A DNA stretch of 62,804 nt, filler included, from Phoronis australis (lineage: Eukaryota > Animalia > Phoronida), in assembly GCA_002633005.1 (NCBI GenBank). It is 8 parts of 8 records of this genome, joined end to end, with 100 filler letters (N's around TTAATTAATTAA, not from the genome) between each part and the next. Parts side by side here need not be neighbours in the genome. Positions count along the whole stretch, not along the records: positions 1 to 19,036 come from NMRA01001165.1; 7 more parts are not named here. The stretch is one strand, 5' to 3'. Made by a program: the position numbers and the translations under genes. Shown here in pieces: positions 1 to 62,804 of this stretch. The notes under the pieces were generated by a model. The model was not told the origin of the DNA. It searched no databases and worked only from the letters and a program-made list of their open reading frames with translations. Each line of letters begins with the position of its first letter. Within the stretch, counting starts at the first letter, position 1.

Positions 1-2539
1 CATCAAGTAGTTGTGCTCGGATGTACATCGGATCCATGGCTTTTGATTTCCGTGCTGGAATACTTTTCTTTTTCTTTCCTGTCGTAACTGTGACGTCGAT
101 GGCTGAAACGGTAGAAACGTTTTTAAGTATTAATTTTTCTTGGATGATATTTTTAAGTTTAGTTCAGGTTGACAGTGTTCACAATTGAACGGTTGTTGTG
201 ACAACAAGGCGGTTTCATTTTGAAGGACTCAAAGATCAGTGGCAGTAAACAGATAAGCGATCCCCAACACAAAAATCATTCACTAAACATCTCCTGCAAA
301 TACCTCCTTAACTAAGTGGGCCCACAGCAAAGTGCAAAACAACAGGTAGACATGGATGCTCAAAAATGGTTCAGCTCAGAGACGCGTTAACTAGTGCGAG
401 ATTTAGAAGTGAAGCAAATTTATCAGGCAAAACCAGAAACCGATAGTGCTTCGTATTGCTTCTTTCATGAAATGGTCACTAGCCAATTTTGCTGTTCACG
501 CCTTCAAATACTACATGCAGTAAGATCCATGAAAGATGTTAGGTAGATATATTAACGGCTTCCAGCATCCAGGAAAAAATCGTAATATCACCTATGCCAT
601 AGTGATTGTTCAATCAATTTATTTTTTATCAAAAAGTCCTTCGAGTCCATTCTTTTTATGCCGCTGGTTGCCAGTCCTCACGTCATCCACCATGGACAAA
701 CATGTCTCAACCCTTATGGGACCTTGTGTGTAATATTGTCGGAGTCCACCAAATTTTAGCCCTGGCAACTCTGCATTGATTTCATATATTTTGCTGCGAG
801 CCTACACACTGATATTAAGGTTGACCTATTCCAACGTAGCTGTGGCACGGATTTATTACACTTTCAATATGCAACATACCTGTAGAACAAGCTGAGACAG
901 AAAGAACCGAATCATTGAGAGTCACTACTCCCTCACCACTTCGTTCCGTTTCCTTGTCATTCTCTATCAGTCGTGTGATATCAACACACTGCGCCATGAC
1001 GTTCTGTGTTTAGTCTTGGCACAGCGTGGTATCTACTCAAGTTTCTCGAGATGCAACTATTATGCTGAAAAAATAACATAGAAAACATCTCACACGACTA
1101 TGGCGCACACCTTATCAAATCTCCACACAACGCTAATATAAAATCAAAACTGTCAACTTTATTAAGAATAAAAGATCATGTTTGCAATGGTAAATATAAC
1201 CGATGCGTTAAATGAACTATGTCGCATGGTTAAGATGGCAATGCTAACTGAAAGCTAAAATTTATTGTTTTCTACAAAACATAGGCCGATGCTTTACGTG
1301 TAAAACAATATTTGAAGACGCATAACCACTATTTGTGCGTATATGTACCACAATGTTATACCAACAAATAGATGTAACGTACTGTGTGAAGTTGTAGCAC
1401 AAAACGAATTGCCACATTCGGGACCCTGACTCAGAAAGACACGTCAAGCAACCACTGAACACGCTTATTATGTAACATAAATTTCATGTTTGAAATATAG
1501 AGTTACGTCTTCTGGAAGCACATCGAATAATACTGTTTCAGATGCAGACAACTACAGCGTACGGAAGTTTGATTGGCATATTTTCTATCTTAAGCTATTT
1601 GTTTTACAATATATTAGTTCTTACGTTTATGCAAGAGACAAATTAATACTTTGCTTTACGTGTAATTCCATGTACAAGTTTTGCACTGTTCCCTTGCCTG
1701 CAGGTCAAATGATTCTGTTTGCACATGCACATTTCCACATCAGACCGGGTCAACAGATTCAAACTTTGTTGGAAATGTNACAAAACATAGGCCGATGCTT
1801 TACGTGTAAAACAATATTTGAAGACGCATAACCACTATTTGTGCGTATATGTACCAGAATGTTATACCAACAAATAATTGTAACGTACTGTGTGAAGTTG
1901 TAGCACAAAACGAATTGCCACATTCGGGACCCTGACTCAGAAAGGCACGTCAAGCAACCACTGAACACGCTTATTATGTAACATAATCGAAATCTTACGC
2001 GTCAGAAGACTTTGTGATAACATACAGTTTCACAAGGTAATATGAGACTACTTAAACACTGATCCAGCTTTTTGACATGTAATTAATTCACCTGTACAAG
2101 TTTTGCACTGTTCCCTTTTCTGCGGGTCAAATGATTCTGTTTGCACATGCACATTTCCACATCAGACCGGGTCAACAGATTCAAACTTTGTTGACTTGCT
2201 TAAACTATTTACCGCATGGAATTTTTCCTACCGTGCTAACGCTTATATTTTATATTAATCGGAACCTTACGCGTCAGAAGACATTTCCATGTCCAGACCG
2301 GGTCAACAGATTCAATCTTTCCCTGAAGAGTCAAAATGATCTCTTGCGGTTACAAACACTAGGTGTAATTGACGACCGATTGTTGGCAGCAACATACACG
2401 TATAAGCAGTTAAAATGTCTAAAGTTCAGTGAAAATACATTCCGTCGTCCATATATTTGCATTTTATAAACTAGATTTATGCATTGGGTTGATTATTTTA
2501 TCTGCGCTTTAAACTTAAATCACTTAAATACTTTGACTT

Positions 2540-2953
2540 TTATATGGCTGAGTTTTTAATATGGCATAATCTTGCTTGTAAGAGTTGAAATTCTTTATAT
2601 TTGATGTACAATGGATCATTCAAAATATTTTTAGGTAATTGTTTTTTTTCTGTACTGGTGGACCGTGGTACTGAGCCATACATAAAATCAGAGTCCACGA
2701 ATGGAGGCAAATCCCCACATGTGCTCCCTGTGGAATTCTGTGGAGTTCCTAGTTTTTCTCTGTTGTCTCCATCTGGTCTAGATTTTGCTCGACACGATTC
2801 AGAGACTTCAATATTTACAGATGCAATATCCATGTTTTTCTCCAAATCCAGAAGTTTTTCATGACGCTTGGACTTCTGAGCCTTTTTCTGGCGTTTTAAT
2901 ACTTTCTGAAGAGCCCTGCGACGCTTCAGTGCTTGTTTGGAGTGTTTCGACAT
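2540..2953 (-). CDS. Uncharacterised basic protein, about 137 aa, with an NLS-like Lys/Arg-rich N-terminus (possibly one exon of a larger gene)
   Basis: ATG at 2953 opens a stop-free frame MSKHSKQALKRRRALQKVLKRQKKAQKSKRHEK...DPLYIKYKEFQLLQARLCHIKNSAI. This is long for such AT-rich DNA and protein-like, but no family was recognised. Confidence 0.4.
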   Translation of the reverse strand: MSKHSKQALKRRRALQKVLKRQKKAQKSKRHEKLLDLEKNMDIASVNIEVSESCRAKSRPDGDNREKLGTPQNSTGSTCGDLPPFVDSDFMYGSVPRSTSTEKKQLPKNILNDPLYIKYKEFQLLQARLCHIKNSAI

Positions 2954-5900
2954 TATCAAACTGGTACCACTGGAATTGGGAGAAATGTGAAGTTCTGAAA
3001 CCAGGTTGAGCAGTTATTAGTTTTACTGACCGATTCCTCATATTGCTCATTACACTGGATACAGAACAGAAATTCATCATGCAGAATGAGATTTTGGAAA
3101 TCGAGACACGTGCTCATTGCTGAACTGGCTCACGAAGTACGTGTACATGTATACTCAGGAATAAATACAAGAGACTAGGTAGGGGATGTCGGAGACGTGT
3201 TGCTGAGATGAGATGAGTTATTCAATTTTGTGTTATACATTAGGAAGACAAGATAAAGTGGCAGGAAACCAGAGACATGTGCATAAACAAACAAAATACA
3301 GGACTGTCTCAACATTGACAAATGTATGCATTCCTGGAATAATGTGAATTCTGACAGCCTCCTCTGACGTAAAATGTGTGTGTGGGGGGTAATAACACGC
3401 AGCAGATTAAGTGACAAACAGTCTTCAGAGAAGCTAATGCAAACTAGCTCAACTAGTGGTGTAAAATTCGACTGACACATGAGCGAAACAATTGACCAAT
3501 CAAAAGCAAGAACCTGAAAAAAGTGGCCAATAGGAGAGAACTAATGTCGAGGCAAACAACTGGAATTAATAGCAGAAAGATCAGAGGGCACGGACGGTTA
3601 GGAAATGAAAGAAGATCAGATGTCAGTTTAGATATCTAGTTAGTGGCGGCATTTACGAGGCCAAAACAGAGAATGCGACAAGAAACCACGGTGACGAAAA
3701 TAAACATCACAAAACGCAATACAATATGCTTTTCATGCAAAAACTGTACATCGCCTCTTGTGAGTCACGCGATACAAATTAAAGTGTAAGAAGTTATACA
3801 CTATTTTTGGCAATCTAGTTCTCCAAAAAGTTCTTATAAGTGCTTGTGAATAATTTAGAATGTGAATAATTTAGAAACGAGTCTAGCAGGGGGGTTCACT
3901 TGAAAACTCCGTTTTTAAACGATTATATGTCAGGTCCAAACAAAATAAAATGGCTTTCTACTACATTTTCAGAAAAAAAAAACATTTACTGAGTTAGTAC
4001 AAGCTTGTCGATAAAGTCCTACAAAACATTAAATACTTGAATGTTGTTGGCAGGTATTTCCCCATCAGGAGACTAAATGTAAGTCGCGACATTCGACTGT
4101 ATACACAAATATTCTGCTTCACGTGAGGTTTGGTCCCCAATATACTTTCAGTGTGACTTTAGTTCAGAAATCACGGTACGTCATTGAAAATATTTTCCCC
4201 AAATGACGCGGGCTAATATTCCTGTTATAGGTGTAGACTCAGTCCACTCGGTAGGTAGACCTACATGTGGAAGCCTAGTTACTGCCTCGGAAAAGGTATA
4301 ATGCAATAGTTACTTATACACTATCTTTTCAAACGCCTGCCAACCAGCATTCTAGTAAAAGCTTATGCTAAGGGTTTTGAGGTATACCGGTTTTGAATAT
4401 TAACATCGCTTATCTTTTAAACTAAGAATATAAAATACAGTACTTACCAAGTACCCTTGTCATCCAACAACACTTCAAATCGGTGGAAACGGCTATTGCC
4501 GCTTTATATGTGAACCACCCCTCCAACTACGCCAGCCAATGAGAGGATGCCGGGTCAAGGGTTTTCTGGCTTCTGATTTATGGACTCCCGGCCACTTTGA
4601 CAACGAGGTGCTTGCACGCAGCTTTGGCAAGAAACTAAATGGTTCTTACGTAACATTCCTTGGCCAAGACAAACCGAGAAGGATGACTTCAAGGGGACGA
4701 ATATTTTAACTTTTACAATCAGGTAAGCTTTTGGGGTTTATTTTTCATTCTAACTGTTTAATCTCAATTGCAAATTATAATTGGTCGATTATTGAAACCT
4801 GAAACTAAATTACGAAGAAACTCAAAGAAGTGTAGACTTCTGCCAATTATTATGGGAGTTAAAGAATTTCCAATTTTAAATTAAGAGTTAAAAAGTCTTT
4901 CTTTTGTTGTTCACCACTCAATTATCAAAATGTATTTTAGTTTTTATTTGCACAGGAAGGAAGACATTAAAGTAATTTTTAAATTACTGAAATATTTTGT
5001 GAGTGCCATGTGCGTTTCCTTTCTGTGAAATCTTACAATCTATTTGAAAGAACTTAGAATGGTCACTAACCGTGAAGTTCAGTGTCTTCTTGACATAATG
5101 ACCCACCATATTAAGGCCATCTGGGGCAATTTCCCCTTTACCTACTCATAAAACCACCGTTGTGAACAATTCACTAGGGACGTAAAAAACTTCAAATTGT
5201 TCAAGATAATGCACATTGCGTCCACGTGAATCACTGCAGTATCGAGAAAAGCAGCCTAGACAATCGAAAATATGAGATCGTGTTAAAAGCTTTATTGAAC
5301 GCCACCTAAAGGATAAAGGTTTGAATAACTTAAATGTTCTTGGTATATTTTTTGTATCATTGTACATGAGCGAATTTAGAGGGGGCAGGGGGCCCGCCCG
5401 ACACCCTTGGCTGCTGGAACAAACAAAACGGCAAAAGCGTGAGGAAATATTGAGTTCATTACCTAGAACCGGTAATTAACACGCGGTTGAGGGGAGGTGG
5501 GTTCAGATAAAGTTGAAAGTGTCTAATTCAGACAGCGGCACAATCGTTTCCCAGTTTTTATTAGTCTTCCGTTATTTTTTTTTAGCAGAAGGTCCACATC
5601 CTCAGAAGTTCGAAATTCGGGACCCCTAATTTTTAGGCTGGCGCGCATGCAATCACGCTTTGCGCAATTCCCCATGGCAACATGTCGCCCCACCCCCTTA
5701 TGATAGCCTAGATACGTCACTGCTCTATTTATGTAAATCGTTCAGTCCATTCTGGTTTTCTTATTTTACCATTACTTGTTAAATATTGTTTTAAAAACTG
5801 TACGGGGTTTCCGCGTGAACTTCACTAGTTTTTGCGGCAGTTGAGAGATACCGTATATTACATAATCTGAGAGTCAGCTGCAACGAACTATGACTGCCAT

Positions 5901-6719
5901 TTCAGGCACACAGCTTACTGTCCAAATAATAAAGTATAATCCTCAAAAGCATGTGGATGTTGAATGAACCTTATTTGGGCAAACGTTTCGACGTTACTAA
6001 GTTTCACTTTTAAGTGTTATACGGATTTTTACTCAAAAGAAACGGAAGTTTCAATAATTGAATTACACAAAGATAACATTCACGTTAGTTTTATAACGAT
6101 AAAACATCGATAATTTTTCCTTCAAGAACAGTGTTCCAACTAGCCAAGTTACTTAAATGACATTAACTGGTAATCGATATTGAATAATTGTGTGACTTTT
6201 TAAGTTCAAGTTTTGCTCAGTAACCGTAACAAGCTATATCTTAAAAACCAGAATCCAGTTAGGATAAATTCTGAATTTTTGAGAGCAGGGCCCAAACTCT
6301 CATTGGGCTGCCCCTTCTCTCATGACCGCCCTCCCCTCTTGTCAGTTAAGTGTCCACGCACATAGCCGGTGTGCATAGAATTACTGATTTCAAAATCTTG
6401 AAGCCTCCAATTCCTTAAAAACACGTGTTCTGTGTGTGCGTTTAGTTCTTACGTTACACAAATTACCATGCGATGAGAAAACAAACATTCCAACAAATAA
6501 ACGCTATTTCTTCTTCGTGCAACTGGCAAGACTTTCCCTAAAGTGCACCTTAGTAATTACAGTGGCTTGATTTGATAACCATCAAACTGGTATCGACGTG
6601 AATGCTGTTTTGACCAATAATCATATATTAAAGTAACGAGAATTAAATATATAAATATATAATATTCAACGATTTTTTAAGTTAGAACGTGGTCCTAGTT
6701 TATATCTCCTAATTGGCCA

Positions 6720-7300
6720 AAGGCGTTATAAACTCAGAAAATGTGTATTTTGCGATAGAAGTTGCGGCAGAAACGTTTAGGACTGCTACTTTAATGATTT
6801 AGAAAGGGAATTCAAATCAAAAATAGATGCTGAAAACCTCGAAAGAAAAAACACATCACAGGAACTGACTCAATAAACGTTAATAATTTAATTGAGTAGA
6901 TCTCCAACTAACAAACTGCATTTAGCGACAATAGTGGGTGCAAGTTTACATGTGAAGAAAGCACACAAAATATCGTGTGTACCGTTTCGCTTTCAACTAA
7001 TTGCCTACGTGGAAAATTCCAGTTGCTCAGAATCAACAGCACTGAAGTTATAGAACGTGGCATGGAACTTATCGATGAAATTCTCGAAAATGTTTCGGCT
7101 CCAAATCTGAGAGTGCCATCTAAACATCAATAGAAACCACAGCGTGGTGGGCCGAATTATCAAGATTCTGGTGATTGCCACGGAGCCTCGGACTTCAAAC
7201 AAGTGGCTGGACAGTTGTTAGTGATTAAACGGAATATGTTGCTTGCCGACGAACCCCACGAAGCCACGGCATGTAACGCAACGTGTATGCAAAACTTTTA
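6720..7300 (+). pseudogene. Possible decayed coding remnant upstream of the ParB-like gene
   Basis: Protein-like stretches are broken by stops, e.g. RYKLRKCVFCDRSCGRNV*DCYFNDLEREFKSKIDAENLERK and NSTEVIERGMELIDEILENVSAPNLRVPSKHQ*KPQRGG. No family was recognised. Confidence 0.25.
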
Positions 7301-7711
7301 ACGGGGTTGTTGACTATAAATCGGCACGCAAACCTCGTCACTCTACTTTTGACGGAGTTTTGCTACTGAACGATTAGATGCGCTTTGTTTCACAAACGGA
7401 GATTTCGGTGACGAGTTCTGTGGTAGAAGTGTCTGAATGAAGGTATATCGAACTGATGAAGTTAACTCAATTTGAATGTATAGATGCACAATGATTTTTA
7501 TTTGATCGGGTGAAAAATGGTCGAATCTTTTGAATGGACAGTGTATTTTGTTGCTCTCAATTGTTTGTATATCAGCTATTTAAGATAGCTTATTCTTTGT
7601 ACACATACTTAAGTTATAATGAATTCAGTTGAGCTACTATATTTTGCATATATTGTTGATTTCCGTTGAGTTATTTATATCGGACCTTCTGACGTTTGTC
7701 ACCTTTTCAGA

Positions 7712-10700
7712 ATGGCGTGTAGTTCCAAGAAATGGACATTGACTCAAGACACAGCCACTGGAAACATTGTCTTAATACTAGAGGGGAAAAGATTTTGTGA
7801 TTACATAAAAGGTACCGTCACTGTGCTGTAATGCAAAAAGTCTATTTTTCCTATTTTATTTTCCTATTTTGTTTGTCTATTTTGTATTTTAGATAGTAAT
7901 GACGCAATTCCCAAGTTTCACAGCCTTTAGAATACTGCACACGGAGACGACACTATAGTCACTTACATTCAACCTTACTATGCTTATTTTTTCCAGATTC
8001 TGGCATTGCTGGAGTTGACAGTCAAGGAATCGTCGAGAAGGTTGTGGAAGATGGTTACACAAAAGTGAAAGTAAGCATTGTGTATTACCCGTTATTGTTA
8101 TTTTCTAACTTAGACGATTAAAGCATGTAATGATGACGGAATTTAAGAAGTCAGTTTGTGGAAATTCATATTCAGGACAGTTAGAGAGATTAGTTTAGGC
8201 CCATTAGGATTTTATTAAGGTCTGAATATTAGAAGACCGGCAGGGCTCAACATTAACTTTTTAAGTTGAATTTTTACTTGCCCGAACAACGAATTCACTT
8301 GCCCCAAGTACAATCCCAAATAGCACCGTGCATGTGCACACCTAGGTAATGTGTTACCGTAGGGCTGCCTGTGCTGAGCCTCCTCTTGTGTTGTGCACGC
8401 TATATACATGAGTTGCTATTTTTTCAACGATTCTTCTTATAGAACATTTATTTATAAGGTATGTCAAAACACTAGAGAGATAAATTAGAAAAGTAACTAT
8501 GGTATCTGAACCACTGTCACATGTTCACAGGCGCCGAAATGAGCTAGGGCATGAACTCTGGACACTTCTGTGTATTCATTAGTTTATACACCCTCATGCA
8601 TTAAACTTGAGTTGTTGCTAACCTGAATTTCATTTTTTGCTATCCGTAAAAATCTTGCACAGTTTTGGTCATCGGTAGCTTGTATTAAATTAAAATCAAA
8701 ATTTAACATATAAAAATGCCACATATACTTTTATTTTCAATATATAATTACATTTTTGAAAAATAGAGAGACCGCGAAAAAGTCAGACATCAGACTTTAG
8801 AGCGGTAATTCCGAAGACCGTATTCCTCTTCTTTCGGGAGTCGCAACCGGGAGCCGGGAATTCAGAAGAATATCCTTTGGAATTCTCCCTGAATAAATAC
8901 CAGGCCTTTTAAACTGCTGTGTAGTGTAGAAAATATGTCGTCAATCATTCACTTTTTAGCTTTTGCGCTTATCTGCATGACTTACATCCGCTGACGAACG
9001 CGGTGCTTCCAGTTGTACATAGGTAAACGCTGGCAAAAATCAAACGTCATCCCTTGTTCACTGTCTCGCAGGTCAGAAAACCTAATTTCCCATGACGGAA
9101 CCCATCCCCGCACTTTTCGTTTCATATTATTGCTTTGTTTCTTCCTGAACTCGTTTTTTAGCAACTAAACCAATGCCGTCCAGGCCTGGACGGCTTCCAT
9201 GTTAGACGTTTTGCCAGAGTGCAGACGATCAGTAGTATCACGTGACAACTTATTCAGAAACTGCAGGCACGTTCAGAGAATCGAAAGGATTTGACCCCGA
9301 GCGTCATCTGTGCACGTTGCATACCACTCATTCTATTTTCCTTTCGGTGCTCATTCGGAGACGGGAGTTTCTTTGACGGCCACAGGGACTTTTCGACGGT
9401 TTTTAGGCTTGTGTCGGGGTTCGTTACTTTGGAGCAAATGTCGAGCAGACAATCTTAGGATCTACTTGCCTATGCAGCTAGCTTTTTTTACTTGCCCATC
9501 GGGCAAGTACTTTTCAAATTCCACTTGCCCGACTCAAAATGTACATGTACACAGGCAATCGGGCAACCGTTTGAGCCCGGCGTCCATGATTCCGACCCGT
9601 AACCCCCACCCCCGGCAAATATCACCCCCAAACACACAGATGTTTTACAAAAAAATCACAGACCAAGGTTTTTACATCTAAGTTTACAAAACAGCCTTCT
9701 GTAGTGAGCATTTAACTACAAAAAGGAAGATATAGACGAAGGGCCCGTTCCAACAAAACTGACTTAGCTAAGACATTTCTTAAATTTTACTTAATTTTGA
9801 AATAAGTTAAATTTGTCTCAAAACAGCCACAGGCTTCGTATACCGAAGTCAGCAATTACTGGAAGCTGGAACACCAAAAGCAAAAACAGCACAGCTGTTC
9901 AGCATGGTAGTGAGCTATTCAAAGTCGTATTCCTGGGTTACATAACGTCTGTGTTTTATTAGATATTGTGATGAGAAATGAATTTGTTGTTTATTATTCT
10001 AACTTACGTTTTAATTATTTCAAATGGATCTGTTCCAGCGCAGATCATGTACTCTTTTGATTTGTTTACTTTTTGAGGCTGAATTGTCCCCTGGAATCTA
10101 TCCACACACATAACAGGATGACCCAATGTTCACAGAAACATTCTAGAGCCAAATAACCATTCCCCAACATGGCAACATTGTGATGAATTTCTTATGATTT
10201 CTTTAAGTTCTTAAGATTGTTTTCGTGAGTCACGGCTCAGTTGCACAACATTATTGTCTGGGTGATACCCATATAAAGCAGTCTAATTGAAAAAATGGTG
10301 TCAACAACCTGTTTTGTACTGGACTTAAAAAGCAAAACCGTCAATGACTTGATATCATAGATGTGCCACACAGTGAAATTTTTCAGCAACCCTTTGCACG
10401 GTTGCGTACATTTTACTTTCAGAAATTTCTTGAATGCCTCGTGGACGAAGTTGAGGCTAAAAGAATTGACTTTTGCAAAGCATTTGCTGTCCTCATTGCT
10501 TGTAGTACTTAAGGTGTTTTTCCATGGTTGCCATCTTTGAGCCATATATATTATGATACGTGCATGCTTTGCTTCAAATACATCTGTGGCATTAATTGCA
10601 ATTTCTCAAATTGTATACCAACTTTCCCCAAAGAAAACCGCACGTGTTACCCAAGACTGTGAGTTAGTCCATGTCTTCCAAATTTTTATCTCTGATCAGA

Positions 10701-13700
10701 TCAGCACGTACATTCATAAGTTCAGCACAGACAATCAAGTAGTTTAACAACAGGGGCGGATGCAGAGAATTGAGTTGGGGGGGGGGGGGGCAGGNNNNNN
10801 NNNNNGGGGCAGGGCACAGGGAGTAACCAGAATTTCGCCAAAATTTGAGCACAATAATTTTTGAGATTGTGACCTTTGATGAAGGTTATGAATTTTTCAT
10901 TGGCTCCCCCCTTAGCAGTCCGGAGTGCGCGCATATCCCATTCAGCCAAATCAGAAATCTGGGAGAATTAAGGGGAGGGTATGGCCCCCTTGACCCTTAT
11001 CTAAATCGGCTATTGCAGTCATAAACCTATTATATGCTTGACACTGGCATAATGGTACTCAGAATTTTGAAAACTTTAAGTCTTCGTATTGCTCGCTCCG
11101 CGTGGATTCTTACGGTGGATATGCTTAGCTGCGACTAATCTTTGGTAAAAGCTTGTATGTATAACTTTACTGACTTGGAAACAGTAGGTCATCAATAGTA
11201 AATCCTCCATCTGCCATAACGTCGTCATTGGGTATAAGGTATTCCATTTCAGTGCAAATGCAACCACATACTTTGTAATATTGTGCGATTTGTTCTGGCG
11301 ATGGGTTTCACTACCTATCAATGATTTCAAATCAGCTGATCTGCTACCTAATTCAAAACACAAGCTGAAACACCACCTCAGAAGGATTGTTTTACATGAG
11401 ACTGTACTGACTCCAGTGTTTTGTCCGCCATGCCTGGTAATAGCGGGACCTCAATATGGCGCTTATCTTAAATGGCGTTATCCAATATGGAATCTGTCTA
11501 TTGAGGAACACCCAACTATTAAATTTAGACACTGCTGGGAGAGGCAGGTTATGCACATTTGTAAAGACCGATTGTTTAAACCAAATTTTGAAGAACTGAA
11601 AAGAGGGGAGGTAAACATTTGCTGGTAAATTAAATTTCAACAGGGTGGAATGCAGATTCCACTCAACTTAAAATAAATGGCAAAACAATGTTGGATGAAA
11701 AATTAATGTCATGTCACTTGTGCTCGCATGTTTGAATATTTTGTACACTAACATACACCACATATTATTGAAATTACATTTTTTCTAGGATCGTGTTTTC
11801 ACTGTTTAACCGATGTAGTAATAATTTGCTACAGCAACGATTTTCTACTGTCAGACGGGGTCTCGGAAAGAAAAATGATTAAGTGAAAATTGGGTAATCA
11901 CATAATAGCAAACATTTGGCAATCTAGTCGATGTGTTTCGAAAAATTAAGATTTTTTAAAAAGAACAGTCTGAAGAACGCGAATTGCTTTGCTACGGCTA
12001 CTTAGTTAGTTGTTCAAGATGGTGGTTGGACTTGTGTGTCTTATCTAGTACATAGGGCTAATTAATTTAAATCCGCCGGACGACTTATTTCCATTTACTT
12101 GACAAATTCGAGACTTATTTTGGAAACATCCGAGCATAGACATTTAGCGAATGAGAACACCCTCACGTGATCTATATGTATGCATTCTGTAATTAGACCT
12201 TGAAACCCTCTACAATAACCGCTACTGTTTGGGCTGTAAATATCCTGGTGTCTGGTTGATAAAGTTTTGATCGATTGTTGTTTTATAAAGTCAAGCATAC
12301 ATTGCTTTGGTTTTATTTTGTCACAATTCTTCATTAATTAAAACTCTTGAGGTACCGCTAGATAAATTCGTCGATTTCCCCGCAAAATTTGTCAACAAGT
12401 AGTATTACACCAATCGTTCTTCATATGCTCCTTCCTGTGGACCTGCCTGGATGCAAACTTGAGGATATAATAACAATAATAGCACACAAACATAAAACAT
12501 ATTTCATAATACCTGACCGTTTTTTCTTTCAGGAAATGTATAGTTTTTCTAGTTGACGTAAACTGAATTTTTATGTGTCAGTCAGAACAGATTTGGCAAA
12601 TAATCGTAACACTATTGTCCATTTCAGCTTTTCCTTGACAGTAAATCTATTAAAGATGGATACTGTTTAACCAAAGATGTTCGGAACTTTGAGTGTAGCA
12701 CACTATTTTCGCAAAAATTTCGAGAGTCTACCGGCTCAGCCAGCCAGTTCAAGTCAGTGATGGACGGTGAACGTGTATATGACTGGACTGATAGTGATCT
12801 GGATAACGAGCAGCACGACGGTGATAGTTTAAATACATGTGTGTTAGACACAGTGGAACCGCTCGCTGTCTCAACGCCTTTAAAAAGTAACGTTTATGGT
12901 GATTTAGAAGATCTGCGTTTTAAATGCCTCGGGAGGTTTTCCATCCCAGTACAAGATATAAAGACTCCAAGTAAGAGTCGACGAGTAAGAGATCTTGATG
13001 ACGATTTTGTTCTGACCCTTGAAAAAGACATTCTTACAAGCAAGAACACCTCGGTGATATTTTCAGCTCCTCTAGTTGGCTTTGTCACTGACTGGGACGA
13101 AAATTTCTCCAAAGAAAGTGCCTCATTGTATACCATAGAAGCAATAGACGGAAATCATAGTTTCCATGCTCAGCAAAGAGCGTTGGCTCACTGCCGTTCG
13201 GACGAACTAGTGAACAGGGAAATGATTCTGTACCATGGGTTGTCTGATGAGGATTGCGTTCGTATTGGCCTCAAGCGAAACAGCATGGCTGCACAATCAC
13301 TGAAAATGAATGAATTTGACAAAGTGTTTCTTGCCAGAAGGCAGTTGCTCTTAAGGTGTGGCTTGAAAGAAAATGACGATCCTCCACAACAGACGCCCGA
13401 CTTCTTTACAGATCTGTTTACCAACATCTTGAGCATTAAACACACGGTAAGAAGAAATTGGTTTTCCTACTAAATTTTCTTCCTACATGCATTAAAATCC
13501 AATTTCGGTAAAATTTTACCTATAGTCAAGACACATTATGGTGAAACTTACTGCGAATTTTTATCAGTCTATTTTAATAAAGTATTTATAGAATTAAAAA
13601 ATTTAAATTTAGCATTTAAAGACTCTGTACCGTAGCTACCACCAAATAATGACTTGAGAAATGTAAAGCCAATCATGTTTGACACTAACTGTTATCTAAG

Positions 13701-16700
13701 TTGATGAGATTTTGCTGTAATTTTGTGTCACTATCACCCGGCCTGGTGACAGCGCTTAACACAAGCGATGTGTCACGAGCGCTCAAAAATTCGACTGACT
13801 TCAAATTTTGCACTCGTATTTTCAGATATTCATTCGTAAAAGGAGATGACGAAAAAAAAGAAAAAAAAAACGCCGGGCGCCATTCAGCGCCTGCACGGAT
13901 GAGTCGTTTTTATTTAAATTTTCCACACGAGTCGGAAATTGCGACCATTTCATTGGCAGATCAGTCCTTGAATTTTTGGCTGGTACTTTTTCAATGTAAG
14001 TTTCTTCTATTTCAAATTGCGTGCATAGGTACTTGAAAAAACGTGCCAGTTGGAGACCGCCGCCTTATCTTTCACAACTAGCCTAACGGTAATGGCAACT
14101 CCTTTGAATTCCAGACATGTGTTTGTCCAGGTGGAAAGGGAAAAGTTAACGGGGTTTGACCATTTTGTCTCTCTTGCTTGCGGTATTTTCTAGAGACACC
14201 ATGCACAATGCTTAGCGATGGTGGTGGTAAATGTCTGGTTCCCTACCTGTAGTTGAAATTTGATTGATTAGTTGCATTCGTCTAATTGGTGGTATGTAAG
14301 TCTTTTCAAACACGTCTTTTTCCGTAGTAGTCACAAATAAAATCAGTTTTTATTTGCTTGCCTCGCAACTTCTGAAGAGGACTGGCGTAACATAGGGAAT
14401 TTATTTTGGGACGCAGTTTGCATTCTCTGCAATCCATGTAATTCATTCAATTTTGATTGTCCCAATACCACGCACATCAACACTTCCATTGTTCTGGCGT
14501 TTTGTTATTAAATAAATTACTACTTTTTAGAAAGCATCCCGTGACTCCAAGTCCACTGCTAGGATGATAGCGTCAAGGTTGTCACATAGGTGTTTTGAAA
14601 TCGTGAAAGGTATAATTACCCAATCCAAGAACAAGAAAACGATTCCTCTAAGTAGGTTCAGAGGATTGCATGGCTTAACGGAGGAAGAAATGTATAATAT
14701 GCTGGTTTCCTTGTCAACTGCAAAGGAATTGGATTGGGCGTCATTTCAAGAACGTGTAACAATGCTGAAAGATTCTAAACGGGTAGGTCTATATCTCCTA
14801 TGCAGGACATAGTATGCCTCATAACACCGGCGTTCTTTCAGAGGGTACTTGTATGGAGAAATTGTATCAAAAATTTAATTATAAGTATACATGAAAAATG
14901 AGCAATGAAGTTGGACTTCAGATATGTTTGCAAACACAAGCTATTTTTTCATAAACAGTGGTCTATCTACACGATAATTAGAGGAATTACCTTTCTTAAA
15001 TTGATGTGAGTAGTTCCGACATTTGATATAAGTTTGCAATTCTGAATCATGCTTTCAAACTCGTGGCAGGCAATTTCGTTCATTTATTTTTGTTGTGTAT
15101 TTGCTGAACATAATGATACACAGACCATTTGTCTTCAGGACAAACAAGCCCCAGTGGCATTTCTTCAGCATCTGGACAACACAAGATGCTCATTGGTACA
15201 AGGTAGCAAGAGGCTTACCTTCTCCTCCTTAGAAGTGCAAGTGGGACCTAATCGTTTCCTTGTATCATCAGAAATGCTAAAAACCTTCATCGAAACTAAT
15301 ACTGGTATGGACTGTTTTGGTGAAATAAGTAGTGTATTTGTTTATGAATATTTGCATGTTAATACTGTACGTATGCACGTATTCTAAATGGCACATTTAA
15401 GATTCACTGTTCATGATGTCCGGTTGTAAATTTTCTCTCCGATAATTATACTAGTTTAGTAGTTCTTTAAATCGGTCATTATTCCAATGTTGCAGATTCC
15501 TTCGAACCCGCACCTATTAAGAAAACAAAACGGAAATTGGATTTGACCGAATCGTGTTCGGAAGATAGCCACACAACCGTTGGATCGTTAAACTTGGAGA
15601 CAGAAGAGTCATCAATTCCTGTGACCAAAGTTAGATCTCAAAACAGTACAGAAACACACACGCAGATCCCCTCATGTGCACCACAAAATTTACAGCCACA
15701 AAATGACATCCAAACACAAATCCCCTCCTGCGCACCACAAACTGTTCGGTCAGAAAATTACATCCAAGCACAAATCCCCTCCTGCGCACCACAAACTGTT
15801 CAGTCAGAAAATTACATCCAAGCACAAATCCCCTCCTGCGCACCACAAACTGTACAGTCAGAAAATTACATCCAAGCACAAATCCCCTCCTGCGCACCAC
15901 AAACTGTACAGTCAGAAAATTACATCCAAGCACAAATCCCCTCCTGCGCACCAAAAACTGTACAGTCAGAAAATTACATCCAAGCAGAAATCCCCTCCTG
16001 CGCACCACAAACTGTACAGTCCCAAAATGACCTCAAAACCCTCTTCCCAGCCAGCACAGAATCCTACATCACTAAAAAAAATCAAAATACACAACCACAG
16101 TCGCCCAGTTACACCGAGAGTAGACCAACTGCACCATCATCGAGCAACCAAGTTGACATACAGTTTTGCACTGATCTGGAAATTGATGAAGAGTCAGAAG
16201 ACGACGACATTTCTTTGGCCAATAGTGCAAGTATGTCTGATTGTTTTTAACAAAAAATTGAATTTACTGGGGTTAAGGCTTGTTTGCAAGGATACGTAAG
16301 CAACAATCTTTCAGTCCCCAACCTTTCAAATTCCGCTGCTTTAAAAATAAATTTCAATTAAAAGATTAGACCACTAAATTGAGAAGGCATTGACGGGTCT
16401 ATAAGGTAATATTCTACTGAGCAGGCAGTGTGGCCCGATTTCTTTACTCCAGGTTGTGGGTTCAAGTGCCACTGAGTCACACTGCTAAACCCTTGAGTCA
16501 GGGTTCTAGAAACACAACTCGGTTTTAACTATAGATTAATAAAGCATAAAAATGGTTTCAGGTGATAAATGCAATGTGCCCACATGCGCGGCCTACGCAC
16601 GTCTGGTACAACGTGTATCAGACCGCCTGCAACAATTTTTATTGCAATTAATACTTTACTCATTTCATTCACAATAGAGTAAATGAGTTGATCCTACAAT

Positions 16701-17223
16701 GTGGTCGAACTTGCAATCATTTTAGAATTGAACGGGATTAACAACCGCCTTGTGGCGCTTAGCGCGTCTTATTTACGTGAGTAAATAACTTAGCATTGGT
16801 AGTGATATGTTATTGCACAGCAAGTCATTTTCAGATATGCTTTGTTTTAGAGCACTTGCAACATTACAGGTTTAGAATGGTGTATCTAAATATACTTATT
16901 GTCATCGCATTTTAGACGGATTTACTTTGTGGGAATCGGTCAAAGGCGTCGAAGAAGGAGACTGGGTAGCAATAAGACCACCAGCCAAACATTACAGGCC
17001 TTCTAAGCCTTGGCTTGCAACTGTAGAAAAGGTCTTTAAGAGATCTTTAAAAATTATTTGGTGGGGAGGAAGTTACAAAGGCTTTTGGAGAAAAGCGCCA
17101 TATGCTGCAAAAAACAAAGACACTGTTCACATGGAGCAGGTAGTTTGCCGCTTCCGCTGGGATGACTCTTCAAAAATGCCGGAAGGATTAGTAATTAGGT
17201 TAAAGAAAATTTTAGATGAGTAG
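7712..17223 (+). CDS. Spliced gene (about 958 aa): unknown N-terminal region, ParB/sulfiredoxin-like domain, 18-aa tandem repeats, C-terminal Tudor/BAH-like domain
   Basis: Hand-spliced exons are 7712-7811, 7997-8070, 11188-11610, 12628-13446, 14531-14782, 15139-15304, 15496-16230 and 16916-17223. All introns are GT..AG with matching phases (1,0,0,0,0,1,1), giving 2877 nt with no internal stop. The junctions from 11610 onward are strong; linkage of the 5' exons is less certain. A probable 5' non-coding exon donor lies at 7442/7443. Confidence 0.75.
8241..9580. mobile_element. Non-autonomous hAT-like DNA transposon relic in intron 2
   Basis: Termini are CAGGGCTCAA (8241) and TTGAGCCCGG (about 9580), with clustered subterminal ACTTGCCC(G) motifs at both ends. 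No TSD is visible. Confidence 0.5.
10216..10658 (+). pseudogene. Candidate disabled exon of the ParB-like gene
   Basis: Acceptor ttaag|ATT is phase 0 (matching exon 2) and donor CT|gtgagt is phase 2 (matching a good acceptor ttcag|T at 11253). The single frame IVFVSHGSVAQHYCLG...FQKFLECLVDEVEAKRIDF...RTCYPRL has three in-frame stops (10288, 10345, 10510). Confidence 0.4.
10751..11014. mobile_element. CAGGGGCGGATC-family MITE (gapped copy)
   Basis: Begins CAGGGGCGGATGCAG and shares internal sequence (GGGCACnGGAnTAACCAGAATTTCG) with the copy at about 58779. Its right end is the reverse complement of the 59430 copy's left end. Confidence 0.55.
12628..13446 (+). CDS. Exon encoding a ParB/sulfiredoxin-like N-terminal (NTPase/nuclease-fold) domain
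   Basis: 273 codons between ttcag| and |gtaaga. The motif order RRVRDLDDDFVLTLEKDI...APLVGFV...YTIEAIDGNHSFHAQ...REMILYHGLSDEDCVRIGLKRN fits the ParB/Srx pattern, with the catalytic Arg position of DGxHR read as Ser. Confidence 0.75.
15663..16040 (+). repeat. Coding minisatellite, 54-bp unit, about 7 copies (QIPSCAPQTVQSENYIQA)
   Basis: Units begin at 15663, 15717, 15771, 15825, 15879, 15933 and 15987. They are near-identical and frame-preserving within exon 7. Confidence 0.95.
16424..16634 (+). mobile_element. tRNA-derived SINE in the last intron
   Basis: tRNA-like head GGCAGTGTGGCC...GGGTTCAAGTGCC (B box). The body matches the reverse-oriented copy at 30917-31119 down to the ACCGCCTGCAA tail. 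Confidence 0.7.
16916..17223 (+). CDS. Terminal exon encoding a Tudor/BAH/SH3-like beta-barrel (putative chromatin reader)
   Basis: EGDWVAIRPP...PWLATVEKV...LKIIWWGGSYKGFW...DTVHMEQVVCRFRW has the strand pattern and aromatic residues typical of Royal-family/BAH barrels. The phase-1 acceptor tttag|AC fits exon 7. Confidence 0.6.
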
Positions 17224-18074
17224 TAGTGGTTATTTGTAGCGGTGCTAAAGTAAACTTTCTCCAATTTTAGTGCAGTTGTGACCACTCGCAAATCTAAGAG
17301 AACATTTTCTGGTGCTACACTGTAGCTGAAGTGCAAAATTTGAACGTCAAAAATATTGATTCAAAGCTATTACAAAAAATTGGGTAATTAAAATTGCTCT
17401 GGCGTGCCTTATTGGGCCTACATTGGTAAGACTTAACTGCAGCTTAGTTTACCGGATTTATACCCTTTATCTGTTGTATGGGTGTCAATTTGTTTAAATG
17501 TGCATGATGCCATGACAATTGTGTGGTGAAAATGGCATTGTTTCGATTTTGGTACTGGGATGGAATGTAGTTTTAAATTTATTTGGAGACTGTTATAATT
17601 CTTATTACATGTTTTATCGTACAAATAGAAGAATAGTGGCATCTAAAACCTGTACAGAAGTTCTTAAATATAAGCCAGGGAGAAAAAAATACTGGGATCT
17701 ATATAACTGCGAAAATAATGTATATGTGTTTAAATTTAAGCCCCTGAGAAGAACACTTGAGGCTGTTTTAGTAATGTGGGTGTCCTTAAATTGCACTCTG
17801 TCCACTGCCAATATGGGCTTTTTTGTATTAGGATTAGTTAGGATATTTGACAATTGTATTTTTTTAGTTTTGATTTCTTTTGAGATGTGTTCGGCTGAAG
17901 TAACCAACCTGTCAACCTTGACAGGTCAAAAAATACCAACCATTTTAACGTTTCACGTCTTACAGGAACGACCACCCATAATTTGAGTTTTTTTCTGAAG
18001 ACCACTACCCATGAATTTTTATTTCTACTGCCGTCCCTTCCCACACGGATTTTACTGGAACAGCCCTTACACTT

Positions 18075-18880
18075 GTGCTTAATTTTAGGCCAGACTTCCG
18101 ATCTTGCACAGAAATTCTTAAATTTAAGCGGTATGTTCATGTATATTGCTTACTCTTGTGCTTAATTTTAGGCCAGATATCAGACCTAGCACAGATACTC
18201 TTAAATTTAAGCGGGATGTACATGTATGTTGCTTGCTCTTTTGCTTAATTTTAGGCCAGATTTCAAACTTAGCACAGATATTCTTAAATTTAGGCGGGAT
18301 TTACATGTATTTTACTTGCCCTTGTGCTTAATTTTAGGCCATATTTCAGAATTAGCACAGATATTCTTAAATTTAAGCGGGATGTACATGTATGTTGCTT
18401 GCTCTTTTGCTTAATTTTAGGCCAGATTTCAGACCTAGCACAGATATTCTTAAATTTAAGCGGGATGTACATGTATGTTGCTTGCTCTTTTGCTTAATTT
18501 TAGGCCAGATTTAAGACCTTGTACAGATAATCTTAAATTTAAGCTGAATTTACATGTATTTTACTTACCCTTGTGCTTAATTTTAGGCCAGATTTAAGAC
18601 CTTGTACAGATATCCTTAAATTAAAGCGAGGGTTTATGTTACTTACCCTTGATCTTAATTTTAGGCCAGATTTCAGATCTTGTATAGAAATTCTTAAATT
18701 TAAGCCATGTTTATGTTACTTGCTCTAGTGCTTAATTTTAGTCCAGATTTCAGACCTTGTACAGAAATTCTTAAATTTAAGACGAGTTTATGTTACTTGC
18801 ATTTGTGCTTAATTTTAGGCCAGAGTAGGAGATACCGATTTTAAAACGTACTTGTACAGATATTCTTAAGTTTAAGCATC
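18075..18880. repeat. Tandem array of about 83-bp units, about 10 copies, each with a CTTAAATTTAAG palindrome
   Basis: TGCTTAATTTTAGGCCAGAT recurs at about 83-bp spacing (about 18077, 18160, 18243, 18326, 18409, 18492, 18575), then at slightly shorter spacing. Each unit holds two related half-sites. Confidence 0.92.
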
Positions 18881-21800
18881 GTTTTTGTTATTACATTTGT
18901 ACATGTATGGCAGATTGTACTGAAATTGTTAAAATATATCTTTTTCATGTAGTTGTTTCCTTATTTATCCACATAAGCCTATAAAATCGTGACTTTGGAC
19001 CAAAACAGAAAAGTTTAAATTTTCAGAAGAACCGGTNNNNNNNNNNNNNNNNNNNNNNNNNNNNNNNNNNNNNNNNNNNNTTAATTAATTAANNNNNNNN
19101 NNNNNNNNNNNNNNNNNNNNNNNNNNNNNNNNNNNNCAGGTATTACAGATATTACAGATATTGGTTGAACGATGAGTGCACTGTTTTTGGTCATCTCAAG
19201 TCAAATTCTGTTACAAAGTTTATTATATCAACTTCACTAGCTTTATATTCTGTACAATGAGTCATCAAAGCTGCAGTTACCAACAAAAGAAAAATGCACA
19301 GTTGATGTGTGGTTCATATTTTGGCAACAGGTGTCACTGCTGCTCCATTTTAGACGCACATACAAAAGCATGAAACGGGCGAAAACTCAAACATTTTAAA
19401 TGGGGATATTCTTGCGGCACATCATATTATTAAAATAATGACATTTATTTAGCTTTTGGTGTTTTCAAAAAAAGATGAAGTAGATGAAAGTACAGCTCTG
19501 AAACACACGTTTGGAGTTGAGCAAGGTCGGTGTCCCTATATAAAGTACAGAATTGCTGTGGCACATGAGTCTACTGAAAGCAGACACTCTGGCAACCAAA
19601 CATGTGCTTAATGATTGATAGGCCTACCAAATACTTTGAAAATAGTTTGAACATTGCAACATTTGAAATACATTGTATACTTCTTTCTGAGTTGAAAGGG
19701 CCAACTTCTCTCTTTGATTAACTGGGAGTCTTAGTAATCTTACAATGTGGGTGTCCAAACTGGAGAAATTCTGATTGACAGGGCGTCCAAATGATNCGTC
19801 CTTGCCAGGGCGTCTACATTAGTGCTAGGGCGTCCATTTGGACGCCCAGGACGTACGCTGCATGAAGGCCTGTTCTGTGGTCATTGTTTTCTTGAACTCT
19901 AAATTACTATTCATTCGGTGTGGTAACATCTCAACAATTTCGGACAAAAATAGTTATCAGCTATTACCAAAATTGCTGGTTTTACATTTTTCAAAGACTT
20001 CCAACACTGTTTTAGCATGGTTTCTAAAGCATAGTTGGCACTAAGTAATCATTTTGTGAGCTTTTGAAAAACAGAAGCAGGGCACTTTCTAGCCAGTTGA
20101 ATAGGTTGAAATGCAGGCAGTAATAAAAACTTCAATATCTGTTGTGGACCACCTCTAACAATTTTTGCCAACAGTTAGTTCACGCCTCCAACTTTTTGAG
20201 AAGTGCTTAGAGCATTCCTACGCTGTCACTCCTGCAGAGGTAAGTCTATCGACTTGCAGTGCCTTTCATAGCAATGTCGACCAGTGGAAATTTTGGAAAG
20301 ACTACTAGTCCTGGATCAGTAGTGTCGGTGAACATTGCTGTAAACAGGTGGATTTAACATCGAATCAAAATGTGGATGTTCTTGTATAAAGTTGCTTAGC
20401 TAGTGCCCACCGGTTTGCTTTAATTCACCTTCTCTTAATGCCTGGAAGATTATTAGAAATAATTAGACTTGTGTTGTTTGCTGTTCTCTGTAATGTCCCT
20501 TTAATGAGTATCTAACTAAATCTAAATTGCTTCCTGGAATTTCGGTAATTTGTCATATTACGTTTACTTATCATTATGACAGACTCATTAATTCCCCCTG
20601 TAATAACTTACATATTGCACAAAGTGCATTGATTCCTGAACCTGATGTGATAAAATGTAACTTGTGAATAGCTTTTTGTAGGAATTCTGTAAACGCCCCT
20701 TATCCAAATACATGCACATAGACCTACTGTGTACATTTGGAAAATTTTCGGAACACAGCCTCATGGTCAATTATAGTTATCTGAGGTTTGTAGATTTCCT
20801 AAAATGAACACAGTAACCAGCGTAGAGCAAAAACAAGGAATTTGTGAGAAACATTGTGTATTTTAGCATATTTCTGGTTTATAACAAAATACACGTTTTT
20901 AATTGGCAATTCTTCATCTAAATATGGAGGACAAGTGAATTTCATTTTTTCACTTTTCCATAAACACAAAGTATAGGAAAATTTTAGCATATTATTAGCT
21001 TGGCTTGTACAGTCGCGGAAAAAAATTGGTAAAAATATTATTCACTGGTTGCATGAATTCGTCATTATGCTTGTAAGTAAGCAGTTGTGTCCAAGGAAGC
21101 TACAGTAGTTATGTGTGTTTGGAACAGGCACGCTTTCACGTTGGCGTCGTTAAAATTGATGCTAAAATGAGACGTATTGTCTTAACGAACAATGCACAAC
21201 AAACACTTTTGCAGTGCCAGCAGCAGTAAATTACTTGCAGGAAGATAATTTGCCTTTTNNNNNNNNNNNNNNNNNNNNNNNNNNNNNNNNNNNNNNNNNN
21301 NNTTAATTAATTAANNNNNNNNNNNNNNNNNNNNNNNNNNNNNNNNNNNNNNNNNNNNCTAATATTTACTGTCATGACCCTCAGGACGTGTTATCACTTA
21401 TGTTGTTTTGATTTGATGCGACGTTACGTTGGGCGTGCGCACTAGAGCGCCACCTGCAGTACGGTTAATCCGTGAGTGGAATTTTAGGCATACTGCCAAC
21501 ATCAATTGCTTCCACTTGTCGTTAATGGTTATGACTTCACGAAACAAACATTAGGTTAAGCATAAGAACCCGCAATTGCCGATTTCAAGTGTATTTTCAA
21601 CGGTCTTGTTCATTTAAATCAGTAAGAACTCGTCTGCTCGTCGGCCATATTGAATCATTCTTGTATACCTTCTGTTCATTACAGTGTCATACGAGAGGCT
21701 GATTAAAGGTGCTTTTGATGTCAGCTCCTACAGTCTGTTCCACAGATGTGCAAAACCTGAAAAATGAACAATATACTTGACCAAAGTCTTGAAAAATCTC

Positions 21801-22529
21801 GCACACTATCTGTTGAAACTAAATTTAAGTCAAGTTTTCTATCTGTTAAAACGTTAGGAAGTGCAGCTGGCTACATGAAAAAAAACGAAAAAAGTACACC
21901 AAGTCAAAACTTTTCACCCCTAACTCGCAATTTACATGTACGTGCGATTTCTAGGAAGTGAGGGACACTGCATTGACACTGCCAAAACTCTCCACAATAC
22001 AGAAGTCAGGTGGAAGGTGGATGTCGACCAGACAGATTTTTACAAATCCAAAGTGTCTGAAGGGTAACTGAGTTTCGTGCTAAATTTCAAAATACCGCTT
22101 GTCAGCAGTCTCTGCTGAGCAAGAAGTGGGCGAAGAAGTCAACAGCTAACAATAAAGTTCACTCAGAACAGATTGAAAAATCTAACAAATGCCATTCGTA
22201 GCCTTTACATCCAGAACAGAACTTAAAATGTCCAGCTAACCCAGCAAACGCCAATTTTTAATGAAATTAGAACAAACAAATTGAACCGTGACTCAAAGTA
22301 CTGTTGAGTGCCACCTTAGACCTTGACATGGTAGTGATTACGTAATGGGTTGTATCAGCAGCGAAGCAATTCAGCTCATGTTTTAGCTCTATTGTTATGC
22401 AAAACTACTGACTTCATTTCTGACGTACCACCCAGAGGCCAGTCGTCACCTTATGCGAAGGTCATGGTTTTAAATTTTGGGCGGACTGCACAGGATACAT
22501 GAGTTGTGACTAACATGTGAGACAAGACC

Positions 22530-25500
22530 ATGGAGCACGTCTTTGACTTACTACTCGTGTTTGTGATTTTGGTTGTCTGCAATCACCAAACATATGCAGG
22601 TATGCTCTTTATCTACAAAATGCTAGTCTCTCGAAAAAACACTGTTCATTCATGCGTCTCAAAATTGACTGAGGCATTTCTAGTTGTGCAACTATTGCTT
22701 TCTCAGAAATTGTTGGGTTGAACTATACACCAGTGTTTCAAAACCGTATCTTTCGACTCTAGGTGAACTCCCTTTCTCCAGTTAAAGCTGTTTTTATGTA
22801 CAGACAGGTTATGTGGCTATAGACGCGCAAAGCGTTTGCCACACTTGTCCATTTAGCAGACGTTTGAGCTTTTAAACACGCTTTAAGTCCTTTGAGAATT
22901 AAAAAGTGTCAAACATTTTTATGCGCCCACATATTTATAAGTGGACGCATTATGCCGTCATCTTCGTCCTTCCGTCCGTCCGTCCGTCCGTCCGTCCGTC
23001 CGTCCGTCCGGGCGGCATCCGTCCGCCGTCCGGCGTCCGCTGCTCTATCTCCAAAACCCTTTGACATACGTTCATGAAATTTGGCACATATGTTCCATTC
23101 ATGAATGGGACGGCATGAGTGCACTATCAGACGGATCCTACTGCCGGTGTGCCCCCTAGTGGCAGTTTTAGTTTTTACGCTTACCGTTGTATCTTCAAAG
23201 TCCTGAACGGATTTTCATGAAATTTAGTATGTAGGTACTTATTAGTGAGATGACGCTATCTTCCTGTTTTCGAATGGATCGACGTAGTTTGCGCCACCTA
23301 GTGGCCATTTTTACTGTTTTCGAGTCTGTTTTTTTGCGTCCCCCCTCTATCAACCAAACCGCTCAAAGGATGATTGTGAAAATTGGCATGTATGTGCTTA
23401 CTATGAAGAGGACGGTTGACGATGATTTTCCGGCGATTTTGACTACTGAGGCGCCTCCTAGTGGCGTTTTTTTTTGCCTATGGCTGTATCTCCTTAACGG
23501 TTAGCAGGATCTTTACGAAATTTAGTAAGTATATTTATATGATGTTAACAATGGACGACGACGACTTTTAGACAGAACCGACTACCGGTGTGCCCCTTAG
23601 AGATAATTTTATTTTTTTACGTTTACCTTTGTATCTTCAAAAGTCCTCAACGGATTTTCATGAAATTTAATATGTAGGCACCTGTTAGTGAGGTGACGCT
23701 ATCCTTTCGTTTTCGGATGGATTTGACGTAGTTTGCGCCACCTAGTGGCCATTTTTTACTGTTTTCGATTCTGTTTTTTTGCGTCCACCCCTTTATTAAG
23801 CAAACCGCTCAAAGGATGATTGTGAAAATTGGAATGTATGTGCTTACTATAAAGAGGACGGTTGACCATGATTTTCCGACGCTTTCGACTACTTTGGCGC
23901 CTCCTAGAGACAGTGTTGTTTTCGTTGCGTCTATGGCTGTATCTCTTAAACCGTTCGCAGGATCTTTACTTAATTTAGCAAGTGTATTTATATGACGTTG
24001 ACTACGGATGACGACGACTTTCGGACAAATCTGACTACTGCTGTGCCCCCTAGTGGCAATTATAGTTTTTTACGTTTGTCTCAGGATCTTCAAAGGTCCT
24101 CAACAGATTTTCATAAAATTTTAAATATAGGCTTCTGACGCTATCTTAATGTTTTTGGATGGAATCGAGGTATTTTGCAACACCTTGTTCCCATTTTTTA
24201 CTGTTTTCAAATCTTTTTTTGGTGTCCACTCCTGTATCAACCAAATCATTTGAAAATTGGCATATATGTTCTAAGTGTAAAGACTACCTTTGATGATGGT
24301 GACTGACTACTGTTGCGCCTCCTAGTGGTAGTTTTGTTTTGTGCCCATAGTTATATCTCCTAAACCTACTGCAGGATATTTATTAAATTTAGTAAGTGAA
24401 TTTATATGAAGATAACTACAGACGACGACGACTTTCAGGCGGATCCAACGGACACTGTGCCCACTAGTGGCAATTTCATTTTATTCTTTTTTCCTTTGTT
24501 TCTCTGAAGTTGCTTGACAGATTTTTATGAAATATTATGGCATGTTCCTGTTTTTGGTTGGATTGCATGTTTTTGCGCCATCTAGTGGCCATTTGTATAT
24601 TACAAATAAATAACCCTAAAAGCACACCATTTGCAATGCATTCGTGGGTGCATTTCAAGGCTCCGCGTTGCTCTTGTTAAATCACTTCAAAATGGTTAGC
24701 TTTAGTCAGCGTGGATTAGGTTGCATAAAATTTTGAAACTTAAAAGTTTTATCAATGCTTGGCCAAAATACGCAATTTGCTACAAGGTGACCATCGAGGG
24801 ACGACGGTTCACCGCAACGTGTGGACTCTCCTGGAAGTGGTGTTGCAAAGAGTTTCATTTGCGTTGCCAACAAATTCCTTTGCCTGTATGATCAGGCCTT
24901 CGCATGAATAATTTACACGACAATAAGGTCATTGTTGACAGGAAAGTGGCGCGGGAATGTGTGATTGATGTGATCCAGCATATCCAGCTATGTACTATTA
25001 GCCATACAAATACCGCTTCATTGTAGGTCCTGTTATTCCCATTTCGAACACCGTCGATGCAACAACCGTGATGAGCGAAATCGTGACAGCAAAAACGACT
25101 TCAGGGGAAGGAAATGGTATAACAAGACCACGTGAAGTTCGTTGTTCTATTGAAATTAACTTTTTCAAATCCCCCAATAACACCGCGACTGATTTGCTTA
25201 TGGAGGCTTTGGAACACAAGAGCAGTGCGGTGTTTGACACCCAAGAGAATTTCGTTTGTGAAGAACTGACACGAGCCTTTAAAGATAAATTCAAAAAAGA
25301 TATCGGAAATCTGAGTTGCACTGTTCGTCGTTTCTTTGGAAAGGACCAGGTAAGCGCCATAGTTGCCATGGAATTACGAGAAGACCCGAAAGCCGAAGAC
25401 ATATACTCAAAAAGTTGGTACTCATTTGGAGATTTGATCACATTTACTCAAGTCCGTTCGCCTTTAGCGTATCATTTGAATCGATCTTTAAGGCAAAATT

Positions 25501-26105
25501 TTTTCGTTGTGTCTGTTTCTGACATAGACGAATGCACAACTTCGAAAGAGTGTTCGCCTTTTGCTAACTGTGAATATTCCGAGGGTTATCATTCTTGTGC
25601 ATGTTCGGAAGGTTACGTTGACAAGATGAAGGACGGATATCCCGGTCGCACATGCGTAATGCAGTGTTCCCGAATCGTCTGCTATAATGGAGGTTTCTGC
25701 AGAGAGGACTCTGACGGTCACGGGTCGTGCAGTTGTCCTGTGGCGACACACGGAATGCACTGCGAAATTAGTGATCGCCAAAATTTGAGACGTTGGGAAG
25801 TAGCTCTTGTTTCATGCTGTCTTGCTGCAGTGCTTTTGACTTTACCATTGTTTCTGGTTTACATTTCGTTAAAACGAAAAAAACGCCAACGAAAAAAGTC
25901 CACCATCCAAAACTTTCGGAGGAATTTTGGACCCACAGTTGTACCAGTGATTTATGACGATTCAAACACAAACCTAAATGGAAGTTTATTCCAATCTGTG
26001 TTTCTATTCCAAGGGAGAAACGGTTACGTTTTCTTCGGTTACAGCAGTGACCTCGAATGGTACTGGGAACCCGTGGACGATTTTGATTCTGTTATTTCGT
26101 TTTAA
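22530..26105 (+). CDS. Type I membrane protein: signal peptide, SEA-like domain, Ca-binding EGF, EGF, TM helix, basic cytoplasmic tail (SP63/uromodulin-like-1/mucin-type architecture), about 382 aa
   Basis: Exon 1 (22530-22599, MEHVFDLLLVFVILVVCNHQTYA, donor G|gtatgc, phase 1) joins exon 2 (25027-26105, tgtag|GT) in frame. It encodes cbEGF DIDECTTSKECSPFANC...GYHSCACSEGY...PGRTC, EGF CYNGGFC...CSCPVATHGMHC, and TM VALVSCCLAAVLLTLPLFLVYI followed by KRKKRQRKK. The SEA assignment is by position and pattern only. Confidence 0.85.
22916..24678 (+). mobile_element. Non-autonomous Helentron-type element (HINE/DINE-1-like) with internal tandem core repeats
   Basis: 5' TTTTTATGCGCCCAC...GTGGACGCAT short inverted repeat, then a (CCGT)n microsatellite at about 22970-23010. 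This is followed by about 150-bp monomers in an about 450-bp higher-order repeat and a 3' GTGGGTGCAT...CTCTTGTT end. A second copy lies at 54879-55554. Confidence 0.75.
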
Positions 26106-28287
26106 CAGATACCTCAAAATATGAATTTGTATTTTACTAACAGTTAGAGAGGCATATTGTTTCTGTTTTATAGTGTATATGTGAGATTTTACGAATTCCA
26201 GGCATTTGCCACCCACTCTTATCATTTACTAATGTGTGAGTTACAGCACATTTTATGAGTTTTAGCTTTCAGCACTAGCTGTCAAAGCTAAATTTGACGA
26301 GAAAACTTTTAATTTCTTTGGAATGACGTCGGTTTAACGTTTGAAGTGCTGTTGAACATTATTTCTATATGTTAAGGCATGTTTTAATGGAACTCTGTTG
26401 AAATGATTTCAAACACGAAATGTGTAAGCCTTTATCACCTCAACTTTAAGTTTAAAACTGTTAGCAGTTTGAATGTATTTTGTTTGGTCATGTCATTTTT
26501 GTCGTTAATAATTTATGAATTTCTAGTATAATTTTACTTTATTTCTGTTTCTGTTGACAAAGGACGTTATTACATCCGAAAATTTCAGTTGATCCATTCT
26601 TGTTGCTTTATTTACCTATTTATATTCTACATTTCGTGAAACAATAGTATCCTTGGGAGGATCTGGATCTTTCTACTTTAGTATAATTTGTAACACGTCG
26701 TTGTGACAAAATACTTATTTTCCTTTTGTCTCCTGTATTCTGTGTTGTCGTTAACGTAGAGATATTTTGTAATTATCTGCTGATACAGTAGGTGCATATT
26801 TATAAACACCTCGACAACAGTTTGGAAAATTACGTCCACTCACCCGTTTTTTTGTTATTTTAGGTTTAATTAAATCATGTTGCATACCAATGAAAAGCCC
26901 AGTCATTCTCCTTTCCAACAATATCACATTTTGTCAATAACTATTCATTGTCTTTTAAGACTTAAAAGTAACTTTGCTGCCAGAGGGCGCTTGGTTTCAA
27001 AGTGAATGTTGCAAAATCAGTTGGAGCTAAATATGTATTCAAGTTTCAGCATTCAACATTCAGGTTTTTCAATATCAATTGCAGTGCTGATTCCATGGTA
27101 TTAACAACTTATGATAATTTGGTTAACACTTGGATGCCGTATTGAACAACTGACTAATAGACAGTAGTAATAGTCTGACTGATATACAACAGTGATAGTC
27201 TTCTCAGCGTAGGGTTGACGAACCATTCGCAGTCACTGCAGCGACACATTTTCTTCGCATGCTGTTTACTAGCATGGCGACGCGTGCTACGTGTGATGGC
27301 ATTCCACTAGTTACATGTACGTATCAGTTCTTCGTTCTCGTTGTTCCAAAAATAAATATTTTCTGTCAACAACATTTTGACAAATTATGTAAAATAAAAC
27401 AAGTTTGAACGGGAAGATGTCAATACGTGGTGAAGAGGTATAAACCAAGGTGCAAAATAATTCTTCTGTGCTCAGCGGTAAGAAGACCTACAACAATTTT
27501 TTGAAACAGCGCTCAATCTTAAAAAACTCCAACATGAGAGCGCTTCATCAGAAATGCCAAGCACATACAGCGTTGTAAGACAGAGACGTTGGCCTTTCCG
27601 TATGTCCACAAAAGTGCTTTGAGCAGTGTGAACAAATCTGTTCATTTCGCTTTTCTTCACTGACGAATGCGGACAACACGGTGTTTTAAAAAAGTCCACT
27701 TTTGAGGGCATTTTCAAAAATTAATACGTTTGGTTGGTGCATTCAGAAAGTCGGTGCCCATGTCTTAGCATTTCGGGCCTGGTCTGAGAAGTCTTATAGG
27801 GGCTCATTAAGTCCTTATCAGCTGAAGCAATCTAATTAAAACTTCACGGTGCATCAGCCAGTGATGTGCATAGCTAATGATGACCTTTGTCCCAAGCAGG
27901 GAACTACTTTCAAACTAAAGCCAGCATCTAAAATTGCATTAGTATTTTGACTTAAGCCGCAGACTCTGAATTGTCCAATTCTGTTAAAATTTAATTTTGA
28001 CTACCGCAATTTTCCAATTTTTAAACCATTGCTTACAAGTTACAGTTCCTGAGAAAAACGAACTCTTTGTTTAAGTTTGAGATTGCAAGCGGCAATAATT
28101 TTGGACCGATTAAAAATCTTTGAACTTGCCTATAATGTCGTACGCTTGCATTAAAATCCGACAAAGTCTTTTGAAGCTCTGATGTAAACACAACAATTTT
28201 CGATTGATAAAGAGCCCTCAATAACGGCTCATTCATTTTATTGTGACGCTTGTAACAACAAGCGCGATTGCCAGTTTGGAAAATACC

Positions 28288-28418
28288 TGCCTCTCTGCCT
28301 CTCTGCCTCTCTGCCTCTCTGCCTCTCTGCCTCTCTGCCTCTCTGCCTCTCTGCCTCTCTGCCTCTCTGCCTCTCTGCCTCTCTGCCTCTCTGCCTCTCT
28401 GCCTCTCTGCCTCTCTGC
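28288..28418. repeat. (CTGCCTCT)n octamer microsatellite running into a gap
   Basis: Perfect 8-bp periodicity is visible directly. Confidence 0.95.
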
Positions 28419-29999
28419 CGCNNNNNNNNNNNNNNNNNNNNNNNNNNNNNNNNNNNNNNNNNNNNTTAATTAATTAANNNNNNNNNNNNNNNNNNNNNNN
28501 NNNNNNNNNNNNNNNNNNNNNGGAGAGAGTTGGGCTATCATGTAATCACTGGATTGCCAACTTTCTCCACTTGCTATCGCTGCCAGACCTGGGAGTCCGA
28601 GGCCAGACTGATAATAACGCTGGTGTATCCCGACTAGTCGATCAGTGAAATCGGGATACTCATCTCACAGCGCGGGTGCGTAAGGGACAGGTTGTGATGA
28701 AGCGTATACTTGTGCAGTAACTGTACCTATAGCCGGACATTCGATGAAATCAAGGTCACGGGTAATTTATAAGTTATAAAAATGCTAACTACTTTGCTGC
28801 TTACACTTAAACTAGAGATTTAACGTCGCCAACAGAACGTTTGTTTGCGACACCAGTGTATCATGTTCGATTCCGGGTTCGCAGGGCGTTGATCTCAGAA
28901 AAGGATTTGTCTCGCCGATGTCACGTGAAGAACCCTTTGGCCCTTCACATATATGAGATAAGTGTGTAGGCTAACTATTATAACCTTAAAACCTTCAATA
29001 GCAGCAGTCCTTTCATTAAAATTTATAAAACATAGGAGTAAAACAAGACTGGCTTTGGTATCCGTACAAAATATTCTTTGGAAATCAGTTACAATCGTCA
29101 CCGATGCAACTACAGCTCTTAGTGGGCCGTGAAATGTCTCCGTGTATAAGTGTGAAAAGCCAAGTATCAGATCGCTTTGCAATGTTTTTAATCCAATCAT
29201 CCGAAAACAACCCGAAAAGGCCGGGATGCACGAAACACTAACGCATCTGCATTAATAAAGGTCGCGTGCGATGGCTGCATGCAGTCAGCATAAGGACAGA
29301 CACTTGCCGCAATAAAATTCGTTCTCACCTTATTCATTGCTCAGTTGATTGGGGATTTCTGGGATTTTCAAAGGATTTCGTGATTCGCCAAGACCATAAT
29401 ACTTGCAGAGGCTGACTGATACCAAGCAACAACGTACTGTCAATTCTTTCGACGCCTTAAGACCAATTTCATAACCGTAAATGGTATCAGTCATAAGTTG
29501 TTTTTCGTGATGGAAGGCGGGTTTGGCCTCTAAAAAATTATCTGATCATAAAACCCCTTTCAATCAGTTCACCCACAAAAATAGGGAAATTCTTAAATAC
29601 ATCCAAGTAGATCTTACACGGGCTCATGCAGTGCTCACACAACATGAATTACGGCCATGACACGGACAGCCCCCTTTGCAACACTAAATATCCATTCTCG
29701 CTCTGAGTAGTCGTCAGATGCACGTTTCCCGAGGACAGTGCAGTCAATGTAGGCCTATTGAGCCCAGGTTTTCACTGTCACGCATTCCTCAGATTACTGA
29801 CGCCAGTGCGGACCTCACGTGCCCACGTCTTTACCGTCAAACGCATTCCCCAAGTCACTAAAGCCACTGCAGACCTCGCGTGCCCAGCTCCTAGCTGTGA
29901 AACGCCTTCACCAGATAACTTCATTCAAAAAAAGCTTTCTGTGCCCTCCATTCACAACCAGACACATTCCGTAGGTCTTTACAATCAAATTTCAAACTT

Positions 30000-30205
30000 A
30001 TCCCGTAAGTAAACACTCCTTGGTTCAACCGTATATGCATAGCTTCCTTTATGAGGAACTTCAGGGTGGCATTATCCTTGCAGGTCTGATCACCAGAGAA
30101 ATCTATAGTGTGACCAGTTGTCAAGGAATGGTTAAGAAAATCACTGTGTGTGTCTTTACAGTGTTCTTTGACTCTGATGCTACGAATCCTGTTGGTCATA
30201 ACACC
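30000..30205 (-). mobile_element. Penelope-like retroelement remnant (C-terminal half of a GIY-YIG endonuclease)
   Basis: TNRIRSIRVKEHCKDTHSDFLNHSLTTGHTIDFS...KFLIKEAMHIRLN fits the R.KEH...S...H...GH.IDF...IKEA..I pattern of Penelope-type endonucleases. It is truncated by the gap. Confidence 0.7.
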
Positions 30206-30916
30206 ANNNNNNNNNNNNNNNNNNNNNNNNNNNNNNNNNNNNNNNNNNNNNNNNNNNNNNNNNNNNNNNNNNNNNNNNNNNNNNNNNNNNNNNNNNNNNN
30301 NNNNNNNNNNNNNNNNNNNNNNNNNNNNNNNNNNNNNNNNNNNNNNNNNNNNNNNNNNNNNNNNNNNNNNNNNNNNNNNNNNNNNNNNNNNNNNNNNNNN
30401 NNNNNNNNNNNNNNNNNNNNNNNNNNNNNNNNNNNNNNNNNNNNNNNNNNNNNNNNNNNNNNNNNNNNNNNNNNNNNNNNNNNNNNNNNNNNNNNNNNNN
30501 NNNNNNNNNNNNTTTTGCACTCCTCTGTTAACTCTTTATACACTCGGGACATACACACGATATATACATACCTGAGCTCAAGATGGCACACCGTGTGTGA
30601 TAACATTTCAGTTAAGATAAAAGCCCTTCAATTTAAAGCACAACGTGGCCGACGATTGGTGAAGTTTTATTGTATCATTTTCCCATGCAACATATGCATT
30701 ACTAAGTTAAATCCATTTCGTGTTCAAAAGCTTTGTACCACAGCTACAGCCGGACAAATTGTAGACATTCACAACATTGTTAGAAACTTTTGATAAATGA
30801 AAAAAAAAATCAGCAATTGATCTTTTTGTTCGAAATTGGTGTGATTTCACCTTACGCATTTTCATTTGATATTTCAGCATTTATATTGCAGGTCTATAGT
30901 ATGGGAATAAAAAAAT

Positions 30917-31119
30917 AATTGCAGGCGGTCTGGTACACGTTGTGGGCAATTGCACTGATCACCTGGAAATATTTTTGTGCTTTATTAATATATTGCTAAA
31001 ACCGAGCTGAGGAGCTAGAAACCTGACTCAAAGGTCTCGCAGTGTGGCCCAGTGGGACTCGAACCCACGACCTCGAGTAAAGAAGGCGGGCACCATCACA
31101 CTAGGCTACACTGCCTCCT
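30917..31119 (-). mobile_element. tRNA-derived SINE, same family as 16424-16634
   Basis: On the - strand GAGGCAGTGTAGCCTAGTG (A-box-like) precedes GGGTTCGAGTCCC (B box) and the shared body. Confidence 0.75.
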
Positions 31120-32139
31120 CTGTATGGGAATAACCTAAATTACAGTTTTTGCTCCCTATTGCCACAAATGATAAAATGAACAAAATTCAACCATTTGTAT
31201 GTTTCTGGTAGAAAATTCATGCCAATTTGATGAAATGTCAATGTGTATATTTTAGAGGTTTTCGTCATGTAGTGAGTAAGAATGATCTTTAAGGGGCATA
31301 ATCGGTATTACAGTCAAAATGTAGTTTAGGATTATTCTCCATGTTATTAGCCTAGTTTGACCAGAGCAATAAACAAACGACTAGTCAGCAAGATGTCATG
31401 CTAGGTTTAGGTGCAGACGGGTGGTGACCTGACTGATGGCAAGTGAGGATAGTGCACACAGCATCATTCTGATGAAGGTAAGCTGCGACGCCGCCGTACT
31501 GTTTCAGCTTTGAGCAGCGAAATTTTCCACCTGATACTTTTTTTCATGAATAATACGTTTATTAACCCAGAAAGCATATCATTACTAGATACGGCTGGGG
31601 TTGGGTGGCCCCAGCTACATATCTTTACAACTTACTAAAGAAAAATAAGTCATACATATAAAATAAATAAGTATCTAGAGAATAACTAATAAAATAATGA
31701 TTGGGCGGATAATTATTAGAGTTTATTATAAAAAGAGAGGAANNNNNNNNNNNNNNNNNNNNNNNNNNNNNNNNNNNNNNNNNNNNTTAATTAATTAANN
31801 NNNNNNNNNNNNNNNNNNNNNNNNNNNNNNNNNNNNNNNNNNTGGATAAAATTATAATTATTTAGCTCAAAAGCGTACAACGAGGTTGTTTTGTGTTAGA
31901 TTTATTAAATGTTGACCTTTCAACTGTTTATAAGTCACATACCGCAGCCGGGAGCCTGGTGATGAGTAAAACTCAAAAGCGCCGCGTATTACAAAGCGAA
32001 GTGTCCTTTGTTGCTCACAAAAGATTTCGGTGGATTAATCGGCACAAGACCTGCATATGCATACGTATATAGCCCCATTGTATGATCTGTGTAGGCCTAA
32101 CGGTAATAAATCTTAGCCTGTTAGTTATTGCGGTTTTAG

Positions 32140-32262
32140 TCCCCGGCGGTCCTGTTTTGTGGTGGGGCGGTCATGTTTTTGGGTGCGTCAGTCCCATTTT
32201 CTGGTGCGGCGGTCCCATTTGATCCCCGGAGGTCCTGTTTAGAGGACCGGCGGTCATGTTGT
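32140..32262. repeat. Degenerate GC-rich tandem repeat, about 21-bp unit (GCGGTCCTGTTT core)
   Basis: About six GCGGTC(C/A)(T/C)(G/A)TTT motifs occur at about 21-bp spacing, probably subterminal repeats of a DNA transposon. Confidence 0.6.
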
Positions 32263-34330
32263 TTCTCACCCGTGTCTATGAGGCCTAGAAAACTAGTTCC
32301 GTCGCTACACGGGGGCAATACAGTTTTGGAGATTTTCATGTCTAAAGTACCAAGAATGTAAAAAGTTCTCAAGGTGAACTGTCGATGAGTCAAAGTAGAG
32401 CTTACATACAACAGGCTTGATGTCCTCCATGAGTTGATCAAGAAACTAAAATGTTGAGCCAAACATTTGAAACATTCACATATTTAACGACTGCCCAACA
32501 GTGACTACACAGAGAGCCTTTGTCTTTAGTCACACCCTGTGTAGACAAACAATGCTTCCGGGAGTAAAAACGATTAAATAAACTGATTACGCTTTAGTTC
32601 TCAGGTGTATCTATAAACATCTTGAGTGACACAGAAATGTTTGCTGCATGGGCCAAACCCCAAATTATCGCATCGCTCTAGGCGCGTTTACATGTAGGAA
32701 TAACTGAACTTAAACTAGCTGCGGCGAGATGGGCGTGCAGTAACAAACGCGCGTCTACCTTTTCATCATCACGCATGAGTTCCTGAACACTTTGAACATC
32801 GGTGAGAATCACTACTACCACTTATTGTATACTACGGTCATCGAAAAACTTGGGGCAAAATTTGAGCCTCTGCAACACTGAAGTCTAGCCTTTGAAAAAA
32901 AAGAAAAGTGTCCATTTCAGCACCAGTTTATTTGTGAAATTTAAAAGCGTTTACTGTAGCATTAAACTTTATTCCGACTAACAAAATAACAAAATAACAA
33001 AATAAGAAGAATGAACATTTTCCATTCTACGTTAAAATTCTCCTTTTCGGGACATTCTCCAAATTTGGTACACCTATATCTGAACATTTTTTGCATAACA
33101 GGGTCCGAAAGCTGGTTTAGAAGTTCGTATAAAAGCAGTCCTGCTCACTTTCACGTTGATAAGACAACCGCCAGTACATTTGAGTAATGGACGACCGATA
33201 CTGCAAGTTTCAAAAATTTGGGAAAATCCTGGAACTCAAGCCAAATATTATTTTCTATTTTACCGGAATTCAAATTTCTTTCCAGTTAAATTACTTTTCA
33301 GTTATTCTTTCGAAGATGGAAGGTTTGCAACTTTTCTTTTCTTTTTATTTTTGTCTGTAACCCGTTGGAACTGTGGATCCCAGACTAAACCGCTATTTAC
33401 TTAAGTCTTAGGTTCAGTATTCCTTGATTGCTTTGATATTTTAATTTTTAAGATCTCGATCAATTTTTGTAACAAAAAACATAACATCACTTAACTGCCT
33501 GTAACCGTGTTTGTAATATAGTAGCTTTTTTGTCGCAAAACACAAAAAGTTTGAGCAATGAGACTCTCCTTGCACTCAAACTCTATCCATTACTTTGCAG
33601 AGTCTGTGGCATTGAACAGGGCAAGTGGTCTTTAAAAATTCCAGTAGCCCAAAATTGCGAGCGTAATCTGAGATGCCTTTGTAACAAGGGGCAGACATCT
33701 TGCCAGTCTGTTGCTGTCTCAATAATTCTTGCATGCACTCACACACTAATTTATCTTCTCTCAGCAGAGTCACAGCTTGTACAAGTTCCTATTTTGGTTT
33801 GAGAAGTACAACATGATTCAGGAAACAGATACATGTATCTTGATGATGGCACGGGCTAAAATATTATTCAGTTGTTTGATACCGGCTGTTGTGATCGTAT
33901 TGCACTGACACCTATTGGCTAATAAACTGCTTCAGGGTTGTTTTTTTTCCATTGCTTGAACTATAAGATTCCAACTAAAAGTGCTATTTCATTCCTTTGA
34001 ACTTAGCTAAAACATTTGGAGAAGGATTTGATCAAAAGTTTGTATTGCCCCCTTAAGTAGCCACGACGTGAAAGATGGGAGAGCCCGGATTATGACCTAT
34101 CAAGACTGTCAAGTAAGAAAGACTTATTCAAGTTTACTACATGCAATTTGATGCAAACGAGAAGTGTCACAGTGATATTATAACGAGTCGTTACCATTGC
34201 ACAGCTGAGTAGTGATAATGGTTCTGGTTTCAGTAAGACTTTGGTGAATACACGGTAATACGACCTCTGCATCTATCACTCCTTAGCACGTAAATAGGTT
34301 TGAAAAAAGCCAACTACATGTACTTCTTAC

Positions 34331-37300
34331 CCTCAGCTCTGGTGACCCACACGTGATTATCATCTCCACAAGTTTTTGATGTGTCTCCGCTACAAGGTGT
34401 TGTACACTGGTGAGACCTTTTGTCAAGTTGCCCGAAGGTTTCGCTGCACAAACAGTCTGTCCCACGCCAAACCCCAGCGTAACCATACCCTTGCTTTCTT
34501 CGATATTTCATGGACGAACACGAAAACATGAATAAACTAAACCATAAACATCTTGTTAGTACGAATAATACGACTACAGTCAATAAACAAGGCTTTTGGG
34601 GGTCTGCTTTCCCGAGGCGTCGCCAATGACATCACGAATCGTTGCATTTGTTATTAACTGCATTATTTAAAAGAACACACACCAAATTGCAAACAGGCAC
34701 TTCACTACCGCCATTCTACGCGACATACTTATAATACATTTCATGACAGAAACGATACATTCAATCAAACAACAACAACAACAACAACAAAAATCAACAA
34801 CAATAATGGCGATGACGTTAATGCTATTGCAAAACACAAATGCATCAACTCTGTCTATGAAAAGATAAGTGTTTTCCATACCACCTGCGCCTCGAGATAA
34901 CTCAAAACGCACTATCTTTCAAGGCGGAATGATGATTTTTTGACCAAGTATCGTTTGTATGACCTACATTCTACTGATGCTGACGTCACACGGATGGCGC
35001 GCAATTTGCCAGCTGAATAACCACGCGGAACCTGTTTCCAGCGAACGTCCCCAACCCAGATTTGTCCGCTTGCGCTCTATAGACGCAAGGAATTCGTAAA
35101 ACTTGGACGGTGCCGCACTGAAAAAAGTGTGGGGGAGAAGGCTATAGTCTCCCCAGCACCTTAGGGTGCGCTGCCCATGCAAAATCCCACAAAACTAACT
35201 GCAACATAAGGCCATGATTTATTCGTAAAGCTAGTGCTCACGATAACTTGTCTCAAGATTGTTTTACATCCAAGGAACGCAGCTGCTTCTTATTCAAGCC
35301 ATACTGACCAAAGATCGCCAATGTTTACCTAAAGTGAATATGGAATCCCTCGTCAGTTAACATAGAAATACGTTCGTTACATACAATGTATTCTTCTTGG
35401 TCTTTACTTGGTATAAGCTGACTCAAGCTGTGGCTCAGCGTTTGTCTGAGTTTATTCGTCTGCTTTGACCCACCTCATGAAATCATAGTTTTCATTTGGG
35501 GAGTTAAAAACGTGCTGTAGATTTGACAATGTCTTGAAAAAGTGGGTCTTCTAACACGTTTCTAGGCGAGAGTCGGGTAAGCGAACAGCCGTTTGCGGCG
35601 ACTGTAAACTTATCCGTCACACTTGAATGAATCTGTAGACCGAATGTAAGCGATTTACAAAAATGCTTATAGGCTTAAATTCTCGACAAAGATGTCCACG
35701 AGATTATGTACGAAAGGGACTGAGTGCAAATAAAGCAAAAATAGAGGAGTGTCCAAACGAACTTCAACGCATTTTAGCAACTGGCAAAAATAAACTTCCC
35801 GTAAGCTTGTGATGTTCTAACCCCTCATGTAGTCTAGTGTTTGGGGTTCTGTAAGATACATGTAGTGACCTAACAAGCGGCTATGTTCAAATACCAAAAA
35901 ATGCGGTCGCAATGACGTTGTTAGATGCCGCATTTTGTAAAATTTGAGTACAGCCTGAATTTTACGAGTGCTTTCTTGAACTACTTTCCTAGCTACGTAA
36001 AATTGACAAAACATTTCTCGCAAAATCTCACTGTCATGTAAGTCACAGCACCGTCCATTATTGTGGTATCATTTCATCTAATAATGGAACAGATATTTAG
36101 TAGTCCACTGAGCAGCAATCATGAACCCCGGTGCCATGCTGTCATAGTTACGGAATTTCCGTTACGACTCGTGCTTGCAGGCAAGTTATGAAATGCCCCC
36201 CAATCATTGTGTTGAATCAAAATATATCGGGTCCACCAGTTGGCTAGAAAAGCGATTGGTCAATGTGGGTATCCTCCTCACTGCTGGACAAATTTAGCTT
36301 TTCATTTCTGCAATTTGTAACCAACGACAGTGAATTTTAGCCTCCATGCAAAAATCGCACGCGAAAGCCACAATCGTTGCCCACGCTTGTCATTTATGGT
36401 AGCTTACTAGTGCACTTGAAACGTACGGCAAAATAATCCTATGTAGCCAGTATGAAAATCTAGCCATCTTTTACTTCATAAAAAATAAGTTATAGGTTAA
36501 CGGCAGCACATGGTAATTGCAACGACACGCTGGTCCTGCGTAGGTAGTTCAAGAAGAGCATGCTTCATGCTGTGTGTTGATTTCAACTACAGTGTACAAA
36601 CTCCCTCTCATTGAGGTTACAGTTACAACCTAAGTGTTGCAGTTAAAAATGATTAGAATGATCAGCACAGCATCTGTGGTCGTCTTACCCCCTAAGATAT
36701 TTACTCTTGTACTAGTTTCGCTCCGTGAGAACACTAGCGACTTACGACAGGAGCCAAAATCAATATTTAAGGAATTTTACCACGCCTTGTCATTCCTCTG
36801 ACGGTGGTTTGAAGGCAGTACCTGCATATTTCCTCGCAATATGAAGGCGTAGTCCGTGGTCCCGTGTACACTTCATATGTCCCGTTCAAGTGCCTGCCAA
36901 CGTAGTAGCAGCCCGGCAAACCTAGGTTTAACATTACGAGATATAAAGTTTCCTCCACTTCAATGGCCCATACACGAAATAAGATGGAAACGGTAAAAAC
37001 AGACCACCGAGAGATCTGAACAGACACACATAATTATTACGTGCATGGTGGAGAAACGTTTCGGGCTAACTTTTTGAGGTCTTTCTCTACTGCTCTACCA
37101 CGGGTGTTCGTTGCAGTTGCTTTTTTACTGTTTACTGGTCGTTGAAGGGAATTTAATGTTTCTATATTACACAGAAAAAGTTGAAGCAACCATTGTTGAT
37201 TGAAGCTTAGAACAAAAAGCTACCACCTACATTTAGAAGTAAAACACTTAATAAGTTGTTTAAGAACACCCTTGTTTCGATTATAGGCACATTTGCAAGG

Positions 37301-40300
37301 ATACCACCCACTTACATCTTATACATATAGATTATTACATGGCGAAGTCGTTATGCAACGTTATCTAGAGCTCTAGATAACGGAGGATAACTACTGAGAA
37401 CATGTAATAATCCATTTATACCACATACTGAACGAGAAACATTGCATGAATCGATCTACCTTTCTCGACTCGCCTCGACTTTGTAACTACTTTCTATGTC
37501 AGAGGTCCGGGGTTGGAGGTCGTGACCTTTTAAAAAAGCCTAGCTATTTTTGTCAAAAATGCTTTTACTCAAAACCAATTGAAAATTTAAACATTACAGA
37601 AATAAAGTGAATCTATAACTTCAGTTTTAGCAACTATTACAGCTTACACATTTTATCACGCTAAGCTTCGACCGGGAAAATATCGTCTGCTAAAGTAGGT
37701 TGCCACTAGTAACTGAGTATAAAGCTCAAGTCAAAGGATCCCGACGATACGATACCCGCATTCAAATTGGGGATCGGTGATTTACCAGTGAGAGAACACG
37801 AGAGAAAAATTTCAATGAATTAAGATATCGTTTTTATGGAAATTATGCGTCTTCTTTTTCATAGCGTATAAATGTTGGTAGAATGCACTTTGCTGAACAT
37901 GCGATTGTTGCGCGTGCTCATTTAAGTATTCTATTTTCACGTTCGATGACGTCAGCTACTGAGTGATGTAGTGGTAAAGTCGGCGACTCGAAACTCTTGG
38001 TTTCCCGCCAAACTGTTATCTCACTAATGGGTTATTACACGTTTTATCTGCCATTCGACGCTAATATTGTGGTCTAATGCGAATTATTTTATGTCTATTT
38101 AAGAGTCACTGCATGAGAAAGTCAGGCAGATGCGGGAACATGACGTCAAGGATTTTTTTTGAAATATAGCTTAGTTTTACTCTTAGGTGGAATGGTCAAC
38201 ACTTAAAGTAATTTTATTTAAAATATCTAATTTCTTCACAGAAAACTGCCCCCATGAAATTTTTGGCTAGTTTATGGCTTCGGAAACCATCAAATGTTAG
38301 CTTTTTGCTGCATCACTGTGTAACGACATTTTAACAGAAACTAAGAATGACATACTGAATAAACACAACTTCTGTCTACATGAAAATGTAAAACTCATAG
38401 TTGAAACGCATTCGCAAATAAGCAAGTTTTGTTACTTATTCAACCCACCTGGGTCAAGCTGTGTAACTGGTGGAAATGCCCTTTATTCGATGGTTATTTC
38501 TGTTTTCGCGCAAAAACCCCCAGAAAAGTAACATACCACATATGAAAGCTGAACCTTTGTAGAGTACATATCTTTTAAAACATTTGTTAACAGCGACCTG
38601 TGTGTCCTGCATGCTTTGATTGAAACCACACACTTTGATGACATCGGTCGTCCTGTTCGACATTACTGTCACACTCCCATTAACAAACCAACAAAATTCT
38701 GAAGATTTATGAGTAACAAAAAACAATGTCAACAAGATCGTTAAGACTTTCAAATCTCGAAATCTGAATTACATTAAAATTCTTGCGGCTAGTTCTCAGA
38801 ACTTTACAATTAAAGCTGAAATTACGGCCTCAAAAGCATGGCGATTGTCGGTCCTGTAATGTCTGCTTGACGTCTAGTAAAGTAAAGTGATTCCGAAAAA
38901 AATAGGAACGTATTTTAACACGAGGCAACCCAAAAATCATGCTTGATTGAATTGTCATTACTAACCATACCATCCAAGTACCGAAGACCCATGGGGTGCA
39001 CTGATCCTGCAAAGGTGAAAATCTTCGAAAATGTCAAATTATTTTACGTAAGGTATCGGTGAACTTAAGTGTTTTGTTATCTAATACTCATGGAAACTCT
39101 GACTTGCAACACATAGAAAAACATATCAGTGCAGTATTTATTACACAGGGAATTTATACCATGCACCTTTGGCCATGGTTGACATCGAGCTATGGACAGG
39201 ACACTTTAGTTTCCCACCTGTAAATTGATTATAATGCATATGTGTATTACAGAAGTGTGGGTGTTAAAGCTGGTCGTGAACGTTACGTTTGGGGTATCGA
39301 GATCTTTGTTAAAAAAGAAGTAAAATGGAACCATAATCTACACACTACAATTTTTTCTAAACATCATATAAAAACAGGAAAAACGGAAAGTGCCAAAGAT
39401 TGCATCTCTGGCAGTATGCTTCCAGGGATGTTAATAATATGTAATATGTAACATATAAAAACCTCTAGGTGGAGCAGCATACATTATATTCACCTGAAAC
39501 AAGACAGTCGCTATCACATTCTTGCCAAATTCCATACACCAAGATACTTGGTTGATAAAGAACCGATAGGGGATGCCACAGCACTCAGACATGTCCTAAA
39601 ATTTATGCCTGGCATACTCTCCTCAATAATGTAACACATACATCAAATTGTACCCAGATTCATCAACAGAACTTTGTAAATATTGCGGCTCAGATAAACA
39701 AACAAATTACCCTCCGCGCGCCTCGGTGATTGCACCTATTAGAAAACCTGTCAGTCGTGATCATCTCAATAGGAACACATGAGCAAAATTTCGGAACTAT
39801 CCTCCACGCAAGTTCAAGGACAGATAGACTGCTGCCAGAAATAATAATCTTTAGTGGTACAAAATATTTTAAATCCAGCCGGAAATAGCAGTTTGTTCTC
39901 GTTTCCTCAACAGAAACAAATATACCATATTGCACGAAAATACACCAAGAAACTTGGTAGATATAGAGGCATACATAAAGAAAACCTAAATTACCGTTAA
40001 GCAGTGCTGTAGTGGCGCGTAGGCACAGGTAGGCGCAACCAACCACCTTTTGGCATTTGAACGTAGTGCCTACGCACCATACGTTCAGTGCTCAAGGTGA
40101 TACGGTGGGCTTTGGGCGCCTACTTACCTTTAATTTAATCCCTACAGCACTGCCAATGAAGGGCACCATAGGAGATCGTCCAATCAACAATCAGTGTCAG
40201 TCGTGCTCATCTCAATAGCAACATTTCTGTACAGAGTACATAGGTAAGCCAGGAAGTAGGAAAACCTGGCTGTCTCCATAACTGAAACTTATTTGCGAAA

Positions 40301-43300
40301 TTTGATGAAAATCAGTTAAGGATCTTGCTAGATAAAGAGACTAACATAAAGAAGTGAAGATGCCACTAGGGGTCCAGTGGTAGTCAAATACATCCCAAAA
40401 CTCTCTTGTGTCATCTCATTTGTAAAATTTCACATTCACTAAGGATTTGGAGATACAGCAGCAGATGTCAGACAAAAAGATCGGGATGACAGCATAATGG
40501 GCCTACACACGCATGCTTCCAAACAGTCATACAGAACAAGGCAAGAGTAATCAGACTATATAAACTTTTGCCCCACTTGATGGCTAGTCCTATGAGTGCA
40601 AAAATGACTGGTAATAACTATTACCACAGCTAATTACAGAATGTCTTAGCCACCATACTAACTTTCCCGTTTCCCTTAATTTTCAGTCACAAAGGAAGAC
40701 CACTTTGACCACGAATTCTACTTTTACCCCCGCTGTCATGACAAAGAATTCCTGGTTATTTTGTCAGGATACGTTTGGCTTGTACTGTATATTAATGCAT
40801 ACGAATAACCTGGAAATGACAGTTAAAGGGACACTCTTGGCGTGAGAAGTAATTTCACAGAAAATATGGAATCAAACTCACTAGCAACATTAGTTCATAG
40901 CAATAGACACACCGCAAGGTGCACAACAAGAATACAGTAACACTGATGATTACGATCTACATGGATACTGCTCAATATATTCAAACAACAGTTCTATGAT
41001 TGTGTCCTGCAGTTCTCGTTTGTTGAGAACACCTCACTGGATCGCTTTTTGACCAGTTTTCATGCCTTCGTTGAATGCATCAGTCAAAAACATCTTTACG
41101 CTTTCAGTCATTTAGATCAGACCTTTATGCTGACTTCAGAGCCCACCCCATTGTGCTGTATGACTCTCCTGTTGTTTGGGTACTAGCTACCTGCATTTTT
41201 ACACCTGCAAATATAAAACTCAATAAGATAGTATATGTTATCTAGTACATTGGCAGGCTACCAGAACAATAGTCAAGCACTCGTGAACACCACTCACATA
41301 CCTAATTGTATGCTGATCCCTGTTCACACAAATCAAACAAACACAGCTTTTGCAACCAATAATCAGTTCAAAAACTCATGTGACTAAGAATCATATGCAT
41401 GACTCTGGGAAGAGCGTGTGAGGAGTGTTTAAAGGTAACAAAGCTGGATGCAACACCAGGAGCCATGCTTTTTGGATAGGTAGCCATGTTTTGTGAATTC
41501 ACAAAATGAGCTTACAAAATCCAAATGCTGTGGTCATAAATCAGAGAGTTGTGCTGTTTGAGTGGTCTGATTAAAACATTAATCCACATCAAAAAATCCA
41601 GCCTAAATGTGTGCGAATGTACAAGCCATGTCTGCATAGGCTGCTGAGTAGCATGTTCCACAAAAGCTTCACCTTTTGTTGGGTTGTAATATAGAACATC
41701 ACACAGCGCATTTCCATGTTGACTATTAAGTCAAGTTGGAACAGTCAGTGACTAAAATGCACACCAAACGTTATATGTCAAACTTATGGATTTGTGATGC
41801 CAAATTGAGTTCAGCGAGCATGCTGTTAGATCATGAACTTCACCTTCTATACCAGTGACGTTGGCAGACCACTTTCTCCCCACATCAGCGATGATCTTCA
41901 AGTGCTGTTGGCTGTTTATCATGACAGCTCATGCTAACTTGCTGCTTGAGTTCGTTTTGAGAGGCAAACGATTTGTTACAGCCATCTTTTGGACACAGGA
42001 ATATCTTCGTCTTTCGATTGCTGAAACTAGTGAAAGGTCTCAATGAGGATGCAACATGACATTCCTCAACTACTAGTCATACTGGTTTGCAAGCAGAAGC
42101 AGGATTCTCCAAACCACCCCATCACCGATCACATATGCTTTCCAAGCAACCACTTTTCTTGCTGAAATAGGTAACTCAGTTGTAAGCATTAGAACACAAG
42201 TCATTTTAAAAATCAAGCTATGAAAGAATAGTCCATTCCATCGAATATTTAACTTTTGTTTCAGTCCACATACATGTACACAGCTGAAACTAGTTCTCAG
42301 ATGGTATGACTAATCACAGTGAGATTTCTGAGAAAAAAATAGTCTATTTAATTGTATACAGCCAATACTATGAATTATTAGGTAGCTCACCTTCAAAGGA
42401 AAAGTTATTAAGCTGACGTAGTCCTGGGATTGAGTGTTGAACATCCTTTGCATTCCTGAGGCTGCAAAGGTACACCTTAGCTTACAACCTGGATACTGCC
42501 ACATACGGAGCTTTGGATAGATGATCTTTTGTTCTAACAGGCTGGCCAGTTTCTTTGTCTCTCACACTCCCATTCGTGCCAGATTGCCAATCAACTTCCA
42601 TTCTTCCAAGTAATCTAGTGCGTTGACACTTTTCAGGTATTTGACAATATCTTTGTTGTAAGTAACACAGCTGCTCGCTGGCTTTGCCATTTTCCTTCAG
42701 TGCGTGACCTATTTTCGTGAACCTCATTCTGTTTCTTAGCTAAATGTCAACAACGCAATATTTCGCTAAAAGAACGCTCGAAGCAATTCTAGTTATTTTG
42801 AATAAAATTTAATATGATTTTTTATTACGATTTATTTCCAAATTGGATCATATTTTTCATANGTATGACTAATCACAGTGAGATTTCTGAGAAAAAAAAT
42901 AGTCTATTTAATTGTATACAGCCAATACTATGAATTATTAGGTAGCTCACCTTCAAAGGAAAAGTTATAAAGCTGACGTAGTCCTGGGATTGAGTGTTGA
43001 ACATCCTTTGCATTCCTGAGGCTGCAAAGGTACACCTTAGCTTACAACCTGGATACTGCCACATACGGAGCTTTGGATAGATGATCTTTTGTTCTAACAG
43101 GCTGGCCAGTTTCTTTGTCTCTCACACTCCCATTCGTGCCAGATTGCCAATCAACTTCCATTCTTCCAAGTAATCTAGTGCGTTGACACTTTTCAGGTAT
43201 TTGACAATATCTTTGTTGTAAGTAACACAGCTGCTCGCTGGCTTTGCCATTTTCCTTCAGTGCGTGACCTATTTTCGTGAACCTCATTCTGTTTCTTAGC

Positions 43301-45001
43301 TAAATGTCAACAACGCAATATTTCGCTAAAAGAACGCTCGAAGCAATTCTAGTTATTTTGAATAAAATTTAATATGATTTTTTATTACGATTTATTTCCA
43401 AATTGGATCATATTTTTCATACTTTCTGTTTTTTCGCCCTCTATTGGTGGCAGTATGAAACAGGTGAAAGTGGTTAAAGTGCCTGCGCTAAAGTCTAAAT
43501 TCGAGAATTAAAAAGGCGCTGTCCACGGAAATAACAATATCTTGTCAAAGAAGAGAGCTGTAGCTATCACAGAACCCATGTGTGGGTGGTGTGCGTTTTT
43601 GCGTGCTTGAATTACATGGGCCTCTATATAGGTGGAGGCAAGGCATTCAAAAGTGCCTTACAAATATCAAAATACGTCATTCTGATTTATTTTGGGCATT
43701 CTCAATTACAAAAAGGATAGTTGTATATAACTCAATCAAATTTTTATTTTTAAACGCCCGCAAAGTGGTCTAATTCCCCTGGAAACTTAGGGCATTTTCA
43801 ACAGTCGCGCACAAGGAATTAGGCCATTTTTTCACCCGATTTAGTTAGTCGTTATATATTTACAAAGTGACGAAAGACACAACTAATTTTTATATTTTTG
43901 TATCTAATTCACTAAATTTGAAATTCGTGACATGTCATGTTCCCATAATATTGCAAATTGCCTGACGTTCTCATGCAGTGGACTCTAAAAAGATTATTAA
44001 GCCCTGTCTTAACGATTTCAACCAACTCTCGTTCTGCCATCAATTTCAGAGAACTGGGTAGGATAGTCGTTTTTAATAATTAATCTGTTGATAGGCTAAA
44101 ACTGAATTTAGTATCCTTTAACAAACATACAACAAACAAATATATACAGTAACTGGTCTTCGCAACCAAAGAAGGTCAAACGTGGGGACGCACTTGATTT
44201 TTTTGAGTGGGATAAAAATCCAGTAGGCCATAATACCCATTTTGAGATTTTCGAGTTTTAATTTTCCTCAATTCTCTTCTTAAAAAACGCCTTGTAAACT
44301 TAAACTTGAAGGTGGCACAATAAAAACGACTAATTGTCGAATTCTGTTACAATAACCGGCTGTTTTTATCGTACATCCGTTGTCAAGCTCGAAGACACCT
44401 ACGTAAATTGGAGTGAAAAGAGGCGCACATCATAGGTTTTGTTGCAGTTTCCGCATATGCGCACCCAGATTTTGAAAAAAGCACCATGATGGCATATTGT
44501 TACTGACTTGAACCTGCCCTAAATATGAGCAAAATTTTAAATTCTTTCCGGGACACACTATTCAAAAATACGGGTACGTAGGTTTTGAGTTTTAGAACTG
44601 CTGAAACTCTGAGCAAACATTTTTATCTTTTATCTAGTCAAAGTGGGGATTTCCACCAGAAAATATATGAAAAAGAAGAAAATGATTCTGAACAGGTTTT
44701 TGTAGGACGACATAATTCTTACCAGCATCAGGGCCTACTCTCATGACGTAGTTGTGCGACACCCCACCACAAAATCCGTCCAGGTCTCCGGTGCATAACT
44801 GGGTGCATTCACTGTTTGAAGCCTTGCCAAACTTGCCAAAAGACTCGCCACATCGGCATGCATTTCCACCCTGAACACCGGCGAATTTGTAGTTATGTTT
44901 TTTGCAGGTCAACCGGCAGAATTCTCGAGTGTTTGACCAGCCTTCGAAAGCCAAAAAAGTCATATCTCGATTTCCAGCAGAATCATGGTAGCAGCCAGGA
45001 T
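34331..45001 (-). CDS. Partial gene encoding two tandem WSC carbohydrate-binding domains (internal exons only)
   Basis: Exon 45001-44723 (phase 1-1) reads DPGCYHDS...FCRLTCKKHNYKFAGVQGGNACRCG...CTQLCTGDLDGFCGG. Exon 36921-36822 (phase 1-2) reads LPGCYY...TPSYCEEIC. Exon 34497-34331 (phase 2-1) reads RKQGYGYAGVWRGTDCLCS...CTTPCSGDTSKTCG. They splice in frame and give the full WSC Cys pattern twice. Start and stop exons were not located. Confidence 0.85.
37328..37412. repeat. Nested inverted repeat with a perfect 24-bp palindrome (MITE-like)
   Basis: CGTTATCTAGAG|CTCTAGATAACG at 37359-37382 is flanked by ATTATTACATG and CATGTAATAAT. Confidence 0.8.
38103..43985 (-). mobile_element. Sola3-like DNA transposon, internally deleted and decayed, in a WSC-gene intron
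   Basis: TIRs are TTAA|GAGTCACTGCATGAGAAAGTCAGGCA and TGCCTGACGTTCTCATGCAGTGGACTC|TAAA, with further GGGAACATGAC similarity; GAG termini with a TTAA target are Sola3 hallmarks. Broken transposase pieces on the - strand are KDIVKYLK...EWKLI (about 42600), AWKAYVIGDG (about 42121-42150), FLCPKDGCNKSF zinc finger (about 41980) and GWALKS...VKMFLTDAFNEGMKTGQKA (about 41040-41150). Confidence 0.72.
40002..40152. mobile_element. Small MITE nested in the Sola3-like element
   Basis: Perfect 11-bp TIR CAGTGCTGTAG...CTACAGCACTG with internal GTAGGC(G/A)C repeats. Confidence 0.6.
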
Positions 45002-45610
45002 CTGCAAAATGTCATTGTCACAGGGTGATTTGTATTTCTTCCTTAGAGCAAGCTCATGATGTCGGTTTGTCACAAAGAGTTACTTTCAGTCTCCAAAGCA
45101 ATGTGGCCGCGAGGGTAATAATCATGCTATGAACATTCCCACTAAATAAAATTGGTTCTANNNNNNNNNNNNNNNNNNNNNNNNNNNNNNNNNNNNNNNN
45201 NNNNTTAATTAATTAANNNNNNNNNNNNNNNNNNNNNNNNNNNNNNNNNNNNNNNNNNNNGGGCTATTAACATTGCCCCGACATCAAAATGTAAAATCCT
45301 GCTTGAAAATTAGTGCTCCTTGAAACTTTAGCAACTGAAGGTCGGCATTCTCTGGTTCAAGATCATGACACCAATACTCCCAATTTTTTCACAACGTGTA
45401 GGGAATAAGCGACTTTAACGCATAATTGTTTGGGCCCCCCTAAAACTCTCCCAGATTCCATTTGACAGTTCAGGGGTGTGAATGTTTAACTGGCAAAATC
45501 CTGGCTAACACTCTGCCCTGCTCCCCCCTAACTAAAAATCCTGTATCCGCTCCTGTACATGACATCTTCATGAACATTTTTGTGTATACCTTTATCACCG
45601 GGATATTTAC

Positions 45611-45732
45611 CACATGTTGGCGCAGTGTGTACAGAGTTGAACGTTTCATCCATCAGGCATTTCATCATCGACGTTTTCCCAACAGCCGAATCACCCAGCA
45701 GCAGGACTTTATAGCTAACATCATATTCACAC
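45611..45732 (-). CDS. Exon of a Rab-family small GTPase (G1/P-loop to switch I)
   Basis: tgtag|G-CEYDVSYKVLLLGDSAVGKTSMMKCLMDETFNSVHTAPTC-G|gtaaat contains the GxxxxGKT P-loop in Rab-like context. The phase-1 donor falls at the position of the TIG| intron common in Rab genes. Confidence 0.8.
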
Positions 45733-46069
45733 CTACAGTAAACAGGGACACAGTCGGTTGTAGTGCCAATAAACGCATTTTGTGATTGTTGTTATGCAAG
45801 GTAAACTTCTTCAAGTTATTAGCTTTGGCCAGAACTATAAAACAGTAAATTCCACTGTTTTTGTCTGATTTTGTTGGACGATTGGCTACCAGTCACTGTG
45901 AATGAAACTGAGGCAGGTGACCTTTTCAGTCAAGAATGTAATCGGTTTTAGCTCTATTAGCAAAGCTTTGGATTACCACAAGTGTTGCCGCGAGGTATAA
46001 TCCATCTTGGGTCATATCTTAAACACACAACATTGTGACTGATAATGTCACTTTATGAGACTTTGTCGA

Positions 46070-46935
46070 ACGACTTCGTCATTTACCATTTTCAGAGTAT
46101 ACTCATTTGAACTACAGCATTGCAACTAGGTGGTTTTGGCAACACTAAGAAACTCAATACAACCCAGAAGAGAATCCTTAGGAATATGTCAAATTCCAGT
46201 TATAATGCTCACACTTTGCCCATATGTAAGGAACTTCACTTCCCTCTACTTCAAGACATCTTTAAAACCTCAACTGCAAAATTTTACTAGATAATCCTCA
46301 ATAATCAGCTTCCTAAGAATTTTTACACTAACAACTTAGTAGACCCATCCAATATAAACCAACCAGAAACATAACTCCTACATGCCTTCAATACTCAGCT
46401 GCTATTCCGACAACACAACCCAAAGTTTCAATTCTCCCGTCCAACAAATAGTCATCAAGGGCCTGTATTAGATTTGAAATTCCTCGCCTTTTAAACAACA
46501 ACGAAATACCAGTCTCTGCTTTTAATATGACAAAAACACACTCTTTGCAAGCATTCTCCAGGTCCTTAACCAATTTTATAATTAGCAACTATGATCCAAT
46601 CTGTCACATTTCCAATTGCTTCATATGTAGCAGTATCTAACCGTGTTCCCAAAATCTCCTGAGCTGTGCCAGTCCACTTCTTGGTTCCTGGCGTGTCGGT
46701 CGTTTTCAGCAGTAATTCACTTTCTTTTCTTAAGTATACCTCATAATTCTATATTTTCCTCTTTCGGCTTATTCACTTATTCCTACCGATTGTTATTTAT
46801 ATTATATTTATTTATTTATTTTTGTACTGGGGACCTTCTTATTAGCGGTCAAGAACCTTTAGAAGACCTCCTAATTTAAATCTCAATTATTTAATCATTG
46901 TATTATGTCTTAAATGTAAATAAAAGTCTCTCTCT
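46070..46935 (+). mobile_element. 3' fragment of an L2-group (Crack/Daphne-like) LINE
   Basis: Degenerate post-RT ORF2 reads HLNYSI...KKLNTTQKRILRNMSNSSYNAHTLPICKELHF...DIF...NNQLP, then CIRFEIPRLLN and a terminal CHISNCFIC*. A short 3' UTR ends in AATAAA plus (CT)n. Confidence 0.75.
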
Positions 46936-49802
46936 CTCCCTCTCCCTTCCCCGTCCCACTCCCCCCNNNNNNNNNNNNNNNNNNNNNNNNNNNNNNNNNN
47001 NNNNNNNNNNNNNNNNNNNNNNNNNNNNNNNNNNNNNNNNNNNNNNNNNNNNNNNNNNNNNNNNNNNNNNNNNNNNNNNNNNNNNNNNNNNNNNNNNNNN
47101 NNNNNNNNNNNNNNNNNNNNNNNNNNNNNNNNNNNNNNNNNNNNNNNNNNNNNNNNNNNNNNNNNNNNNNNNNNNNNNNNNNNNNNNNNNNNNNNNNNNN
47201 NNNNNNNNNNNNNNNNNNNNNNNNNNNNNNNNNNNNNNNNNNNNNNNNNNNNNNNNNNNNNNNNNNNNNNNNNNNNNNNNNNNNNNNNNNNNNNNNNNNN
47301 NNNNNNNNNNNNNNNNNNNNNNNNNNNNNNNNNNNNNNNNNNNNNNNNNNNNNNNNNNNNNNNNNNNNNNNNNNNNNNNNNNNNNNNNNNNNNNNNNNNN
47401 NNNNNNNNNNNNNNNNNNNNNNNNNNNNNNNNNNNNNNNNNNNNNNNNNNNNNNNNNNNNNNNNNNNNNNNNNNNNNNNNNNNNNNNNNNNNNNNNNNNN
47501 NNNNNNNNNNNNNNNNNNNNNNNNNNNNNNNNNNNNNNNNNNNNNNNNNNNNNNNNNNNNNNNNNNNNNNNNNNNNNNNNNNNNNNNNNNNGCAAGTAAC
47601 AATATAAGATCGGATGTACTATTTCATTAAGTGGGCATACGCTGTGATATGGTATCAATAGCATAAATGATGACTATAAATAAACTTGTGGCCTATCTTG
47701 TGGACTCTAGACGCACAGATGACGATGACAGATGATGTATGCCCGTAGTTCGGCAAATACTCAGGGCAATACTCACATGGAATTCTGAGCTCAGGAGCGA
47801 CAGCATTATGTGCCACCTGAGCAGACAAGGGAACTTACGAGGTTAATTACTACTGCCCACAAACTGAATCTGACAGTCTCCTCAGACTGTTTACGAACAA
47901 CAAAATATCAGCATAGGTTAACTACCACTACAGCATTATACGAAAGAGTTTGAAATAGAAAGTGAAACTTTATTCTGTTTTGCTCTAAATGCATTTAGTA
48001 AGTCTAAAACTTCGCAAATGCTAAATCGATATTTTACATACCAGTCATAGAGCACAATATGCAGACTGGATAGGCCTAACGAATTATAAGCTCTCTTGAA
48101 AGTTAACTCAGCGAGAGTCAAGATTTCCAGTGTTAGAATACAGCATGTGTAAGAAATGCGCCAACCGTCAAGGTTCATGTATTTTAATACCGGATTGAAA
48201 ACCTATGACGTGCAGCAACACGTATGCAATGCAGTTCAAAATTACGCCAAGTCGGACACAATGCATGATTATAGTGTACCGTGTTTCATAGATGCCCACG
48301 ACTTGGTATTGCATTATCAAATCCCTTTTGCACACCGCTTGATCCCTTTATCAGTAGTGCAGTCGACAAGACCTATCCCCAATAACTAGGCACGAAAAAT
48401 GTCGTTCAAACAATTACCTGCTCACATGTACCTTGATTTTACTTACATTTTAAAATTTTCAGTCAACCGTAGTCCTGTCGTCTTTCAAAAAGGCAGCTCC
48501 CATTCGGCAATGACAATGCTAATATTTTCGTAGTCTCTTCCCTATGACTCACCTGCATCATTTCGCAAGATAAGAAAAGCCTGGCCTGCAACAGTGGCCT
48601 AGAAGTTTATCAACGCACGTATCTTCAAGGAATTCGGCAAGGCATTTAACCGAGTCACCGAGAAACGTGAAGTGTCTGTTAGTCAGGAACACCATGTCGA
48701 GTTTCATACCTGAATACTAAGTTCAGATCTAGGGGTTATTAAATGCGAAGTTGGTTTAAAAACTCATACCGTTTTGCCGCGCCATTAGGCCCATGGGCGT
48801 CTGCGCGGAATTGCGCTCATGTACAATACTAGTAGACGAATGCGCCAAATATGCCAATGCCAAAAGGTCGCGAAAATTGCCTTTTCGGAAATACATGAGG
48901 CCCCTGGGCCTAACGACGTGGTAATACGGTAATGTAAAGCTATTTCTTGAAAAATGCCTTGGATCTCCAAAGATACAGAGGCAAGCGATAAAAACTGCCA
49001 CTGACTGCAAGGTACAACAGAAGTCAAAACGGGTGCGCCTACATGCGAAATAAGGTATGGGCCTAAGCACGGGACATTGTCTGGGTTTATATGCGAAACT
49101 TAGGCGCTTGCGTCAATATGCTAACCACTTGGGCAAAAAATGCCACGAAAAGGGCACTACTTAGGATATAGGCCCATGGACTTGAAGGCCCGCCAAGGCA
49201 GTGTGCACAAAACATGTGATCACAGAATAATAAACAATTGAGTTCTCACGAAAGGTGGAATGGGAGATGACAAAAATAATTTCCAGTTCAATTTCGAATA
49301 CAAAACTTAGATTACTTGCTCATAATAACAATTACTTCACAGTATGTTCGCGCATTAGGATAACGCGCCTACGTGTGAAGCTGCGTCTACATCCGGAACT
49401 CTGCACGTGTGCTTATGTGCCAAACACACGAGTAAAACCAGGGAACAAGTTTTTAGAATTTACGTGTGAGTAAGTCTGATTTGCATGTTAGAAAACTTAG
49501 ATGTTGAGGTGTTTTCAATGTTGAAAAGCTTAAAAGTATGATCAAAGTATTTAAATTAATCTATTGTTTAATCTATGGTATCTAATGTATGGTATTGTGA
49601 ATGGACAAGCGATACACAAACAACACTAATGGACATGTGTCTGCCGGTGCAAACGGCAATGGAGCAAGAAGTTAGCATTTCTTGAAAAAAAAAAACGCAG
49701 GCGCGCGAGCCCATATAAGCTAACGTAAGGTTATCAATGGAAGATAACCAATACGGTCAATAAATCGTGGACTCACGGAGAAGTAAATATCGTTTTGCTT
49801 AC

Positions 49803-49861
49803 GAACTGCATTTGCGAGAAAGTTTCCAAACAGCCTCGAAAGGTTCCCAATTCATCGACAT
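49803..49861 (-). CDS. Candidate first coding exon of the Rab-like gene
   Basis: ATG at 49861 reads MSMNWEPFEAVWKLSRKCS, then TC|gtaagc, a phase-2 donor compatible with the phase-2 acceptor at 45732. Another frame is also open, so this is tentative. Confidence 0.35.
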
Positions 49862-50671
49862 GGGCACGATCTCTCCTGCATGTAGCGAAACTGAAAACTG
49901 CAAGAAAAATCTAAATTCCAAACAAGTTGTGACATTATTCAAATGACTTTATGACCGACCTACAAAAACAAAAACAAAAAACGCGATGTTATTGCGCGAC
50001 AACAGGTCGCCGATGATACATCACTTCAAATTTGTGTCGTGGTTATATCATAGACTAATATCTATGGTTATATATGCCTGTGAAGGTGTCTTTCTTAGGC
50101 TGCAAGGTCGAGGTTTAGAAGAAAGGTTTTGACCCGTGACCAGTTTGTGGTGTCATGCTGAGCTATCTAAGATTTTCAATACTATGCTTCATTTACAGTT
50201 CTACCGTTGTTGTTGCTAAATAAGAGCAGTTCCCTCTGGCCTGACTGTCGGAGCACTGCCAACGAAACCCACCCACGGCTCTTGGCCTCTTGTGTTTAAG
50301 AACGCCAGGGGTCTGTGTTCGGCGCTGTTCTATTCAGTGTTTTTATAAATATATATATATATAATTTTCTGCGAACTAACCTGTGGTAATTTTGAGACTC
50401 ATTACTTTGAAAGTAATGAGTCTCAAAATTACGTCAAGTTACTTGGCGCAACCTATGTGTGGCCCCAGACATTCACCTGTCCTCTTCTCACATACTATTG
50501 AAAGTCAAAGCAGGATTGCACCCAGACAACCGCAACTACTAAGCAAGCTTGTGGACTATAATGGCTTGAATGGTGATGTAGATATTTGCAAGTGATTTAC
50601 ATTGTAAAACTTTTATCCACTAATTGCACTTTATCAACATGACTTTTGCAGAACGACAGACTCAACTATAG

Positions 50672-51082
50672 AGCCCTGAAATTCAGTACTTTTAAAAGTT
50701 CGTATCTATAATTTACGAGTCAAGGATGCCCTCAAGACTGTGCCGTCTGATCGAGAAAACATTCTAAAATACAGTCAATTCAATACAAAATCTCTGTGCA
50801 GTCTCCCAGCTTGAGCTTGTGTGCTGACTCAAATGTCTTCAAGTCGCTGCCAGACTCCATAAGAGAGGCCACTTTACTTTGGTTTTCTTCCATTTACTTG
50901 TTTTTATTTATTTATTTAATGTTTAATTATTCTCCCAATTCTAATATCGTCATAAGTGAATTGAGCCCACTGCTTGCCCTGGCTAAAAACAAAAAAAAAA
51001 ACAAAAAAAAACTGAGGATTCCATTTGCGGTCAAAACTTCTTTGGGGCACTGTACTATTTTCGAATTTGCAATTTCAGGGCT
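50672..51082. mobile_element. MITE-like relic
   Basis: Inverted 12-bp ends AGCCCTGAAATT and AATTTCAGGGCT, about 410 bp apart. Confidence 0.4.
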
Positions 51083-54000
51083 GGCCAACTCCATAAACTG
51101 TTTTCTTGCATGTTTCTACTGGTAATGGAAATGGAACCTCTGTTACGAGACCAAGTTTATGAAAGTAAAAGAACCAATTTGATTTTTGGGTCACTAGGCT
51201 AAACAGGGCAAAATTCAGCTTTGATTGATTGACTGAATCATAAGATTTGTGGGATTGACGGATAGGTTTTATAGTATACAAATCTTGAATAACATACAAT
51301 TGTATAAGTAACAAGACATTCAATAATATGATGACATAAAAGTACAAAATAATGCAATTTACCAAAACACATAACAATTCAATAGCATTACACAACCTAT
51401 TCAACTTGCAATAAAGACATACAAAACATCTCACCAATTTAAGATACAACAGGGCGGACTAGTTAGATTTTATTTTTTCACCTTTTTCGTTTTATAATTA
51501 GCACAAAATAAACGCTTCATCAATCATGACAAAGTTTTGAGACTGTCGTCATCCCATACCAACAAGCAAGCTAAGAGGCGACAACTAAGGGTCAGTATTC
51601 ACTTAATCCATTCAAAATTAAAATTTAATCCTGGCATGGAAGGTTTGCCAACTTTTCTGAAGATCCGTCACATAACTAGAGGATATTGAAGTACATGCTC
51701 TCCTCAATATAAGCACGCCTGCCATCCACCATAATTCTTCCATGCCGTATGGTTGACAGGGACTGAGACACATAAGCAAAACAGACCTCCTTACCTTGAT
51801 AGTAACTTTTTTTGCCAAATTTGTTAAACATCCATCAAGGAACTTGGCATCCTCCCAAAAATTGCACATGCCCAGTTGAACTGGCACACCAGCACAACAC
51901 TAACTGACAGAATGGACAAAACAGAAATTGAGGTAACAATCTTGCATCAACTAGTAGTATGTGTAGATTGACATCGGCGGTGTACATGGAGGCACAGTAA
52001 AACTGTCATTTTTGCCAATTATTTGCACTTTGAAATTGAAAACCATTCCATAGTGATCAGATTATATAAAAATAAAATTCATTCTCTGTGAAAACAAAAA
52101 GGTTCATATCAATCTTAACACCAAGGCATATTTGTGGAAACAACACTGAAAAGCCACACATGTAAAATTTCTGCACAATATGAAACTTAAAAAACAAATG
52201 AACCTGAAGTGTCTGTCAAAGTAGTGCACTGCACAAGAATGTAGTGCCATGCATTTAAGTAGACACTAAGAGACTATAATAACATCCAAAGCACCTAACA
52301 CAAGGTCCTTGTTTATAGCTTGTTCCACAGCTTATGACTGCTGTGGTCAGATTCACTTCATTTCAGAAAAAATCTATTGGCCAAGTTTTTCCACAGAGCC
52401 TGAAAGAAGTCGGCTAATTTAGCGATAATAGGGTATTCATAGCCTTCCCAAAGCTTTTATACCATTGAGATGGGGGCACAAATCACAAATGATCCTTGAC
52501 GCAGCAAAACTCCTTCAACATTATAAAAATGCACTCCCTACTTTGAGTACACAAATTCTACAACTTTTGCAATTGCACTACCAGTAAAAATATGCATTAA
52601 CATAGTGAGGGTTTAATTAAAAGGTAGCTAAACAAATAATAATAATATTCTTGTAAAACTAACAATGGTGAATTGAAATTGTTACAAATAATTGCAAGAC
52701 ATGCAAGCTACGAGAAACAAAATGATGTAACATTTTTTAATGACAGTCAATTAACCAACGTCTATTGCAGAATATTAGAATGGAAGATCACGAGATTAGA
52801 GACCAATCTTCATTCCTAAGAGCACCCAGGCGCCAAAGTTCTCAACACACTTTCTATTTTCTGGCACATACAGAAAAAGCTGCAAATGCATCTTTGAACA
52901 TTTCATTAACTGCAGATAAAATCTGTTCTAGAACAGTAGTCCCTAAAGGGCAGTACAAATAATAAGTACGAGGTTCCACATCACATCCAAATCCTAGATC
53001 AGCGCAACGATTTAGGAATCAGGAAATTGTGTACCAGAGACAAAATCAAGTAGCAGTACTACCTGCGTATCTTGGTGTAAATGAATTTGCAGAAAAATGT
53101 CACCAACTTCAGACGAAATTATTGACAGTACTCATTCTTCATTTTCTGTAGCTTCTAACCTGGTTGTGAATTCCTGCAATATTCTAAAACATTATCTGGT
53201 GTTAGCTAAATTAGGAACTCGAACACGGAAAACATTATTACCTATCGTTTATAAAATGATAAACTAAAATTTCACGTGTCTGTCATATTGAGTCCTACAA
53301 TGGTGACATTTTCCCATATCCATCCAAAATCATGTCCACACTGACAACTTGGTCCTGTTCAGGCAAGCCTCTGCATTACAACTGTATACCTTTTGACAAA
53401 TATGGCACAAACATGACTAGACATCTGTATGCATGATAACACAAAGTAGAATTACCCACCTGAGAATATACCACAAAACCATGGAAGAGAGAATTCTTGC
53501 AGTGAGAACACCAATCTATAGTCCCGTTTAGACATTAACGTTTGAAACAGTGCAACTGACACAGCCCAAGATGATCGGTGTCAAGAGGCCGTTAACACAA
53601 ACACAAATCAAACTGTGACAAGGCAGAATTTTCAGGCAAGGGTGCAGAGTACACATGTGCAAGCAGGCAAATTCATCGTCATCGTCGTCGTCGTCTTCAT
53701 AATCATCACTATTATTGTAATTGTTGTTTTTATGGTGCTTCTACTTCCGCAAGTGTACAAAATTCGTGATGTTGAGTTTTGCGTCAACTGATAAACACTT
53801 TCATTAGTAGGCCTACAGCACATAACCAAGCATTTGAATTGAACCCAGTCTTGACAGATAACAGTCTGTAATATTCTGACAATTTCCTGACAAACCAAAA
53901 GGTGGTCAGGCTTAAAGTTAAAAGAAAAGCTACTGAACAGCTCACTGACAAATCGTAGAAATTGCACAAAAATTATCGCCTGTATATATGAGCGTTTTTG

Positions 54001-54878
54001 CACATGCGCAATAGAAATGAATCCTCCCACCTTACCACAGTTTTGAATTTAGACATACAGTTGACATGGAGCAAGATGATCGGGTGCAACTTGATCTACC
54101 TCACAAACGGGTGACAAAAGTTGTCATCGTGGACTCAATTTGCTCTGCATCGGTTCTATTTACACACTTACTTGCGTCCAATCATCTTGTTCAGTGTCAG
54201 CTGATCCATGTCAACGGGACTTGTGGGGAAAGCAGAGTATACACAGGACCAAGCACCTTCAAACATGTGATTACCAAAGTCTGCTGTTTGCACTCATTTC
54301 CAAGCTGAGAATAAAGTATTTAACCACAGACTGTCAAAAAGCAGATACCCACATTTTTGGGCAAGTGTTATATTATAACGCCACATTGATATAAATACAC
54401 CCAGACAACATTTAAACTGTCAACAACATCTAAAAGCTATGAAGATATTTCTGAGTCATCCGGTACGACAGCATGTTGTCTTCTTTTTATCACAGTCATC
54501 AGGCTGATCGAGTTTAAAGGGATAAAAGGACCCAGAATTCATCTGACCATCTCTCACAGAAGAAGATATCTGCAACCAAAAAGATTGAGTAGAACAGAGT
54601 CCACAAGGCTTATAGTAATTCTTCCCTCATTTAGCGCACAGTAGGGTCAACACGAGAATCCTGTTTTGTTCAACTTCTCCACTCACAAGAATTGACATAA
54701 GTAACATTTTAGTTCATTACCCAGGGCTTGGAATGACCAATGATAAAAAGGAGGAAAATATTCCAGGTGATGAATCGTTCCACTAATAAATAGGCTGCTG
54801 AGATAGAAATATTTAATTTGTGTTGTCAAATTTAACTGAAATGAACGCTTTTGAGTGAATAATGTCAAAACAATTATT

Positions 54879-55554
54879 AACAAGAGCAACGCGGAGCATT
54901 GAAATGCACCCACGAATGCATTGCAAATGGTCTGCTTTAAGGGTTGTTTATTTGTATCATAAAAATGGAAACTAGATGGCGCAAAAACATACAATCCATC
55001 CAAAAACAGGAACATGCCATATTTCATAAAAATCTGTCAAGGAACTTCAGAAAAACAAAGGAAAACAGAATAAAATGAAATTGCCACTAGTGGGCACAGT
55101 GTCCATTGGATCTGCCTGAAAGTGGTCGTTGTCTGTTGTTATCTTCATATAAATACACTTACTAAATTTAGTAAAGATCTTGTAGTGGGTTTAAGAGATA
55201 CAACTATGGGCGCAAAACAAAACTACCACTAGGAGGCACCACAGTAATCAGTCACCATGATCAAAGGTCGTCTTCATACTGAGAACATATATGACAATTT
55301 TCAAATGAATTGGTTGATACAGGGATGGACACCTAAAACAAGATTTGAAAACAGCATAAGTGGCCACTAGGTGGTGCAAAATACCTCGATACCGTCCAAA
55401 AACGGGCAGATAGCATCATCACACCAATAGATGCCTATATTTAAAATTTTATGGAAATCTGTTGAGGACCTTTGAAGATACTGAGTTAAACGTAAAAAAC
55501 TAAATTGACACTAGGGGGCACACCAGTAGTCAGATCTGTCTGAAAGTCGTCGTC
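54879..55554 (-). mobile_element. Second HINE copy (3' part, inverted, truncated by a gap)
   Basis: Reverse-complement match to about 24010-24678, starting AACAAGAGCAACGCGGAGC and containing CCACTAGnnGGC motifs. Confidence 0.85.
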
Positions 55555-56393
55555 ANNNNNNNNNNNNNNNNNNNNNNNNNNNNNNNNNNNNNNNNNNNNT
55601 TAATTAATTAANNNNNNNNNNNNNNNNNNNNNNNNNNNNNNNNNNNNNNNNNNNNAGACTGAAGACGTCGAGACGTTTGGTGAGGCATTGCAAACGAAGC
55701 ACACGATCACACTATCTTCTTTAGCGAGATTTTTGCATCTGCGATGCTTATCAGAGAGCAACAGACAATTTGTAAGGGTAATGAAACGTGGTTACGTGGA
55801 TGTACATTAGTTTTTGATATGTGTTATAGCACACCGGCGTTTACACAACATAGGACAGGGTGCAATGTCTCTGTAACAATTGCGTGTGCGCCGCGCCCCT
55901 TTCTGAGTGCTGGGCCTTGCACTACGTTTGATTTTGAACCAGCTTTACTTTGGCTCCGTCTCATTCGGCTGCTGCTGTTCACTATCTACACTACTTTGAA
56001 CGCGCGATATCCTACGGACAGACTTAGATGTGGCCTATTGTGAATGGGGGCCTAAACAAAAAATAGTTCTCATCACGTCAAGAATAAAATCCGGACACGT
56101 CGCCCGGAGATTTTAGCCACTAACAAGGGCATTTGCAAAGGCCAGGACGTTTTCAAAATAAAAACGTTTCGTAAACACGCAAGTTGATGTCAGGCGTGCA
56201 AGTTCAATGTCACAGTCGGAAGTCGAACAACACGGTCTAATTAAACCAGAACACATGTTACGCTACAACGAAAAACTGCAGCCTTCGGTGTATTTCCCAT
56301 TTGTATTTTCATCAGAAATTTGCGGCATGCGGGACTCGGTGACTCTTTTCATAGCTAAAGCGCCAAACACAAGCTATACGCAAGACAATCGAG

Positions 56394-56770
56394 TAACGGT
56401 CATGACATCGTCAAGACAAGGTAAAAATTACAAAGCCCGTTACACCAATTCTCAGATTCAAGCCTTATAGAGTAGTAATCATCCGTTGAACGCTTTAGTG
56501 AAACGGGAGTTGCGTCGATCCCAAATTAGCGTTTCTAAAATTTTCCTTGTCCGAAAGTCGCGGGGCAAAAATCCGACGATAACGGTCATGACATCGTCAA
56601 GACAAGGTAAAAATTACAAAGCCCGTTACACCAATTCTCAGATTCAAGCCTTATACATGTAGAGTAGTAATCATCCGTTGAACGCTTTAGTGACACGGGA
56701 GTTGCGTCGATCCCAAATTAGCGTTTCTAAAATTTTCCTTGTCCGAAAGTCGCGGGGCTAAAATCCGACG
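56394..56770. repeat. Direct tandem duplication of about 186 bp
   Basis: TAACGGTCATGACATCG...AAATCCGACG occurs at 56394 and 56580. The copies differ by a few SNPs and a 6-bp CATGTA insertion. Confidence 0.92.
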
Positions 56771-57794
56771 TTTATGACATTGTCCGAAGTTCGAAGATCA
56801 TTAAAAAACAGTTTTTGGACCTTGTACGAATTTCGTGGACTATGAAAAACTCATTTCGGAAATATTTATTCTTGGTAGAAAATGGCGGGCCGTCCGAAAA
56901 TCACGCGACTTTACCGTAGGTTCCTTGATTGTAATGAAGTTGCTTTTCTTTAAATCAATTTCAATTCTGGGGACTGTTAGAATCAAGAAATTTCCAAAAT
57001 CACCATCTGATCTAGAATCACCATCAGTTAACCTTAGGTAATTGGCAAACAAGCCTATTATGTTGTTACATAATGCTGTGGTTAAGCAGATCAGTGTTCA
57101 GTCACACCTTTATGAAACCCAGGTGATTCTCTGAGGGTCAACTGTTTTTTGCTGATAGTATTTAATAAAAATCTTTTTCATGACATTTGTTAAAAGGTGG
57201 TTAGCATCAGGCATGCTGTTGAGAACATAATTGCTGGATTATATGAGCTTTTCTGAATAATGAGATCACTGGACTATGTTAACATTAGCATGCTAACTTC
57301 GCCTTTGCTAGCACTGTCAAACTGTGTTCCTGCTCACAGAAATTGAGAAACTCGCCCCACAGTACGGGGGCATCATGAATTTCAGAGCATTGGGGATCTG
57401 TCATATATTGCATGTGGGAAACCAGGCTCAGTTTTTGTAAGCTTGACACTGCCGGTCATTTTATGCATAATGGCCCTAAACCTGGATGACGAAATGATGG
57501 GTCTTTCCTAGCCGAGAAATAGTCTGAAAATAAAGTATACTGTTTTATAAACTTAAGAGTTACTAGATGTCTTTTTACTTATAGATGACGTGTTTCATTT
57601 TGCAACTTTATTCTTGAAGGATATTGCTCTGATCTGTTAAATATCTCTAATAAATTATATTTTCCTAATATCCAAGATTTATGAGAATTAGACCTCCTCT
57701 CCTAACCTGGCATTGTTACAGCAAAATTGTTTTAAGAGTTTAAAACTGTTAGGTTATGTACTTAACACAGGTTATTTAAAAGTGCACACATGTG

Positions 57795-57886
57795 GTCTGA
57801 TGTAACGTGCCCGAATTTTGAGAACCAGTTCCACTGAAACATCAGCATCAAACTGGTTCTCAAAATACGGGTATGTTATATCAGAC
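57795..57886. repeat. Hairpin with 36-bp arms and a 20-nt loop
   Basis: GTCTGATGTAACGTGCCCGAATTTTGAGAACCAGTT pairs with AACTGGTTCTCAAAATACGGGTATGTTATATCAGAC with 4 mismatches. Confidence 0.85.
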
Positions 57887-58122
57887 TATTGCCCTTATTG
57901 GAGCAAGGGCTGTATTATGCAATGGTTTGTGTGTTTTTCTTAATTCTGAAAAGTCGTGAGTAAAACAAAGATTGTGCCCAGTTGGCTGTCGAACTAAAAG
58001 TGTATTGATATTCACAAATAATNNNNNNNNNNNNNNNNNNNNNNNNNNNNNNNNNNNNNNNNNNNNTTAATTAATTAANNNNNNNNNNNNNNNNNNNNNN
58101 NNNNNNNNNNNNNNNNNNNNNN

Positions 58123-60253
58123 GCGCAGACGCACAGTTCACAGACCTGAAGGTGGTACCCCGTTTTTTCTTTTCAGTCTTTCCGCTTTTTTGTTAGCAAA
58201 AGGTACACTTTGTCGGAGATTCGAGCCCCCCCCATATTAAAGGCTGAGTGCGCGCATGTTAATCCACCCAATAAGCGATGGTTATTTAGTGAGAGTTGGA
58301 TTTTTATGAGGATTGTGAGAGAACAAGAAAATTACTCGAGCAAGATGTTGACCAGATGGTTTTCTCCTTCTCATGTGATCAGTAACGCTATTTTTGACCG
58401 TGATAGCGAGAATCCAGACAGTTAGGTAGGCCTACTACAGCACATCGACCTCTCTAATATACAGATTACTGGCTTTCACGGAAGTCAATATATAGTTGTG
58501 AGACCCCCAAAGTTGATAATGACCGTTAACGGCATTACATATGTAGTCCAAGATAATTATTTCAACACTGAATCGCCCCATAATTACTTGGATAAACGTT
58601 ATTTTTTCAGCAATTTTGAAGTTGGAGCACGAGACTAAATGTCTGTCTTGTCTTACGTCACTTTTCATGAAACCAACCCCAGCTATGATCCCCGGGGATA
58701 TTCGTTTAGCAAGATTAACTTCAGAAGCCGACACTCCCATTTCGGTTGACATATCATTCATATCAGGCTGACAGTAAACAGGGGCGGATCCAGGATTTTG
58801 AGTTAGGTGGGGGGCCAGGGCACGGAAATAACCAGAATTTCGGCAGATGCACGCGCCCAGCCTAAAATGTGCGGACGTAGAGGCCTCGAATGTTTGAGGT
58901 TGTACGGACCTGTTGACTAAACAATAAAAAAACGGTAGACGGGGTTTGTTCAGTTTGTTCAGGGCCTATGCATTGTTTATTCATCCCCAACGAACCCCTG
59001 CTTGCGCGCACCCGAACTCCCAAATGGTGTCTGGTAGAATTTTAGGGGGCGCATGGCCCCCTTGCCCCCCCCCCCNAATCAGTTGCGTAGATTTTTTCAT
59101 CTTCATTGTATCTAAAACCACTCCCTTACCTTAAAACCGGTAAGATTTGACGTTATTTTACGTTTTTTTGGAAGATTACGTCAACACAAAATTTTTATAA
59201 ACTTGATATCGTCCCGTGTAGCAAATGGACCATTTTACGCTTTGGGATTCATATGGAACATCATGTTTTCGTTTCGTAGATGCAAAAATCTCGCGAACTT
59301 GTAAGATCAAGTCTGCGCCAGATTTTTCCAAGTATTATTAGCGGAGCACGTGTTCACTCTGCCTTGCGTTTACAGAACGCAACCTTGGCCTCCCACCTAC
59401 CTGCTTGCTGGAAACACTGGGCTACGTTCCAGTAGCGGATTTAGAGGGGGGTCAAGGGGACCATGCGCCCCCCCTAAAATTCTCCCAGATTCCATTTGGC
59501 AGTTCCGGGCTGCGAATGGTTGACGGGCAAAATCCTGGCTAATACCCTACCCTGGGCCCCCTAAATCAAAATCCTGGATCCGCCCCTGCGTTCTATGATT
59601 TTATTTGTATGTTTCATTCTGCTTTAGACTGTCGGCGTCCCATAATTTATTTCAATAGTGAAGGGTCCGTCTAACTGTAAAAAGGCCAATGACTTGGGGT
59701 TCTTTCCCACTGGAAGCCGGTGAAAGAATGTAGCCAAAAAGAACCTATGACTTGTTCATAGAAATTGATTCCGCCACACTTCACAAATTTTATGCAGTAA
59801 GCAAGGCACCGACCCTGTTAGTAAAAGTCTAATTACGATCCGGGGTACTGGTCTCTGTCTTAGGTACTTGGTGAGGTCTTGGAGACCCATTTTTCTAGTT
59901 GTATTAAATTGCTCTGGATGTTGATTCCCGGTCCTGCACCCAATATAGTGAGTGGTCAGCTGAATGAGCAAGACCTGGCGCTATTAGGCATATGTTCATT
60001 AACCGCATATATATTATATCTATTGACCATGACCCTCACGCGCGCATCCAGCCTTTAATATGGGGGGCTCGAATCTCTGACAAAGTCTTTTGCTAAAAAA
60101 AAGCGAGAGGACTAAAAAAAAACGGGGTATCACCTTCAGGTCTGTGAACTGTGCGTCTGCGCTGTTTAGTTTTTGTTTCTCTGAGGCGAACCTTTTTACC
60201 CACTTCGCCAAATAGGGGTGCTCGTTCGAGCCTTCCGAGCCCCCCCTGGCTCG
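58123..60253. repeat. Two inverted copies of a short dispersed repeat/MITE (58123-58256 and about 60039-60253)
   Basis: GCGCAGACGCACAGTTCACAGACCTGAAGGTG...CCCCCCATATTAAAGGCTG is present in opposite orientations. A related end lies at about 62739-62804. Confidence 0.7.
59430..59588. mobile_element. Complete hAT-like MITE with an apparent 5-bp TSD (CGTTC)
   Basis: cgttc|CAGTAGCGGATTTAG...GGATCCGCCCCTG|cgttc. Relatives lie at about 5368, 10751, 45433-45555 and 58779-59075. Confidence 0.7.
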
Positions 60254-61265
60254 CTGACACTTTTCCTCTTTTTGGTGTAAAAGATTTTTATAAATCTCTC
60301 AGAGATGCGAAATCAAGATAAATGATGCTATGAGTTTGCACCTTCAGCCATAGTGAGAGTCCTTTTTTCACGTTCTTGTTAAATGTTGACCGCGTGATAG
60401 TGGCGATGTCGAGAGGTGAGCTAAGGTGACAACAGCTCTCCCCACATGATAGCCACCTGCATAAGAATTAACTACTAACTTAAACTTGTAGTAAAATCTC
60501 TCTTTTCGAAAATGTGGGTGTACAATTGTCTGTTCCGACAATTAAATACCACACGAGATGAACTCTAGAATTTCAGTTTTCAAACCACATCACTAAGTTC
60601 GTGTTGATTTTTACACACTCATGAAAAAATCGTCTAACATGTTGGGCGAAATATGCACCTTTTCTGAAGATTGTTTAATAGTACATTCCTCCTGGCATCA
60701 GTGGGCTTTTATTGGAGACGGTGTCTGTTTGTTTTTACGTTTATAAGTATGTTTCACCGAAATTATGCTTGAGATTTTTCCCTGTTTACTCTTTGAGCCT
60801 GGCTAATTCCTGTTGACACCCTCCAGTGTGGTCCATTCCACTCCTCAGAGACACTTGAGCCTACTTTTAGGAGCACGGTATTTGAAAAATCGAATCTAAA
60901 GGCAAATTGTGTCGTTGCTGGCTAACTTGATAAGTCAGTCACAGGCAATAAGTCTTGACTAGTTCTTATCAAACTATAATCAGTGAATGATTGATTTTAG
61001 TTTTTGATTTGTCAGTACTGCTGCTTTGAAGTGAGAGGAAAAGTGCACGTCACATCCACTCTTATTACACTTCGATTCACTAATTTTCCAGCGAAATCGG
61101 GATTAGTTTCAATAATCGATATAACTTCATTGATTAGATTTCAAATGATAGATCTGTGACGGCCGTTGACATTTGTGTACTGATCATAACGCAATATCAA
61201 ATGAATGACCCTAACGTCTTTGCCTGGGTTTGAAAAAATAATATCCGTGTGTTGACGTTCGGCGT

Positions 61266-62740
61266 TTAAAGGGACTACTTTTTCGAATTTACGACCGAAA
61301 AACGCGATTTTGAGATTATTTTTGGGTTTGACGAACTTTTATAAGTTATTAGTTTCAAAGGAGAAGAATACCTTTTTCATGTCATTTTTAGTAAAAATAT
61401 GGTTCGTAAATTATCCCAGATATATGTTTCAGTTAATTACACCTTCCCGTAATTTTATTAATTAGTCGGGACCTACTACTCGGGAAGTGACGTTTAGGGG
61501 GTTGCAATTTCTCGCCATTTTGTTTCCGGCAAAAAGTCCCTTCGAGAAAGGGACCTGTTTCTCGAAGGGACTATTGCCGGGCTTCTGTCTTTTGACTTTA
61601 GCCAAAAGTGACCACGAATAACAAAAAGGTTGATTTAATCTTTTGCGTTCCTCAAAACGTTTCTTCTCAGAAGTTGAACAGACTACGGCGGATTTCTGCC
61701 CTTAACTTTGAGTTGTTGACTTTCAGCATTTTATGTTAGCCTGTTCGCGTGAACAGTCTATGCCATCCGTAGACTGAATTTTAGCCGAAAGTCAATAAAC
61801 AAAAGGCCACAAGGCTGCGAATGATCGATCGCGACAACTGGTAGTCAGGATGGTAGCCTGCGGTGCCTGTGTCGTATAGACGCCGAAGGCAAAGTCGGCA
61901 AGAAACGCCGAGTATAGAAAATTTCCATATGCGGGTTAATGTGGATGCAAAAGGGTCACACAGCGTTAGACAGTCAGTAGAAGTCGCAAACTTCACATCG
62001 GAAGTATAGCGGCGTTGAATCTTCCAGTTCAGTGAAGCAACCAATGCCTTACCGCTCCAGTCCCGATGGTCGCGTCAGTCAGGGTCACGTGCTTAATCTA
62101 CAGTGCTGCTGCGACGAACAGAAAATGTCGCTGTAGTCAATCGTGAACACCGGAAAATTTCCCAAACGCGTTTTAGGTATTGTGCCGTCGACACTGGCTG
62201 GTCCCAAAGTGCGTCAACGGGTCCCCGTAAACGTCGTCAGCGTATGGTGGAAACGCTAATAATCGTGCGAGGACGGTGGTGAAGACACCATAACGGCATC
62301 TAGCCAATGTAAATGTAAGTTTTCGTACAATCTTTGCCACACACGTACTACGTTTATACGGACTTCTCGGTGCTTATATTACGGCCTTCGTGACCTGGTT
62401 CTCGTCAATCCCGCTGGCACTGAGCTGCATGGGTCAGATCGCAGAATCTTGGCGCTTGTTTTGAACACGCTCAGAAAAACAGATAGCTTTCGGGGACTGA
62501 TCGGCGATCATTCGCGACCGTGGAGACCACAGCACGATATATCTGGCGATTCCATCACGCGTATGACACGCTTATGGCGTTCTTGAGACGCACTTTGGGG
62601 GCATGTCGTGTCGCCGCAGACAGCGCAGTAACGCCGCTCCCCGGTCAGTCACGGGCCTTCAGGAACACGCTTTCTCTCCAGTGGCGGATTTATAGATTCC
62701 ACTTGGCAGTTCAGCAGGGTGCGAATTGCTGACTATAAGC
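61266..62740. mobile_element. Possible left part of a TTAA-targeting (Kolobok-like) DNA transposon
   Basis: TTAA|AGGGAC start, a strong hairpin at 61526-61580 and an abrupt shift to CpG-rich sequence. No matching right end or transposase motif is in the window. Confidence 0.3.
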
Positions 62741-62804
62741 GCGCACCCAGGGGGCTCGGGGGCAAATGCACAGTGCATCTTGAACAAACCCCGTTTTTTC
62801 TTTT

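Follow-up and report, generated by a model that had tools for sequence, protein, structure and literature searches.

How a fold best known from bacterial ParB came to sit in an animal gene, and what it does there, is the question raised by a locus of the phoronid Phoronis australis (assembly GCA_002633005.1). The whole stretch of DNA analysed, hereinafter the window, is 62,804 nucleotides long, filler included; the gene lies on its plus strand between positions 7712 and 17223. A sequence-only reading had described it as a fusion of a bacterial-type ParB/Srx domain to a Tudor/BAH-like chromatin-reader barrel. We tentatively favour, at close to even chances, the view that the gene belongs to a large DNA transposon as an accessory gene, or is a copy that such an element left behind, and that its product would bind the element's own palindromes and nearby chromatin.

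Gene structure

The eight-exon, 958-residue model proposed earlier was rebuilt exactly, with GT-AG ends at all introns and no internal stops; the doubtful part is exon 3 (11188–11610). A seven-exon version lacking this segment is equally open, at 817 residues, and is probably the true gene, because the exon-3 acceptor is poor (6 pyrimidines in 15 positions, compared with 9–12 in 15 at the seven other positions scored) and exon 3 has no counterpart in relatives. The segment, which has no Pfam match, is then probably an open frame within intron 2; the window holds nine stop-free frames of at least 141 codons, several of them without coding signs. Scored against a profile of the N-termini of seven relatives, the seven-exon version gave 5.3 bits, the eight-exon version 0.8 and exon 3 alone −1.6, a weak comparison in that the best of 200 shuffles reached 5.2. 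The original exon numbers are kept below.

Exon 1 (7712–7811) starts with the ATG and opens an N-terminal domain of about 110 residues, which continues through exon 2 (7997–8070); because an AG acceptor directly precedes the ATG, a non-coding exon possibly lies upstream. Exon 4 (12628–13446) contains the end of this domain, an acidic linker, the ParB/Srx-fold domain (about 12925–13300) and further helices. Exon 5 (14531–14782) is helical, and exon 6 (15139–15304) is a short conserved segment. Exon 7 (15496–16230) contains a basic KKTKRK patch, which from its sequence may be a nuclear signal, then in-frame repeats and an acidic tail. The repeat unit is 54 nt (18 residues), with 6.7 in-frame copies at 15666–16028, and relatives have unrelated repeats in the same place. 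Exon 8 (16916–17223, stop codon included) encodes a predicted barrel followed by a terminal helix. Against profiles built without the window sequence, exons 5, 6 and 8 scored 49.6, 9.3 and 27.6 bits, respectively, values reached by none of 500 shuffles each; for exon 6 the segments were delimited by eye, and the best shuffle reached 8.0 bits.

Interspersed repeats lie inside intron 2 (8349–9571, onto which reads and one contig derived from other copies align) and inside the last intron (16433–16632, with a second, inverted copy at about 30941–31091). Rfam returned no match in 1–25000.

Predicted folds of exons 4, 5 and 8

The exon-4 structure was predicted with a pLDDT of 93. Foldseek matched the model to ParB with an E value of 8.5e-6, and every one of ranks 1–10 is a chain of ParB, Noc, PadC or a KorB complex. 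In a second fold search, ranks 1–8 are PadC, KorB, Pnob8 ParB-N, Srx, Atu1540, a serine kinase, Srx and SbnI, with Z from 10.3 (rmsd of 3.8 across 130 residues) to 6.4, and the next row falls to 4.1. Structure prediction and fold search confirm the modelled domain as a ParB/Srx core fold and as a member of that superfamily, in agreement with the earlier assignment, though Pfam found neither ParB nor Tudor in the six main frames. A PDB search with the single sequence returned nothing, and a profile search matched sulfiredoxin alone (E 0.63–0.72); a match of a wider profile to huntingtin was rejected as low-complexity. As had been claimed, the domain is not sulfiredoxin. It resembles SRXN1 in the ParB/Srx fold (Z 7.9) and in the profile match at E 0.63, whereas the Cys of FGGCHR is Asn87 here and the window protein is about eight times longer and multidomain. 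Homodimer prediction for the exon-4 domain scored 0.27 against a mark of 0.32 and is taken neither as a sign of a dimer nor as a sign against one.

Exon 5 is weakly collinear with canonical ParB over the recognition helix and the helices that follow the HTH (hhalign probability 17%, P 0.0014, score 25.8; the reversed control scored 11.4, P 0.4), and Pfam found no HTH_ParB in the window exons and relatives scanned. The sequence-only reading had missed this ParB-like helical region, as it had the signs of mobility described below.

Exon 8 is predicted to form an SH3-type barrel of Tudor/BAH-like kind. The top rows of the fold search include the Esa1 knotted Tudor, ORC1 BAH, EBS BAH, TIP60 and PHF19, so that Tudor, chromo-barrel and BAH folds are among the best matches, as the earlier description would have it. 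The likeness to Royal-family domains (Tudor, chromo-barrel, PWWP) and BAH is that of an SH3-type barrel: the best Z is 5.8, KOW/Spt5 and UBE2O barrels tie, and values of 5–5.8 are generic as to family. Histone-mark reading by exon 8 is unsupported by such values. Foldseek gave no match at E ≤ 0.001, and Pfam gave none. Of the aromatic residues that a cage for methyl-lysine or methyl-arginine would need, one Trp is invariant across six sequences, with further aromatics present, and the nearest named Atlas cluster, DUF7869 (0.81), is a lead only.

An animal family with dispersed copies

Of 62 matches, 61 were retained as relatives; P0053, a repeat-rich protein of 4943 residues, was dropped as a false match. 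Among 28 relatives looked up, the 11 named to species are all amphioxus, hemichordates or bivalves. Several relatives carry the ParB-fold domain and the barrel in one protein, which supplies the expected homologues linking exon 4 to exon 8, and exons 4, 5, 6 and 8 each find their counterpart, in that sequence, within one set of animal proteins. The closest is about 40% identical to the window protein. No Pfam family covers these proteins, and a literature search found no description of an animal family combining ParB fold and barrel. Nor did a Pfam scan of the window exons and 60 relatives find a 2OG-oxygenase or a methyltransferase, the latter as the sequence-only reading had it; TIGR00180 had no match in 51 sequences. 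Blanks from word-seeded protein searches for longer relatives are uninformative, since such relatives exist. Locus searches in metagenome and viral contigs found no member of the family.

Near-identical copies are dispersed in the relatives, as would suit a mobile family. In amphioxus, P0016 and P0081 are identical at 320 of 320 positions and lie on sequences of 17.1 and 20.2 Mb. A second type comprises P0011 and P0082, likewise identical (320/320), and truncated P0088 at 319/320; these three lie on sequences of 26.0, 24.4 and 22.2 Mb. The two amphioxus types share only 62% identity. Crassostrea virginica has four loci on four sequences of 48–58 Mb, 92–97% identical in the pairs compared, and two of the four are truncated. 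Two gene models of B. belcheri add to a barrel copy a weak match to DUF6589 (E 1.9e-4, in P0083) or to Helicase_C (E 0.002, in P0084), both under Pfam cut-offs and in merged gene predictions. DUF6589 we take to be a mark of AcademH-type transposases. Each half of the tree includes members from amphioxus and from bivalves, on long branches, which counts for the transposon reading; an oyster member on a long branch, annotated without the barrel, counts against it.

An ordinary host gene, old or domesticated, is the rival that survives best, though we consider it fairly unlikely. Such a gene, near to what the sequence-only reading had in mind, would encode a nuclear chromatin protein of narrow expression, for example in germ line or embryo, and ordinary gene duplication would account for the extra copies in relatives. 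Its 817 codons are intact despite the repeat insertions in two introns, and Pfam scans of window frames (110, 92 and 107 frames; short frames have low power) matched no family of transposases or helicases. This blank, together with the lack of long terminal inverted repeats in 1–19000, weighs against the transposon reading. Val stands just past the exon-4 end in 28 of the 40 relatives with a residue there; it may be a read-through GT donor, in which case one intron position is apparently common to the family. An ordinary host gene fits less well with the identical copies on different chromosome-size sequences, the presence of truncated copies in an oyster assembly and in two from amphioxus, and the low best identity to any relative.

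A palindrome array downstream of the gene

The 12-bp palindrome CTTAAATTTAAG occurs in twelve copies with at most one mismatch at 17663–18876, compared with 0.54 expected, and nowhere else in the window. Most copies belong to an 83-nt tandem array (18066–18824). At this one locus the array lies 0.4–1.7 kb downstream of the gene, and its palindromes are candidate binding sites for the gene product. Palindromic tandem arrays are common among invertebrate repeats, and RNA reads place this one in other transcripts as well; the array may thus be unrelated to the gene.

The nucleotide pocket

In Box II, the window protein has GNHS (within DGNHS) in place of the GERR of ParB, and the GxxR arginine is replaced by Ser. 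In Box III, the acidic Glu is replaced by Arg, while Asn is kept in 57 of 61 relatives. Across the 61 relatives, R32 is conserved in 52, G86 in 59, N87 in 55, H88 in 58 and N129 in 57. GxxR is retained in 9 and the Arg is shifted one place later in 25; positions 89–91 lack an Arg altogether in 26 relatives and in the window protein. In tested ParB-fold proteins, R-to-A substitution in the GxxR motif abolished nucleotide binding, and orphan members frequently diverge in Box III (PMC12704722). The nucleotide-binding module claimed earlier is therefore unsupported, and by its sequence the window protein is a doubtful binder, because the Box II arginine needed for binding is Ser.

The strong conservation of the pocket, the retained or shifted arginine, and weak matches of some relatives to DndB, GmrSD_N, DGQHR and SerK models would suit a ParB-fold domain whose remodelled pocket makes it a nucleotide switch or an active enzyme (nuclease, kinase or NTPase) that works on DNA or chromatin and is aimed by the barrel. 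The lack of Arg at 89–91, the effect of R-to-A and the Box III Arg argue against this, and we regard it as unlikely. It is compatible with either genomic origin.

Less likely again is that undescribed giant DNA transposons of marine invertebrates carry a parS/ParB-like system, in which a bacterial-type clamp would load on the element's palindrome arrays and, by way of a fused histone-reader barrel, spread over or tether the chromatin of the element. If so, the element could be of the helicase-bearing AcademH or KolobokH kind, a ParB DNA clamp would operate on animal nucleosomes, and the arginine for nucleotide binding would be retained in some sub-lineages, displaced in others and missing from the rest.

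Expression and origin

In three RNA runs (about 18–19% of each), depth is 0–0.2 in the bins that contain exons 1, 2, 4, 5 and 6, most of exon 7, and exon 8. No listed joint fits a predicted intron, with a weak control: bins of the neighbouring WSC-domain exon are also 0 in the same runs. This low depth is consistent with a recently inserted relic that has no present role and whose frame is intact merely because it is young. We judge such a relic improbable, given the weak control and the fact that the introns have collected repeat insertions, yet all exons and splice sites are intact. Bacterial or viral contamination, or unrelated open frames joined by chance, is wholly improbable and is refuted by the collinear full-length relatives, with animals in 11 of 11 species-named cases and no match by tblastn in phage and plasmid collections, even though the fold is mainly prokaryotic and hypothetical proteins of bacteria or viruses make up the nearest Atlas clusters by features.

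Comparison with known systems and proposed role

The window protein shares with bacterial ParB, Noc, KorB and PadC the N-terminal fold (E 8.5e-6; Z 10.3) and a weakly collinear helical region. It differs from canonical ParB in the GERR-to-GNHS and Box III E-to-R changes and in its added N-terminal domain, repeats and barrel; its gene has introns, and, in contrast to ParABS, no ParA family was matched among the window frames scanned with Pfam. According to a 2025 survey of the ParB-CTPase fold, eukaryotes are most commonly represented by sulfiredoxin; the words 'metazoa', 'animal' and 'Tudor' are absent from the survey's main text (PMC12704722). Chlorophytes and chytrids have ParB-type HTH-methylase fusions that, in the available part of the source, are other than the window family (Iyer et al., PMC4738411). 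'ParB' does not occur in the main text of an amphioxus HGT paper (PMC13350694) or the Chlamydomonas v6 paper (PMC9940879).

Two DNA transposons of algae resemble the locus more closely. In the available portions of the two reports, PAG3 of a Bostrychia (red alga) Plavaka element is a ParB-like accessory gene that adjoins tandem inverted-repeat arrays and whose ParB-like domain is missed by standard domain scans (10.1101/2025.02.11.637652), Sola1-1_Ec32 of Ectocarpus (brown alga) has a ParB-like accessory gene as well (PMC12477816), and in both cases the proposal is that the protein binds the element that carries it (10.1101/2025.02.11.637652, PMC12477816). PAG3 and the window gene thus have in common a eukaryotic ParB-like domain undetected by standard scans and, at the one phoronid locus, an adjoining array. 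As far as those portions go, the algal proteins include an enzyme (putative 2OG oxygenase; N4/N6 methyltransferase) where the window protein has an SH3-type barrel, and the algal genes lie in defined elements with a transposase, whereas around the window gene, in an animal host, no element was delimited, and the likeness drawn here is one of features, not of sequence kinship. With these qualifications, the algal genes appear to be a nearer analogy than the bdelloid N4CMT suggested earlier.

As a transposon accessory, the product would retain a ParB core, namely the ParB/Srx fold followed by HTH-like helices, and end in the Tudor-like barrel. The helices would bind the palindrome as a dimer, in the manner of ParB on parS. 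The ParB-like module, with its eroded Box II, would not be a CTP-hydrolysing clamp; it might instead be a nucleotide-independent or differently liganded module for dimerization or bridging. Through the barrel, the complex would be held on nucleic acid or on marked nucleosomes, which could help the element to evade silencing, bring its ends together or select targets.

The family is a multi-phylum animal branch of the ParB fold that standard domain libraries have missed. If it is transposon-borne, the idea of a self-binding ParB-like accessory would extend from algae to animals, with a reader-like barrel replacing the enzyme. Its members with GxxR kept, shifted or lost would offer a natural series for asking whether a ParB clamp works without nucleotide or on chromatin.

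ParB/Srx-fold domain in exon 4

The exon-4 domain (12628-13446, plus strand) was folded with 50 relatives in alignment A1, which excludes 12 of the 62 database matches, mostly long ones, and was predicted with a mean pLDDT of 93. Every one of the top ten rows of the Foldseek PDB search is a ParB-family chain, led by 7bm8 (E 8.5e-6). The first eight matches of a wide fold search, including PadC (Z 10.3, rmsd 3.8, 130 aligned), are ParB/Srx-fold chains, after which Z falls to 4.1. Viral ParB-like models likewise match the domain. The predicted model, the Foldseek rows and the PadC match bear out the ParB/Srx fold that the sequence-only reading had assigned to exon 4. The window sequence of the domain was unmatched in Pfam and NCBIfam; a few relatives have weak matches to ParB-like PHROGs, DndB, GmrSD_N and DGQHR. 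The region after the domain is collinear with the ParB HTH and subsequent helices, weakly so (P 0.0014, against P 0.4 for the reversed control; probability 17%).

Alignment to a bacterial ParB profile (85 sequences from 87 loci) places GNHS opposite GERR and RN opposite EN. Because GNHS aligns with GERR, the arginine of Box II, the ParB-CTPase fold's GxxR motif, is replaced by Ser in the window protein. Among 61 relatives, nine retain the Box II arginine and 25 carry an Arg one position further along, with one relative doing both; 26 lack Arg at positions 89-91. Arg-to-Ala substitution at this motif is reported to have abolished nucleotide binding in the ParB-fold proteins tested (PMC12704722). 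R32, N87, H88 and N129 are nearly invariant among the relatives, so the pocket probably retains some use.

Relatives and the exon 4-exon 8 link

An exhaustive protein search returned 62 matches to 12895-13446 at E 0.001 or better, from which one, P0053, was removed. Names were looked up for 28 of the 62, and 11 of these 28 are species-named: five amphioxus, two hemichordates and four bivalves. All are called 'uncharacterized' except one, called TTC16 by its source. Another relative, P0026, has a ParB half and then a weak Herpes_teg_N match (E 0.013), perhaps a read-through into another mobile element.

Ten relatives exceed 500 aa, and three of them match exon 8 directly (blastp, E 3e-5 to 0.002). 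By eye, six of the ten carry a C-terminal barrel, one is doubtful, and three are without it as annotated. Against family profiles containing no window sequence, exons 5, 6 and 8 score 49.6, 9.3 and 27.6 bits, respectively, levels that 0 of 500 shuffles reach in each case. Exons 4 and 8 are therefore genuinely linked, and the link is not a product of the splicing first proposed. Many short matches stop at the end of exon 4, where the next residue is Val in 28 of 40, which suggests an intron position common to the family.

Exon 8 (16916-17223), folded from six sequences, was predicted with pLDDT 80. In fold searches it matches Tudor, chromo-barrel, BAH and PWWP domains, intermixed with KOW, UBE2O and CHAP-type barrels (Z 5.8 at most; Foldseek E 0.028 or worse). 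Of the proposed Tudor/BAH-like reader, the predicted SH3-type barrel is supported, but histone reading is inferred, as KOW, UBE2O and CHAP-type barrels match too.

Gene model and expression

The proposed eight-exon gene (7712-17223) was rebuilt exactly, with GT-AG bounds and 958 codons free of stops, but its exon 3 (11188-11610) is disfavoured. Because this block begins and ends in phase 0, splicing of the window frames without it gives an equally open product of 817 aa. The exon-3 acceptor has 6 pyrimidines of 15, compared with 9-12 of 15 at the seven other positions scored. A profile built from seven relatives' N-termini gives the seven-exon form 5.3 bits, the eight-exon form 0.8 and exon 3 alone -1.6, with 5.2 for the best of 200 shuffles. 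The window holds nine stop-free frames at least as long as exon 3. Seven exons are therefore modestly favoured over eight. N gaps interrupt the gene's scaffold at 10795-10805 and from 19037 on. Upstream, within 7300-7450, the gene could have a non-coding first exon, marked by a TATA-like word (near 7316) and a GT donor (near 7443).

In three RNA runs with the same species label, transcripts of the gene are absent or rare, and its splicing is predicted. Specifically, depth is 0-0.2 in the exon bins and reaches at most 0.33 over the disputed exon 3; none of the joints in the best 15 of 22 rows matches a predicted intron. The control is weak, as a neighbouring WSC-domain exon is likewise without RNA coverage. 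The same runs contain a spliced minus-strand transcript near 39400-44000 at low depth (CT..AC joints 41201-41841 and 41202-41851), whose long frames are unmatched in Pfam.

Signs of mobility

In two amphioxus assemblies, which carry hybrid labels, the loci lie on sequences of differing chromosome-scale length, and the proteins, one of them truncated, are identical over 319-320 of 320 residues; the two amphioxus types of relative differ by 38%. From the sequence lengths and the contrast between types, we infer different chromosomes of one parental set. Oyster has four loci on four sequences, with 92-97% identity in the pairs compared and two truncated. In B. belcheri, two gene predictions fuse family-type barrels to weak DUF6589 or Helicase_C matches; PMC10799480 gives Helicase_C as one of the domains present in AcademH, KolobokH and Helitron elements. 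In a quick unrooted tree, whose deep branches have low support, both halves contain members from amphioxus and from bivalves. Algal transposons carry comparable accessory genes: red-algal Plavaka PAG3 encodes a ParB-like domain and lies beside tandem inverted repeats (10.1101/2025.02.11.637652), and an Ectocarpus Sola1 element carries a ParB-methyltransferase gene (PMC12477816).

At the locus itself, a 12-bp palindrome, a candidate site, has 12 copies, all inside 17663-18876, against 0.54 expected; the shuffle control establishes that it is repeated and says nothing on binding. Pfam searches of 110, 92 and 107 frames, sets that omitted some listed frames, chiefly those that overlap the gene or repeats, detected neither a transposase nor a helicase in the window, and long inverted termini were not found within 1-19000. 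A transposon-borne gene is the leading explanation, held tentatively at just short of even chances.

Other features of the window

Upstream of the gene, minus-strand coding-like frames at 2543-3013 and 622-801, one Lys/Arg-rich, have no significant Pfam or PDB matches and may be part of a head-to-head partner gene extending beyond the window. A short plus-strand coding-like frame inside intron 2 (10348-10509), unmatched in Pfam, looks like the C-terminal end of SAMD3-like repeat-borne proteins. An unbroken plus-strand frame of 367 codons (25002-26105), possibly a retrocopy, encodes EGF repeats together with a hydrophobic segment that probably spans the membrane. On the minus strand, the Pfam frame scan found two exons with WSC domains and one Roc/Ras-like exon (34317-34631, 44637-45011 and 45531-45791), perhaps from one or two genes in which a small GTPase domain is coupled to WSC domains. 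A composite tandem repeat with units of ~146/453 nt (23046-24680) has an inverted copy 30 kb off (54877-55504). Near-identical direct duplications flanking single Ns (1274-1480/1780-1986 and 42333-42632/42893-43192) are probably assembly overlaps, and the N44-TTAATTAATTAA-N44 blocks at 19037-19136 and six similar places are most likely linkers across assembly gaps rather than biology.

A description of the family was not found in the literature searched, where subscription papers were mostly outside the scope; the PMC12704722/bioRxiv supplements and Repbase may list members. The gene at the locus is real and belongs to an invertebrate family that is apparently undescribed, a variant among ParB-fold fusion proteins.
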